From positions 217,171 through 281,170 of the forward strand of contig CAVPBK010000011.1 of NCBI GenBank assembly GCA_963701855.1: a stretch of DNA of 64,000 nt, written 5' to 3'. The translations under genes were made by a program, and so were the position numbers. Origin of the DNA: Nitrospirota bacterium. GTDB lineage: Bacteria; Nitrospirota; Nitrospiria; Nitrospirales; Nitrospiraceae. The notes beneath the pieces were generated by a model. The model was not told where the DNA came from. It made no database searches and saw nothing but the letters and a program-made list of their open reading frames with translations. This document shows, in pieces, positions 1 through 64,000 of this stretch (its first letter is position 1; every line of letters begins with the position of its first letter).

Positions 1-176
1 TGAAGCAGCCGCTCTGCAAGGAGACCACCACATGCAAGCGGACGAAACCAGGACGACAGTCCGTCGAACGGTTCATATCCACGGTACCCCTGCTGCTCGA
101 CCCATCCTTGCGCTCGAGCAAGGCTTTGCTGGATCTCCTGAGGAGTGATTGCATCCGAACCACTATCGTGGTTCAT
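1..176 (-). CDS. 5' part of a conserved EPS-cluster protein (runs off the window)
   Basis: ATG at 176 overlaps the stop of the upstream gene (ATGA). The open frame reads MNHDSGSDAITPQEIQQSLARAQGWVEQQGYRGYEPFDGLSSW... Confidence 0.7.
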   Translation of the reverse strand, partial: MNHDSGSDAITPQEIQQSLARAQGWVEQQGYRGYEPFDGLSSWFRPLACGGLLAERLL

Positions 177-2434
177 GTGGTCCGATCTCCATTGTTTAGA
201 AGGTCTGCGGCGCTCCTCACCAACTTCTCCCTCTCTTTACTCCACGCATGTTCCAGATATACCGCTTGTCCTCGATGTGTTATCTCAAGGGCCTCTTTCG
301 GGTGCAATGCAACCCATGTGAGTTTCAGCGCAAGGTCATCCGCGGTTCCAAGTTCAAAGAATACCAGCGCATCATCGTTAAAGTAGTCTTCAATGCCTGG
401 AGCGCGAGGTGCTACAACAGGTTTCCCCAATGCCAGGTACTCGAAAATCCGAGTCGGCGTGTTGATTTCCGTGAAGATACTCCGCTTATTCGGGATGACG
501 CCTACATCGCATTCCTCAATCGCCTGAACGAGCTCTTCCAGCCGTCTTGGCCCGAGATAATAGACTGCTTTCTCCAGGCCCTTCTCAGACACGGTCAGCA
601 TGACCTGATCCAAGAATGGTGTCCGAGGACCATAAATCCTCAATTCTGCTGCAGGGACGGATTGGCGCACCTTTATTAGTGCCTCCACCGCTAAATCTAC
701 ACCGTTCCGCTCTACTAACGTGCCGTGATACATGATGACGAAGGGAGCATTCACCTCATCTGACTGCCTGTTCCTCAGTTGCGCTGGAGCATACTTGAAT
801 ATTCGCTCGTCCGGTGAATTCATAATGACCGTGACTTTTGACGGTGAACAACTGCGTGACACAAACAGCTTTTCGCAAGCGCGGTTCACAGTCAACACCA
901 CATCGGCACAGGTGATGCTCCACTTCTCGAGACGGGCCATCAGCCTCACTGCCGGGCTCTCCCTCCGCAGATTGTAGATCGTCATCATGAGCTCCGGCAT
1001 TGGATCGTGCAGATCCAATATCACCTTGGCACCAAACAACTTGGGAACCAAGGCAGCGAGAACGAGAACATCCGGCATATTATGAATGTGCACGATATGG
1101 TACGGCCTTGTCAGGGAGCGAGCAGCAAGCTTCGCAAACGCGATCATGATAAACAGGCAATACCGAAGCATATAGTTCAGTTTAGAACCACGGTTATGCT
1201 TGAAAGCAATCCGGTCGATCTCAATTCCCTTGAATGTGTCCCGCTTTGGGCTTCCCTCATCAATAAGGCATATCACCTCGACGCTCATGCCGGCATGCAC
1301 AAAGGTTTCTGCCGCCCTGCGTGGACGTGGGTCACCTGGGAAACTTGAAAACGAAACCACTGCCATGCGCTTTCCTTGCAAACAGGAAATCCCAGGACTC
1401 TGAGCCTCTGACCGATCTCCTGTCTGAAGATCGGCTGGACTCTCGGAGAAGACATCCTGAGCCTTCGGATGAGACATTGCAGCCTTCTCTTGAGCGAGCG
1501 AACTTCTATTCACACCTGACCCAGGGACCATATTCGTATAGAAATAGTGCGCGACGTCTTTTGGCAACGCACACCAACACTGATCAGCATAGCGATCGGC
1601 AACATATTCGAGCAGATCCCGATACAGCTGCTGACTGTACTCACCGAGACGCTTCTGGCCGTTGAAACCTATGTAGTCCGGATGGACAATTACCAATGCT
1701 AAGCCACCTTTTTGAGCTACCCAATCGAGCTTACGCTTCCATATGTCGATCGAGTCTTCTTTCAACAATATAAACAGAGTGGAATCTTGTGCCAGCGTAT
1801 AGGGCATCTCGACATAACCGTGCTGTCCATCTTGCGATACCCAGAACGGGAAAATCGTGTCTACCCCGTCAGGCTGAGGCTCAAATGGATCCGTGTCAAA
1901 GGTGGAACTGTCATAGAGAACGTTTACTTCATCAAGCCATCTGAGATTATGCCGCATGAATCCTGAACGAAAACCTTCCGCACCCCATTGCTCTATGTAC
2001 CGGTTTATCTTCTTCGCCCCACTCCTAAAGCTTCCCCAGGAACGATACAAACTTCCGTCATGATGTAGATCATGAACCCCTACTTCAAACCCGTGCGCCG
2101 TCAGAAATCCTCGCAGAGACTCCGGAACTCGATACTCCCCCTCCGGCACGAAGTTAAACGCGGAACGGAACCCGAGCTGAATTTCCAAGTCAGCCAATGC
2201 ACGAGAACGATCCAATCCTTTCCTGGTTTCAACGTCGTGCGTGAGAACAAATGCGAACTGTTTACCTTCAGGCCAACCTGGCCACTTTGCCGGCACCTTG
2301 CACGCTGCCTCATTGATCGGCCAGGTATTGGTATGCCTCCGCCTCAGCCGGTTAGCCAGAATGCGCCGAAGCGCTAACCGAACCCTCAACGGAATGGCAG
2401 GCTTTGCCATATAATAGGCATCATTTAATATCAT
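173..2434 (-). CDS. Polysaccharide deacetylase-like domain fused to a GT4 glycosyltransferase
   Basis: N-half has LTHDVE, EVGVHD, GFRSG and YDSS (CE4/NodB-like). C-half has GDPRPRR, HIHNMPD, YHGTLVERNG and PTRIFEYLALGKPVV (GT4). Confidence 0.85.
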   Translation of the reverse strand: MILNDAYYMAKPAIPLRVRLALRRILANRLRRRHTNTWPINEAACKVPAKWPGWPEGKQFAFVLTHDVETRKGLDRSRALADLEIQLGFRSAFNFVPEGEYRVPESLRGFLTAHGFEVGVHDLHHDGSLYRSWGSFRSGAKKINRYIEQWGAEGFRSGFMRHNLRWLDEVNVLYDSSTFDTDPFEPQPDGVDTIFPFWVSQDGQHGYVEMPYTLAQDSTLFILLKEDSIDIWKRKLDWVAQKGGLALVIVHPDYIGFNGQKRLGEYSQQLYRDLLEYVADRYADQCWCALPKDVAHYFYTNMVPGSGVNRSSLAQEKAAMSHPKAQDVFSESPADLQTGDRSEAQSPGISCLQGKRMAVVSFSSFPGDPRPRRAAETFVHAGMSVEVICLIDEGSPKRDTFKGIEIDRIAFKHNRGSKLNYMLRYCLFIMIAFAKLAARSLTRPYHIVHIHNMPDVLVLAALVPKLFGAKVILDLHDPMPELMMTIYNLRRESPAVRLMARLEKWSITCADVVLTVNRACEKLFVSRSCSPSKVTVIMNSPDERIFKYAPAQLRNRQSDEVNAPFVIMYHGTLVERNGVDLAVEALIKVRQSVPAAELRIYGPRTPFLDQVMLTVSEKGLEKAVYYLGPRRLEELVQAIEECDVGVIPNKRSIFTEINTPTRIFEYLALGKPVVAPRAPGIEDYFNDDALVFFELGTADDLALKLTWVALHPKEALEITHRGQAVYLEHAWSKEREKLVRSAADLLNNGDRTT

Positions 2435-2453
2435 GAGAAATCCATGACTCCGG

Positions 2454-2689
2454 CTAGCAGGCTGTTGACAAAGTCCGCCAGCACAAAGAAGGTTGAGGTT
2501 CAGGCTAAGGTTGAGAAAAAGAGAGTCTGATCTTCGCTAAACCTTGACCTTAATCTCAGCCTATATCAGAAGCTGCGGCCTTGCTGGACGGCCTTTCTGA
2601 ACAGCCTGCAGGCCATTCAGTTTCCGTCAGTGGTCTCAGAGGTGGTATCGCTTCCGGTGTCGTCATCTAGTTTGTCAACAAACTGCTAG
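2454..2689. mobile_element. ~228-bp MITE with CTAG target duplication and an internal hexamer hairpin
   Basis: CTAG-CAGGCTGTTGACAAA ... TTTGTCAACAAACTG-CTAG (TIR 13/15). A close copy lies at 12783-13019. Confidence 0.8.
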
Positions 2690-2735
2690 AGCTCTTCGTC
2701 CGTATTTCGACGCGCGCATCAGGCCAAATCTCAAC

Positions 2736-3473
2736 TTATCCTCCTCTCCTAGCCTCGCGATCAACTTTTTGCATATTCGAGGACTCTATTGCCTTGAGAA
2801 TATCCGAAGGGACCATTTTACTAAGGATCTCTATGTTGGCCATGACACAATGTCCCCCTATGACACCCGGGAAATACTTGACGCGAGGGAAGAATGGAAT
2901 CTCATCGTAGATCGAGACAATTTCATCATAATTCAGTCCCAGTTGATCGCAATAGCGTTCGACTTCCTGCGCCCATGCGATAATCAATCCGAAGTAGGTC
3001 GTCTCGGTCAGTTTTGCGAGTTCAGTCGCTTCGGGTGAGGACAGAATTCTCGTCTTCATGCCGACCGATTCGAAGTGTCGCGCAGCGCTCTCTCCGGATG
3101 CGGTATCGACTCCACCCACAAACTTGTCGTAATGCAGAAGATCTGCTGCCATGCGAATGTGTTTTCCGCGTACAGGACTATTGACAACAGTTGCGCCAGT
3201 TCGCTCTCCGACTGCACGCGTCGTCCCGACTGCCACCGTGCTATGAATGACCGTAAGACGTGGATTGAACCGCTGAATATATCGAGCAGTTTCGCCGATA
3301 AAGTCATTGATTCTAAACGGGTAACAGACATGCATGACCTCTATATCGCCTGCTGATTCGGCTGGAGGCGCAATGTCGACTCCGACCGTATTGTGGTGCC
3401 GCGAAATGACCTCAAGGAGAGGTTTCCCTATTTCCCCTAACCCAATAACCATGACCTTCCCGGTTTTGCTCAT
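2736..3473 (-). CDS. Short UDP-glucose/GDP-mannose dehydrogenase-family protein
   Basis: GLGEIG Rossmann motif, IHSTV, TELAKLTETTY and GGHC catalytic Cys. The usual C-terminal domain is absent. Confidence 0.75.
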   Translation of the reverse strand: MSKTGKVMVIGLGEIGKPLLEVISRHHNTVGVDIAPPAESAGDIEVMHVCYPFRINDFIGETARYIQRFNPRLTVIHSTVAVGTTRAVGERTGATVVNSPVRGKHIRMAADLLHYDKFVGGVDTASGESAARHFESVGMKTRILSSPEATELAKLTETTYFGLIIAWAQEVERYCDQLGLNYDEIVSIYDEIPFFPRVKYFPGVIGGHCVMANIEILSKMVPSDILKAIESSNMQKVDREARRGG

Positions 3474-3503
3474 GTCATCACTCCTCTCATCATCAATTGC
3501 CGA

Positions 3504-3983
3504 TCACTGCGCCCGATCAACGAATACGAGCCACCAGTGGCACGGGGCTCGCAAGTCTCCGAACCGCCCTATGAGTAAGAACCATAGGGCGGTTCGGGTC
3601 GGAACATAGACTCTTTTCACGTAATGCCCCTGCTCGACGACGATATTGCCGTGGTCCTCATCCTCTGCACCCCCGGCGGACAACCCCATTGTGAAGGGCA
3701 AGTCCGAGGGCGCGACTCCATAGATCTTTAGTGTCGTGGCATATGGCTGGTCATGCTTATATCGTTCTGGAATCAAGAAGATCCCATACACATTATGCTG
3801 CCCCTGCCAAGGGCGAACAACTACCTGTAACGCTCGGAACTTATGCTCTCCGGAACTTTCCGGAACCTCTAATCCACATACAGTCGTCGGCGACACATTC
3901 ACCAGCCAGGCCATCACGATAGCCGCGGCTAGTGCCAGCAGGATCGAGACGCCCCACATACGCCTGCGAAATCCCCCGACCAC
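3504..3983 (-). CDS. Hypothetical membrane-anchored protein
   Basis: 159-aa ORF co-oriented with the operon, with an N-terminal hydrophobic helix. Confidence 0.55.
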   Translation of the reverse strand: MVGGFRRRMWGVSILLALAAAIVMAWLVNVSPTTVCGLEVPESSGEHKFRALQVVVRPWQGQHNVYGIFLIPERYKHDQPYATTLKIYGVAPSDLPFTMGLSAGGAEDEDHGNIVVEQGHYVKRVYVPTRTALWFLLIGRFGDLRAPCHWWLVFVDRAQ

Positions 3984-4062
3984 TAGAAATAATGCCTATG
4001 TTTTGCGTTTGAATAGCCTGTACTAATCACGGCGGGTTGATGCGGAGGCATGGCGACTGATA

Positions 4063-5004
4063 TTACCCTCGCCAGGAGCTGGATCGCTGTGATTCGACCG
4101 GGGTGCCGAACTCCTGACTACGTCTCCCTACAACTTTCCGGAATGCTTCTCGAAGTCTCTGCATCTGCTCTCTTTGATGGAATGCGACAAGTTGGGGGTC
4201 GATCGGTCTTTTTGTTCGGGAAACAAAAGCCCAGGCAAAGCCTGTCAGTAAGAGAGCGCCCCCAAGGAGATAGGGCTTGTTTCTCGCCTGTAGACATGAT
4301 CTGAACAGTTCCCATAGAGGATGGCCCCCGAGATAGTAGTCTTGTCTGCCCAGGTTATACCAGGCCTTGAGTTTTCCGGATGATGCCGTGCCCATTGGAC
4401 GGTGATGGTAACAAACTTTTTCCGAAAATGTTCTCGTTTTCCATCCTTTCATCCTGGCTGTGGTCACAGCAACCCAATCGATACCTCCGCCTTTTATCGG
4501 TCTGTACCCACCAACTTCTTCGAAGCATTGCCGACGAAAGAGCTGGCATGCCCCAGAGACATGTTCCACACTCGTGAACCGATAGTCGTAGGACTCCTTG
4601 CCCTCGACAAACGGGGTGCCGACAACGCCCAGGCCAGGATCTTCTGCGAGCGTCCCAAGAAGAAACTCAAAATAGTCTTTCTCGAACGTAATATCAGCGT
4701 CTAAATTCCCGATTACTTCATAAGAACACTCACCCACCCTCTGGTACCCGCCATTAAAACAATGTACCTTGGCTGCAAAGTTTCGGTCCCTCCGTTCAGG
4801 CATCCGCACCAACTCAATCCATGGATTTTCCAGAAGAAACCGTTTCACAAGCTCATCGGTACCATCCGTGGAGCCATCGCTGACAATAATCCATCTTACA
4901 GGACGAATCGTTTGAGCAATCACCGAACGAATGGTCTGCTCGATGAACTGGGCTTCGTTTCTCGCAGGGGTAATCAATATGTAGCTGGGTAATTTCTTTT
5001 GCAT
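4063..5004 (-). CDS. Glycosyltransferase family 2
   Basis: ITPARNE, VSDGSTDGT, LDAD (DxD) and SGACQLFRR. Confidence 0.92.
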   Translation of the reverse strand: MQKKLPSYILITPARNEAQFIEQTIRSVIAQTIRPVRWIIVSDGSTDGTDELVKRFLLENPWIELVRMPERRDRNFAAKVHCFNGGYQRVGECSYEVIGNLDADITFEKDYFEFLLGTLAEDPGLGVVGTPFVEGKESYDYRFTSVEHVSGACQLFRRQCFEEVGGYRPIKGGGIDWVAVTTARMKGWKTRTFSEKVCYHHRPMGTASSGKLKAWYNLGRQDYYLGGHPLWELFRSCLQARNKPYLLGGALLLTGFAWAFVSRTKRPIDPQLVAFHQREQMQRLREAFRKVVGRRSQEFGTPVESQRSSSWRG

Positions 5005-5070
5005 ATTAGCTCAAGCAAAGCAGAACGCTTCATAACGTGGGGCACGCAAGATGGCATACCATTGTCTTTC

Positions 5071-6282
5071 CTACCTCGACCCGCTGCCGGGAACAGCGGG
5101 GAGAGATTTCAGCACCTCCGCCACGACGCGATCCTGTTGCCGGGAGGTGAGCTCCGGGAACATGGGAAGCGACAACACCTGAGATACAGCTTTCTCCGCA
5201 ACCGGGAAATCGCCGACACGAAAACCAAGTCCCTCGTAGGCTTTCGCCAGGTGAAGCGCAACCGGATAGTGAATCCCTGTGCTGACGCCGGCTTCGTCCA
5301 ACCGTTTCTGAAGCTGAGCACGATCGGCAACCCGCAATACGTAGAGATGGTACACCGATCGAGACCACTCCGGCTGATAGGGAAGCGTGATGCCTCCCTC
5401 CGCACCGGCAAAGAGTGTGTTGTAGCGAAGCGCAATGTCTCGGCGTTGTCCATTCCATTTCTTCAAATGGCGGAGCTTGGCACGTAGAAAGCCGGCTTGT
5501 ATGGCGTCCAGTCTTCCATTGTAGCCCTCAATGTCATGATAGTATTTCTTCGATTGGCCATGGTCGCGCAACATCCGGCAGGTCTGAGCCAAGTGTTCGT
5601 CGTCGGTCGTAATTGCACCGGCCTCTCCGAAGGCGCCCAAGTTTTTGCCAGGATAGAAGCTGAACGCCGCTGCGTGTCCCATGGACCCGGCCTTGCGCCA
5701 ACGGTTTTCCTTCTTAGAGAAATACTCGGCGCCGTGCGCCTGGCAGGCATCTTCAATCACTTTGAGATTGTATTGGACTGCCAGATCAAGAATGGGGTCC
5801 ATATCGGCCATTTGCCCATAGAGATGGACCGGAACGACTGCCGTCACCGGATTGCCCGTTCGGTTGTGGAAGGCCCGCTTCGCGCCTGCATCCCAAGAGC
5901 AGTCCTTCTCTAGGTACTGGCGGAGCTTCCCTGAATCTATGTTGTAGGTCCGCTCGTCGATGTCGACAAAATCAGGACGGGCGCCTGCCTGGGATATCGC
6001 CTCGGTCGTGGCGATAAACGTATTCGGCACCGTGACCACGATATCGCCGGACCGTATACCCGCAGCGATGAGCGCAAATCGCAAGGCATCCGTGCCGCTG
6101 CCGACACCTACACAGAATCGCGATTCGCAAAACTTAGCGAAGTCCTCTTCGAATCCCTGGACCATCGGCCCGCCGATAAATCCTGCGGTACCGAGAGCCG
6201 TCTTGAGGATGTCGACGAACTCATCCTGCAGGTCCCGATGGACTGTCACGAGATCAAGAAATGGAATTTTTGCATCACTCAT
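5071..6282 (-). CDS. DegT/DnrJ/EryC1/StrS sugar aminotransferase
   Basis: GSGTDAL, PVHLYGQ, EDACQAHG, FSFYPGKNLG and GYNGRLD. Confidence 0.95.
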   Translation of the reverse strand: MSDAKIPFLDLVTVHRDLQDEFVDILKTALGTAGFIGGPMVQGFEEDFAKFCESRFCVGVGSGTDALRFALIAAGIRSGDIVVTVPNTFIATTEAISQAGARPDFVDIDERTYNIDSGKLRQYLEKDCSWDAGAKRAFHNRTGNPVTAVVPVHLYGQMADMDPILDLAVQYNLKVIEDACQAHGAEYFSKKENRWRKAGSMGHAAAFSFYPGKNLGAFGEAGAITTDDEHLAQTCRMLRDHGQSKKYYHDIEGYNGRLDAIQAGFLRAKLRHLKKWNGQRRDIALRYNTLFAGAEGGITLPYQPEWSRSVYHLYVLRVADRAQLQKRLDEAGVSTGIHYPVALHLAKAYEGLGFRVGDFPVAEKAVSQVLSLPMFPELTSRQQDRVVAEVLKSLPAVPGSGSR

Positions 6283-6306
6283 GGTTGGCTCCCTGCTTAG
6301 GTAGAT

Positions 6307-6414
6307 AGGCTGAAGACCGAAGGTTGTCTAGGCTGAAGGTCATCGGACTATCGGAGGTCCGGATACTTCAAGTAACTAGACAGACCCGTCAGACTAAATC
6401 AGCCTTCAGCCTGA
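6307..6414. repeat. Inverted heptamer (AGGCTGA/TCAGCCT) hairpin
   Basis: AGGCTGAAG units on the left and TCAGCCTTCAGCCTGA on the right, intergenic. Confidence 0.7.
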
Positions 6415-6426
6415 ACCCCTGGATCG

Positions 6427-6915
6427 CTACCGCGATCCAAGATACCGCAACACTCTCCCCGGATTTCCTACCACGATCGCGTTCGCCGGCACATCGCTGG
6501 TCACGACACTGCCGGCGCCGATCAACGCATTTTCGCCGATCACCACGTTCGATAGGATGGTTGCTCCCGATCCGATTGACGCGCCTCTTTTCACCAGAGT
6601 GACCTCGACCTTCCAATCTGCTTCAGTCTGAAGGGCGCCTGTGGCGCTTGTCGCACGAGGGAACGAGTCGTTGACGAACGTGACATTATGCCCGATGAGG
6701 ACTTCGTCCTCGATCGTCACACCTTCACAGATGAAGGTATGACTCGATATCTTGCACCGTTTGCCGACTTTGGCATTCTTTTGAACTTCGACGAAGGCCC
6801 CGATTTTTGTGTCATCACCGACCTCGCAGCCATAGAGGTTGATGAATTTCGAGAGCTTCACGTTCTGCCCCAACTTGACATCCGGCGCAATGCAGAGGTA
6901 TCCGTTGGCCTGCAT
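6427..6915 (-). CDS. Hexapeptide-repeat sugar N-acetyltransferase
   Basis: Left-handed beta-helix repeats, TFVND, GASIGSGAT and IGAGSVVT..VP....VGNP. Confidence 0.92.
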   Translation of the reverse strand: MQANGYLCIAPDVKLGQNVKLSKFINLYGCEVGDDTKIGAFVEVQKNAKVGKRCKISSHTFICEGVTIEDEVLIGHNVTFVNDSFPRATSATGALQTEADWKVEVTLVKRGASIGSGATILSNVVIGENALIGAGSVVTSDVPANAIVVGNPGRVLRYLGSR

Positions 6916-6980
6916 ATCACCGCTCTTTGAGGTGCTGCACGCGGTCGTCTTTATTCATGCGGTTTGTACTCAGGGGTTTT

Positions 6981-7050
6981 CAGGCTGAAGGCTGAAGTGT
7001 CCGGATCTCCGAACTCAGCTAGTCGCCTTCAGCCTAAAAGCCTTCAGTCT
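6981..7050. repeat. Inverted heptamer hairpin
   Basis: CAGGCTGAAGGCTGAAG ... GCCTTCAGCCT..GCCTTCAG. The spacer shares TCCGGAT with the 6307 copy. Confidence 0.7.
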
Positions 7051-7564
7051 ATCTACCTGAGTAGTTAAAAGCCTGAGACAGGCTTACTTGGTCGATGCTC
7101 ATGTTCAGCTTCGCATGAAGTCCCAGTGTATTCAGCAGCAAGAGCACCCTGTTTCGGTCCGTCATTTCCCGCACGAATACGGCTTCAAGCCCCGCGAGCG
7201 GACCACCATTGATATGCAGAATTTGTCCCCTCTTGAAGTGCCTTGAATTCGGCGTGACATTTTCCAGCCGTTCCTTGATGGCATCGATCAATTCCTGACT
7301 TATTTCGGCCGGTTTGCCACCGAACCTCACAATGGTCAGCACCCCTTTGGCATAGCTGACGGCTCGATACTGCGTACTTACATCGAAACACCCAAACATG
7401 TACCCTGGGAACAGTGGTGTGAGCACCATCTTCCGCGCTCGCCTCACCATCTTATTCTGCCTGAGCATGGGGAGGAAGGTCTCGACACACAACTGCCCTA
7501 GGTGGAATTCAGCCTGTTTTTCTTGGCGAGGTTTCGTTCTGATTACATACCACCGCACGGTCAT
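7049..7564 (-). CDS. RfaH/NusG-family antitermination factor
   Basis: WYVIRTKPRQE, PLFPGYMF, IVRFG and a KOW-like GPLAGLEAVF. Confidence 0.9.
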   Translation of the reverse strand: MTVRWYVIRTKPRQEKQAEFHLGQLCVETFLPMLRQNKMVRRARKMVLTPLFPGYMFGCFDVSTQYRAVSYAKGVLTIVRFGGKPAEISQELIDAIKERLENVTPNSRHFKRGQILHINGGPLAGLEAVFVREMTDRNRVLLLLNTLGLHAKLNMSIDQVSLSQAFNYSGR

Positions 7565-7713
7565 GATATTAACAAGCAGTCCTTATTAATAAGATGAAAC
7601 AGGAGACCAGGAACAGGAAACACGCGGGCTGCCGCCCTTCCGGTGCATCCCGGTTTCACCATTCACTCCTCTATCCCTTCCCACTCCGTCTGTCATAGAT
7701 TCAGGTGGAAGGA

Positions 7714-10049
7714 TTATCTCGCCGCACTTTCTATCGATTGCTTGCCACTGTCAGTGTGGAACATGTGATAGCCATACAAATAGGACGGCATGCTCTGCTC
7801 CTCAACTGCATTGAGAATCACATGCGCGTCACCGCTCAACCTGAGCATCGTGAAGGCTTGCTGCACGACGTGTATCGGCGTGGTTCCGGCTCGAATCACC
7901 ATAATATGAAGGTCGGCCACACTCGCCAATATTTCCACCGATGCACTCGGCAACACCGGCGGGGCATTGAGAATGACATAGTCAAAGTTCATTCGGATTT
8001 TGGGTAATATGGCTTTCAGTTGCTGAATCCTCGTCAGCTCGTTGAAGTCCTCTCCCATTCTTCCAATCGACAGGATCGAGCAGGGCACCTCGTCAATGGC
8101 CGAGAGGCACTGTTCCAGAGAAGCCTCGCCATCCAATAGCTCGATCAGTCCTCCCCAAGCAGGTTTATTGGCGTACTCGTGGAGCGAAGGATGGCGAAAA
8201 TCACAATCGATGAGCAACGTCTTTTTCCCAAGGTTCCGGGCGAGCGTATATCCAAGATTCACGACCGTCGTCGTCTTCCCTTCCCCTTTGAGCGCGCTGG
8301 TTACTTCAAGTACTGTCGAGCGGCGACTCTCTGTCGACAACACCAGCTTTATTGCAGCCATGCGGTATTGTTCGGCAGCGATCGAGTGTGGCTGCCACTT
8401 CGCAACCAGATTGAGCTGTGACGAAAGCGCCTCCTCATCGCGTGCCCCGAACATCCAGGATGGGTACTTCCAACCTGCTCGTACCGCAGGCAAGGGAGAA
8501 CCCACATCGGCACTGATGAGAGGACTCTGTGCTTGACGACTTAACTGATGGTACCTGGAATGAAAATTTGGAATCGCTGCCAACACTCGTATCCCCGGCA
8601 ACATTTCCACTTCCTCTCGGCGTTTATATGTCGGATTTACTAGATCAAGTCCTATCGCCAGGCCTAGTCCCAGTCCACATCCTCCCAACAAGCCCAACAC
8701 CATAATGAGCAATCGATTCGGCTTATCGAGCTTCTGCGGAAGATTGGCCGGATCCAACACGCGGAATTGCTCGCCTTTTTGGCGTTTCTCCAGATTCTCT
8801 GCCACATTGGCGTTCAGCCGTTTGTCCAGTAATGACTGATAATTCTTTTGCATATTTTCATAATCACGCATGAGGATCATCACGTCCTGCTCGCGCGATG
8901 GCGTCTGTTCCACCCGATGCTCAAATTCCCTGATATGTTCCGCAAGCCTTTGGCGGCGGTCCTTTGCCGAAGATACTTCAACGCGTAGCTCATTCCGCTG
9001 CTTCATCAGTTCCCTCAGGTAGGGATCGAATGTCTTGGCTGCATCGCCATCCTTTTCTTTATCGGGACCCCCATATTTCTCGGCAAGCTGTTTCTTCACA
9101 CTCTTGATTTCCTGCTTCGTCTCCACAATATCCGGATAGGTTTCCTTGTACTCTGCTGCGAGCAGGGTCGTCAGGTTTTGTTCCAACTCTCGCAGCCTTC
9201 CGACAAGAGGGTCCATCCCGGCATGACCGGTAGGCCGTCGTGCCGGACGCGCCGGACGTGGTTCCACTCGTCTCATATTCCTTGATGGATTTCTCCGCCA
9301 AACTCACCTTATCAGTTAGGCTATGGATCAGTTCATCTGTGGCATTGAGATTCGTTTGCAACCGATCGAGCGCTCTGAGGTTGGCCTCCATTTGCTCAGG
9401 CAAAAGCCCAATATGTTTTGACTTGTACTGACTGATCGCTTGCTCTTGAGCCTCCAAGGCTTTCTGCGCGTCACGTAATTCTCGTTCTAGAAAACTCAGA
9501 CACTCCCGTCACCAGTTGCTCTCTTACTTTTAGATTTTCTTCGATGAACAGCGAGGCAAGCTTCGCGGTGACCTTCATGGCTGTCATCGGATTTTCGTGC
9601 GAGAATGAAATTGTCACGGCTTCAACGCTTTTCCCCCTGGCGCCGGCCGTTCCAACTGTCTCCACCTTGATTGCTTTTCGCATTCCTTCAATCGTCGATT
9701 CGATGCCGTCCCGCTTTACTTGTCCCTCGTAGAGTTTAAACTCTTCTATGGTCTGGCTCAGCAGCGTTCGGCTCATCACCTGCTGTTGGATCATCGTCAG
9801 TCGTTCCTCGATGCTCGCCCCTCCAATGCCTTTGACGTAGTCGTCAGGAATTTTCTGATTTTCGATGAGAATTAATGTGCTGGAGCGATAACTTTTTGGC
9901 AGCACCAGGCACAACACCCCTGCCACCACAACGCCGGCCAGGATCGAACTCATGACCAGCCATTTCCTCCGGACGATCATTGCCCAATACGCTTGAATCA
10001 CCACCGACGCTGGGTTGTTCGACGCTGGTTCGTTCGTATTCATTCCCAC
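7714..10049 (-). pseudogene. wzc: Wzc-type chain-length determinant/BY-kinase, split by two +1 frameshifts (~9490, ~9230); possibly sequencing error
   Basis: Three overlapping ORFs join into a Wzz N-terminus (LPKSYRSSTLILIE), a coiled coil (YKETYPD, FRVLDPANLP) and a kinase domain (TSALKGEGKTT, LIDCDFR). Confidence 0.85.
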
Positions 10050-11332
10050 TCCGCAAATATCCTCAGCATGACAATATTTCGATGGAAACTGGACTCTTGC
10101 GACGAAACCGTTCGGTCAAACAGGCTATAGGTATACGACAACGTCGCAGTCATGGCTCGATTCACCTTATACTGCGCACTGGGCGTTACGGAATACGACT
10201 TATACTCCACGAGCGAACTATCTGGGATCGACTGATTGTTCCCATATCTCCCGTTGAGTATCACTGAAAAATCCCTCGTCACGTGATGTGTCGCAGTTGC
10301 CGCCACAACCTGGCTCAGTAATGGCACAGCCGCACCAGAAAAATTCGGTGCGATCATTCTCTTATAGGAGAGCATAAGGCTGGAATCCTGCCCATCCCAC
10401 AGCAGAGATGCAGATCCCACATATTGAAGATTATTGGTGTTGCTAAAAACAGCGACTCCTCCCGTCATACTTGCTGTGACTGTCGGTGTAACCTCCCTGG
10501 TCCACCCTGCAACCGCGCCCTGAGTGGAAAAGTCGCTCTTGGAACCCTGAACATCAAACGTACCCTTTTGATATTGATGAAAAAGCGTCACAGTATCTAT
10601 TGGGGACACCTTGAGAACGGGTCCAGACGTTACAGTTTGGAAGGTCGTGTCAATTAAGTTAGTCAGTAGGCTGTTCTGCTGGATCCCTGCGGTTGGTATA
10701 GAAGATTGACTCCCGAATTGTCTTCGTAGATCTGCATATGTTGAGCTGAAACTCAGTCGTGGAGATACGGCATAGGACACTGCTACATTCCCGGCATTAA
10801 TGGTGGAATTCGCCCGCCGGGCCTGTATCCCAATCACTACTGAATCCGGAAGCTCATCACTACCAGTTGAAGCGGCGAATGCCGGCGGTTGGGGCGTATA
10901 GCGGTACCTATCTGATATTGTCAATCCCAATCCTCGCACGAGTTTGTTCATAGCCCCATCGAGATTCAGATTTATTACCGCATTTGTCCCCACATAGTTA
11001 AGTCCGGGATTTTTCACATACGCCTCGGCGGTCAACCCGCCGCCGACCGTTCCTTCTACCAATTGCCCCCTATGAACCACCCGTAACTGCGGAGAAGCCG
11101 TCGTGACATAGTCCTCAAATGGGCCACCAGAGATAAAATACACGTTACTGTCATACCGTTCAGACAAGGCTAGCGACGGAATAATGTTTGTCCCTATTCC
11201 TGCGGCAGCTTTCGGTGCCGGCGTCGAGGGAATAGCCGCCTGTCCTTGAACTGGACCTGGATTCATCATCACCATGCCGCTGATCGTTGCCACCGCGACC
11301 AAAATTGCTACCCCTCGCCCCTGCCCTGCCAT
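10040..11332 (-). CDS. EPS-associated outer-membrane beta-barrel protein
   Basis: Signal peptide, PSLALSERYDSNV, alternating beta-strand pattern and an aromatic C-terminus; lies between wza and wzc. Confidence 0.75.
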   Translation of the reverse strand: MAGQGRGVAILVAVATISGMVMMNPGPVQGQAAIPSTPAPKAAAGIGTNIIPSLALSERYDSNVYFISGGPFEDYVTTASPQLRVVHRGQLVEGTVGGGLTAEAYVKNPGLNYVGTNAVINLNLDGAMNKLVRGLGLTISDRYRYTPQPPAFAASTGSDELPDSVVIGIQARRANSTINAGNVAVSYAVSPRLSFSSTYADLRRQFGSQSSIPTAGIQQNSLLTNLIDTTFQTVTSGPVLKVSPIDTVTLFHQYQKGTFDVQGSKSDFSTQGAVAGWTREVTPTVTASMTGGVAVFSNTNNLQYVGSASLLWDGQDSSLMLSYKRMIAPNFSGAAVPLLSQVVAATATHHVTRDFSVILNGRYGNNQSIPDSSLVEYKSYSVTPSAQYKVNRAMTATLSYTYSLFDRTVSSQESSFHRNIVMLRIFAEWE

Positions 11333-11349
11333 ACCTCTATGCCATGCCT

Positions 11350-11997
11350 CTACGGCACGACCACCACATCTCCCGTTTTGAGGAAGAAATTTCCGATCTC
11401 CCCACTACCAGAGATCAGGTCATCATAGCGGGCCGGAATCCGGATTTCGCGCGACTCTCCATTCTCGGTTTGCACATTTCGAATCACCCGCATTTTATTT
11501 TTTGCGGCATAGATCCCGAATCCACCCGCAATAGCCAGAGCCTGCAGGACAGTCGCCTGTGACTTGAGTTGATACTTGCCGGGCTTGATCACTTCCCCCA
11601 GAACATACACGTAATAACTGTTGACCTCTTTCACGCTCACGGTCACGGTGGGGCGTTCCTTGAATTCCTTCAATCGCGATGCAATTTGGCTCGCCAGTTG
11701 ATTCGAGGTCAGTCCGCCTGCCATCACTTCTCCGATCAATGGCATTGAGATCTTGCCGTCAGGCCTCACCACCACGCCCTTCTGCGAGAGCTCTTCATTT
11801 TTCCAGACCACAATGTCGAGCACATCCTCAGGTCCCAGCAAAAAATCCTTCTGGGAGTTATGGGTATTACCGGCCTCTCCGACTACATCTATCTCTCTCT
11901 CTCTCGATGGGCCGACACAGCCGACCACGCCGCTCAACAAGGCGATGATCACCACCCCGTGCACTGTCTTTCCACCGAACATCGTCGGTGACCTCAT
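11350..11997 (-). CDS. wza: Polysaccharide export lipoprotein (Wza/SLBB)
   Basis: Lipobox VVGC, LGPEDVLDIVVW, VRPDGKISMPLIG and GEVIKPG. Confidence 0.92.
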   Translation of the reverse strand: MRSPTMFGGKTVHGVVIIALLSGVVGCVGPSREREIDVVGEAGNTHNSQKDFLLGPEDVLDIVVWKNEELSQKGVVVRPDGKISMPLIGEVMAGGLTSNQLASQIASRLKEFKERPTVTVSVKEVNSYYVYVLGEVIKPGKYQLKSQATVLQALAIAGGFGIYAAKNKMRVIRNVQTENGESREIRIPARYDDLISGSGEIGNFFLKTGDVVVVP

Positions 11998-12728
11998 GGC
12001 GCCAGCACCATCGTTTCCGAAGGCACGACGATTTGGTCTCCTGGTTTCAGTTCAATGTCTTGGGTGGAGCCGTCTCGCAGCACAATGTCATCGTAACTGG
12101 CCTTCATCTTGATCCGACCTCCGCCATCCTTCGCGAAGCGGAACACCACGATCTTGCTCCTCTCCGCCATGGGCGTAAAGCCGCTTGCAATCGTAATGGC
12201 CTGGAGCAACGTCGTCTTGCTCTTGAGAGGGTACTTTCCTGGCTTCACCACTTCTCCCAGCACATAGATCGCATAGCTATTCACTTCCTTTACGACGATC
12301 GACAGCTGAGGATGTTCCTTATACTCTTTCAACTTTGCCGAAATGTCTTCAGACAATTGGGCTGGGGTTTTCCCCACCGCCGTGATGTCTCCGATCAAGG
12401 GAAGCGAAATTCTCCCGTCAGGACGAACGGTGACTTGCTTGGAGAGATCGGCATTTTTCCACACCGTGATCTCGAGAACATCCTCGGGGCCGATGAAATA
12501 ATCCTGCGTCACAATCAACGACGTTTTCTCGGCCTTCTCCAAAATTTGAGGAGCAGGTGCTGCGTCCTGCCCCATTCGACTCGGGTCCGCTTGCACCAAT
12601 CCTGGAATGGTACCGTGGCTCACGCTTACAAGGATGACTAATGGTAAGGCTCTCTGCAACAATATCTTTCTGCAAAAGTGCTTCATCAGCCTGCTCCCTA
12701 AAACAGGCAAACAGGTTAATTCATGCAC
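11994..12728 (-). CDS. wza: Polysaccharide export protein (Wza/SLBB), second paralog
   Basis: IGPEDVLEITVW, VRPDGRISLPLIG and LKPGDQIVVP; start uncertain. Confidence 0.9.
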   Translation of the reverse strand: MHELTCLPVLGSRLMKHFCRKILLQRALPLVILVSVSHGTIPGLVQADPSRMGQDAAPAPQILEKAEKTSLIVTQDYFIGPEDVLEITVWKNADLSKQVTVRPDGRISLPLIGDITAVGKTPAQLSEDISAKLKEYKEHPQLSIVVKEVNSYAIYVLGEVVKPGKYPLKSKTTLLQAITIASGFTPMAERSKIVVFRFAKDGGGRIKMKASYDDIVLRDGSTQDIELKPGDQIVVPSETMVLAP

Positions 12729-12782
12729 TCTCGTTCACCGCTTCGCTATCCAAACGGCATTCCCTCCCTGATCGCGACGCAT

Positions 12783-13019
12783 CTAACAGGATGCTGAAAA
12801 AGTCCGCCAGCGCAAAGAAGGTTGAGGTTCAGGCTCAGGTTGAGAAAAAGAGAGTCTGAATCTTCGCTAAACCTTGACCTTGAGCTCAGCCTATCTCGGA
12901 AGCTGCGGCCTTGCTGGACGGCCTTTTTGAGCATCCTGATGCTCTGTTGACATCGACGCCAATAGGGAAGGTTCCAATGGCACATTGTGTATACACTGAG
13001 TTTTTCCACAGCCTGCTAA
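12783..13019. mobile_element. ~229-bp MITE with CTAA target duplication
   Basis: CTAA-CAGGATGCTGAAAAA ... TTTTTCCACAGCCTG-CTAA. The first ~150 bp closely match 2458-2608. Confidence 0.8.
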
Positions 13020-13384
13020 AGCTGATGTTCAGGAAGAGCCTTTTCCCGCTTTAGTTCGGCATGGCTTCGCCCGCTAAGGCCGGCTATTTATCATTTATAC
13101 TTTATTGGGCTCAACAAAGTCACCCGCTCACTGCTCAAAAGGTGAATGTTGCCCCCCCGAAAGGGCTAAGTACTATTTCCTCTCTAGAGCTACGTTCCTA
13201 ATGTCAATGTGATGCTCATTTAGCTGAACGAACTGAATGCCCTGTCCACGTCCATGCCAAACGAGTAAACTTTCGACCACATGGTTATGTTGTCACCGCC
13301 GTCACTCGACCCTCGGCTATGACTCCCCGGCCGAGTACGAAGCAAGGACGGCTGTTGCTTAACCAGGTGTCCACAAAATTGGGG

Positions 13385-13578
13385 GAAGGTCAGTTGGAGG
13401 TTGGAGGGAGAAGCAGAAGGTTGAGGCTGAGGTTAAGGCTAAGCTTGAGGTCGAGCCGAAGAATCTCCCTACTCATCCTGAACCTCGACCTTAGCCTTCA
13501 GATCATCGGACTGGGAGAAGTAGAAGGCTGAGGTTGAGCAGCAAGGTGGGGGGAGAGGCTGAGAAATATCCGGCTCAT
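13385..13578. repeat. Degenerate AGGTTG/CAACCT hexamer array and hairpin
   Basis: AGGTTGAGGCTGAGGTTAAGGCT ... ACCTCGACCTTAGCCT. GAGAAATATCCGGCTCAT is shared with 22045-22062. Confidence 0.7.
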
Positions 13579-13651
13579 ATAGCGCGTCGATGATCGGCGC
13601 AATCTTCATGAAATTGGACCGCGCCCCTGCAATCAGATCAATCCGCTTCAT
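13578..13651 (-). pseudogene. wecB: N-terminal fragment of UDP-GlcNAc 2-epimerase
   Basis: MKRIDLIAGARSNFMKIAPIIDAL matches the GARPNFMK motif; similarity ends at the repeat. Confidence 0.75.
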
Positions 13652-13715
13652 GGTCTGACCTTGATTAACATGACACCCTGGATGGCACGCTGGACCTATT
13701 CAAGAAAAACTGCGG

Positions 13716-13862
13716 CGATGCGGAAGTCCGCCAACAGCGTTGGAAGGTTAAGGATGAGGTCAAGGCTGAGAAAAAAAAGAGCCTGTTCGGCGCTTAACCT
13801 TAACCTCAGCCTTCTCCAGGTGTTACGGCCGCACTGGACGGACTGTTTCAGCATCTCGCTAG
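13716..13862. repeat. Degenerate copy of the hexamer-hairpin MITE
   Basis: AAGTCCGCCA...AGGTTAAGG...AACCTTAACCTCAGCC...CTGGACGGACTGTTTCAGCATC..CTAG. Confidence 0.7.
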
Positions 13863-13946
13863 GACTGGGGGAATGCTCGGCCTGTTGGAGGAGACGTTAA
13901 CGGATTTGTTTGTTTTCCACAACTGAGAAAGGTGTTCGATGGACCG

Positions 13947-14475
13947 TTACTTCCCGTTTCGCAGAAGGCCCTGCCACATCTGCAACGCCTGCTGTGCCCA
14001 CGGGCTGTTGCCTTGTCCTTGGCGGTTGTCGACGTGTATTCGCCTCATACTCAACGACTCGATGCGCATGGCGACATCTCGATATTGTGGTGCTTCACGG
14101 CGGAGCCATCGATAGGACTCCAAGGCTTCAGGAATACGCTCGAGCGACTCTAGCGTTCTCCCTAAGAGGTAGAGAATCTGCACTTGTTCTTTCGACGATG
14201 TCGAGGGCACTTGCAGCGCTCGACGAAAAGCCGCAACGGCTTCTTCCTGTTTTCCACTCTTCTTGAGACAGAAACCCATTTGGGCGAAGCCCTTCAGTCG
14301 CGTATGCCGGATCCTGTGCGGCTTGCTCAAAATGTTCTGCTGCCTGTCTGAAAAGACCCACATTCTTGAGCACCATTCCTCGTTCGTATGATTCATGTCC
14401 ATCCGATGTCCCTATCAATCTCGTGGCTTCAACTACCTGTAGCCGTGCCTCCTGAATGGGGGCACTGGTCTTCAT
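13947..14475 (-). pseudogene. TPR-repeat protein with one +1 frameshift near 14300
   Basis: HESYERGMVLKNVGLFRQAAEHFEQA in one frame continues as LKGFAQMGFCL...YLLGRTLESL...YRDVAMRI in another. Confidence 0.7.
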
Positions 14476-14738
14476 TCACCGGCAAGGCTCGGTTTGAGGC
14501 AAGATGGTTCTCTTGGGTCAGGGATAATGCGTTGGTTTCGTCCACGTTCTTGTTTCCTGTGGGAGATGAAAGCAAATGGCCATTATTTCGCAAGTCTTGG
14601 ACCATTTAGGTTGACTCGCAAACCTATTACGTTTCAATATCTTTGAGTATGTTCTGTGGGTGAGTGAGAGGGGAAACAGCGCATACTTCGGCAGATTCGC
14701 ACAAATTTGCTCTCACTTTCTGGATACACGAGAGGGGT

Positions 14739-14855
14739 GAGACAGGCGGGACAAGCGCGACTCAAATTCGAAGTCCAGGGTTCGAAATTCCAACAACCTC
14801 GAACAGTCGTCCATATCGCTCGTCGCGCCTGTTGCGCAGGTCTTGCTTGTCTCTC
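14739..14855. repeat. Imperfect inverted-repeat hairpin downstream of fcl
   Basis: GAGACAGGCGGGACAAGCGCGAC ... GTCGCGCCTGT...CTTGCTTGTCTC. Confidence 0.55.
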
Positions 14856-14891
14856 TCAGAATTCACGAGCAACGAGGGCGGTTGGCATGAG

Positions 14892-15872
<981 letters not shown>

Positions 15873-16241
15873 TTAAGGTTGAGTAGTCCTGCGAAGTGAG
15901 CGAATCAATGCGTTGAGTTCTTTCCAGATTTCGTCGGTCAGCTTCATTGCAAGAATGCATTCACTCTGTTTGAAATACGATACCTTCTGTCCATAGATAA
16001 GATGGTTCTTCGTTTCAGCTAGTGATCCGCGAGAGGCGTAGTAGAAATTCAGTTTGTCCTTTGTGTGTTGACGACCAAATCCTTCAGCAAGATTTCCGGG
16101 AACCGAGAGGGCAGATCGTCTAACCTGCGAAGTCAACCCGTAATCTTCCTTTCTCGGAAGACTCTCGGTTAATGAAAATACCTTCTGGGCCAATTCCATG
16201 GCCTTTTGCCAAACCGGCATATCCTCGAAGGAACTAAACAC
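15873..16241 (-). CDS. Four-helix-bundle protein (23S rRNA IVP / bAvd-like family)
   Basis: SFEDMPVWQKAMEL, LPRKEDYGLTSQVRRSALSVPGNLAEGFGR and SRGSLAET. Confidence 0.92.
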   Translation of the reverse strand: MFSSFEDMPVWQKAMELAQKVFSLTESLPRKEDYGLTSQVRRSALSVPGNLAEGFGRQHTKDKLNFYYASRGSLAETKNHLIYGQKVSYFKQSECILAMKLTDEIWKELNALIRSLRRTTQP

Positions 16242-16248
16242 CCGTTGG

Positions 16249-16420
16249 CCTCAACCTTAGCGGAAGGCTTAGGTCTAGGTTAAGACCGAGGGAAAGGTTG
16301 AGGTCGAGATTAAGGTCAAGCACGGAAGCCATGAGCTGTCTGATCTCCCTCAATCCTCTCAACCTTCTCCAACCTCCTAACCTCCGCTTCTAACCTTCAA
16401 GCCTCCAACCTCAGCCTTTC
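16249..16420. repeat. Hexamer-repeat hairpin upstream of the four-helix-bundle gene
   Basis: AGGTYR array (16265-16320) facing a CAACCT array (16346-16417), overlapping the last gmd codons. Confidence 0.8.
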
Positions 16421-17419
16421 TTCCTGTGTTCCTTCGAGTCGTTCTTGCTCGGCGGCAAGATCCGCATCCACCATCATATGTGCCAGTTCCTCGAATCGAA
16501 CCTTCGCCTCCCATCCCAAATCCCGTTTGGCCTTGCTTGCGTCGCCGATAAGGAGGTCCACCTCGGTGGGACGATAGTACGTTGAGTCAATCTTTACGTG
16601 TTTCTGCCAATCCAGTTGAAGGCGATTGAATGCCAGCTCCAAGAACTCACGCACGGTGTGCGTCTCGCCAGTCGCAATGACGTAGTCCTCCGGCTTGGGG
16701 GCCTGCAGCATCATCCACATGGCCTGAATGTAGTCTCCGGCGAATCCCCAGTCTCGTTTCGCGTCCAAGTTACCCAGAAAGAGATCCTGCTGCACGCCGA
16801 GCTTGATCCGTGCCGCCGCTTTCGTGATCTTGCGCGTCACGAATGTCTCACCGCGCCGGGGCGATTCATGGTTGAATAAAATGCCGTTACAAGCAAAGAG
16901 GCCATAGGCTTCTCGATAATTGACCGTCACCCAGTAGGAATAGACCTTGGCCGCTCCGTAGGGACTGCGGGGATAGAATGGTGTGGTTTCACGCTGAGGG
17001 ACGTCCTGTACTTTGCCAAACATCTCGCTTGACGATGCTTGATAAAACTTCGGCTTCAACCCGGACTCGCGAATGGCTTCCAGGAGGCGAATCGTTCCGA
17101 GGCCGGTAATTTCGCCGGTATACTCAGGAATATCGAAACTCACACGCACGTGACTTTGTGCGCCCAGGTTGTAAATTTCATCAGGCTGGATCGTTCGGAT
17201 GATGCGGTTCAGAGAACTTGCATCGTTGAGATCGCCATACACCAGATGGAGTCTTCGATGTGGAACATGCGGGTCCTCATAAATGGGATCGATCCGTCCC
17301 GTATTAAATGAACTCGATCGCCGAATAATTCCATACACCTCGTAGCCCTTCCCAAGAAGAAACTCTGCCAGATACGATCCATCCTGCCCTGTAATGCCAC
17401 TGATCAACGCTTTTTTCAC
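16397..17419 (-). CDS. gmd: GDP-mannose 4,6-dehydratase
   Basis: [42 protein letters not shown] and AKRDWG. Confidence 0.97.
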
Positions 17420-17563
17420 AAGAGAACTCCTATATTTTGGCAGAAAATGGCTGAATTATGTCTCGATTACATTGCGTTGTCTATGACTAACCGGCTTTTG
17501 ATCGTTTTACAGCACTGCTGGTTGTTCTTGCACGGAAGCTTCGCTCCGCACTAGAATGAGTCG

Positions 17564-18469
17564 TTGAATGGGGTGATCGGTTCGATTTCGGTCTTGAAAA
17601 CTATGAATATACGTCGGGGCATCATATTCGCCTATGTCCTGTGTGGCACCTTTCTCGTGGCCCACATCATCAACGCAGTAATTGCGGAGGCCTTGTCTGT
17701 ACCGGGAGGGCTGGTGCGGCCATCATCAGTTTCCGACCGAGAGGCTGACGTGAGTACGGCCCTGCCTGTATTGGTTGAACGCATTCGGTCAAGCGGACTC
17801 TTTCCCTTACCAATCGACCCACTCGGTATAACAGCCACAGGGTCTGTGGCGCCGCCTGCCCGTGCTCCGTTAAATCTGGCATCGAAGCTCAAGTTGCTAG
17901 GGGTAGTGATTGGCGATCATGAGGGAGTCTCGGCCATCGTTGAAGAACTTTCCAGTAAACGCCAACTATTTTTCCGGTTGCACGACCAAATACCTGATGC
18001 AGGGGAGATCAGCGAAATCCGGCGGGACGGGATAGTCGTTCGCCAGGGCGATCAACAGGAGCTGCTTGAACTCGCCGCCTCGCAGATCGAGAAGCCCCCG
18101 TCTCCCCCCGTCACAACGGCAGCAGCTGTTGCTCCGACGCCTGGAATCCCAGTGCGTACAGTGCTCGATCGGAGAGACGTTGAACAAGCAATGGGGGATG
18201 TGCCCAAGTTATTGTCCCAAGCGAGAGCCGTACCCTACCTGGTGAATGGAGCGATGAATGGGTTCCGTCTGGACTTTATCGCACCTTCTAGCTTTTATGA
18301 GAAAATCGGTTTGAAGTACGGGGATGTCCTCCAGCAGGTCAACGGCGTGGACATTCGTGATCCCGGTACGATGCTCACGCTCTTCCAGCAGCTTCGCAAC
18401 GAGAAAACGGTGAAACTTGATGTCCTGCGTAACAATCAGCGAACCGCAATGACCTTTGACATTCGCTGA
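17564..18469 (+). CDS. gspC: Type II secretion protein C (TM-HR-PDZ)
   Basis: N-terminal TM, LKLLGVV and a PDZ domain (GFRL...GLKYGDVLQQVNG); start may be 17603. Confidence 0.85.
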   Translation: MNGVIGSISVLKTMNIRRGIIFAYVLCGTFLVAHIINAVIAEALSVPGGLVRPSSVSDREADVSTALPVLVERIRSSGLFPLPIDPLGITATGSVAPPARAPLNLASKLKLLGVVIGDHEGVSAIVEELSSKRQLFFRLHDQIPDAGEISEIRRDGIVVRQGDQQELLELAASQIEKPPSPPVTTAAAVAPTPGIPVRTVLDRRDVEQAMGDVPKLLSQARAVPYLVNGAMNGFRLDFIAPSSFYEKIGLKYGDVLQQVNGVDIRDPGTMLTLFQQLRNEKTVKLDVLRNNQRTAMTFDIR

Positions 18470-18651
18470 GTCCTTTATATCCTCCGCAGTTGCAGCCCCT
18501 TCCTGTGTTCGACAAATGGCTGGCAATCTGGAGCCTCTAATATAGGCAGGATTAAGAAGACACCCCTCCTATTGACAGACTAAATTGCAGGGGGCCTTCA
18601 TGACCTTGTCAGAAAGATCCGCTAGAGAGTATTCTCTTAATCTCCAAAAGC

Positions 18652-20442
18652 TTGTGGCATTGTCCCGATACCGATGGACTTTCCAGGGATGAGCCATCTA
18701 TTTGGTGTTCTGTGGTGAACGACGAACATTCCGGTCGGCCGCTGTTAGGAGCAATCCTCGAAGACAAATTCGGCTTGTCCGAAGCCAAACTGCTTGAAGC
18801 GATTAATCTCCAAGGGAGCAAGGGGGGACGCCTCGGAGAAATCTTGATCCGACTCAGGGCGATTACCGAAGAGCAACTCCTCCAGGCGCTAGCCGTTCAA
18901 TTTGGACTTCCTTGGCTCCCACATCTTGATGAGAGCCAGGTCGACCATGAATGGGTCAAGAAGGTTCCGATCCACTTCGCCCGCCGCTATCATGTGCTCC
19001 CTCTCAAGACAGAGGATGGATCGGTTCTTGTGGCGACAACAGATCCCATGGAAACGGCGGCATTGGATGACCTTCGACTGTTGCTCGGCCTTCCGATCAA
19101 ACCGATACTGACGAGCAGCTTGTCGCTCCTGGCCTGCCTCAATCGTGTGTATGACGAAGCAGCGAGTCCTGCAGGGGCAGAGCAAGTAATGGAGGATATC
19201 GCGGCCAGTGAGAGTCTGGACCAAATTGCTCACGAGTTAGATGAGCCACAAGACCTCCTCGATGCCACAGACGAAGCCCCCATCATTCGGTTAGTCAATT
19301 CCGTGCTCTTCCAAGCGGTCAGGCAGCGCGCAAGCGATATTCATTTTGAATCGTTCGAACGGGGGCTGGTCGTGCGATATCGCATCGACGGAGTTCTCTA
19401 TCCCGTCTTAACCCCCCCCAAACATCTGCAGGCCAGTATTATTGCGCGTTTGAAGATCATGGCGGGTCTGAACATCGCGGAGAAACGATTGCCGCAGGAT
19501 GGCCGATTTCGGATCCGGACAGCTGGCAAAGATGTCGATCTGCGTGTCTCGGTGCTGCCGACCTCACATGGCGAACGGGTGGTCCTGCGTCTGTTGGAGA
19601 AAGAGAACCGTCTGCTGAACCTGCAAGAGATGGGTTTTTCTCAGGATCGGTTGGGAATCATCCAGCAACTAATTCAGTTATCACATGGCATCATTCTCGT
19701 GACCGGACCGACAGGAAGTGGAAAGACGACGACACTCTATGCGGCATTGACGCACATCAATGCGCCGGACAAGAATATTATTACCGTCGAAGATCCGGTG
19801 GAATATCAGCTGCTTGGCGTGGGCCAGATGCAGGTAAATCCAAAAATCAACCTGACGTTTGCCGCGGGGTTACGATCAATTCTCAGGCAAGATCCCGATG
19901 TCATCATGATCGGTGAAATTCGTGATCGTGAAACCGCTGAAATCGCCATTCATGCCTCACTCACGGGGCATTTGGTCTTCTCTACGCTCCATACTAATGA
20001 TGCCGCGAGCGCGGCCACCAGATTGATCGACATGGGCATTGAGCCCTTTCTCGTCGCCTCCTCGGTGGTGGCCGTCTTAGCGCAACGGTTGCTGCGCCAG
20101 GTCTGCTCGGACTGCAAGCAGCCATATCAGCCGACTGATGAAGAACTGATTCGCCTCGGTATCGTTCCACCGAGGGTACGCCCCACATTCTATCGTGGGG
20201 CCGGATGTCCGGCCTGTTCCCAAACAGGCTATCGAGGCCGAACTGGTATTTTTGAACTCCTCGTGCTGGACGATGAGATACGCCGCCTCGTCGGTAACAA
20301 GGCGGACTCGACATCGATTCGTCAAGCGGCGATGGCGAAGGGGATGGTGACATTGAAAGATGAAGGGGCAGAGAAGGTCTTTCACGGGATCACGACGACT
20401 GAGGAACTGATGCGAATTACCCAACAGGAAGTCGAGATATAG
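18652..20442 (+). CDS. gspE: Type II secretion ATPase
   Basis: ASDIHFE, EKRLPQDG, GPTGSGKTTT, LRQDPDVIMIGEIRD and tetracysteine motif; start probably ~18715. Confidence 0.95.
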   Translation: MWHCPDTDGLSRDEPSIWCSVVNDEHSGRPLLGAILEDKFGLSEAKLLEAINLQGSKGGRLGEILIRLRAITEEQLLQALAVQFGLPWLPHLDESQVDHEWVKKVPIHFARRYHVLPLKTEDGSVLVATTDPMETAALDDLRLLLGLPIKPILTSSLSLLACLNRVYDEAASPAGAEQVMEDIAASESLDQIAHELDEPQDLLDATDEAPIIRLVNSVLFQAVRQRASDIHFESFERGLVVRYRIDGVLYPVLTPPKHLQASIIARLKIMAGLNIAEKRLPQDGRFRIRTAGKDVDLRVSVLPTSHGERVVLRLLEKENRLLNLQEMGFSQDRLGIIQQLIQLSHGIILVTGPTGSGKTTTLYAALTHINAPDKNIITVEDPVEYQLLGVGQMQVNPKINLTFAAGLRSILRQDPDVIMIGEIRDRETAEIAIHASLTGHLVFSTLHTNDAASAATRLIDMGIEPFLVASSVVAVLAQRLLRQVCSDCKQPYQPTDEELIRLGIVPPRVRPTFYRGAGCPACSQTGYRGRTGIFELLVLDDEIRRLVGNKADSTSIRQAAMAKGMVTLKDEGAEKVFHGITTTEELMRITQQEVEI

Positions 20443-20633
20443 CCCGCATTACTCATGAACGCTTCTGCTACAATCACCGATTCGCTGCTACGACGAGCCT
20501 TCGGCCAGCGGGCTCGCCCCTCGGACCCTCAACGTACTACACGAGTACGCCTCGGATCCTCACGGCTCCGCACGCTGGTCTCGCAACGCGGCTCCGCGAT
20601 TTCGCGACGAACCGTCATGAATAATGAGGGCTA
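20440..20633. mobile_element. 194-bp MITE (second family)
   Basis: TAGCCCGCATTACTCATGA ... TCATGAATAATGAGGGCTA (TIR 17/19), with an internal CGTACT-N4-AGTACG palindrome. Confidence 0.75.
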
Positions 20634-20638
20634 GCACG

Positions 20639-21883
20639 ATGCCCGTCTATCACTATAAAGGCTATCGGAACGACGGCGGAGCCGCGACCGGCATTATCGA
20701 TGCCGAGAGCCCGAAGGTTGCGCGCGTAAAATTGCGGAAAGTCGGCGTGTTTCCCACCGATATGGTGGAACAGGGCTCGGGCTCGACCACAGCCGGTTCG
20801 GCCACGGGCACTTCCAGCAAATCCGCTGCTGGAATTGGACGTTCCCCGGCTCTCAGCACAACGGATGTCGCAATGATGACCCGGCAGTTGGCGACCTTGC
20901 TGGTCGCAGGGCTGCCGCTGGTCGAAGCGCTCGGGGTGATGGTGGATCAAACTGAGAAGAAAGCCGTGAAGAGCCTCATGGCCGACATCCGCGAAGAAAT
21001 CCGTGGAGGCGCGTCCTATAGTGCGGTGCTGGAGCGTTACCCTCGTGAATTCTCTCAGATTTATGTGCATATGGTGCGAGCCGGAGAAGCCAGCGGGGCC
21101 TTGGATCAGATTTTATTCCGACTTGCGGAATTTCTGGAAAAACAGTTGGCGCTCAAACACAAAGTAACCAACGCCGTTCTCTATCCTGCTCTGATGTTAA
21201 TCGTCGGCGTCTCGGTGCTGTTTTTCCTCATGACCTTTGTTGTGCCCAAAATTACCGCCGTCTTTACGAGTATGAAGCAGGCCCTCCCCTGGCCCACCGT
21301 CGTGCTGATGAGCATCAGCCATTTCCTTGCCGACTATTGGGCAGTGATGCTCGGTGGGATTGGTCTGATCGTATGGGCGGCGCGCCGGGCAATGAAAACA
21401 GAATCAGGACAGCTCACGGCAGACCGATGGCTCCTCAAAGTTCCGCTCATGGGCGAGGTGGCCCGTATGGTCGCCATCTCGCGGCTCACGAGCACGCTCG
21501 CCACCATGCTGGCGAGTGGTGTGCAGTTGTTGGATGCCATGGATGTTGCCAAACGTGTGATGAACAATCGTGTATTGGAACATGCGGTCGAGGGGGCCAG
21601 ACAGAATATACGGGAAGGCGAAACGATCGCCGAACCGCTGAAGCGCAGCGGAGAATTTCCCGCGCTGGTCACCCACATGATTGCGGTCGGCGAACGCAGC
21701 GGTGAAATGGAGGAAATGCTGCGTCGAATCGGACACATTTATGATGGAGAAGTAGACCGGGTCATTACACGATTCACATCGCTCCTTGAACCCATCATGA
21801 TCTTGTTCATGGGTATCTTGGTGTTCTGTATTGTGGTAGCTATTCTGTTGCCGATCTTTGAGATGGGACAGATGGTTCGATAG
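20639..21883 (+). CDS. gspF: Type II secretion inner-membrane platform protein
   Basis: MPVYHY, TRQLATLLVAGLPL, GEASGAL, AVGERSGE and LLEP. Confidence 0.95.
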   Translation: MPVYHYKGYRNDGGAATGIIDAESPKVARVKLRKVGVFPTDMVEQGSGSTTAGSATGTSSKSAAGIGRSPALSTTDVAMMTRQLATLLVAGLPLVEALGVMVDQTEKKAVKSLMADIREEIRGGASYSAVLERYPREFSQIYVHMVRAGEASGALDQILFRLAEFLEKQLALKHKVTNAVLYPALMLIVGVSVLFFLMTFVVPKITAVFTSMKQALPWPTVVLMSISHFLADYWAVMLGGIGLIVWAARRAMKTESGQLTADRWLLKVPLMGEVARMVAISRLTSTLATMLASGVQLLDAMDVAKRVMNNRVLEHAVEGARQNIREGETIAEPLKRSGEFPALVTHMIAVGERSGEMEEMLRRIGHIYDGEVDRVITRFTSLLEPIMILFMGILVFCIVVAILLPIFEMGQMVR

Positions 21884-22098
21884 CAGGAGGCTGAAAAAGT
21901 CCGCCAGTTCGGGGAAAGCTGAGGTCAAGGCTGAGAAGAGAGGCTAAGGTTAAGGTTGAGGGGGGAAGGCTGGAAGTTAGAGGTTTGAGGGTGACGGTTG
22001 AAGCCTGAGAGCCAATGTAGAGGGTGCAGAATTGAAGAGAGGCAGAGAAATATCCGGCTCATTGCTTCCGAGCTTGGCCTTAACCTCGGCCTCAACCT
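21884..22098. repeat. MITE left end plus hexamer hairpin
   Basis: CAGGAGGCTGAAAAAGTCCGCCAG followed by an AGGTTG array. 22057-22098 matches the reverse complement of 16295-16336 at 37/42. Confidence 0.75.
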
Positions 22099-22141
22099 AC
22101 CTCTGATCAGTGATGGGTGATGAGTCTATGGGAGGTGTTCG

Positions 22142-22669
22142 ATGAATGGAATAGAGCAGGTCGAGGGCATGTGGACGATGTGGAGCAGGAACCGCTGGCG
22201 CCGAGGTTCCGTCGCCAGGCGCCTCACGCCTCGCGACCTGGGTGGAACAGCCGGATTTACGTTTATCGAGATCATGGTCGTGGTGGCCATTCTCGCAATC
22301 CTCGCCGCCTTGGTCGTCCCTCGCATTATGGGACGGACCGACGATGCCAAGCGCACAGCGGCAAAAGTTCAAATTCGAAATATCGAAGGAGCCTTACAGC
22401 TCTACAAACTCGACAATGGGGTCTATCCTTCGACTGAACAAGGATTGAAGGCCTTGGTAGAAAAACCTTCGGTCGGGGTGGTCCCAAAGAAGTGGAAGAT
22501 AGGCGGATATCTTCAAAAACTCCCGGAAGATCCCTGGGCAAATCCCTATAAGTATCTGAGTCCTAGTCCGAAAGGTGACTACGAGCTGGTCTCCCTTGGA
22601 ACAGATGGCGAAGTGGGTGGCGAAGGAATCAATGCCGATATAGCCAATTGGAATCTGGATAAGGATTAG
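22142..22669 (+). CDS. gspG: Major pseudopilin
   Basis: GFTFIEIMVVV, YKLDNGVYPSTEQGL, DPWANPY and SLGTDG. Confidence 0.95.
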   Translation: MNGIEQVEGMWTMWSRNRWRRGSVARRLTPRDLGGTAGFTFIEIMVVVAILAILAALVVPRIMGRTDDAKRTAAKVQIRNIEGALQLYKLDNGVYPSTEQGLKALVEKPSVGVVPKKWKIGGYLQKLPEDPWANPYKYLSPSPKGDYELVSLGTDGEVGGEGINADIANWNLDKD

Positions 22670-22673
22670 CAGG

Positions 22674-23324
22674 ATGAAGCACGGGGTAAAGGGAGTAAGA
22701 AAGGGTAAGAAGGGACGAATATGGGAGATGCACGGGACGTCGTCCCGCGCCTCACGCCTGATGCCTCACGCCATACGATCCTCACGTGGATTCACTATCT
22801 TGGAAATCATCATTGTGCTGTTCTTGCTCGTCGGTTTGCTGGGAATCGTTCTGCCTCGAATTTCTCTGGAAGAAAACCTCGGTTCCGTCGGCCGCCGAAT
22901 GGTCGGGACAGTACGATCCCTCCAGAGCCTAGCCATGTCAACCCAAAAGACGGTCCGTCTATACGTTGATATCGACCAAGGGGTCTATTGGCCGATGATC
23001 TTGGATGGGAACCAAGAAAAGGTGCCGATAGACGCCGCCTGGACCACGCCGCTGAGCCTCCCAGCCGCTATCCGCTTTTCAGATATTCTGGCCGCTCAAG
23101 AGAATAAGACGTTCGGTCGGGTCGATCTGTCCTTCTACCCTACGGGAAGGATCGATCCAGCAACGATGCATTTGGTGGATGCGCGCAACAACATTCTGGC
23201 CATTGCCATCGAGCCGGTCACAGGAGCGATCCGCATGAGCGACGAACGGATTGAGCCTGCCAGACCACTCATCATTCTCGAACGTGTGAGGCCATTGCTC
23301 AAGACCACAGCGGCAGGCGGCTAA
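22674..23324 (+). CDS. gspH: Minor pseudopilin H
   Basis: GFTILE prepilin motif, FYPTG and position after gspG. Confidence 0.8.
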   Translation: MKHGVKGVRKGKKGRIWEMHGTSSRASRLMPHAIRSSRGFTILEIIIVLFLLVGLLGIVLPRISLEENLGSVGRRMVGTVRSLQSLAMSTQKTVRLYVDIDQGVYWPMILDGNQEKVPIDAAWTTPLSLPAAIRFSDILAAQENKTFGRVDLSFYPTGRIDPATMHLVDARNNILAIAIEPVTGAIRMSDERIEPARPLIILERVRPLLKTTAAGG

Positions 23325-23369
23325 CCACGCCAACGTTGAGGACGCTGTGTCATCGCAGAGTGTGTTTCT

Positions 23370-23786
23370 ATGGGGAGTGAACGGGGTTTCACGTTATTGG
23401 AAGTATTGATCGCGCTCGGCATTCTCGCGCTGGCGCTGCCGATCTTATTGGGGCTTCGCAATTGGGATCTCGACCTCCATGCGAGAGCCAAAGAACTCAC
23501 GACCGCCACCATCCTTGCGCAGGAAAAGTTGATCGAGACGGAATTGGGAGCCCTCTTGCCCCTCGGTGAAACAGGCGGAGAGTTTCTTCCGATCCCCCTG
23601 GGATCGCAAGCCACCGCCGAGATCCAGAACCGCCCGTCAAATTATCGATGGAAGCGAATTGTATCGCCTACACCGTTGCCGGCCGTGCGAGAAATCAAGA
23701 TTCAGATTTTGTGGCCCCGAGGGAAAACGGATGAAATGGTCGAAGTCAGTACCTACGTCTTTTCGACGAGCGCCACGGGATTCTGA
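23370..23786 (+). CDS. gspI: Minor pseudopilin I
   Basis: GFTLLEVLIAL and YRWKRIV. Confidence 0.85.
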   Translation: MGSERGFTLLEVLIALGILALALPILLGLRNWDLDLHARAKELTTATILAQEKLIETELGALLPLGETGGEFLPIPLGSQATAEIQNRPSNYRWKRIVSPTPLPAVREIKIQILWPRGKTDEMVEVSTYVFSTSATGF

Positions 23787-24372
23787 AGGTGGCTTCACCT
23801 TGATCGAAGTCCTCCTGGCAGTGTCTCTGATTGCCATGATGGCCACCGTGGTCTTTGGATCCCTCTATGTCACCATCAATGCGATCGATGCGGCACGAAT
23901 AAAATCAGCCGATGAGCAAATCGTTCGCAGCACGCTGCGTCTCATGAACGATGAACTATCGGTCAGCATGGACCGCCCTATCGGTCCGTGGGTGGGCATC
24001 AATGCCCAATACGAAGGTCGTCCTGCCGACTCAGTAGCCTTTCTTACCATGGGCCAGTTTCGAGGAGCGGAATCGGCCAAAGATACTGAGATGGTTCGTA
24101 TCGTCTACACCAGAGAAGGCGATCGTCTCCTTCGATTCGTGCGAAGGAATCTCTATGGTTTGACAGACGAATCTGTCGAGCAAGTCGAGCTGGCCACCAA
24201 GGTAAAAGGGTTCAACGTGCGCTACTACGACGGTAAGAGCAATCTCTGGCTGGATGAGTGGACTGGTGGTGGGAGTGCGCCTCCCAAAGCGATCTTACTT
24301 GAACTCACGCTGCTCCAAGAGAGGGCGGAACTCCAGACCGTACGCCAATGGGTGGCGGTGGGGGCCTCATGA
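23731..24372 (+). CDS. gspJ: Minor pseudopilin J
   Basis: GFTLIEVLLA and FNVRYYDG..W..EW...PKAI; start uncertain. Confidence 0.85.
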   Translation: MKWSKSVPTSFRRAPRDSEGGFTLIEVLLAVSLIAMMATVVFGSLYVTINAIDAARIKSADEQIVRSTLRLMNDELSVSMDRPIGPWVGINAQYEGRPADSVAFLTMGQFRGAESAKDTEMVRIVYTREGDRLLRFVRRNLYGLTDESVEQVELATKVKGFNVRYYDGKSNLWLDEWTGGGSAPPKAILLELTLLQERAELQTVRQWVAVGAS

Positions 24373-25271
24373 CAGCCTGGTCTCTCGCCTGGCCTGAGAG
24401 ACTGAAGCTGAACGGCCCCCTGGGGTGGGGATTAGCATCGCTGGCCTGCTTCATGATATTTCTGGTCCTGACCTTTCCCTATGGCCCACTCCAGAACCGC
24501 CTGTTGACCGAACTCAATCGGGCGAGTGGATGGGAGGTCCGTGCTGCGGATTGGTCGGTGGGTCTTCCCGCAGCCATTGAGTGGCGTGATCTCGTCCTCA
24601 CTGGACCGACGATCGGAACGATTCCCGTTGAAGCCGTCCAGGCAACAATTGGAGTCTTCCAAGCAATTTTAGGCCAAGTAGTGCTAGATTACGCCATCCA
24701 GCTGCCGAGAGTGACGCCGGCGGGAGTGGGACGAGCCACGGGGTCGCTGACGGCAGCCTCGTGGTCCTTAGCGGGTCCTATTGCCGTCAAAGGCCGGCTT
24801 CAGGAGCTAGACCTTGCAGCAGTCCTAAAACCCTATGTGAGCCGTGGGACAGTCCAGGGAGATTTTATGCATCGATGGGACAATGTACAAGGCGCCCAGG
24901 CTGCCATCAAAGGGGAAGGGACCGTGAATGTCGAAATCAAGGATCTCGTCGTCGAACGGATTGCTGCCGGCGCTACTGTGAATTCTTCGCTTGCGTTCGG
25001 CCATATCCAGGCTGCCATCGCCTGCCGCGATGGCGCATGCGACGTCACGGAATTGAAGGGAGACGGTGTGGACGGATCCTTTACGGCCCAGGGACATGTG
25101 GCATTGCGGCAGCCACTGCAGCAGAGCCTTCTTGATCTCACGGTCACCGTGGTTCCCGGCGCCGGGTTTGCCAAAAAAGCAGCGAGCCTCTCGTTACCGC
25201 CATTCCAAACAGGCACCCCTTTGACGTTCAAGCTGATGGGCCCGATTATGAGTGCGAGGGTGGCGTTCTAG
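24369..25271 (+). CDS. gspN: Type II secretion protein N-like
   Basis: N-terminal TM ending LTFPY, beta-rich periplasmic part, T2SS context. Confidence 0.65.
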   Translation: MTAWSLAWPERLKLNGPLGWGLASLACFMIFLVLTFPYGPLQNRLLTELNRASGWEVRAADWSVGLPAAIEWRDLVLTGPTIGTIPVEAVQATIGVFQAILGQVVLDYAIQLPRVTPAGVGRATGSLTAASWSLAGPIAVKGRLQELDLAAVLKPYVSRGTVQGDFMHRWDNVQGAQAAIKGEGTVNVEIKDLVVERIAAGATVNSSLAFGHIQAAIACRDGACDVTELKGDGVDGSFTAQGHVALRQPLQQSLLDLTVTVVPGAGFAKKAASLSLPPFQTGTPLTFKLMGPIMSARVAF

Positions 25272-25294
25272 ATGAGAAACAAACAGAGTTGTCG

Positions 25295-26869
25295 ATGATT
25301 GCTGAATGTGTCGGGCTCGATATTGGGCAGACAGCCTTCAAGGCCGTGCGGTTTCGCCGCCGTCTGACAGGGCGTGAATCGGTGGAATACTTCCACCAAC
25401 CCATTCCTTATAGCCGCCAGGAACACACGGAGCCTGCACATCGCACGGCCATGCTCAGAAGTTTCCTCTGGCAACATGGTTTGTATGGCGGTGGGGAAAT
25501 CGTCACCGCGCTCCCCTGCCAGGATGTATTTGTCAGAACCCTCTCCTTCCCCTTTCGCGATGCCACCAAGCTGGCGCAGATCGTCCCATTCGAAATGGAA
25601 AATCTGATTCCTATGCCTTTGGAAGACGTCACCGTCGGCAGTCTGTTGCTGCCGGCGAGAGAATCCCCTGAAGGGACCATGAAAACCAAAGGGTCCGATG
25701 TCCTCGTCACCGCAGCGCCCAAAACAAAGATCACTGAGCATTTGCGGTTTATGGCCTCTGCTGATCTGAACCCCTCCGCAATCACGATTGACGGCATGGC
25801 CTTGTTTTCCGTCAGCCAGTTTCTGAAGGAGGAAGGGGCCCAAGTCCCCGGCGACATGGCGATCATCGATGTCGGGGCCTCAAAGACGACCTTGTGCCTA
25901 GTGCATGAAGGCCGCCCCGTGCTGCTGCGAACCGTGCAGTGGGGTGGGAACCATCTCACCCTGGCGCTTGCCGTTCGCCATGCTTGCAGCTTCGCCGAGG
26001 CAGAACGGCGGAAACGAGCCATGGCCGTACAGGAAATCGATGCCTGGCTCGAGCCGGTACTCAAAGAGTTGCGCGTCTCCCTCCACGCCTACGAAAGCAC
26101 CGTCCATCAACGGCTGACTCATTGTTGGGTATCGGGCGGCGGCTCGAAACTGAAAGAACTGAGCGGGCATATGGCGCATCAATTGGGGTTACTCCCGGTT
26201 GGCCCACGGCAAGGATTTGGGTCGAGCTGTCCTCGCGCGTTTTCCATTGCTTTCGGATTAGCGATCCATCCAGGCATTGTCCGCCCCCGCTGGAAATCGA
26301 GGCTGGCAGGGTCAAATCTCGCTCTTGATTTCAAGGCCGGCAGCGATGCCGCATCAGCCACCATAGATGTCTCGAAACAGGACCGGCGGCTGGCCCTATG
26401 GGGCGGGCTCATCCTGATTGTTCTGGCCCTGGTGGACCTTTCAGTGCGCGTCGTCCTCAAGGATTCGACGGTCAAAGACCTCAAGCTCGGACTCCAAACG
26501 CAATACGAGCAAACCTTCGGTCCAGGCGCCGGCCCCGGCGAGGAATTGGACCAAGCGCGCTATCGAGTCTCACAGCTTGAAAAAGGTCTCTCGATTGTCG
26601 ACGGCACACGCTACAACGTCCTTGCCGGCCTTGCGGAACTGGTGAAACATGTACCACCAGGCATACCATTGAAAGTGCGAGAACTGACGATCGACGGGAG
26701 CACCATCCATCTGGAGGGAGAAACCACAACCTTCGATGCGGTTGAGAAGATCAAGCAAGCCTTTGCGGGAGACGAAACCTTTCATGACGTGTCCATTAGC
26801 GATACCCGTGTCGGGGCTGTGCCGAACCAAGTCGTGTTTCGCCTCACCTATGCGGTGCAACGGCCATGA
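25295..26869 (+). CDS. gspL: GspL/PilM-like assembly protein
   Basis: GLDIG, IIDVGASKT and VSGGGS (actin-like), then a TM and a PilN-like C-terminus. Confidence 0.8.
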   Translation: MIAECVGLDIGQTAFKAVRFRRRLTGRESVEYFHQPIPYSRQEHTEPAHRTAMLRSFLWQHGLYGGGEIVTALPCQDVFVRTLSFPFRDATKLAQIVPFEMENLIPMPLEDVTVGSLLLPARESPEGTMKTKGSDVLVTAAPKTKITEHLRFMASADLNPSAITIDGMALFSVSQFLKEEGAQVPGDMAIIDVGASKTTLCLVHEGRPVLLRTVQWGGNHLTLALAVRHACSFAEAERRKRAMAVQEIDAWLEPVLKELRVSLHAYESTVHQRLTHCWVSGGGSKLKELSGHMAHQLGLLPVGPRQGFGSSCPRAFSIAFGLAIHPGIVRPRWKSRLAGSNLALDFKAGSDAASATIDVSKQDRRLALWGGLILIVLALVDLSVRVVLKDSTVKDLKLGLQTQYEQTFGPGAGPGEELDQARYRVSQLEKGLSIVDGTRYNVLAGLAELVKHVPPGIPLKVRELTIDGSTIHLEGETTTFDAVEKIKQAFAGDETFHDVSISDTRVGAVPNQVVFRLTYAVQRP

Positions 26870-27414
26870 TTCAGATGTTGAAAGAACGGTGGCAGCATTT
26901 CTCACAGCGCGAGCGCATCATCGTGGCTGCAGGCGGCACCATGGTCGCAGCAGCGATTGTTTTTCTGCTGGTCATCGATCCGCTCATGACGTCGATCGAC
27001 AAGCTCGATCGGCAAGCGCGCCGAAAAGCAAAAGACAGCCAGGAACTGGCGCTCGTTGCACAGGAATATGTCCTCAAGCAAGCGCGCATCGCCAAACTCG
27101 AACAGCGCATGCCCGCCCCGCCAGCCCAGTTTTCACTGCTCGCGTTCATGGAAGAAGCGACGACGACGGCGCAGATTCGCGATCGCATCGCCAGCATGCA
27201 GCCACAGACTCCCATTGTCGTCCAGGGCTATCAGGAAACCTCGGTCGACGTTCGGCTCGACGGAGTATCACTTCCCCAGCTCCTCGCGCTGCTGGTGGCC
27301 ATCGAACAGGCGCCCTATGACGTCCAGGTGCATCATCTGCAGATGAAACCAAAATACGACAACCCCATCAATCTCGACGCCACGCTGAAAATCGTGACCT
27401 ATGCGAAGGTCTGA
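26866..27414 (+). CDS. gspM: Type II secretion protein M
   Basis: W..FSQRER followed by a TM; V.VRLDGVSL..LL.LL..IE. Confidence 0.85.
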   Translation: MIQMLKERWQHFSQRERIIVAAGGTMVAAAIVFLLVIDPLMTSIDKLDRQARRKAKDSQELALVAQEYVLKQARIAKLEQRMPAPPAQFSLLAFMEEATTTAQIRDRIASMQPQTPIVVQGYQETSVDVRLDGVSLPQLLALLVAIEQAPYDVQVHHLQMKPKYDNPINLDATLKIVTYAKV

Positions 27415-28348
27415 TGAACGCGGTATCGCTCTTCTCCTCACCCTCCTGGTACTGACACTCCTCGTTGCGCTGATTCTTGAGTTCGACGCCGAGGCGAGAC
27501 GGGAATACCGCGATGCCGCGGCCTTTCGCGATAACTTCAAAGCAACGGTGCTCGCACGCGCGGCAGTGCAGGCTGCCCGTGGCACCTTGCAGCAGGACTT
27601 CTTGAAGGATAAGCAAGCGGGCCAGTCTTTCGATGCCCTCACCGACTTGTGGGCTCTTCCCATCAGGGATTATGCCATCGGCGATGGTCTGCTGACCGCC
27701 CAGATTGAAGATGAACTAGGCAAGCTGAACCTGAACGACCTGGCAGCCGTCGGAGAACTCGAAGCTAAGAAAAAGAAGGTGGCACGGGTCAAACGGCTCT
27801 TCGAACTCGTACAGATCAATCCAGATTTGGTGGATGCCATCGTCGACTGGGTAGATAAGGACGAAACTCCGGAACCGTCCGGCGCAGAGAGCCTCTACTA
27901 TCAAACGCTACACCCGTCCTACCGGGCGGCCAACCTCCCATTGCAGACCCTCTTGGAATTGCGCTTGATTAAAGGAATGACGCCCGACATCATCGCGAAA
28001 CTCTCAAAACTGGTGACCGTCTATCCATCAGAAGGTCAAAGCAGGGTAAATATGAACACCGCCGATCCCCTCGTGCTGCAGGCCCTCGATCCTCGTATTA
28101 CGCAAGGCACTGCCGCAGATATTGTCCAGGGGCGCCCCTTCAAGACCATTCAAGAGTTGGATCGTGTGAGTAGTTTTGAGGATATTGGAAAGGAGCTCCG
28201 TCAGCAAAACCTGTATGACGTCAAGAGCAATCTATTCTTAGCCCGCATGATAGTTCGCCTAAACGAAGTAGCCAGGAATGCGACCGTGGTTCTCCAGCGT
28301 GATCCGAACGATGGAACAAGCACGGTGATATACTACCGCGTCCTCTAG
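27401..28348 (+). CDS. gspK: Minor pseudopilin K
   Basis: RGIALLLTL, IEDELGKLNLN, AIVDWVD, ELRLIKG and VNMNTA. Confidence 0.92.
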   Translation: MRRSDERGIALLLTLLVLTLLVALILEFDAEARREYRDAAAFRDNFKATVLARAAVQAARGTLQQDFLKDKQAGQSFDALTDLWALPIRDYAIGDGLLTAQIEDELGKLNLNDLAAVGELEAKKKKVARVKRLFELVQINPDLVDAIVDWVDKDETPEPSGAESLYYQTLHPSYRAANLPLQTLLELRLIKGMTPDIIAKLSKLVTVYPSEGQSRVNMNTADPLVLQALDPRITQGTAADIVQGRPFKTIQELDRVSSFEDIGKELRQQNLYDVKSNLFLARMIVRLNEVARNATVVLQRDPNDGTSTVIYYRVL

Positions 28349-28404
28349 CCAGCAGGACAAGGAATTCATCTCGCCCCCAGATCGCTTTGCTCGTAGCCAG
28401 ACAA

Positions 28405-28640
28405 CCGGCCTGAAAGCCGGCACCTCGGTGACGAATGCGGCAGCATCCGTGACTGACCTTCGCTTGCAAGTTCGCAAACCCACCAACATTAATCGTGTTT
28501 CGGACTCTCAGCTGAATGAACGATCAGACACCATTGTGAAACTACACGGCGAACACCAGCGGCCTCACAACGAAACAAAAACGGAAATCTCGAAACCTTC
28601 CTCTAAACGTCAATCCTCGCACAAGCAGACTGCCCCGTAA
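28405..28640 (+). pseudogene. Degenerate copy of the 3' end of the 31718-32776 gene
   Basis: DLRLQVRKPTN...SQL..RSDTI.KL...KPSS..Q.S.KQTAP* aligns with DLRLQIRELTN...SQL..QSDTIEKL...KPSSGQKPSSKQATP*. Confidence 0.75.
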
Positions 28641-28643
28641 CAA

Positions 28644-28690
28644 TTTTACACAATGTTAATAATTTAACACGTTGGTAACACTCTGTTATC
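28644..28690 (+). promoter_or_regulatory. Putative Pho-box array
   Basis: TTTAAC/GGTAAC/GTTATC at 11-bp spacing (28663, 28674, 28685), upstream of slp and the porin. Confidence 0.55.
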
Positions 28691-28884
28691 AGCCCTATAA
28701 CATGGCACCCCCATATTCCCGTGGTGTATAGGGCAAGTGATTTGAATCGAGGTTACCAGGTGAGCCTAGGGCTAGCACTCAGGATTGGCGATGGTCTTCG
28801 CTTCCTAACAAGCGGTTACCGCCTAACGCAGAATTTTTATCCATGGCGAGTTTGAACTGAGCCAACCATCCACCCCAACAAGGA

Positions 28885-29463
28885 GTGAGCCTCATGAATC
28901 TTATGCTTCTTTCAACACTCATGACTCTGACCCTGTACGCAGGGCTGTCAGGGTGCGCTGCTAACAAATTTTTTCCGCCAGAAGTCATGGAAAAGGTCTC
29001 TCCGACCTTTCATTTTGAGGCCTGGCGTGACGCGGGTCCTTCGAATGAGTCAGGGAAATCCGATGCCGGGATCAAAGTCGAACTGGGAGGCCGGATCGTG
29101 CAAGCTGCCAAGAACGGCAAGGGTATCGTGATTGTCGCGGAACAACTTCCCATCGTGAACCATCCTGCGTATGGACCGACGGAAGATGTCAAGAGAACCG
29201 GCGACTATGAATTCGCCTTTCTCTATTCAGGAGAGATTGACGCGATGGATCTGATGAAGGGGAACCGGTTCATCATTGTAGGAACGACCACGAGCAGACG
29301 TCCGGTCCTGGTGAACGGCATACCCAAAACCGAGCCCTTCATAATCGCAGACTGCATCCATGTGTGGCAGACAGGCGGGGCCGAAATCGCCGAATTTAAA
29401 GAAGATCTGGGAGGAGGCCTTTCACCCCTTCCGGAAAAGAGCTACTGCGCCGCTAAAAAGTAA
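28885..29463 (+). CDS. Slp-family outer-membrane lipoprotein
   Basis: Lipobox LSGC, VELGGRIV, GNRFIIVG and IHVW. Confidence 0.75.
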   Translation: MSLMNLMLLSTLMTLTLYAGLSGCAANKFFPPEVMEKVSPTFHFEAWRDAGPSNESGKSDAGIKVELGGRIVQAAKNGKGIVIVAEQLPIVNHPAYGPTEDVKRTGDYEFAFLYSGEIDAMDLMKGNRFIIVGTTTSRRPVLVNGIPKTEPFIIADCIHVWQTGGAEIAEFKEDLGGGLSPLPEKSYCAAKK

Positions 29464-29606
29464 CGAGATTTGAAACAAACTATACGAGCAGGTCACTGCT
29501 GAGGAGCGGGTGACCCACGCTGCCGGCGGCAACCTGAAGCATATTTCACAAGGCCTCTCTTTGGAGGTGCCGGAGAGGGGATGAATGTCATGATGGAGGT
29601 ATTCGA

Positions 29607-31103
29607 ATGACACGACTGTGGTTCACAACCATCGCCTGCGTTATCAGCCTTGGCTTTATTGTTCAGGCCGAAATTGCTCAAGCCAGCCTTGAGGACCTTC
29701 TCTATGAGAAAGGGCAGATCACCAAAGAAGAATGGCTCAAACTTCAAGCCGATCGTGAGAAAGCAGGACCGGCAGTGCAAGGGGCGCAGGCGCCTGGTTC
29801 TGCTACGTCCGTACCAGATCCCGTCACGAATCTCGATTCGCGCTTGGGCATGGTCGAGGAGTGGAAAGCCAAGATCGAAAGGCTTCCATCGCTAAGCGGC
29901 AAGTTTAACATCGGAATCAACGCCCTGCAGTTCCTCTACACGCACCAGGATGCCAAGGTCGCCGAAGGCAAAAGCCAAGATAACCTCTCAATCCGACGGT
30001 CCGAGGTACTCATGTACGGAAAGGTCAACGAATATATCCCGAAATGGCACACCCTGATGGAAATGCAGAGTAACAACTTGACCAACAACACACCGGGCTG
30101 TTCGGCGACAGCGGGACCCTGTAATGGCCAACCAACAGGGACTCCGGCTGCGACCACGATGTTCCGTGAAGCCTATATCGATTTCAGACCGATGCCCAGC
30201 ATCGCGCCCAATCTCAACGTCATTCGGATGGGGGTGTTTCGTATGCCCTTCGGCATTTTCACGGAAACCTCCGGCGGTATCCGGGATGTGATCAGTTCCC
30301 CCTACCTCAACTCAGTCGGCAGCGGCACAGTAACTCGAAACGGGTCGGGGAATAGCACCGTCGGCACGATCGAGTTCATTCAAGAGCGAGACTATTTTGC
30401 CGATGTCAGAGGTACCTTATTTAATCGACTGGACTATGTGGCGGGAATCATGAACAACAATAACTTTCAGGCCAACTCCGTGGGAGCGAATGGCCCCAAA
30501 GTCTTCTACTCACGGGTCCGTTTTCTGGTGACGGATATTTCGTTTATCAGTTTTAACGTGCTGACGGGCGAGAGCAATAATACCAATACCGAAATCAACG
30601 GGCGTGGAAAAGGAGCATTTGATCGATACGGGATCGATGCCCGCTATACATCTCGCTATCTTCCCGGATTGATGGTGCAGGGCGAATGGTGGCAAGGGCA
30701 TGACGGAGCCAACCAAACCACAGTCGGCACCCCGGCTCAAGGAGCCTGTCTTAACGTGGCCCAGTGCGGAGGAAACGGAGCCCCTGGAGTTCAACGGCGG
30801 ACATGGTATGTCCTCGGGAAGTATTTTATTTCGGACGGCCCCCTTCAGAACTTTGAGCCGGTGGTGATGTATGAACAGTTCGATCCCAGTACCACGATGA
30901 GCAATGACATGTACACGCGCACCATCGTAGGATTCAACTACTACTTTGAGAATCTTCCGCCCAAGATCCAAAGTAAGATCTCGATCGATTATGAGTTTCG
31001 CCACCATCAGGGGTTTGGCACGGGTCCAAATTCGGCTCCAACCCCTACCGATGCCTTCGCACAGAATGTCTTTCTGGCTCAATTTCAGGTCCGGTACCAG
31101 TAG
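29607..31103 (+). CDS. Porin, probably phosphate-selective (OprO/OprP-like)
   Basis: Signal peptide, LLYEKGQIT.EE, IRRSE, EAYID, GVFRMPFG and C-terminal QFQVRY; upstream of pst. Confidence 0.75.
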   Translation: MTRLWFTTIACVISLGFIVQAEIAQASLEDLLYEKGQITKEEWLKLQADREKAGPAVQGAQAPGSATSVPDPVTNLDSRLGMVEEWKAKIERLPSLSGKFNIGINALQFLYTHQDAKVAEGKSQDNLSIRRSEVLMYGKVNEYIPKWHTLMEMQSNNLTNNTPGCSATAGPCNGQPTGTPAATTMFREAYIDFRPMPSIAPNLNVIRMGVFRMPFGIFTETSGGIRDVISSPYLNSVGSGTVTRNGSGNSTVGTIEFIQERDYFADVRGTLFNRLDYVAGIMNNNNFQANSVGANGPKVFYSRVRFLVTDISFISFNVLTGESNNTNTEINGRGKGAFDRYGIDARYTSRYLPGLMVQGEWWQGHDGANQTTVGTPAQGACLNVAQCGGNGAPGVQRRTWYVLGKYFISDGPLQNFEPVVMYEQFDPSTTMSNDMYTRTIVGFNYYFENLPPKIQSKISIDYEFRHHQGFGTGPNSAPTPTDAFAQNVFLAQFQVRYQ

Positions 31104-31233
31104 TCGGAGTCTGAATTCAACCAGACAAAGAAACGATGGACGATGGGGAGGTGGCGGCATACATCTGGGTTGATTATAATAGACAACTTCCCTTGGATAG
31201 GCAGAAAGACATCATCTTTCACTCTCCCTTTGT

Positions 31234-31692
31234 ATGAGCGAAGAATATTATCCGCGCAAGGATTACGTTATATCGTCATTGCAGCGCGGCGCTAGAGATG
31301 CAAATCCGCAACGCAGGCATGCTTCGCTAGATCAGGCATACCAAGGACTTGAACCTCATGCTCCCCTTCTGGGGAGCCAACTGATTATGCTTGTTGTGTT
31401 TTCATTCACTCTGGCAAGCTGTATACCGCACGCTCAACTCGTCAATGAAACACCTACAGGAGGAACAGTCCTCTACTCATACGTTGAGGAACAAGATGTG
31501 CTGACTTCGCCGGGACGACAAGATGCACTCCTCCTTCTTGAGGAAAAATGCCCAGCTGGCTACCGCATCTCTCGTGAGGGAGAAGTTCCTAGGATCGACC
31601 AAGCTGTCGATAGAGCATGGATGGGACAGATATCCCGGGATGGGCAGGTATCCCGGGAAAAGAGCTGGGCGATCCAATTCTCATGCAAATAG
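31234..31692 (+). CDS. Small lipoprotein (true start likely ~31388)
   Basis: LASC lipobox, CPAGY.I..E and C-terminal IQFSCK. Confidence 0.6.
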   Translation: MSEEYYPRKDYVISSLQRGARDANPQRRHASLDQAYQGLEPHAPLLGSQLIMLVVFSFTLASCIPHAQLVNETPTGGTVLYSYVEEQDVLTSPGRQDALLLLEEKCPAGYRISREGEVPRIDQAVDRAWMGQISRDGQVSREKSWAIQFSCK

Positions 31693-31717
31693 GCCCCTGT
31701 CCTTCCGGCATTGACAC

Positions 31718-32776
31718 GTGGTTCACAACCTGTGTCATCCCCTGGTTCAAGAGGTGAAAAGAATGCGACGGCCTGCCCATACATCCTCTTCTTGTGCCGT
31801 GCCATGGTTCGCGATGCGAGCCGGCCTTGCAAGCAGAGGAAGGACCGTGGTTGGACTCCTGTTTGGCTTGGCTTGCCTGTTGGTCCTGATAGGCTGCGGA
31901 GCAACCAGTCAGCAACGCATCCTCTATGAGGCCTCAGGTATTCAGGTCGGCATTATGACTGATTTGTCAACGAATGATGATGGCTCTTCCCCGGTGAGGA
32001 ACAGGCACCCGGCAGATCTCACACCGCGAGAAATTCGCTCACTTATCGGTTCGCTTGAAGTGTCGGGATGGAGCGGGACAATACTTGGATTACTGACTGC
32101 CCCGCAGCCAAAGCCGTTGTTCACCGAGGCGGAGCGTGCCGAGCTGGCTGAGCCACTCGCCGCAGCATTCCAGGCAGCAACCCCACGCGAACGTGTCTTC
32201 TTTGTCATCCAAAATCCAGATGCACCGTATGATGCGGACCGCACGTCCGGGAGCTTATTTTTTCGAGATGACTACCTGCATGTGGTCCTCACGGATCACT
32301 ACGCCTTTTTACAGGCTGACCCGGGAGGGGGCGAGAAACGAGATCCGCGTGATACAAAAGGCATGAAACTATGGTTAGTCGGATCAGCCCACGCCGCCAC
32401 TGTGCCTGAGAAGAAGGAGCCGCGCTGGAATGCATTTGAAAAAGTTCACATCTCGCTCATACCGGCAGAAGTGCTGGCAGGACAACGGGTGCCCCAAGCA
32501 ACTCCTCGCCCCCAGGTCGCAACGCCTGCAATCCCACAGCCGTCCGTGAAAGCCGGCACCGCAGCAACGAACACGCCAGAATCCATGAATGACCTTCGTT
32601 TACAAATACGTGAACTCACCAACGACAATCTGTATCTGCGTTCTCAATTGAAAGACCAATCAGACACGATCGAGAAACTCAAAGCTGAATTCGAGGGACT
32701 TCGCAACGAGAAAAAGCCGGAACCCGTGAAGCCTTCATCAGGACAGAAGCCCTCTAGTAAACAGGCTACACCCTAA
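31718..32776 (+). CDS. Hypothetical lipoprotein with a C-terminal coiled coil
   Basis: LIGC lipobox, 352-aa ORF; start uncertain. Confidence 0.7.
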   Translation: MVHNLCHPLVQEVKRMRRPAHTSSSCAVPWFAMRAGLASRGRTVVGLLFGLACLLVLIGCGATSQQRILYEASGIQVGIMTDLSTNDDGSSPVRNRHPADLTPREIRSLIGSLEVSGWSGTILGLLTAPQPKPLFTEAERAELAEPLAAAFQAATPRERVFFVIQNPDAPYDADRTSGSLFFRDDYLHVVLTDHYAFLQADPGGGEKRDPRDTKGMKLWLVGSAHAATVPEKKEPRWNAFEKVHISLIPAEVLAGQRVPQATPRPQVATPAIPQPSVKAGTAATNTPESMNDLRLQIRELTNDNLYLRSQLKDQSDTIEKLKAEFEGLRNEKKPEPVKPSSGQKPSSKQATP

Positions 32777-32926
32777 CTCTTTTTACAGCCTTGATTGTGC
32801 TTCCAAATGCAGCACGACGGCACCGATCGACTCAGATACTGTCCTAGCGTTGCCATTCCAGCTGCCCACTGAGTTTTCCCGCAGCCTGCTATGCACTTAC
32901 CAGATTTTTTTCAATCTCCCTGAAAA

Positions 32927-32965
32927 CTTAACAATTCTGTAATACCCCTGTCATCTCACCTTAAT
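32927..32965 (+). promoter_or_regulatory. Pho-box array
   Basis: CTTAAC/TGTAAT/TGTCAT/CTTAAT at exact 11-bp period, including the canonical CTGTCAT. Confidence 0.75.
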
Positions 32966-33102
32966 CGATTGGACCTATCCTTCAAAGCAGCAACGACAAT
33001 CGATAGTTCCCAACAGGAAGAAAATGGAGGTGTTGAAGGGATGGCAGCCTAGAGCCCGCCTTGTTAACTCGGTCACTTATAATGAGCAGAATTATTACGG
33101 GA

Positions 33103-33141
33103 GTTAACACCATTGTAACATTTCTGTAATGCCCTGGTAAC
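33103..33141 (+). promoter_or_regulatory. Pho-box array directly upstream of pstS
   Basis: GTTAAC/TGTAAC/TGTAAT/GGTAAC at exact 11-bp period. Confidence 0.8.
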
Positions 33142-33185
33142 AGGACACGGCCATCCTTTTGCGGATGATAATGAAAGGAGTTTCA

Positions 33186-34169
33186 ATGAAAACATTTTCT
33201 ATCAGGCCTGGTTTATGGTGCTTTGCCCTTCTTGGGGCTCTTGTTTCCGATCTCCCATCAGCCTATGCCGACGACGCGATCACGCTCGACCCAGCCTTGA
33301 AAGGCTATATAAAAGTCAGCGGGGTCTCCGGCAACGTCAACAGCATTGGCTCAGATACGCTCAACAATCTCATGACCCTCTGGGCTGAAGGGTTTCGCAA
33401 ACAATATCCTAATGTTAAAATACAAATCGAAGGCAAGGGTTCAAGTACTGCTCCTCCGGCTTTGATCGAAGGTACGGCGCAACTTGGACCGATGTCCCGC
33501 ACGATGAAAAATACTGAGATCGATGCTTTCGAAAGAAAATTTAGATATAAGCCCACCGCGTTCCCCGTCGCCATCGACGCGCTTGCCGTCTACGTCAATA
33601 AGGACAACCCGGTCAAAGGACTTACGATGGCTCAAGTCGATGCGATTTTTTCGAAAAGTCGTCGCTGGGGCCACAATGAGAGCATTCAGCTTTGGAAACA
33701 AGCCGGTTGGGATGACACCAGTCCCATCAGTATCTATGGACGGAACTCGGCCTCCGGCACCTATGGATTTTTCAAGGAACATGCCCTCAAGAATGGAGAT
33801 TTCAAGGACGAAGTCAAAGAACAGCCAGGGTCAGCCTCCGTGGTTCAAAGCGTGAGCGAAGATCAATCCGGCATTGGCTACAGCGGCATTGGGTACCTCA
33901 CATCGAATGTGCGCGCCGTCCCGCTGGCTGAGAAAGAAGGCATGCCGTTTAAAGAGGCCAGCCAACAAAACGCGGACGATGGGTCCTATCCGCTCTGGCG
34001 CCATCTATATCTCTATGTCAACAAGGCGCCCAACAAACCGCTGGATCCGATCGTCGGGGAATTCATCAAATTTATCTACAGCAAAGAAGGACAAAAAGTG
34101 GTGATCAAAGATGGATTTTTCCCGCTGAAAGCCGACGCGATCGAGAAGGAACTCAAGAAACTTGACTAG
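33186..34169 (+). CDS. pstS: Phosphate ABC transporter substrate-binding protein
   Basis: [31 protein letters not shown] and YPLWR.LY.Y. Confidence 0.95.
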
Positions 34170-36453
34170 CGACAGCGATCCCGCTTTAGTCCCCTCTCCT
34201 CCCGCTGTAGGGGCGTATAGCCATGCGCCCCTACAAACAATATCGCACCATTCAGCCAGCATGATGCGTCGCCGCATCTTCGATCGGCTTGCTCAAGTCA
34301 TCATCACCATGGGCGGAATTGCCGTTATCCTGAGCATTATCGGTATCTTTATTTTCTTGGCGAAAGAAGTCGCTCCCTTGTTTTTCCCTCCACAAGGGAC
34401 CCAGGCCGGTCACTTTCCCGGTGCTCCTTCAGCACACGCCCTCCCTCAATCCAGTCTTGTTGGAATGGATGAATATCAAGAGATTCTCTATCAACTCACG
34501 GCAGGATCCGATCACCAGATTCGCTTCTTCAATGCGCAATCCGGCGCACCTATAACGCATGACCTTTCTACAACCTTAGCCAAGGTTCCCATCACCTCCA
34601 TTGCGCGAGCGGTAGGGAGCGGCAACCGATTCGCCTTCGGTACGGACGATGGACAGATTATTCCTGTCACGCTTGAGTTCACAGCCGGTTACGAAAAGGG
34701 GACACGCCACATCGTTCCAACGGTCACCCTGGGCTCTCCTGTACAATTGATTTCATCCAATGAACAGATTATTCGTTTGGCCTATCAGCCGACAGACCAA
34801 GGCACACACACCGCAGCCCTGACAGATCAAGGGCGTCTGTGGTACACCGCTACACCATTCGGCACTGCCCCTGTTGCACTGACCGGTCATGGCGCAGAAC
34901 CTGTAACCGCCTTGATCTTCGACAGTCGTGGCGAAACACTTTCGATTGGAACGGCCGGCGGAAACCTCTACCACTATGACGTGCGAGAGGGCGCCCAGGC
35001 GAGTCTGATCGAAACCACTTCCGTGGCTCCGTCCGGCGTTTCAGTCACTGCCCTGTCCTACTTGATTGGAGATCGTTCGCTGGCCGTCGGCACCAGCGCC
35101 GGCGATGTCTCAGTCTGGATGCCGGTGCGTCAGGCTCAAGAAAGCTCGACGACTCGTTTTCGCCTGATTCATCAATTCGACGCGCACCCTTCTCCTGTCA
35201 CTGGGATTTCTCCATCGCTCCGTGACAAGGGGTTCATCAGCGGCGACACGCAGGGCAATCTCTTTGTCCACTACTCCACCTCCGCACAGACCCTGTTGAA
35301 GCTTTCAGGAAACCACCAGGCGATTCGCACCTTGACATTTTCCCCCAAAGCCAATGGAGCTGTGGCCCTCACCGACCAGGGAGAATTGCTCACCTATTCG
35401 ATTCACAATCCCCATCCGGAGACGACACTCGCAACCCTGTTCAAGCCCGTCTGGTATGAGGGTTACGAGGGACCGGAACATGTGTGGCAATCCTCCAGTG
35501 GCGCCGATGACTTTGAAGCGAAGTTCGGCCTCCTTCCTCTGATCTTTGGCACGCTAAAGGGGACCCTCTACGCCATGCTGGTCGCAGTGCCTCTGGCTCT
35601 CTTGGGCGCTATCTATACCTCGATGTTCATGCACCCCGATCTTCGCGCCAAGATTAAACCGACCATCGAAATCATGGCGGCACTCCCAACTGTCATCCTG
35701 GGCTTCCTCGCCGGCTTGTGGTTGGCGCCTATGCTCGAACGGATTTTTCCTGCGATGGTCGCCATGACAGTGGTCGTACCCGTGAGCGTCGCCGTTACGG
35801 CGATTTTTTGGCAATATCTTCCAGCCGCACTCATTCGCCGCCTTCGCCCTGGGATGGAATCGTTTGTCCTGATTCCTATCATCATCGGCGCCGTGTGGAT
35901 CTGTCTGGGCTTGAACCAGTCGATCGAGGCATTTCTGTTCGGAACCGACTATAAAGCCTGGTTTGCTACCCATTGGGGACTCAGGTACGACCAGCGGAAT
36001 GCCCTCATAGTGGGGTTTGCGATGGGCTTTGCCATCGTTCCGATTATCTTTAGTATTTCCGAGGAAGCCCTGTCCAATGTCCCGCGGCATTTGATCGCCG
36101 GGTCTCTGGCGCTAGGAGCCACACGCTGGCAGACCTTGGTTAAACTGGTACTGGTCTCGGCAAGCCCTGGAATCTTCTCTGCCTTGATGATCGGTTTTGG
36201 CCGGGCCATTGGAGAGACCATGATCGTCCTCATGGCCACAGGGAACACTCCCATTATGGATTGGAGCCTGTTCAATGGCTTTCGCACGTTATCGGCCAAT
36301 ATTGCCGTGGAAATTCCAGAGGCTCCTCATGGCGGCACACTCTATCGCATCTTATTCTTGGCGGCCGTGCTGTTATTTGTCTTCACATTTTTGATCAACA
36401 CCGTGGCAGAAGTCATCAGACAACGGCTGCGGACAAAGTACAGTCAGTTTTAA
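34162..36453 (+). CDS. pstC: Phosphate ABC permease PstC with a large WD40-like insertion
   Basis: [35 protein letters not shown] and GRAIGETM; start uncertain. Confidence 0.92.
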
Positions 36454-38099
36454 TGCGTACCACCTTCAAGAAATTCCTTGCCTCCGGCAACGTCTTCATC
36501 TGGGGGTGCGCCGCTGGCGTTTCAGTCTCCCTGCTCATGGTCTTTGGGCTGCTGCTGTTAATTATGATCAACGGCTTGGGATACTTTTGGACCCTGGACA
36601 TCGTCGATCTCACCTTGAAAGACAAGCAGCACGTGATGGGGCAACTGGCCGGACGCGAGGTCATCCCGCGTTCTGTTACGCCGGATCGTCCAGAAGGGAA
36701 AGGCCGCCTACGGGTAAAGATCGGGAATCGCGATATCTCTGGGCTCGATTTTAAATGGGTCAACGACGACCAGATTGTGTCGCAAGCCTATCCGACAGAT
36801 ACCGTGCTTTTAGAGCGACGTGAATGGGGCAACATGTATGCCAGGATCAAGGCCGTCTACAACGGAGAGACACTACTCGCAGAAGGGAATGAACCTGGAT
36901 GGATTGCCTTGACCCCGCTGATCGACACCACCAATGCTCTTTATCAACAGATTACTCGGATCGAGAGAGTTGAGATTGGCTCTGTTAACGCAGACATCGA
37001 GCAGGCGCGTTTGAAGATCCGTGCACTCGAGACAGGCGCTCCCGCCCCCGATACGAGTCAGAGAGGACAAATCGATAGCCTCAAAGCCCAGGTGGCTGCC
37101 GCCGAATCTCGTTACCAAGAAAAAACCACGGAATTGGAAAGGTTGCGCACACAATTCAATGAATTCTCAGTCTTTATGGTGGATGCGAACGGACGAGAAA
37201 AGCAGATCCCGGTAGGGCAGATCATTCGCGCCCTACGCCCGAATGAGATGAGCCTGTTGCACAAGAGCTGGATCTATCTCACGAATGTGTGGTCTGTCCT
37301 CAGTTCCGAGCCTAGAGAAGCCAACACGGAAGGCGGCATTTTTCCGGCCATTTTCGGCACCGTCATGATGGTCATCATCATGAGCCTCGCTGTCGTCCCC
37401 TTCGGCGTACTTGCCGCACTCTATCTGCGAGAATATGCCAAACAAGGCGCCACGGTTCGTCTCGTGAGAATCGCCGTCAACAATCTCGCAGGCGTGCCCT
37501 CGATTGTCTTCGGTGTGTTCGGATTAGGCTTTTTCATTTACGCCGTCGGCGGAACCCTCGACACCCTCTTCTTTCCTGAACGACTCCCGACACCGACATT
37601 CGGCACAGGCGGCATTTTATGGGCATCGCTGACCCTCGCCTTACTCACGGTTCCGGTTGTCATTGTCTCCACGGAAGAAGGACTGGCTGCCGTGCCCAGA
37701 GAGTTTCGTGAAGGATCGTTTGCGCTTGGCGCAACCAAGTTGGAAACGATGCTCAAAGTCGTGATACCCTCAGCCCTGCCGGGCATTCTGACCGGAGTAA
37801 TTTTGGCGATGGCGCGGGCTGCGGGCGAGGTGGCGCCGCTCATGCTGACGGGAGTCGTGAAGCTTGCGCCTTCACTCCCTGTAGACGGTTCCTGGCCATT
37901 CTTCCATTTCGATCGAAAGTTCATGCACTTAGGATTTCATATTTATGACGTAGGCTTCCAGTCCCCTAATGTGGAAGCAGCTAAACCAATGGTCTACATC
38001 ACGACTCTGGTATTGATTTCCGTCGTCGTCCTGTTGAATTTTACCGCGATTGTCCTTCGCAACCATCTGCGCAAGAAATATGCAGGGTCTGTGTTATGA
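36453..38099 (+). CDS. pstA: Phosphate ABC permease PstA (long form)
   Basis: ATG overlaps the pstC stop; [26 protein letters not shown] and ARAAGEVAP. Confidence 0.95.
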
Positions 38100-38977
38100 A
38101 GGAACTTGTGCACCCTTTTCCACCGTCGACACAACAAGCATCCCCATCACAACCGCTCAACCTACAAAGGGTCACTGTGCAGGACGGACATCGACAGTCG
38201 CCTGGCAATCCGACCAACACGCAAGCCGTTAAATTGACCTTGAATCAGGTCAACTTTTTTTATGGAGACCGCCAGGCCCTCTTCAAGATCGATATCGAAA
38301 TCATTAAAAATCAGGTCACGTCGTTCATTGGGCCATCCGGCTGTGGGAAGTCTACCTTGCTGCGATGCCTCAATCGGCTCAACGACTTGATTGAAGGCGC
38401 TCGGTTAGAAGGTACCATGCTGCTTGACGGCATGGATATCTACGGCCCCAACGTGGATATTACCGACCTGAGAAAACGTGTCGGGATGGTTTTTCAGAAA
38501 TCGAACCCCTTTCCGAAATCGATCTACGAAAACGTGGCCTATGGGCCGCGTCTTCATGGAATAAAAAACCGTAGCCAGTTGGATCAAATTGTGGAAGAGG
38601 GAATTAAGGGCGCAGGGCTCTGGGATGAAGTGAAAGATCGTCTCCATGCAAGCGCGTTCGGTCTCTCCGGAGGGCAACAACAACGGCTCTGTATCGCTCG
38701 CGCGCTCGCGGTTAAACCGGATGTCTTGTTGATGGACGAGCCCTGCTCGGCGCTGGATCCTGTGGCCACTGCAAAAATTGAAGAACTGCTCTTTTCCTTG
38801 AAGCAAGATCTGACAGTCGTCATTGTTACCCACAATATGCAGCAGGCGGCTCGGGTGTCCGATTGGACGGCGTTTATGTACCTTGGCGAAATCGTAGAGT
38901 TCGGCCTCACGAAACAGATCTTTACCACGCCTTCCAAGAAGCAAACCGATGACTACATCACTGGACGATTTGGATGA
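38096..38977 (+). CDS. pstB: Phosphate ABC ATP-binding protein
   Basis: [26 protein letters not shown] and YITGRFG. Confidence 0.97.
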
Positions 38978-39675
38978 ACATTATGCCACAGCGCCACTTT
39001 GACGAAGAACTCTCCGACTTGAAGACCAAGCTCCTGCGCATGGCTGGACAGGCGGAAGATCAGATCGACAGAGCCCTCACCGCATTGGTGACCCGAGACT
39101 CGGCCCTGGCTCGCCAGGTCATCGAGCGAGACCACCTCGTCAACGCCTTGGATGTGGAGATCGATGAAGAAAGTATCCGCTTGCTGGCACTCCATCAGCC
39201 TGCTGCGCGAGATTTGCGGCTGGTAACGACGGCGATGAAAATCGCCACCGAGCTCGAGCGAATCAGCGACCTGGCAGAGAATGTCTCCGAGCGGGTGATC
39301 GAGCTGAACGAAGAACCGCAGCTCAAACCCTACATCGATATCCCGACGATGGGCAATATGGCGCGGATGATGGTGAAGCAAAGCATCGATGCCTTCGTGA
39401 AGGATGATGCCCAGCTCGCCAGGAAGGTGCTCACGGATGACGACTTCGTCGACGATCTGATGGAGCAGGTGTTCCGCGAGCTTCTGTCATTCATGCTCGA
39501 AGACACGCGGACGATTTCACGCGCTATCCGCTTGAGCTTCATTGCTAAATACCTCGAACGGATGGCTGATCATGCCACCAACATCGCTGAGCTGGTGGTC
39601 TATCTCGTGGAGGGAAAAATCATTCGCCACACCACTCCGCCACCACCTTCCAATATCGATCTTGCAACAAGTTAG
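38974..39675 (+). CDS. phoU: Phosphate signalling protein PhoU
   Basis: [15 protein letters not shown] and [13 protein letters not shown]. Confidence 0.97.
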
Positions 39676-39704
39676 CCCTCTCTGATCCTTCAGATTGATC
39701 TTTC

Positions 39705-39791
39705 TGAGGCAAACTGAGGTCGAGGTTGAGTGAAAACTCGGCTTGTTGAATCTCAGCCTTAACCTTCCATTCACGCTGGCGGACGATCTAG
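39705..39791. repeat. Degenerate inverted copy of the hexamer-hairpin MITE
   Basis: Reverse complement reads GTCCGCCAGCG..GAAGGTTAAGGCTGAG...CTCAACCTCGACCTCAG. Confidence 0.6.
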
Positions 39792-39803
39792 AGATAGATG
39801 TGG

Positions 39804-40070
39804 TTATGCCACAAAATGCGTCGAGAAGAGCATGTAGTCGAAGCGGTGTCGGCGAAGTATGATCTTGTGACAGCGGGCAAGTTGGTCAACCCCATGAAAG
39901 ATTTGATTCCAGGTGTATTGGGGCATGAGACAGATGAGTGAGTCCAGACTGATAACCGTCTGCTCATTGAGATGGTCGAGAATGGCCACTGAGAGGGCAT
40001 CGGTATGGTCACGCTTACATCCTACTGGATGAACATCCTGAACTGATTCAAGAAGCGCACTTATCGGCAT
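39804..40070 (-). CDS. Small hypothetical protein, paralog of 59969-60226
   Basis: Shared pattern AIL..L...D.....P.(Y/F).W..(I/V)F..VD...R.....LR....Y. Confidence 0.65.
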   Translation of the reverse strand: MPISALLESVQDVHPVGCKRDHTDALSVAILDHLNEQTVISLDSLICLMPQYTWNQIFHGVDQLARCHKIILRRHRFDYMLFSTHFVA

Positions 40071-40087
40071 TGATACCTCCTGTGAAA

Positions 40088-40550
40088 TTATAGGAATGCG
40101 AGCCCCAACTGATTAGCCTGTTGCACAGGCGTTGTCGGTGCCGGGCTGTATCTGACTGCCACGATGCGTAAGAGACCCAGTGTGAGTAAGATGCCTCCTA
40201 GTATCGCGAATTGATGCCACTCCCCGCCCGTGAACCATCGTGAAATAACCTCTGTCAGCATTACGACAAGGACTGTGTCGATGATAAACGTGACCCGGAC
40301 GCGTCCCTCAGAACAGTATGCGAGGGTGGTCTTCAACACTTCGACAACGGCCAGTAAGGTCAGCGTATCGACCAACACCTGCCGAAGGGCCACCTCCATG
40401 TCGGCAGACAGAAGAAGCCGAAGGTCAAGAAACGTTTTGACGACGCCGCCTGCCAATCCGATGAGAATCGTCAGGGTCAGCAGGCTCAGGATAAATCGTG
40501 TGCCTGCTTCCCAGGCACGTGTGATGTCATAGGCCATGCAGGTCTCCATG
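40088..40550 (-). CDS. Phosphate-starvation-inducible PsiE-family membrane protein
   Basis: Four TM segments, LLAVVEVLKTT..Y..EGRV and IDTVLV.MLTEVI; start uncertain. Confidence 0.8.
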
Positions 40551-40632
40551 AATCGCTTGTGCCAACCGTTCGAGAGAGTCCGGTCCATTGTGGTGTGTGT
40601 CATGGTCCTAGCATAACCGGGGCACATTTCAG

Positions 40633-40672
40633 TCCTGTGAACTCTTCGTAAATGCTGTGTAAATTCTGTATC
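40633..40672 (-). promoter_or_regulatory. 11-bp-period direct repeats upstream of the PsiE-like gene
   Basis: Minus strand reads AATTTACACAG CATTTACGAAG AGTTCACAGGA. Confidence 0.5.
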
Positions 40673-40932
40673 GAGCGGCAAGCCTGCCTGCCGTCAGTCC
40701 TGCGAGCGGCATATCACGAGTGCAGTAGAAACTTTCATGAATGTTGTGGGCTGGAGGCCCTGTGAAACGGAGGATATTCAATGAAGAATAGAATGAGAAA
40801 GGAGGAGCTGCTGATACTGATCGCTCATTGACACGCTATCGCATCACCCGCCTACCCACCCATTCGTGTCATTGCTGTCGAGATATAGGGTCTGTTACCC
40901 TGCCCTCTCGATCACACGAATGGGAGGCATAT

Positions 40933-41178
40933 GTGACAGCCGTCGATAGTCTCATGATGGATGCAAAGCAAGCGATCATGGATGAACATCATCGCCGTTT
41001 TCAAACCCTCTACCAAGAGGGACGATGGGAGGAAGCGCTCCAACAAATTCACGTCACGCTGAGCTGTGCAATGGACCTTCTCAATGAGTCTCTTCGAGTC
41101 CTCGATGAAGCTCTTGATGTAGCCACAACCACACCTCTGACGGTTCCACTTCCCCTCCCGCAACCACATAATGAGTAA
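40933..41178 (+). CDS. Small helical hypothetical protein
   Basis: GGAGG RBS upstream of GTG at 40933; amphipathic helices. Confidence 0.55.
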   Translation: MTAVDSLMMDAKQAIMDEHHRRFQTLYQEGRWEEALQQIHVTLSCAMDLLNESLRVLDEALDVATTTPLTVPLPLPQPHNE

Positions 41179-41284
41179 GCGGAGCATTTCGTTCTCTCAC
41201 CGCACAAGAAATACTCCAATGACGACATCATCAGATGACGAGGCTATTACGATTAGAAACTAAGCAACCTCGTCCGCACTATGC

Positions 41285-41313
41285 TTGACAGTCTTACATA
41301 CAGTTGTTAGGTT
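41285..41313 (+). promoter_or_regulatory. Sigma70-type promoter, probably the original tRNA-Thr promoter
   Basis: TTGACA-N17-TAGGTT, 40 bp before the tRNA 5' fragment. Confidence 0.6.
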
Positions 41314-41353
41314 TTCTGACTATGCGCGAGGTTCTGTGCATCTATCGCTTTTA

Positions 41354-41393
41354 GCTGGCGTAGCTCAATGGCAGAGCAGCGGTTTTGTAAACC
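41354..41393 (+). repeat. attL: 40-bp copy of the 5' half of tRNA-Thr
   Basis: Identical to 55909-55948 (GCTGGCG...TTGTAAACC). Confidence 0.92.
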
Positions 41394-41409
41394 TGACACC
41401 GAACCAAGG

Positions 41410-41444
41410 CCCCTTGTAATCCCCAATGGTTACAAGGGGTTTTT
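41410..41444 (+). terminator. Intrinsic terminator just inside attL
   Basis: CCCCTTGTAA-N10-TTACAAGGGG-TTTTT. Confidence 0.75.
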
Positions 41445-41527
41445 CATTGTCTCGTTGGGTGACGTAGGGTGGCGGGAGGTGGTATACAGGCCGTCGCGGG
41501 CACAGTCACGGGCACAGGAATGACGGA

Positions 41528-41673
41528 TGGTGCGATGGATAAATGCGCGTGAACACCGAAAGGTGGATATCATTGTCGGTCTGATTTATATGGCGGCCTT
41601 GGCGATTGCCATTGCGGCGTTCACGTCGATCTTTCGCTCGCTGAGTCGAGTTCCGCCACAATCGCCGGCCTGA
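41528..41673 (+). CDS. ~48-aa single-TM protein
   Basis: MVRWINAREHRKVDIIVGLIYMAALAIAIAAFTSIFRSLSRVPPQSPA; coordinates approximate. Confidence 0.4.
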
Positions 41674-42066
41674 GGCCCCCATGCCGTTCTCGATTCGTCC
41701 CTTACCGTTGCTTCCCCGTTATGATGCTAACGCTGAACACGCTGACAAAGCTGGCAGAGGCGTTGAAGACTGCGCGAAAGTTAAAAAGTCGCCGCTCATC
41801 CGCTCCACCCTGATCTCGACCCCACCTCGAGGGATCAGGCCGGTGGATGGAGGGTCGTATACCCTCTCCCATTTTTCCTACCAATCATTTTGACCGTTCA
41901 CACGACCGGATTATTCCAGCAGGCGGCAATTCACAGAGCAAGCTGTGGGGGCTGTCCCTGTAGGTGCGGTCTTACAACAGCATACGTGCTTTCCCTACTC
42001 GCTCGGTTCCGGCGATACAGTAGACTGAAGCTATCTGAGAAACCGCAATGGAATGACTGTGGACAC

Positions 42067-42243
42067 ATGATAACGATGCGTCAAGCGGCTGCGCGACAAG
42101 TGAAATGGGAACAGCGAACATATCGCACACGATGTGAGCACTTGGTTTTGGAGTGGGAATGTAATGACCAGGGTTATTGGACCGGCAACTATGTCTGCAA
42201 TCTCTGCGGAGTATCTCCGGCCCATTGGGAGCTAGCCGCGTAG
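42067..42243 (+). CDS. 58-aa CxH...CxxC Zn-finger microprotein 1
   Basis: QAAA...KW...CEHL.LE....G..TGNYVCNLCG. Confidence 0.7.
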   Translation: MITMRQAAARQVKWEQRTYRTRCEHLVLEWECNDQGYWTGNYVCNLCGVSPAHWELAA

Positions 42244-42428
42244 CATCCCCCACCAATCCCTCCACCTCAACGGCGCATTTCCTTCCGCAGGCTATTCACC
42301 AAGACATACGCGCGACGACCTATCGCCTCACTCGAAACGTTATGAAGCGCCTACTGGGGGATTTCCTAGCACTCCAGCCACATGTTCTGCAGGATGCTTA
42401 TGAGAAGCCCGACTACGGAGGGACGACC

Positions 42429-42605
42429 ATGACAATCATTCAAGCGGCAGCAATACGAATCAAATGGAAACAGCGAACGGACCGTTCACCGTGCGAACAC
42501 ATGAACCTTGAATTGCAATGGGATGTTCTGGGCCATTCCGAGGGAGACTATATTTGCATTCTCTGCGGTGAATCTGTGGCCGAACGAAAAAAACTCGTTG
42601 CGTAA
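42429..42605 (+). CDS. 58-aa Zn-finger microprotein 2
   Basis: GGAGG RBS; QAAAIR.KW...CEHMNLE....G...GDYICILCGESVA. Confidence 0.75.
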   Translation: MTIIQAAAIRIKWKQRTDRSPCEHMNLELQWDVLGHSEGDYICILCGESVAERKKLVA

Positions 42606-42644
42606 CATGCTGGAATCTCACCCCGAAGATTGATGGGTCATCTC

Positions 42645-42962
42645 ATGAACATGGATCAAGCGGCTACGATACGCAGGAAATGGAATCAGGGAGGGATTCT
42701 TCAATCCTGCGATCACTTAAACTTGGAATTAGAATTGAATGACCTTGGAGATAAAACAGGTAACTATATTTGCATTCTCTGCGGTGAATCGGTTGCCCAC
42801 AGGTTGATGAACCAGGTAGAGGCAGGGACCGTACTCCCGAACCAAGTTGCTCCACCAATATGCTCGCACTACAAGCTTGGCTTGGAATGCACCAAGGATG
42901 GTCGATTGACGCGCACTTATCGGTGCCTGGAATGCGGTAGACCCTACGCCACGAACCTCTAG
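42645..42962 (+). CDS. Two-domain Zn-finger microprotein 3
   Basis: CDHLNLE...GNYICILCG, then CSHYKLGLE...TYRCLECG. Confidence 0.75.
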   Translation: MNMDQAATIRRKWNQGGILQSCDHLNLELELNDLGDKTGNYICILCGESVAHRLMNQVEAGTVLPNQVAPPICSHYKLGLECTKDGRLTRTYRCLECGRPYATNL

Positions 42963-43265
42963 AAGCACTCAGAAGCTAGGCCGGTACCGATCTTCCTTCG
43001 GCATCTGTCCCACAAACTCCACCGCCCCGCATCTGCGTGAACTCTTCTCCAACTCCGTTAGCCCCGCAACATCCCACAAGTCCCTGCAGCACGATTAGCG
43101 GCGCATGTCTCTGTTGCCTAGGGCCACTCTTCGCTCTTTTTTGCCGAGTTTTGTAAGCGATTTCTGACACGAAAACTAGGGCGGTTCCTAGTTCGTACAC
43201 AACTCTGTCCTGTCACCATGCAAGGGACGCCCCCCGCATCGCACTTCAAACCGGAGGTTATCGCT

Positions 43266-43547
43266 ATGCAAGCTCGATCCCCTCAACGCGAAAAGGAAGA
43301 ACGCCAGACAAAGACCCGCGTGGTCATAAAACAACCGCCACCAGAAGAAAAGCATGTCGAGTACGAGGAGGCATCGTTGGGCACTCAAGCGATAATGAGG
43401 AAGGATGACAACATCGCAACCTTAGCCTATGCGCTCTATGAACAACGGGGGCGAAAGGATGGGCGCGATTTAGATGATTGGCTCGAAGCAGAGCAACGGC
43501 TCGTGAGTTGGGAACAAGATAGGGGGGTATTAGGGCAGTCCCAGTAG
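43266..43547 (+). CDS. DUF2934-domain protein
   Basis: IATLAYALYEQRGRKDGRDLDDWLEAEQRL; GGAGG RBS. Confidence 0.85.
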   Translation: MQARSPQREKEERQTKTRVVIKQPPPEEKHVEYEEASLGTQAIMRKDDNIATLAYALYEQRGRKDGRDLDDWLEAEQRLVSWEQDRGVLGQSQ

Positions 43548-43658
43548 CCCAATTACACGGAGGCTGTAAATTTCCACGAGTTCAGAACCGCAATGGTATG
43601 ACCTGTGGCCGATCCTCCCACGGTTGTGACGCAGTCAGACCAGAGTGGAATCTGAGGG

Positions 43659-43692
43659 GGCTCGGTTTCGAAAGGAACCGAGCCTTTGTTTT
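43659..43692 (+). terminator. Intrinsic terminator
   Basis: GGCTCGGTTTC-GAAA-GGAACCGAGCC-TTTGTTTT. Confidence 0.75.
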
Positions 43693-43775
43693 AGCTAACG
43701 ATTCAGGAGAAGCAGATGCTGCTTTAACGGCTTATGGTCATTGTAAGGAAAAAGCTGCGTGGAGCTACTGCCACC

Positions 43776-44465
43776 TCACCGCCTTTCCCTGCTATGCTTC
43801 GCTCCTTTCCTCTGCCGTAGATGTCTACGCGTATTTCTAGCCTCTTGCTCCTTTCGTCGTTTGTTGCGCAAGGCCCGCATCGATGCAACTCGCTGGCAGG
43901 CTCGTGTGCAAAACTGCTGTTTCCGTCTTGCTTGAACGAAGAGCGTTGGGCAATGCTGACACTGCCTCAGCCGATCACCTGCTCCCTTCAACCCCAAAAA
44001 GAATGAGTATAGCAGTCCCTTCCCGTGTAGGGGATCCACATGCTCTCCAATAAGGCTGCCATAGAGAAGCTTTGGCCCAGGACGAAATCGAGGCAATTCG
44101 ATAGACGTATAGAGCTCGAACGCCTCGAACTCAATCCGTCCTGTGGTCGTGAGACGCCCCAAGTATTCTGCCACTTTGTTTTGTATTTCGGGTAACTGGG
44201 CCGCTGTGTCCGCATCAATTTGGTACTGGATGACATCACCATAGCCCTCCTCTTGAATGGCACGCACCTCCTCTCGCAGCTCGCGCAACTCCGTCGGTCT
44301 CATGGTCATCAGATTTGCCTGAGACAATTTGACGAACCAGTCCAAGAGTCTCCGGTGGTCTACCTGGCGGCCTTGCTTCTTGGTGTCGTCGAAATAGCCG
44401 ATTCGCACAAGCGCCTGCGAGCGAACTTTGGGGTCTAGGATAGCCGAAATATTTTCGATAGCCAT
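43776..44465 (-). CDS. CGNR-type zinc-finger protein (putative regulator)
   Basis: RLRQCQHC..LFV..RRKQQFCTRACQRVASMRALR with a basic tail. Confidence 0.7.
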   Translation of the reverse strand: MAIENISAILDPKVRSQALVRIGYFDDTKKQGRQVDHRRLLDWFVKLSQANLMTMRPTELRELREEVRAIQEEGYGDVIQYQIDADTAAQLPEIQNKVAEYLGRLTTTGRIEFEAFELYTSIELPRFRPGPKLLYGSLIGEHVDPLHGKGLLYSFFLGLKGAGDRLRQCQHCPTLFVQARRKQQFCTRACQRVASMRALRNKRRKEQEARNTRRHLRQRKGAKHSRERR

Positions 44466-44597
44466 TGTTGCGTTACTCCTTAGTCACAAGCAATTTAACG
44501 CCACTGCAGTTGCTTTACTTGATATTGTACCGCAACCAGTCTAGTCTCTCCCTGTCACCAGGTCAAGGGGCATCAATAAACGGAAAGGGCCATCACC

Positions 44598-44795
44598 ATG
44601 AAAGAGAACCCAGGCAACCTAATTCGAGTGTCGGAAGCTGCCGCGAAGCTTGGCCTTAAACCGAGCACGATTCGCAAGATGATCATGCAACAGCGAATCG
44701 AAGTGTTTCGGCCAACTCCACGTAGCGTCAGAATCTCTGAGCGAACGATTGAGATGATTCTGGCTAAAGGTTTTAGGCCGGCGGTTTCAGCTTGA
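44598..44795 (+). CDS. Excisionase/AlpA-like HTH protein
   Basis: LIRVSEAAAKLGLKPSTIRKMI...SVRI. Confidence 0.8.
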   Translation: MKENPGNLIRVSEAAAKLGLKPSTIRKMIMQQRIEVFRPTPRSVRISERTIEMILAKGFRPAVSA

Positions 44796-45130
44796 GCGGC
44801 AGGTACGAAAGGAACGCGCCCGAAGTGACTACGAGTAACCCTAGCCAGACAAGGCAAGTCTACGGGCACATCATTACGGTCGATCGGTTTCAGCCATTTG
44901 TGAGTCGCTGCGGTATTGATCAAGTCATTCGCCTGCAATTCGCGTACGACCCGGCTCTCATCTCGAAAATCAAAGCGCTCCTCTGCGTCTATCAAGTCGG
45001 CTCCGAGCACAAAACCGTCGGCGGCTGGCTACCGAAACATGGCTGTTGGTTTGTGGAACCGAGCGTGTGGGATGTGGTTCGTATGGAATTGCTCTATCTC
45101 GGATATCGTGTCATGGAGCGGAAATCGTGA
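44792..45130 (+). CDS. Small protein with a HARP-like motif
   Basis: LQFAYDPALISKIK...W.PKHGCWFV; translationally coupled to both neighbours. Confidence 0.55.
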   Translation: MSGRYERNAPEVTTSNPSQTRQVYGHIITVDRFQPFVSRCGIDQVIRLQFAYDPALISKIKALLCVYQVGSEHKTVGGWLPKHGCWFVEPSVWDVVRMELLYLGYRVMERKS

Positions 45131-47133
45131 GCGTCACATTACTCGCCGAGCACCTCGCCGACCTGAAGAATAGCGGACTCACGGATCCTTCCGTTGAGTT
45201 GCTGAAATGCACCGCAGTCCCGCCGCACCAGATCAAAATCAAGGGTGTTGAATCCGCATATAGCTTACCCTATTTCACCCTCGACGGCGTAGTGAATGGA
45301 TTCCACCGGATGAAGCTGTTTCCGCCGGTCAAGACCGATCACGGCACTATGCGCTACTGGCAACCGCCGAACACGTCACCACATTTGTATCTTCCTCCGC
45401 TCCTGAGCTGGCCGAATGTTGCGCGACATATCACCACGGAGCTCACGATCACGGAAGGGGAAAAGAAAGCCGCTTGTGCCTGTCAGCATGGCCTCATCAC
45501 GGCAGCGGTTGGTGGGGTGTGGAACTGGACCTCGACACTCGACAATGGTGAGAAGTTGACCCTGCCAATGTTGGATGAGTTCCAATGGACGAATCGATTC
45601 ATACTAATTTGTCCAGATAGTGACGCCTGGCAGGATGGTAACGGGGTACAGATCCTCGCCGGATTCTTCGCGCTTAGTAAAGAGCTGCAACAGCGCGGGG
45701 CGTCCGTGCAGTTTGTGCGGCTTCCCGATCTGCATGGGACAAAAACAGGCTTAGATGACTGGCTCGTCGTTCCTGGAAATGATGTTGAACATAGTTGGCC
45801 GAAACTGGAGCGGATCTCTCTCGACGATGCCCGCTTCGCCCCTCTCACGGCCTGGTGGCAATCATGGAAATCCAAACAGGCGACGCATGCGGCGATCAAG
45901 AGCCAAGACGCCGAGGAATTAGACCTCTCGGAAACCGCCGGCCTGTTCCTGGTGCACTCCAAGGCTCATAGCGTGCGGATGACCTTCGACCGGCTGAGTG
46001 AAGCGCGGGGCGGCGTCTCTGCGGAATTGAGCATTGTGCTTGGGACAACAGAAATCCGCAGTGGAGTCGATATCGGACTCAAGAGCGATAGCGGACAGAC
46101 GAAACTCGCGAGCGGGTTGACTCCCATGGCGTCAGCTGTTCCCTGGAAATGGCTATTACAGAAATCCTGCGCCTTGGTCCTGAAGCGGCATCGGGAGGGT
46201 GAACCCCTGCGGATATTGGCAGTGGACACGCTGGTCGAGCCGTTGACCTATCAGATCAACCCGATCGTTTTCCGTGGGAAGCCCACGGTGCTATTTGGTG
46301 ATGGTGGACTTGGGAAATCCTCGTTCGCCTTGCTCTGTGCCATGCTCGTGAGTATCGGCGAGCCCGTCGCTGGCATAGCCGCCTTGCCCGGCATTCCCCT
46401 CTATCTCGATTACGAAGATTCCTACGATGTACACGTGCGACGGATGCAGGCGATTGCGGCCTGCCACCCGAACCTCAGCAAGGCCACTGTCCACTATCAG
46501 GCCTGCACAGAACCGTTGACCAGCCTGACACATACCCTGCTACGTCGCATTCAAGCCGAAGGCATTACCTTTCTCGTGTTGGATAGTCTCGCCGCAGCCA
46601 CAGGCGGCGATGCCGGAGCGGAAGCCGCCACGAAGGTGTTTCGAGCCATCCGCACCTTAAGTCTCGGAACCATGATCGTCGCGCATATCCCCAAACCGAA
46701 CGGGGAAGGTATGGATCCCAGTATCTATGGCTCGGTCTTCCACAAAAATTTCGCGCGATCCACGTGGGAACTGCGGAAGGAACAGGAAGTCGGCAGTGAC
46801 ACGGCTATCCTCGGCCTCTTCAATCGCAAGTCGAACTTGTCCAGACTCCATCATCCGATCGGCCTCAAGGTGACCCAAAACGCAGAGAATAGCCGGATTC
46901 AGTATGAGGCCTTCGACCTGAGCCAAGCGGTGGAACTGGCCAGCGCCTTGCCCTTACCGAACAGAATTCGAAACCTCTTAGAAGATGGGGAACCCAGAAG
47001 CTCAAAGGATATTGCGGATGAACTCGGGGCAAAGTGGGCCTCGGTCAAGGCGGTGCTTTCAAAACATAAGGGCACCAAGTGGCAGATGGTGGGTGAGCAC
47101 AAGGACACAAAATGGACCGTTTTGCATGGTTAA
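45127..47133 (+). CDS. Primase (DUF3854/Toprim-like)-helicase (AAA_25-like) replication protein
   Basis: RYWQP, ITEGEKKA, CPDSD, GLDDWL, Walker A GDGGLGKS, LVLDSL, VAHIPK and a C-terminal HTH. Confidence 0.85.
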   Translation: MSVTLLAEHLADLKNSGLTDPSVELLKCTAVPPHQIKIKGVESAYSLPYFTLDGVVNGFHRMKLFPPVKTDHGTMRYWQPPNTSPHLYLPPLLSWPNVARHITTELTITEGEKKAACACQHGLITAAVGGVWNWTSTLDNGEKLTLPMLDEFQWTNRFILICPDSDAWQDGNGVQILAGFFALSKELQQRGASVQFVRLPDLHGTKTGLDDWLVVPGNDVEHSWPKLERISLDDARFAPLTAWWQSWKSKQATHAAIKSQDAEELDLSETAGLFLVHSKAHSVRMTFDRLSEARGGVSAELSIVLGTTEIRSGVDIGLKSDSGQTKLASGLTPMASAVPWKWLLQKSCALVLKRHREGEPLRILAVDTLVEPLTYQINPIVFRGKPTVLFGDGGLGKSSFALLCAMLVSIGEPVAGIAALPGIPLYLDYEDSYDVHVRRMQAIAACHPNLSKATVHYQACTEPLTSLTHTLLRRIQAEGITFLVLDSLAAATGGDAGAEAATKVFRAIRTLSLGTMIVAHIPKPNGEGMDPSIYGSVFHKNFARSTWELRKEQEVGSDTAILGLFNRKSNLSRLHHPIGLKVTQNAENSRIQYEAFDLSQAVELASALPLPNRIRNLLEDGEPRSSKDIADELGAKWASVKAVLSKHKGTKWQMVGEHKDTKWTVLHG

Positions 47134-47290
47134 CGCCCATGGTTAACGCCCTTCGTGAGTTAACGCTGGTTAATGCGGTTAACGCATGGCGTAACTCTAT
47201 GATTCCACACGATGAAGGCGTTATCCGTGATCGTTAACCGCCGATGGTTAATTAACGCCCCCCTCCTTATAGGAGGGGCATGTTAACCAT
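47128..47290. repeat. GTTAAC iteron cluster, putative replication origin
   Basis: Six GTTAAC plus GTTAAT/ATTAAC variants within ~160 bp, right after the helicase. Confidence 0.7.
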
Positions 47291-47602
47291 CCAATGGAAA
47301 TAAGTAAGAGAGAAGAGGGGTATGCGCCTCTACATGCCCTTAAGTCACGGAACGTCCTCGCGCATGTGACGGGGAGTGGAATGATCGGCTCGCCGGAAAC
47401 GGTGCGCCGATCCTGGGTCCCGGAGTTGAGCGCTCAATTCCGGGGAAACCCGGTCGGTCGACGCCAACGCTGATGGAGTTAAGAACTCGTGAACGGTAAA
47501 CAGGATGACCTTCCCATAGTTCCTGGCTCTCGACGGGGCAAACCAGGGCGTCCTCCAAATGGCGATACAGGCATCTTCGGGAAAGAGGAAGTTGGGCACA
47601 GT

Positions 47603-47878
47603 ATGGGCACAGCGACCATGAAACCACGCACTCAGAGCGGGACGAGTGATGGAGCACCGGTTCAGATAACCGTGGCTCCGGTGAGTCCGAGACTCTTGGA
47701 TCTGCATACGGCAGCCGCCTATCTCGGAGTGTCGGAATGGACGATCAGAGATCTAGAAACCGCCGGCACCGTGTCGCGCGTTCGCATTCCCCTTCCTAAC
47801 GCGGGCGAACTGCGAAAGCTGCTGTTTGATCGTGCCGACTTGGACCGCCTGATTGACGGATGGAAAGACCTACGATGA
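47603..47878 (+). CDS. Excisionase-like HTH protein
   Basis: PRLLDLHTAAAYLGVSEWTIRDL...LLFDRADLDRLID; start uncertain. Confidence 0.8.
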   Translation: MGTATMKPRTQSGTSDGAPVQITVAPVSPRLLDLHTAAAYLGVSEWTIRDLETAGTVSRVRIPLPNAGELRKLLFDRADLDRLIDGWKDLR

Positions 47879-47908
47879 GAAGAACACTTCACCCATAAAG
47901 GAGTACCC

Positions 47909-48622
47909 ATGCTCAACTTGGAGAAAAATCCGTTTGCAAAGTCCACATCCACACCCCCGTCGACGGGATCCTCGATACCTTCGGCGGATAAAGCCGTCAA
48001 GCGCTGGCAATTGGAATACGGGCGAACCCGAAAGCGCGTGGAGGACTTCTCCTCCCAGCTCGACGCGGCGCGCCAGGCCCTTACCGAAGCCGATCAACTC
48101 CTAGGCGATCGCCTGTTTGATGGGGTGGATGTGAGCGAGGCCGAGGCCGCCTTGACGCAGGCTGGAGAAAAAGTCAGCAGACTCGAAATCGCGCTGAAGC
48201 GTGCCGTGCAGCGGGACGAAGAGGCCCAAGTTTCGCTGAAACAGGCCCAACAACTCATTGAGATGGAAGTCGCGCGCGAAAAACTGACGAAGCAGCTCGC
48301 AGCGGGAAAAAAGGTCGATGAATGTTTGGACGGCTTGAGGCTGGCTGTCACAGAGTTCAGCGCCTGTCGGCAAGCAGTCTTGGACTTAGGCGATCCAGGC
48401 ATCAACGCGCAACTCAATGTGGCGGATCTCTCGTTCAAGACCTATCTCTTTCGGGCCTGTCCGACGATGGCCGGCTGCGCGACTGGCTACGCCGCGTTTC
48501 AGACGGATGCGCGGTGGTCGGCCCCATGGTCGGAGACGCTTCCGCAACCCGATCAAGCGGACCACATACACGTCACTGTGCCAGCGGCAAAACCGATCCC
48601 AGGCTGGCAGATCGGAGAATGA
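47909..48622 (+). CDS. Coiled-coil hypothetical protein
   Basis: AAGGAG RBS; heptad-rich 237-aa ORF. Confidence 0.7.
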   Translation: MLNLEKNPFAKSTSTPPSTGSSIPSADKAVKRWQLEYGRTRKRVEDFSSQLDAARQALTEADQLLGDRLFDGVDVSEAEAALTQAGEKVSRLEIALKRAVQRDEEAQVSLKQAQQLIEMEVAREKLTKQLAAGKKVDECLDGLRLAVTEFSACRQAVLDLGDPGINAQLNVADLSFKTYLFRACPTMAGCATGYAAFQTDARWSAPWSETLPQPDQADHIHVTVPAAKPIPGWQIGE

Positions 48623-48628
48623 AATTGC

Positions 48629-49126
48629 ATGGAAGGCACCTTGACGGACAAGCAACGCAAATTTGTGGAGCTCTACACCAGTGGGAAGATGGATAAAGTT
48701 CACGCGGCACGGGCTGCAGGCTATCAAGGGTCCGGGGCGAACAAAGCCGGGAGTCGACTGATGAAAAATCCAATTGTGCGTCAGGCGATTGAAGCGGTCC
48801 AAGCTGAAGCTAGAACTGTAGCGGTCTATGATCTGGCAACAGCGATGCGCGAGGCTGATGACGTGTGCGCCTTCGCCAAGCTCCACAAAAACGCGATGGC
48901 CTACTGCAAGGCTGTGGAGCTACGCGCCAAACTCTCAGGCCTTCTCATCGATAAGGTTGAGGTCGTGAGCGTGGACCTCTTGGCCGCCATGGAAGCTGCG
49001 GAGCGGCGAGTGATCAATGTCACACCCAGAGCGCAAAGCTTGATGGCGCCTGCACGCTGGATCCCCCGCGTGCCAGGTGACGAGAAACCAGAAGCCGGGC
49101 CAACGGATGGGCAAGTCGGAAGTTGA
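48629..49126 (+). CDS. terS: Terminase small subunit
   Basis: LTDKQRKFVELY...AARAAGY.......GSRLMKNP.V...I and KAVELRAKLSG. Confidence 0.85.
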   Translation: MEGTLTDKQRKFVELYTSGKMDKVHAARAAGYQGSGANKAGSRLMKNPIVRQAIEAVQAEARTVAVYDLATAMREADDVCAFAKLHKNAMAYCKAVELRAKLSGLLIDKVEVVSVDLLAAMEAAERRVINVTPRAQSLMAPARWIPRVPGDEKPEAGPTDGQVGS

Positions 49127-49308
49127 GGCAAGGAATTGCTAGACCGAAACGTTGACCAGGGGGAGTACTACCGGGCGGTGGGGCAGGAATTCTGGCCGAG
49201 CGCTCAGATCGACGGTACCTCCGCGGTCCCTGAGCACACCTCTATATATTATTTTAATTGAGATGTTTTTTGAGAAGCCCATAAGGGCTCCTACTGAAAG
49301 GACACGCC

Positions 49309-50036
49309 ATGAACGAATCCACACTCACGCCAAGCCCCGCGTCAGCTCAACCTGACACTTGAACACGGCGCCAGCCATCATCGCTCCCGGTAGTCCACCG
49401 GCTCCACTCACCGCACCGCCAGGCACCGCGTTAGAGATTGCGCAGATGCTGGACGCGAAAACCATTGATACCGCAGGCGCCGGCAAGCTCGCGAGGGCCG
49501 GGAACATCTCCACGCTGCAGGTTGCGCAAGCCTTGAGTACGCTCCGAGAGGCAGCGGAACCGCAAGTGGACGTGAGAAGTGACGCGGAGAAGGAAGCAGA
49601 TCGCGACTTCGGTCCAGCGGCGAAACCCGAAGAATACCTCCTCCGAATGTATGACCCTGGACAAGAGCCGCCTGTGATTCCAAAAGAGGTCTCGGCTTTC
49701 GAGGCGAATGCACGCGGCTGGATGGCTGATGCGGGACTACCTCTGAATCTTGGGAATAGCCTGGTGAACACCCTATCGAAGGCGATCCAGCACACGCACG
49801 GAATGCCCCCCGAACAACGCGAATTGTACAAAGACGCCGAGAATACGAAGTGTGAAAAACTTTTTGGGCCGGACTGGCACGAAACGAAGCTCAAGCCCGT
49901 GGCAGCGATGATACACGAACTGGATCAGCGCCGGCCTGGTTTAAAGGACCTGGTGCGCGCGCATGGCGACCATGCGGTTTTTTTGGCGCAATTAATACAG
50001 GCCGCCACCATCTATTACGCACGAAAGAAAGGCTAA
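49309..50036 (+). CDS. Hypothetical protein, possibly scaffold-like; likely frameshift near the 5' end
   Basis: RBS and ATG at 49309 are out of frame with the long ORF 49359-50036. Confidence 0.55.
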
Positions 50037-50113
50037 GGATGCTCACCCGAGCCGTTCACCATCTGTGCAATCTGGCTCGATCCAGGAAAAGATGTAACCC
50101 AATGGCCCCCGTT

Positions 50114-50329
50114 TCAGCGAGAGGCATAGGCTATCGCTTGAAGGAGACTACTCATATCTCGCGGCCACTCGTGCTTACAGTCTTGATTCACGCAGGCCCA
50201 CAGTTCCAATCGTGGGATCGTCATTCTGTGGCCGGCAATCGTCCAGCTCGCAATCGGCTCCGCATGGCTCAGACATTTGGGACAGGTCATCGCTTCCTCC
50301 TCCCAGTGAAATTTTTCGTAGGGTACCAC
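50114..50329 (-). CDS. Small Zn-ribbon protein
   Basis: MTCPKC...WACVNQDCKHEW; true start probably the internal Met. Confidence 0.55.
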   Translation of the reverse strand: MVPYEKFHWEEEAMTCPKCLSHAEPIASWTIAGHRMTIPRLELWACVNQDCKHEWPRDMSSLLQAIAYASR

Positions 50330-50905
50330 TGGAGGAAAAGGCTGGGACTAGCAAGATCCCTAGTTCGTAGATGATGGACTGATCCTAGATCAGGGCAGGA
50401 CGTTCGCGGAGAAATACATTACCGCAAGTGAACAATGAGCGTTTGAGGTAGAACGATACGGGCTGAACCACACGGCAAGGGCGTGAGATGAGGCTACCTC
50501 TGGTGCGAGTTTTGATTATCGAAACATAATCCCAAGCACGATGCCGGACGCGACGATGAAACCCAACACCAGCAGGGCTTCGAAGAGCGAACGCAGTGCA
50601 GTCATAGTCGGCACTCCTTCACATGAAGGATAGCGCCGATATGACGTTTCGTAAAGCCGGGACCGACTCCAGCGAGGTAGCGGGGCAGGCTCAACAGCTC
50701 ATGAAGTGACGCGAGACGGTGCGAATCGACTGGTGACCACAGGTTTCCCTGTTTCACACGCGCGGGCAACGCGTCGCGGTCACGATGAGAAGACGCATGG
50801 GGGACTTCCCTGGCGAGCAAGACAGACGAAACGGGGCGAGCATGTCTCACATGACAGCATTTGATAGCACATGTACACTACCCCCTTCTCATCAAGGGGG
50901 TGCGC

Positions 50906-51547
50906 ATGGACTGGAAGTTTTGGGTTCCTGTAATTATTAGCCTTCTTGCGCATATCAGTCGATTCGCCAAACGAAATTGATGAAACAGGACATGTTACTA
51001 GAAGACTCCACCTCAAACATAAAAAGATACTGGCCCGTTTGGACACTATTGTTCATAACGATCGGTGTATGGGTTCCATACACAATAACTTGGTTGAAGG
51101 TGTTTCCGAACCAGCCTGTCAACAAAACTCAGAGCACGTAGGATTTGGTCTAGATAGATGCCATGCTGAAATGGATGCGACATTTTCCTGAAATATCGTG
51201 AGGACTACAAGATAGTGTTGGTATGTGGGGTGGCAAACCCAGCCAAGGATAAGTATGAAGATCGGAGCATTTCTATTAGCCAGCCATTCACAATTGTGGA
51301 GGGTAGGATAGAGATAGACCTGCCTTATACGGCAGAAATGATCAAAGCTAGTGAGGAGTATGTGGCCGATCACGCGAAGTCCTCTCATCCCTCACGTGGA
51401 GGAGCGCCGAACCTTCCGTTATTGGGAAGCTTTTGGAATGAATGGGTCCTGATTCCGAAGTCTGTCAATGTGATGGACATCAAGAAACTGTCAGATGTTG
51501 ACGCATATAAGGGTAAAATTGTGAAAAGAGACTTACCTGGAGCATGA
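50906..51547 (+). pseudogene. AT-rich membrane-anchored protein gene with several frameshifts
   Basis: MDWKFWVPVIISLL, RYWPVWTLLFITIGVWVPY and KYREDYKIVLVCGV...DKYED lie in successive frames. Confidence 0.45.
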
Positions 51548-51624
51548 ACTAGGTTGTTTGACATTTTGGCAACGAGGTGTCGTGACAAAGTTATTGCCCG
51601 CGTTTCTTTGATCTGGCCCTTGAG

Positions 51625-51849
51625 TTACTTCGGCGGCAGCAACGGTCCAGCCCATTCGCCCTCAATGGTCGTGATCGGTCCCCTGCAACGATCAGCGGAC
51701 TGATTGTCGACTGTGAGTGTGCCATCCTTTAACTCCGCGTCCACGACATAGGCCTTCGCGTCTCGTGACTTGCGATACCCATAGAGCCCTGGCGCTGTTG
51801 GCTTTTGAGTGGTCCCAACCGGAATCTTAGGCTCTTCAGCGTTGATCAT
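51625..51849 (-). CDS. Small hypothetical protein
   Basis: GGGGAG RBS; KPTAPGLY.Y...GEWAGPL.PP. Confidence 0.55.
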   Translation of the reverse strand: MINAEEPKIPVGTTQKPTAPGLYGYRKSRDAKAYVVDAELKDGTLTVDNQSADRCRGPITTIEGEWAGPLLPPK

Positions 51850-52204
51850 TTCTCCCCTATGAGTAGAAGCTCTGCGAGGTCGACTTGTAGTCCAGACAGC
51901 CGAGGGACTTGCTCATGCGGTTACCCCTTCCCCTTCGGGCAGCAACCCCTTGTTCCTCAGTTCCCGTCCATCCCCTAAGCCTTGCGCAGATACGTCCACA
52001 TGGCATTTTGGCCAGAGCATTTTCTCCCGCCTGATTTGCCACCGCCTGGGCAGGGAGGAAATTTCATATTGTCTGGCACCGATCGCTCGACGCCGCAGCA
52101 CAGAGACATGTACACGCCAGGGACATGGTTCATATCGCCGGTTCGCATGAGCGCCCTCCTATCTGAGACGATCGACGCGGTTGTGACGTGCTCTCCCTCA
52201 CAGG

Positions 52205-52498
52205 TTATTCAGGATGCGCGCTGAGTGTCGCGATCACCTCTTTGAGATGTGAGCTCGCATGAAAGGTCACCACTCGGCGTGCCGTGATTATCATAGCCTC
52301 ACTGGTTGAGGGATTCCGTCCCGGGCGCGCGGCCTTGCTTCGCACCGTAAACTTGCCAAAATTGGGGATAACGATCGGTTCTCCCTTCTGAAGGGTGGTC
52401 TTGAAGAACTCAAGGATCCAATCCAGCAGTATCACCGCGTCTCGTTCCGAAATCCCTGCCCGCTGATGTATTCGCTCCGCCATCTCGACCTTACGCAT
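52205..52498 (-). CDS. IHF/HU-family DNA-bending protein
   Basis: IPNFGKFTVRSK.ARPGRNP.T....I.ARRVVTF.AS. Confidence 0.92.
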   Translation of the reverse strand: MRKVEMAERIHQRAGISERDAVILLDWILEFFKTTLQKGEPIVIPNFGKFTVRSKAARPGRNPSTSEAMIITARRVVTFHASSHLKEVIATLSAHPE

Positions 52499-52504
52499 TC
52501 GGTC

Positions 52505-52690
52505 TTATTTTCCCTTCGGCTTGTCCCGGTATTTTTTCATCAGATCATGCAGCGCTTCTTCGATTAGTTCGTTGAATCGTCGACGTTGGCGTGCGGCCAT
52601 CACCCGGACTTCCGTCACAAGATCTTGACTAATGCGTGCACCGATCTGCTGCTTTGGTGGAGGCTGTGGGGAAGGGGGCTTAGGAGACAT
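52505..52690 (-). CDS. Ribbon-helix-helix protein (putative repressor)
   Basis: QIGARISQDLVTEVRVMAARQRRRFNELIEEALHDLMKKY. Confidence 0.75.
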   Translation of the reverse strand: MSPKPPSPQPPPKQQIGARISQDLVTEVRVMAARQRRRFNELIEEALHDLMKKYRDKPKGK

Positions 52691-52697
52691 TTCGGGC

Positions 52698-52776
52698 ACG
52701 TTACTGAAAGGCTCATAGCGTGTCAAGTAACATCGCTTGACATCATTATAGGTAACATGGTAACAATGTTACCTAT
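52698..52776. promoter_or_regulatory. Divergent promoter/operator region
   Basis: Minus-strand TTGACA-N17-TAACGT 7 nt before ATG 52690; plus-strand TTGACA at 52737; palindrome ATAGGTAACAT-N7-ATGTTACCTAT. Confidence 0.7.
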
Positions 52777-52794
52777 CAGAAAGGAGGTGAGATA

Positions 52795-52935
52795 ATGAGA
52801 ATGACGAGACTGAACATCCAACTACCAGTGCCCCTCAAGGCCAAGCTCGACGCCGAGCGCAAGCGGGGCACGAGCGCGGCGGGATTGATTCGGCATTTGT
52901 TGGAGCAGCATTTCAAGGCTAAAAAGGCGGCGTAA
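52795..52935 (+). CDS. 46-aa CopG-like RHH protein (not in the ORF track)
   Basis: AAGGAGGT RBS; MRMTRLNIQLPVPLKAKLDAERKRGTSAAGLIRHLLEQHFKAKKAA. Confidence 0.8.
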   Translation: MRMTRLNIQLPVPLKAKLDAERKRGTSAAGLIRHLLEQHFKAKKAA

Positions 52936-52956
52936 CGCATCACCAAGGAGGCGGCG

Positions 52957-53187
52957 ATGGAAGACGACCGAGACAAAAGACCGATGCTGTACCTCGCGCT
53001 CTCGGAAGAGGAGTTTGCGCACTATGAGCGGCGCGCCGAGGCAGCGGGTCGAACGCTCGAAGATCAGCTTCGCTATGAGCTGGGGGTCAGTTTGGGACTA
53101 ACGGTGCCGACCCCCGGCGATCTCGAAGCCACGCAACGCGGCCAGTTCTTCCGCCGCCAGCGCGCGCACCAACCGCTCTGGGGCTGA
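52957..53187 (+). CDS. Small RHH-like protein
   Basis: AAGGAGG RBS; LYLALSEEEF...ERRAEAAGRTLEDQLRY. Confidence 0.65.
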   Translation: MEDDRDKRPMLYLALSEEEFAHYERRAEAAGRTLEDQLRYELGVSLGLTVPTPGDLEATQRGQFFRRQRAHQPLWG

Positions 53188-53210
53188 CAAGCAGAAAGGC
53201 CGGTGACTCC

Positions 53211-54479
53211 ATGTACGAGACCTTCCACGATCTCATCCTCGGCTATCTCGACACGCTGAAAGGGCGGCACTCCTATATCAATACCTCGTATGTCGTGGCC
53301 CCCTGGATTCTCACGCTGGATCGCACCCCGACCCGTCAAGACATCCTCGCGCGTCATCGCGCCAAAGGCATTGGGCATTGTCAGGCTGGGGCGACGGCGG
53401 CAAACTCTGAACTCAAAGTCATGCGTGCCGCATTCCGGTGGGGCACCTATCAGGAGGTCTGGACAGGCGGCGACCCGACCTTCGGCATCAAGCCATGGAA
53501 GACACCGGGACGAGAGGAGATTTTGAAGCATCAACAGATTGCGACCCTGCTCACGCATTTTCGTCAGGCCACGACGGACACCGCGATCCGTGATCGGGCC
53601 TTGTTCGGGTTGTGTCTCTTCACCGGCTCGCGTCCCATCGAAGGGCGCACGGCCTTGCTCACGGATATTGATCCCTACGGCACCATGGGCTGTTGGAAGA
53701 AAGCGAAAACGAAAAATGGGAAGCGTCATCAAATTCCGATTCCCTCGCAGCTCATGGGCTGGCTGGAGGACTGGAAATCGATTCGACCCACTTATAGACC
53801 GAACCCCTACCTGTTCCCTGGCCAGGGATTCAATAAGCCGTTAGGCGCAGCCATGATGGTCTGGCGCTGGGATGCGATCAGGACCGAACTGAAGTTTGAC
53901 GGCCTGTGGAATTATGATCTCCGGCGCACGCTTGTGTGCTATCTCTCTGATGAATTGGGCTATGACAGCTCGATGATTCGCGCGATTCTTAATCACAAAG
54001 AGAAAGGGGCGCTCGGACATTATCTCCATAAATCCTTCGACTCCCTCACCAAGCCGATTCAGCACTATGCGGACTGGCTCTGGGGGTTGAGTGGCGCGCC
54101 CTCGCTCCCCCCACCGGCGGCCCTGTCGTCTGACGCACGCAGGCTGGGGACCCTGTCGAAGCGAGAACGCGAGGTCCTGTCCCATTTTGCGCAGGGTGAC
54201 TCGTCGTGCCGACGCATCGCGGCGCAGTTGAAGATCTCATGTAGTGCCGTCGAATCGTACCGATCGCGTCTCTCAAACAAACTCCAACTGAAGACCTCCA
54301 TCGAATTGATTCACTTTGCCCGTGCGCATGAGGGCGAGGCCACCGTGTCTATACCTAACCAGGCCCCGCCTCCTCCCGTGGTGGCGCCGGTGGTCATGGA
54401 TCGCCCGGTGATGCATGGACCTGTGCAGACGGTTCACCTGTCACGCTGGGGCCTGGAGCGCGAGGAATGGCCGGGATGA
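53211..54479 (+). CDS. Tyrosine recombinase with a C-terminal LuxR-type HTH
   Basis: TGSR, KTKNG, YDLRRT, LNH and HY, followed by LSKREREVL...IAAQLKIS...VESYRSRLSNKL. Confidence 0.82.
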   Translation: MYETFHDLILGYLDTLKGRHSYINTSYVVAPWILTLDRTPTRQDILARHRAKGIGHCQAGATAANSELKVMRAAFRWGTYQEVWTGGDPTFGIKPWKTPGREEILKHQQIATLLTHFRQATTDTAIRDRALFGLCLFTGSRPIEGRTALLTDIDPYGTMGCWKKAKTKNGKRHQIPIPSQLMGWLEDWKSIRPTYRPNPYLFPGQGFNKPLGAAMMVWRWDAIRTELKFDGLWNYDLRRTLVCYLSDELGYDSSMIRAILNHKEKGALGHYLHKSFDSLTKPIQHYADWLWGLSGAPSLPPPAALSSDARRLGTLSKREREVLSHFAQGDSSCRRIAAQLKISCSAVESYRSRLSNKLQLKTSIELIHFARAHEGEATVSIPNQAPPPPVVAPVVMDRPVMHGPVQTVHLSRWGLEREEWPG

Positions 54480-54535
54480 TGGACGCTCCTGGACAGAATT
54501 AGAGGAAACTGAGCAATGGGACAGGGTGAGGGACG

Positions 54536-54685
54536 CTATACCGGCTTCACGAGACTCAGCAGCTCAATGGCGCTGTATTCGATGATGTCTCGATCCTCTG
54601 CCCCCAGCATGCCATGCTCCACTAGGGCCTTGATCGATTCGCAGGCGTGGATGAAATCCATGGCCTCTTTCCCATAGGAAATCAT
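54536..54685 (-). CDS. 49-aa hypothetical protein
   Basis: AGGAG RBS; MISYGKEAMDFIHACESIKALVEHGMLGAEDRDIIEYSAIELLSLVKPV. Confidence 0.5.
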   Translation of the reverse strand: MISYGKEAMDFIHACESIKALVEHGMLGAEDRDIIEYSAIELLSLVKPV

Positions 54686-54808
54686 AGGGTCTCCTGTAAA
54701 AGTAACAAGGAGTGAGCAGAAGGCATACGTATTCTAACAACCAATTTCCAAACAGAGGTATCAGGCGTCCTTAGTAAGGGGTACTCATATGTTGGAAGGG
54801 AGGATCAC

Positions 54809-55896
54809 ATGGGCATGTTCTACAAACGAGGCGAGGTCTTTTGGATCAAATACTATAGCAGCGGCAGGCCGATTCGGGAAAGCACCGGCACGACAAAGCA
54901 AAAGGAGGCGGAACGGTTCTTGAAAGACCGTGAGGGCCGCGTGGCGATGGGCGCGCCGATCCTGCCGAAGGTGCAGCGGACCACGGTCGGCGACATTGCT
55001 AACCGACCTCAAGGCGCACTATGAAACAACGGGCCAGCGGACCTTGCGCGAAGCCGAAACACGGTTCATCCCGTTGCGGCAATTCTTCACGGGCCGACGG
55101 GCGAACGCGATCAGCGGCGATGTTCTGACGGCCTACATCCAACATCGGCAAGTCGGCGGCCTGTCTAATGGCACCATCAACCGTGAACTCAGCGTCCTTG
55201 GCACGGCCTACAAACTGGGCATGGAGCACGGGAAGGTGGTCCGCCGGCCCGTCATTCATCTACTGAAAGAGGCGCGAGCCACGGCAAGGCTTCTTTGAGG
55301 ACGCCAGTTCCAGGCAGTCCGAAAACATCTGCCGGAGGATCTCCGGGTGCGCCGTCACCATCATGTGGTTGTATGGATGGCGGCGCAGCGAAGTGATGTC
55401 GTTGCAGTTGGGCCAGATCGATCTTGAGGCGGGCACGTTCCGCTTAGAACCCGGCTCGACGAAAAACGGAGACGGACGAGTCGTCTATATGACGCCAGAA
55501 TTGAAGACGCTCATCTCCGCGCAGATCGGGCGAGTGAAAGTCCTGTCACGTCGGTTGGGACGTGTGCTGCCCCAGCTGTTCGTCCATCTGCGTGGCTGCT
55601 ATACTGGGCAGCCCGTGTACGATTTTAGAAAAGCTTGGTCACACGCCTGTGAGCGAGTGGGATTGGTCGGCATGTTGCGACACGATTTCAGGCGCTCGGC
55701 GGTCAGAAATATGGAACGCGCTGGCGTACCTCGATCCGTAGCGATGAAGATTTCAGGTCACAAAACCGAGAGCATCTATCGACGCTATGCGATCGTGAGC
55801 GAATCCGACATTCAGGACGCAACGCGTCGACTCCTCGGGCACAATTTGGGCACACTCCCCTCCCACTCGGTTGACATCACGCACGTAAGTGGGTGA
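54809..55896 (+). pseudogene. int: Island tyrosine integrase with ~4 single-base indels
   Basis: YKRGEVFWIKY..RESTG, TINREL, GWRRSE, TKNG, HDFRR, ISGHKT and RY across successive frames; adjacent to attR. Confidence 0.9.
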
Positions 55897-55900
55897 TATT
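55871..55900 (+). promoter_or_regulatory. Element-borne promoter candidate for tRNA-Thr
   Basis: TTGACA-N17-TGATAT (or N18-GATATT), ending 8-9 nt before the tRNA and overlapping the int stop. Confidence 0.6.
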
Positions 55901-55908
55901 CCTCGCAG

Positions 55909-55983
55909 GCTGGCGTAGCTCAATGGCAGAGCAGCGGTTTTGTAAACCGCAGGTTGGAGGTTCAATTCCTCTCGCCAGCTCCA
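55909..55983 (+). tRNA. tRNA-Thr (TGT)
   Basis: Acceptor GCTGGCG/CGCCAGC, anticodon arm GCGGT-TTTGTAA-ACCGC, GGTTCAATTCC T-arm and encoded CCA. Confidence 0.97.
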
Positions 55984-56029
55984 CAATTTCCGCTGACGAT
56001 TCAACCTGTTCGCGGCTTGCAGAACCGCT

Positions 56030-56133
56030 GCTCTCCCCTGTCAATTCGGCGAGTGTAACCGTAAGTGTAACCATCTTTGCTTTTTCCCGCTCAAAGTAGG
56101 CAGTCATCGACTTTGCAGCCTGTTCAAGGTCTG
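56030..56133 (-). pseudogene. Possible C-terminal remnant of a second integrase
   Basis: TDLEQAAKSMTAYF...VTLTVT with an AGTGTAACC direct-repeat pair; cut by the IS3 end. Confidence 0.5.
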
Positions 56134-57060
56134 TGGGCTGCTGCTGGTTTAGGGGACACCCACTTACGCGAATTCGGCCTTCATTTCGAACTCCATGGGA
56201 CTGAGATATCCCAGCGTAGAGTGCCTCCGCCGAGGATTGTAGAAACACTCGATGTACTCGAACACATCGGCCTTGGCCTGCGCTCGGGTGCGGTACATCT
56301 TCGCGGCCGTGCGTTCGGTCTTCAGCGAGGAGAAGCAGCTTTCCATCACCGCATTGTCCCAGACGTTGCCCGCCCGGCTCATACTACAGGTGACGCCGTG
56401 GTCGGCCAGGAGACGCTGAAACGGCTCACTCGTATACTGGCTCCCTCGATCGGAGTGATGCAGCACGGGGTGGGGCGTGCCCCGCCGCCAGATCGCCATC
56501 ACCAATGCATCGGTGACCAGCTGCGCGGTCATCGTCGCACTCATAGACCACCCGACCACCCGTCGCGAGAAGAGATCAATGACCGCGGCGACGTAGAGCC
56601 AGCCCTCGGCGGTCCAGAGATACGTGAAGTCGGCGACCCATTTGCGGTTTGCCGACGCGGCGTCGAACGTCCGGTTGAGCACATTCGGCGCCACGGCGTT
56701 CGTCGAGCGGACCCCAGTGTCCGATGGTATCCGTCGCCGTCTGGGGCGGGCGCGCAAGGCGACGTGCCGCATCAGCCGCTCAATGCGATGGAGGCCACAG
56801 GCGATGCCCTCCACAAGCATGTCGTGCCAGACCCGCTGCGCGCCGTAGGTGCGATCGCTGGTGAGGAAGCTGGCCCGTACTCGGATCAGCAACGGCTCGT
56901 CGGCCCGCGCCCGGACACTTGGCGGCCGGGTCCGCCAGGCATAGAAGCCTGCACGCGAGACACCGAGCGCCTCACACAACCATCCCGCCGGCCAAATTCC
57001 CAGGTGCTTCGCGATGAAGGCGAACGTCACAGCGCCTCCTGTGCGAAGTAGGCCGCGGTG
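56134..57060 (-). mobile_element. Truncated IS3-family element (orfB 56164-57030; only the orfA tail remains)
   Basis: DDE motifs WVADFTY, HHSDRGSQY, DNAVMES and YNPRRRHS; orfA end AYFAQEAL*; TG terminus at 56134. Confidence 0.9.
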
Positions 57061-58285
57061 GGTTCAAGCGGTGAGAGCAACACTTGCCTCCAATATAGCC
57101 GCCGGCGTCTGAAACCCCAACGTCTTCCGCGGACGTTGATTCAAGCGTAACGCGATCATGTTCAAGTCTGCCTGGGAGTAGCGTGACAGGTCTGGTGCCT
57201 TTCGGGAAGTACTGCCGCAGCAAGCGGTTCGTATTTTCGTTCGTGCCCCGCTGCCAGGGGCTTTGCGGGTCACAAAAATAGACCTGCACCTTGGTATCGA
57301 TCGTCAATCGTTTGTGCTGGGCCAATTCCATCCCGCGATCCCAGGTTAACGACCGGCGCAATACTGAGGGCAGTTGCCGGACCTGCCTGCTCAGCGCCGT
57401 CACCACGCTGGTCGTGTCTTTCCCCGGCACCTTCACCAGCATCGTGAAGCGTGACTGCCGTTCCACCAAGGTGGCGATGTGCGTATTCTTTGCCCCCGCA
57501 ATCAAGATCCCCTTCCCAGTGACCAGGAATCGCCCGGTCTTCTATCTCAGCGGGACGGTCGCGGATGGAGACACCATCAACGATCTGCCCGCGTGGCTGA
57601 CCAGCCGTACTGCGCACGTTGTGCCCGCCGCATCATGCGCCGGGATCGGAGATGCCCAATTAATTCCTTCTTGAGCACCCCTCGGGCTTGAATGAACAAG
57701 CTGCGGTAGATTGTTTCGTGGGAGACCCGCATGGTGCCCTGCTCTGGAAATGCCCGCTTGAGCCACCCCGCTATTTGTTCGGGCGACCAATCCAATGTCA
57801 ATTTGCTCGCGACGATCTGCTGGAGCGTGGGGGAGGTGGCGAGCCGACAGGGCTTGGGGCGTCGCGTGTGCGCCCAGGCCTGCGCGTCGGCCTCAGCGGC
57901 GCGATATGTGTGCGCCCCACCACAGCGGGTGATTTCCCGGCTGACGGTCGACGGCGCTCGACCGAGCGTAGCGGCGATCTGCCGGATGGAGCGCGCCGTC
58001 GCCATGCCCCGCGAAATCTCTTCTCGCTCCGCCAGTGTCAGCGCCCAGCGCGATCGCCTGCGCACAGGAGGAATGAACCCGCCGTTTGATGACACCACAC
58101 CATGAATCGATCCTGCGTGCTTGCCGAGCGCCCGGCCGATCTCGCTTAACGACTGCCCCTGTTTCCATCGCTGCCACAGGTCTGCTTTCTGGGCCGCAGA
58201 CAAGCCCGGACGTCCCATCTGTCCCATCACGATCACCCTCCAACTCCACTCTACCCCAGAGGGTGTTGCGTTGATCGCTTGAACC
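57061..58285 (-). mobile_element. IS30-family element; transposase has three +1 frameshifts
   Basis: IRs GGTTCAAGCG..GCAACAC / GTGTTGC..CGCTTGAACC; WSPEQI, SHETIY, GHWEGD, TWDRG.E and RGTNENTN. Confidence 0.92.
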
Positions 58286-58520
58286 TACCATTCAAACGCT
58301 GGAAGCTGTTAAAGATCACATTCAATTCTGTCAGAACGAGAAATGCACTAATCCGTTCGTTCGTAATAGAAGGCAAGATTACCGCTCTCCTCGCTGTCGT
58401 GACACAGTAAACAAGCGCAACCACTATCGGAAGAAAGCCAGAGAAAAAATAGCTCCTGAACAGCCATCCGATCCTTGACACCTCCCCCACTGACGGCCTA
58501 GCCTTCAACATACATACATC

Positions 58521-59216
58521 ATGTGTGGACGCTTTTCCCAAACCGCCTCGCCTGAAGTTATCGCTCAACAGTTTTCCCTCAACGATCCACCTCTGTTCAA
58601 ACCTCGCTACAACATCGCTCCTTCTCAGTCCATTGCGGCTATACGGATTGAACGAGACACCACCACCCGCAAACTTGTCATGCTCCGTTGGGGCCTGATC
58701 CCGTCCTGGGCCAAAGATGCGAAGATCGGAAACCAGTGTATCAATGCGAAAGCTGAGACCGTGGCAGAGAAACCGTCCTTTCGATCTGCGTTCAAGAAAC
58801 GTCGTTGTTTGGTCATTGCAGATGGGTTTTATGAGTGGCAGCGGCAAGGCGCACACAAGCAACCCATGTGGATCGGCCTGCGGAGTAAACGGCCTTTCGC
58901 GTTTGCGGGCTTGTGAGAATACTGGAAGCCAGTCGAAGGGGAACCGCTAGAGACCTGCACGATCATCACCACTGAACCGAATGAACTGATGCAACTAATT
59001 CACAATCGAATGTCGGTCATTCTCGCCTCTGCTTCCTACGACTAATGGCTTGACCCCACATTCCAGCACATCGAATCACTCAATGCCTTGCTTCGTCCGT
59101 ATCCGAGTGAAGAACTAACCGCCTTCCCTGTAAGTACCCTCGTCAATAACCTCCGCCACGATGCCCCGCTCTGCATAGGAAACTGCACAGTACAGCGCAT
59201 CGTTGCCAACGTGTGA
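58521..59216 (+). pseudogene. SOS response-associated peptidase (SRAP/YedK) with two in-frame stops
   Basis: MCGRF, RYNIAP, WGLIP, INAKAET and GFYEW; TGA at 58914 and TAA at 59043; the frame continues IHNRM.VIL...WLDP. Confidence 0.9.
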
Positions 59217-59482
59217 GGCTGGGGAGACACGGAGAAGCCCCACCATCCGCCACACTCAAAACGCTGGGGGGAAAGGGGGGATGGCCGATGGTGCCGCCCT
59301 CGATATACCCTCTCGGATTTTTTGGAATTTTTCTTTTCCTGCCCGCTTGAAGAGAAGGGTGTGAGTCAACGGGTAGTCCCTGCACCGTCAGCTACCCGCC
59401 TACGTAGCCTTACGCGATGTCACCTCATTAGATGGATATATTTCCTATTCTTAAATAGTGAGCCGAGTGATACCGTTAGGAC

Positions 59483-59701
59483 ATGACAAAGAGTGAGGCC
59501 GCCAACCTCCACGCGAAGTGGAACAAGCAAGGCCACGCACCATCATCGTATGAGCATCTGAGCCAGGAAGCTGGGCACATCGAACAAAGTGATGCTGGGT
59601 ATGTGACAAGCACGTATCATTGCCGCCAATGTGGGGAAGAGATTGTACGAATCTACAAAGCGATAACCCCCAACGAACCCCCAGATCAACTGAGCCGCTA
59701 A
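59483..59701 (+). CDS. Zn-finger microprotein of the same family as 42067-42962
   Basis: EAA.L..KW......YEHL..E.......G.VTSTYHCRQCGE; first Cys replaced by Tyr. Confidence 0.6.
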   Translation: MTKSEAANLHAKWNKQGHAPSSYEHLSQEAGHIEQSDAGYVTSTYHCRQCGEEIVRIYKAITPNEPPDQLSR

Positions 59702-59968
59702 CATCACACGCTTCGTAGATGCTACTCGCGCAACTCCCCAAAAGGCCTTGCACCGTCAACGGCGTTGCCTTCCACCCGATTGTTGTCCAGGACATACGTG
59801 CGCCGACAGCCTGGCGCACCAGCTGCACCGAAACATTCTGGCTCCTGGCAGGTTTCGTAGGCCATTTCTTACATCAAAACTAGGGCATTTCCTAGTTCTG
59901 CACATCACCCTCTCCTGTTACCATGCACGGTAACCCGCGCACCTCACTTCAACCGGAGGTCTCACGCC

Positions 59969-60226
59969 ATGCTACCCATAGAAGAAGCGATTCTTGAAAA
60001 GCTGCAGAGTGGTCCACGCTGTTTTGATGAAGTCGTCTCGGCCCTTCCTAATTTCAGTTGGGGGGAGGTATTCGGCGCTGTAGATTGCATGTCGAGGGAC
60101 AGGCGGGTATTCCTTCGTCAAGTCGGTTTCTCGACCTATCAGATTTCACTCGGGGCGCGACGTACAGAATTTCGTTCACCCTCACCCACAAGTGCGAACG
60201 GGGTGCAAGCAAGTCTGAGCGGATAG
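59969..60226 (+). CDS. Small hypothetical protein, paralog of 39804-40070
   Basis: GGAGG RBS; EAILEKL...LPNFSWGEVFGAVDCMSR. Confidence 0.7.
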   Translation: MLPIEEAILEKLQSGPRCFDEVVSALPNFSWGEVFGAVDCMSRDRRVFLRQVGFSTYQISLGARRTEFRSPSPTSANGVQASLSG

Positions 60227-60428
60227 ACTTTGGCACGCGATGGGCTGCTATGACCAAGGCGGCGAGGTAGCCCACCCCGGTGATGTAATAGCGTGGCGTT
60301 GGGATCAGAGAAACCGCTCTGGAAGCCCTGTGCGGTCATACTCGCCTCCGGTATGTATGCAGTGCGACCATAGCGGAACCTGAAATAAACGGCTCGGCTC
60401 CGAAAGGGACCCTGCGAGGTGCACTACC

Positions 60429-60818
60429 ATGGCGAAGGTGCTCGTTATTGATGATCAGCCTAACGTGCGAGCTCTCCTCGACATGATCCTTCGCTCAAAG
60501 GGGTATGGTGTGATTCTCGCTGACAACGGGCGGACGGGGTTGCAGCTTTATCACCAAGAACGTCCCGATGTCATTCTTCTTGATCTGAACATGCCGGAGT
60601 TCGATGGGGTCACAGTCTTAACACAGATACGTAGTGTCGATCTCAACCAGCCGGTAATTGTGTTGACGGGAGACAGCACCCCTCAGGCGGAGCGGCAGGT
60701 TCGTGCGCTGGGGGTGACCGATTTCATAGTGAAAGGCTCCTCATTGCGTCCCTTGGAAGACACGTTAAAGCGCCTTTTCGGCGCTCCCACGCCTGCGACG
60801 GTGGCTGAAGCTGGCTGA
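60429..60818 (+). CDS. Single-domain response regulator (CheY-like)
   Basis: VLVIDD, LLDLNMPEFDG, VLTG and FIVK. Confidence 0.92.
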   Translation: MAKVLVIDDQPNVRALLDMILRSKGYGVILADNGRTGLQLYHQERPDVILLDLNMPEFDGVTVLTQIRSVDLNQPVIVLTGDSTPQAERQVRALGVTDFIVKGSSLRPLEDTLKRLFGAPTPATVAEAG

Positions 60819-60937
60819 CTCTCTTGCGCCTTCCTTCGCATCCCTCCTACAAGACGCCTCCGCGTTACTCTGGCGATCAAAAGGTTGACATTAATTTCCT
60901 AGGTTGGCAAGGTTGAATCCCACAGGAGGAACTCGCC

Positions 60938-61150
60938 ATGCGTAACCGTCTACTACTTTGCCTCTTGATATTCGCCAGTCTTGGAATATTCTTGATCGGG
61001 CTTCCACCAGTGGCAAAGGAGACCAACCAGAAGCCACCAGCGAGTGAGGATGTGAAGAAGCAAGTTGAGGAAGCTAAGCCAGACAATAGGCCGGAATGTA
61101 CAGGAATGAAGGCGCAATCGAGACCTGCATCGGAAACCTGCTTACACTGA
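60938..61150 (+). CDS. Small exported protein
   Basis: AGGAGG RBS, signal-like N-terminus and two Cys. Confidence 0.55.
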   Translation: MRNRLLLCLLIFASLGIFLIGLPPVAKETNQKPPASEDVKKQVEEAKPDNRPECTGMKAQSRPASETCLH

Positions 61151-61312
61151 GTGGGTGAGCATGGACTCGCCAGCAATGAAAGAGACCACTCCCACCACCT
61201 CCGATCCTTGCGCCATCGTTCGCATTCCTCCTACAATGCGCCTCCTGCGAGGTCCGCATGCCCTCCACTTCAGACCACTCCTCAAGCTGCCACTGGCCTA
61301 TTAGATTACGGA

Positions 61313-61717
61313 ATGAGAGAAATTAGGTTCAAGTCCTGTCGGGTGACCCTTGATCTCGCCACTTGTCTGTGCGCTTTTTTGTTAGTCACGTCCGGTTGTG
61401 TCCCTCTGCCAGGACTAGAGGTTTTCAATGCATATATGAACAAGAAACTCGAAATAAAACAGAATGTCACTGACATTCAAGATGGCTTCAGAAGTGCCGA
61501 TACCGATTTTTTTATTGGTCTCGCACTTTCTGGTGGAGGGAGCCGAGCCACGAATTTCGGGTCTGCTGTTCTATGGGAACTCGACCGTCTCGGCATTCTC
61601 CAGCATGTACAGTACATTTCGACCGTATCAGGCGGTTCCCTCGCAGGTGCGTATTATGTCACGTTTAGAGATGACCCGTTGAAGTGGAATAAACAAAACC
61701 TTCAGCAGGTTATGTCA
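61313..61717 (+). pseudogene. Patatin-like phospholipase lipoprotein interrupted by IS21
   Basis: TSGC lipobox, GLALSGGGSRA and STVSGGS; ends at the IS21 left end. Confidence 0.82.
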
Positions 61718-61859
61718 TGTCAGTAATCATGTGAAACTCCCCCTCTGCGATCATCTGAAATTCTCCCCTCCGACACCACCAAGGAGGAGGGACATGTCTG
61801 AACCACATATGAATCCGGTAGGCTCCGATCTCTGTGCACCCTATAGGAGAGAGGAGCCG

Positions 61860-63898
<2,039 letters not shown>

Positions 63899-64000
63899 AC
63901 GGCGCGAGGACCGACGATCGGAAGGCGGTCCGACCTACGGGTCGCCCCGATAGAGACCATTCATCACCGGGAGGGGGGAATTTCACGTGATCGCACTGGG

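Follow-up and report, generated by a model that had tools for sequence, protein, structure and literature searches.

A satellite-like island between a displaced front half and the sole intact copy of tRNA-Thr(TGT) in a Nitrospirota bacterium, with a candidate replacement promoter in the last integrase codons

When a mobile element comes to lie between a tRNA gene and the promoter that once faced it, what expresses the tRNA? This question is raised by a 64,000-nt stretch of Nitrospirota DNA (the window), in which a promoter-like sequence is followed by only the front half of tRNA-Thr(TGT), and the whole gene stands at the far side of an island. We consider it likely that this island is a satellite-like element with a tyrosine integrase, that it entered by reverse-oriented recombination in the anticodon loop, and that it now drives the tRNA from a promoter within its last integrase codons. 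The site is defined by the following features:

41285..41313, + strand: candidate native host tRNA-Thr promoter, TTGACA-N17-TAGGTT, now facing the 5′ fragment only
41354..41393, + strand: attL core, the displaced host tRNA-Thr(TGT) nt 1-40, assigned by repeat identity and genome search
41394-55908: island, 14,555 bp, flanked by tRNA nt 1-40 (left) and the whole gene (right)
55909..55983, + strand: intact tRNA-Thr(TGT), sole copy

The first-pass annotation had proposed that the repeat consists of tRNA positions 1-40 and that the element lies upstream of the intact gene, and this is borne out by a direct repeat of 40 bp (41354-41393 and 55909-55948; 100% identical, 14,555 bp apart), both copies of which are nt 1-40 of tRNA-Thr(TGT). 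The 5′ fragment is recovered from the genome with a BLAST E of 2.6e-16, the 45 tRNAs of an assembly that is 97% complete include no Thr(TGT) gene besides the intact copy, and Rfam over 40800-56400 returns nothing besides tRNA. It had also been named beforehand as a refutation that the 41.3-kb region might not be the native upstream of the tRNA in relatives. In island-free relatives, this region directly abuts the whole tRNA, with the native promoter immediately before it; an in-silico empty site matches one such relative (G015) at 363/375 nt without gaps. As 5′ fragments in relatives stop at about nt 37-43, we infer a crossover in the anticodon loop (41384-41390). The 5′ half of the present tRNA is probably island-derived, and its 3′ half probably comes from a downstream element.

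An upstream fragment co-oriented with the whole tDNA at a distance of 14.6 kb (Islander range 2-200 kb), a PF00589 integrase inside the island (the cognate one frameshifted) and an empty site in relatives together place the locus in the 5′-fragment, or reverse, class of Islander, which comprises 159 of 3919 islands (4%) (PMC4383910). The reverse arrangement is therefore a described minority class and is not unprecedented. Both this class and the reverse-orientation element of Zhao and Williams 2002, as cited in the excerpted text of PMC6563490, resemble the present case in their tyrosine integrase, anticodon-centred site and 5′ fragment upstream of a restored gene, and the island is near the Islander size peak of 13.6 kb (PMC4383910). 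The Islander text does not discuss promoters for the 5′-fragment class (PMC4383910).

The island and the DNA to its right carry the following genes and remnants:

44598..44795, + strand: HTH_17 / excisionase-like gene (PF12728, phrog_66)
45046..47133, + strand: primase-helicase-like replication gene (DUF3854 and AAA_25 profile matches)
47489..47878, + strand: second excisionase-like HTH gene (phrog_66)
47909..48622, + strand: unnamed phage-associated protein with a weak lead to Psu (PF07455; Atlas score 0.90, a lead only)
48629..49126, + strand: terminase small subunit (PF03592, phrog_51)
52205..52498, − strand: HU/IHF-family DNA-binding protein (PF00216)
53211..54479, + strand: second tyrosine recombinase, fused to a LuxR-type HTH (PF00589 and PF00196)
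54809..55896, + strand: cognate tyrosine integrase, pointing at attR (PF00589 on 55363-55896)
55984..56150, − strand: end of a second, normal (3′-type) element, with a GTGTAAC arm pair (56053/56065), an IHF-like site and an integrase C-terminal remnant
56164-57030: IS3-like element cutting the second element (rve/HTH_21 matches)

PICI and P4-like satellites are elements of ~15 kb that carry an integrase, excisionase-like HTH genes, a primase-helicase, a small terminase and Psu, and lack capsid, tail and lysis genes. The island has the same size and gene families, with an integrase, a xis-like regulator, a primase-helicase and a packaging-interference gene, the Psu-like one as a lead only, all within ~15 kb. 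No capsid, tail or lysis family was matched among 22 island ORF pieces (Pfam) or 14 (PHROGs), where several ORFs are family-less. In contrast to these satellites, the island has its replication and packaging genes directed towards the integrase and also carries a recombinase-LuxR fusion and an HU/IHF gene; its integrase is broken, and no helper phage was identified. The Psu-like protein has no Pfam or PHROG match, the sole lead for the ORF at 49359-50036 is PF05396 (score 0.83), and Atlas searches with two island proteins yielded only weak leads and clusters without a name. The primase-helicase-like region is ~70% identical in DNA to the matching island of a relative (G011); viral contigs yielded no close integrase relative (best 28-37% identity). 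As assembled, the integrase is interrupted by four 1-nt indels (near 54996, 55277, 55302 and 55349), with the same four events seen against four relatives, and its DNA is 87% identical to that of an intact relative. With its integrase interrupted, this copy is probably on its way to becoming a promoter-only remnant of the kind seen in relatives. The sequence at 55984-56150 shows ~75% identity to the ends of intact 3′-type integrase loci. Neither the split integrase nor the second element to the right of the tRNA figured in the first-pass account.

Candidate integrase and IHF sites, assigned by pattern and position, flank the core:

41498..41516, + strand: left GGGCACA pair (starts 41498/41510), arm-type site candidates 111 and 123 bp from the anticodon centre
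55837..55854, + strand: right GGGCACA pair (starts 55837/55848), arm-type site candidates within the codons for the integrase C terminus, 105 and 94 bp ahead of the anticodon centre
55886-55898: IHF-like site, overlapping the predicted −10
41410..41444, + strand: hairpin and T run, an element-borne intrinsic terminator candidate identified by folding

Putative Int arm sites by the island end had been suggested, and GGGCACA pairs are present at both ends. Only four such pairs exist in the genome, three of them within this island, the third at 47594, just ahead of an internal ATG of the 47489..47878 gene. The geometry of these candidates is the same in relatives of opposite polarity: right-hand arms lie at -105/-94 in family A vs -106/-94 in a normal-type relative, and at -103/-92 in family B vs -103/-92 in its normal-type sister, while the left arm-pair spacing is shared by reverse- and normal-type relatives and an IHF-like site is found at -56 to -59 in both polarities.

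On the left side, the promoter attributed to the stranded fragment has both boxes in place (TTGACA at 41285, TAGGTT at 41308, spacer N17) and is kept across 39 unique native ends of the genus; a consensus promoter scanner does not call it, the −10 matching at only 3/6 positions. The proposal that this promoter now runs into a terminator holds as far as folding goes: the hairpin, which begins 17 bp past the repeat, has a folding energy of -21.8 kcal/mol (z -4.7, 0/200 shuffles as good), but the scanner made no terminator call at 41410-41444. Hairpin and arms are present at 7/8 left ends of other reverse-type clade members. A restriction of the hairpin to reverse elements is not supported, since among seven arm-bearing normal-type ends it is also intact at the far arm of two and degenerate in five; for the same reason, it is best read from these alignments as an old attP feature that need not have evolved to stop the host promoter. 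In some relatives the equivalent stretch carries an IHF-like site.

On the right side, the first-pass annotation had pointed to a TTGACA promoter candidate in the last integrase codons:

55871..55900, + strand: predicted replacement promoter TTGACA-N18-GATATT, which overlaps both the integrase stop codon and the IHF-like site

This candidate (−35 at 55871, −10 at 55895) is called by the scanner with a 10/12 consensus match, although one match vs 0.3 expected by chance is not significant alone. The predicted start is A55907, leaving a 2-nt leader, and E. coli tRNA leaders span 2-52 nt in the excerpted text of PMC7049720. Among 17 unique family-A ends, TTGACA is kept in 16, and the two integrase codons within it are held at synonymous positions (GTT for Val in 16/17 vs 15% genome usage; GAC in 17/17 vs 47%) while adjacent codons vary. 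The A two bases ahead of the tRNA never varies, and the lone N21 spacer variant stands before a 5′ fragment and not a whole tRNA. In six of the 17 ends, no integrase lies alongside, and just the last 41-118 bp, promoter included, are shared; five of these six precede a whole tRNA. As a control, TTGAC occurs 70-73 bp before the anticodon centre in 12/19 reverse-type vs 0/10 normal-type rows of a 29-row integrase clade (p 0.001), or 9/14 vs 0/7 with near-copies collapsed by eye (p 0.007), and family B ends carry TTGAC and TA[G/A]AA in 9/9 cases. TTGACA-N18-GATATT thus appears to behave like a promoter under selection, and these comparative signatures favour the earlier suggestion that tRNA-Thr(TGT) expression depends on island DNA. 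A sigma-70 promoter on every reverse element was considered and is not supported: no clear TTGAC/sigma-70 match was found at this position in 7/19 reverse-type rows of the clade, in 9/9 reverse-type rows from elsewhere, in families C and D of the genus, in G020 or at the four other reverse-type ends of this genome, so integrase read-through or weak promoters must serve there. A search of public sequencing data covered 24 runs, all of them as contigs, with a best word share of 0.21 and a share of 0.09 for the single RNA run.

The proposed mechanism follows the order of the circular attP, which would read integrase 3′ end, arm pair, −35, IHF-like site/−10, tRNA nt 1-33, loop, hairpin and arm pair. 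Crossover in the loop would join the element promoter and 5′ half to the host 3′ half, and the pre-tRNA read from this junction is predicted to carry a 2-nt leader. The host promoter would yield a non-functional transcript of ~120 nt ending at the hairpin; in the circle, the same hairpin would stop integrase transcription as well. Normal and reverse members keep the same arm-to-crossover distances and differ in the ~90 bp filler between arm and core, which is the antisense 3′ half in the former and the promoter plus 5′ half in the latter, so polarity is likely switchable without altering integrase geometry. Precise excision would return the tRNA to the host promoter, as would recombination between the repeats; a cost therefore applies only to imprecise loss.

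Related integrases had been proposed for a check of 5′-half duplication, and they do share the habit: 5′ fragments are present in 8/9 other genomes tested. The integrase falls in the 29-row clade, which spans Nitrospirota, Rokubacteria/Methylomirabilota, Verrucomicrobiota, Actinomycetota and others, and in which reverse polarity is the majority (19/29). That the reverse type arose only once is rejected (p-AU 1.7e-138), and a quick 61-row tree, in which the clade interior is mostly poorly resolved, gives 10 polarity changes, at least 4 of them forced. Excluded before this tree were 24 loci without an adjacent tRNA, one without an integrase match and one short row; eight short rows and one unrelated integrase row (G055) had been excluded before an earlier integrase tree. 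A strict sister pairing of the family A and normal-type G058 integrases failed with wider sampling, both falling in the same poorly resolved 29-row clade. From these alignments, polarity appears to have switched repeatedly while arm and IHF-like spacing stayed fixed.

Could the element be real and reversed, with the tRNA read mainly from integrase or island promoters further upstream and the motif kept as an IHF site and as integrase coding? We regard this as unlikely. The integrase is aimed at the tRNA and no terminator was called on the + strand in the interval, many reverse-type ends do without a consensus promoter, and the −10 overlaps an IHF-like 13-mer found at the same distance in normal-type elements, so that its conservation is partly explained without a promoter. 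The −35, however, is not part of the IHF-like site; its synonymous positions are fixed, and it is retained in the six integrase-less ends and absent from 10/10 normal-type clade rows.

The reversed entry might also be ascribed to the near-perfect palindromic anticodon arm of Thr(TGT), a 7-bp perfect inverted repeat around the anticodon, which would let a normal integrase insert either way; both polarities do use Thr(TGT). This is very unlikely and is largely refuted by other targets: three of the five tRNA genes with 5′ fragments in this genome have non-palindromic loops, palindromic Thr(CGT) has seven 3′ fragments and no 5′ fragment, and reverse insertion within the clade extends to Met, Pro, Val, Arg(TCT) and Ser tRNAs. 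Most improbable of all is that the whole tRNA and its promoter are element cargo, of the phage tRNA type, and the left 40 bp an unrelated duplication or an assembly artefact. The window does lie at the end of contig C11, and the four integrase indels could be sequence errors; yet many independent genomes have the same two island ends, both within single contigs and as part of tandem arrays. The spacing of the arm pairs on either side of the core is constant, an ungapped alignment of 3081 bp links the host flank to a relative, and a cargo gene would here be the genome's only Thr(TGT) gene.

Other elements are known to re-supply the front of a gene. In the excerpted text of PMC8409611, dusA-targeting elements (IMEVchUSA3) and the ICE SXT at prfC supply a promoter and the 5′ part of the host gene, the element promoter at dusA being shown by lacZ fusion and weaker than the native one. 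The present island shares insertion at the 5′ end of a host gene, with a new promoter that is predicted, and the comparative signature of that candidate is strong. It differs from what is described there in that the target is a sole-copy tRNA rather than a protein gene, the promoter candidate sits in the last integrase codons over an IHF-like site, and close relatives have the opposite polarity. It is also set apart from the 4% of Islander by frequency. In a survey of 65 genus genomes, mostly fragmented MAGs, five were unclassifiable; among the 60 counted, where kin are not independent, 27 have this tRNA behind foreign upstream DNA of several element families and in 32 the whole gene is preceded by the native promoter alone, while five tRNA genes carry 5′ fragments in this genome alone. 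The literature searched gave no account of this integrase clade or of Nitrospira tRNA-Thr islands, and we did not find in print the 27/60 genus frequency, a reverse-majority cross-phylum clade or repeated polarity change with fixed arm/IHF-like spacing.

The comparative picture matters more than the single island, which exemplifies a described minority class. Related integrases with the same attB, opposite orientations and identical arm spacing are natural pairs for studying the evolution of polarity and target choice, and many elements of these under-studied phyla would escape island finders whose search is confined to the downstream side of tRNAs. As a tentative extension, possible but somewhat short of probable, the cross-phylum clade may carry a swappable attP module for tRNA replacement, with fixed arm/IHF geometry, a promoter in the last integrase codons over the IHF site and a polarity flipped many times across tRNAs; about half of Nitrospira-genus species would then have given transcription of a sole-copy tRNA to mobile elements, whose promoter ends become domesticated as the rest decays. 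If so, integrase or IHF binding at attR would directly set tRNA supply. ACA makes up ~16% of Thr codons in long ORFs, and the survey suggests that expression of an essential tRNA in a major nitrifier lineage often relies on mobile DNA.

The window lies at the end of contig C11 of the source genome, G000 (4.30 Mb in 15 contigs, 97% complete). The island (41394-55908) lies between two identical 40-bp copies, 41354-41393 and 55909-55948, of a sequence equal to nt 1-40 of the tRNA-Thr(TGT) gene at 55909-55983, the sole Thr(TGT) gene among the 45 tRNAs of the assembly. The first-pass annotation had placed the element upstream of the whole gene, with the 5′ part of the tRNA displaced (reverse-type, where normal-type elements displace a 3′ fragment), and these coordinates are confirmed; the island is real and was correctly read. 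The left copy has TTGACA-N17-TAGGTT on its 5′ side and a hairpin with a T run (folding z -4.7) on its 3′ side, and neither was called by a consensus scanner. The right copy is preceded by TTGACA-N18-GATATT, a 10/12 match to consensus. Pairs of GGGCACA, a candidate arm-type site, lie at both island ends, and 3 of the 4 pairs genome-wide are within the island. The third, at 47594-47611, sits directly 5′ of an internal ATG in an excisionase-like gene; it may put xis under the control of Int or be what is left of an att arm.

By its family matches, the gene content of the island is satellite-like.

Gene content of the island
Island: two excisionase-type HTH genes (family matches)
Island: primase-helicase (family matches)
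Island: small terminase (family matches)
Island: HU/IHF protein (family matches)
53211-54479: tyrosine recombinase with a C-terminal LuxR/GerE HTH fusion, directly upstream of the cognate integrase
Island: cognate integrase (family matches)

The nearest named relatives of this integrase are from Nitrospira/Nitrospiraceae MAGs. Comparison with 4 relatives revealed four 1-nt indels in it, and since 3081 bp of host flank align gap-free to a relative, real decay is favored over sequence error. At 41890-42962, three tandem ORFs have similar small Cys/His-rich ends (C..H..LE....G.Y.C..CG); none of the three matched Pfam, and neither of the two scanned against PHROG gave a match.

The tRNA 5′ end was searched in all 85 genomes of the genus, of which 65 matched, and the upstream DNA at these sites was sorted by motif, with two "other" cases settled by eye. 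These counts include G000, and come from mostly fragmented MAGs whose kin are not independent. A whole gene could be classified in 60 genomes: the native promoter stands alone in 32 (one with an insertion), foreign upstream DNA alone in 27, and both occur in 1; beyond these, 4 have only a 5′ fragment and 1 site is cut short. The foreign-only genomes fall into families A (that of the window's island, 13), C (7), B (3), D (2), A and B together (1) and other (1), and tandem arrays combining different families also occur. The nature of family D is less certain, because no integrase match was found upstream within the 5.8 kb covered for one of its two genomes. The native-only genomes bear out the expectation that island-free relatives join the 41.3-kb region directly to the whole tRNA, with G015 matching the in-silico empty site at 363/375 nt. 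In G007 (L097:3030-3176), a repeat-like insertion separates the native promoter from the whole tRNA.

Whether the island end supplies a promoter was weighed from several sides. TTGACA is retained in 16/17 unique family-A ends, within integrase codons; its Val codon is GTT in 16/17 against 15% genome usage and its Asp codon GAC in 17/17 against 47%, while the adjoining codons vary. The sole 21-nt spacer sits before a fragment. The base two positions 5′ of the tRNA is A throughout, from which a 2-nt leader is predicted; the accessible text of one study gives 2-52 nt for E. coli tRNA leaders (PMC7049720). No integrase lies next to 6 of the 17 ends, where the shared sequence is confined to the final 41-118 bp; two of these belong to complete 2.3- and 2.8-kb elements without integrase. 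Those elements (L037 in G055, 2.3 kb; L035:795-3605 in G050, 2.8 kb) have both family-A ends, and represent either what decay has left of larger elements or units mobilized in trans. In family B, TTGAC and TA[G/A]AA occur in 9/9 ends; family C ends have no clear sigma-70 match. An argument against the promoter reading is that an IHF-like 13-mer, located 56-59 bp from the anticodon center in both polarities, overlaps the -10. G000 also has 5′ fragments of four more tRNA genes, Arg(TCT), Arg(CCT), Ser(TGA) and Arg(ACG) (C3:155770, C6:9328, C9:482153 and C10:10267), and in three of them an integrase immediately precedes the whole gene; these four reverse-type ends score 7-8 of 12 or nothing as promoters, which also argues against this reading.

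On its 3′ side, the gene agrees in sequence with one end of a normal-type element, so that tRNA-Thr(TGT) was probably assembled entirely from mobile DNA. The trailer of this downstream element (56012-56037) is complementary to tRNA nt 17-42 (55925-55950) over 26 nt at 85%, and when tRNA and trailer are folded together this pairing is preferred to the cloverleaf (-61.2 kcal/mol, z -5.7). Weaker pairing is seen in most of 20 related ends, the strongest being in the window; it may be left over from an ancestral att site of reverse type, or may influence how the pre-tRNA is processed. Further right, near the contig end, 56164-63098 is crowded with elements whose domains make them IS3-like, split IS30-like and IS21-like, along with a short SRAP ORF and a patatin fragment.

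Within the genus, each of families A and B clusters with a normal-type integrase found at that same tRNA, and monophyly of the reverse type is rejected (p-AU 1.7e-138; polarity labels were set before the trees, the test chosen after the first tree). Near-arm positions relative to the anticodon center are -105/-94 in family A versus -106/-94 in a normal-type relative, and -103/-92 in both family B and its normal-type sister; far-side arms lie at 109-112/121-124 in 7/9 normal-type far ends and at 111/123 in the window island. A wider set comprised the best 80 of 449 integrase relatives from GTDB genomes and 7 viral loci (87 in all, the Thr(TGT) rows partly overlapping the genus set); the tRNA just past the integrase is co-oriented in 28, convergent in 34 and absent in 24, with 1 locus lacking an integrase match. 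A 61-row quick tree has 10 polarity changes, at least 4 of them forced. Family A falls inside a 29-row clade (SH-aLRT 100, interior unresolved) of 19 reverse and 10 normal rows from several phyla, targeting Thr, Met, Asp, Arg, Pro, Val and Ser tRNAs. That related integrases also leave 5′ tRNA halves holds in most of the 9 genomes checked, with the fragment upstream on the same contig in 6 (9-35 kb), on another contig in 2 and absent in 1. TTGAC occurs 70-73 bp before the anticodon center in 12/19 reverse versus 0/10 normal clade rows (p 0.001), or 9/14 versus 0/7 with near-copies collapsed (p 0.007), and in 0/9 and 0/24 rows outside the clade. The hairpin accompanies the arms at 7/8 reverse left ends and is intact at 2/7 arm-bearing normal far ends. 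In the main normal-type family (L003, L007, L009, L071, L074, L080, L082, L089), integrase ORFs have no stop before the tRNA and cross the whole gene antisense, on the minus strand of these loci, so that the integrase C-terminus would differ between integrated and excised states, resembling Mx8 as mentioned in PMC4383910.

The anatomy, empty sites, conservation and controls are observed directly. Lambda-type integrases cross over inside a 7-bp loop, using arm sites and IHF bending. In the mechanism we propose, an element promoter and 5′ half would be joined to the host 3′ half, leaving the host promoter to make a short terminated RNA; polarity would be set by the ~90 bp between arm and core, and promoter ends would survive while elements decay. 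Because precise excision gives back the host promoter, this would not be an addiction system.

Islander reports a 5′ fragment in 159/3919 islands (PMC4383910), and some of the present islands may be listed in the Islander or TIGER tables. In the accessible text of PMC6563490, which cites Zhao and Williams 2002, 5′-distal recombination is considerably less frequent; that of PMC8409611 gives dusA as a case where an element-supplied promoter is demonstrated and prfC as one where it is reported, and the accessible parts of PMC1635311, PMC12884075 and PMC9897764 add nothing further in this regard. The literature covered, outside which key Williams-lab papers fall, holds no account of the clade or the embedded promoter, and mentions neither that polarity changed repeatedly nor how frequent the arrangement is in Nitrospira. 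The significance of these findings rests on the clade-level pattern, and less on the single island.
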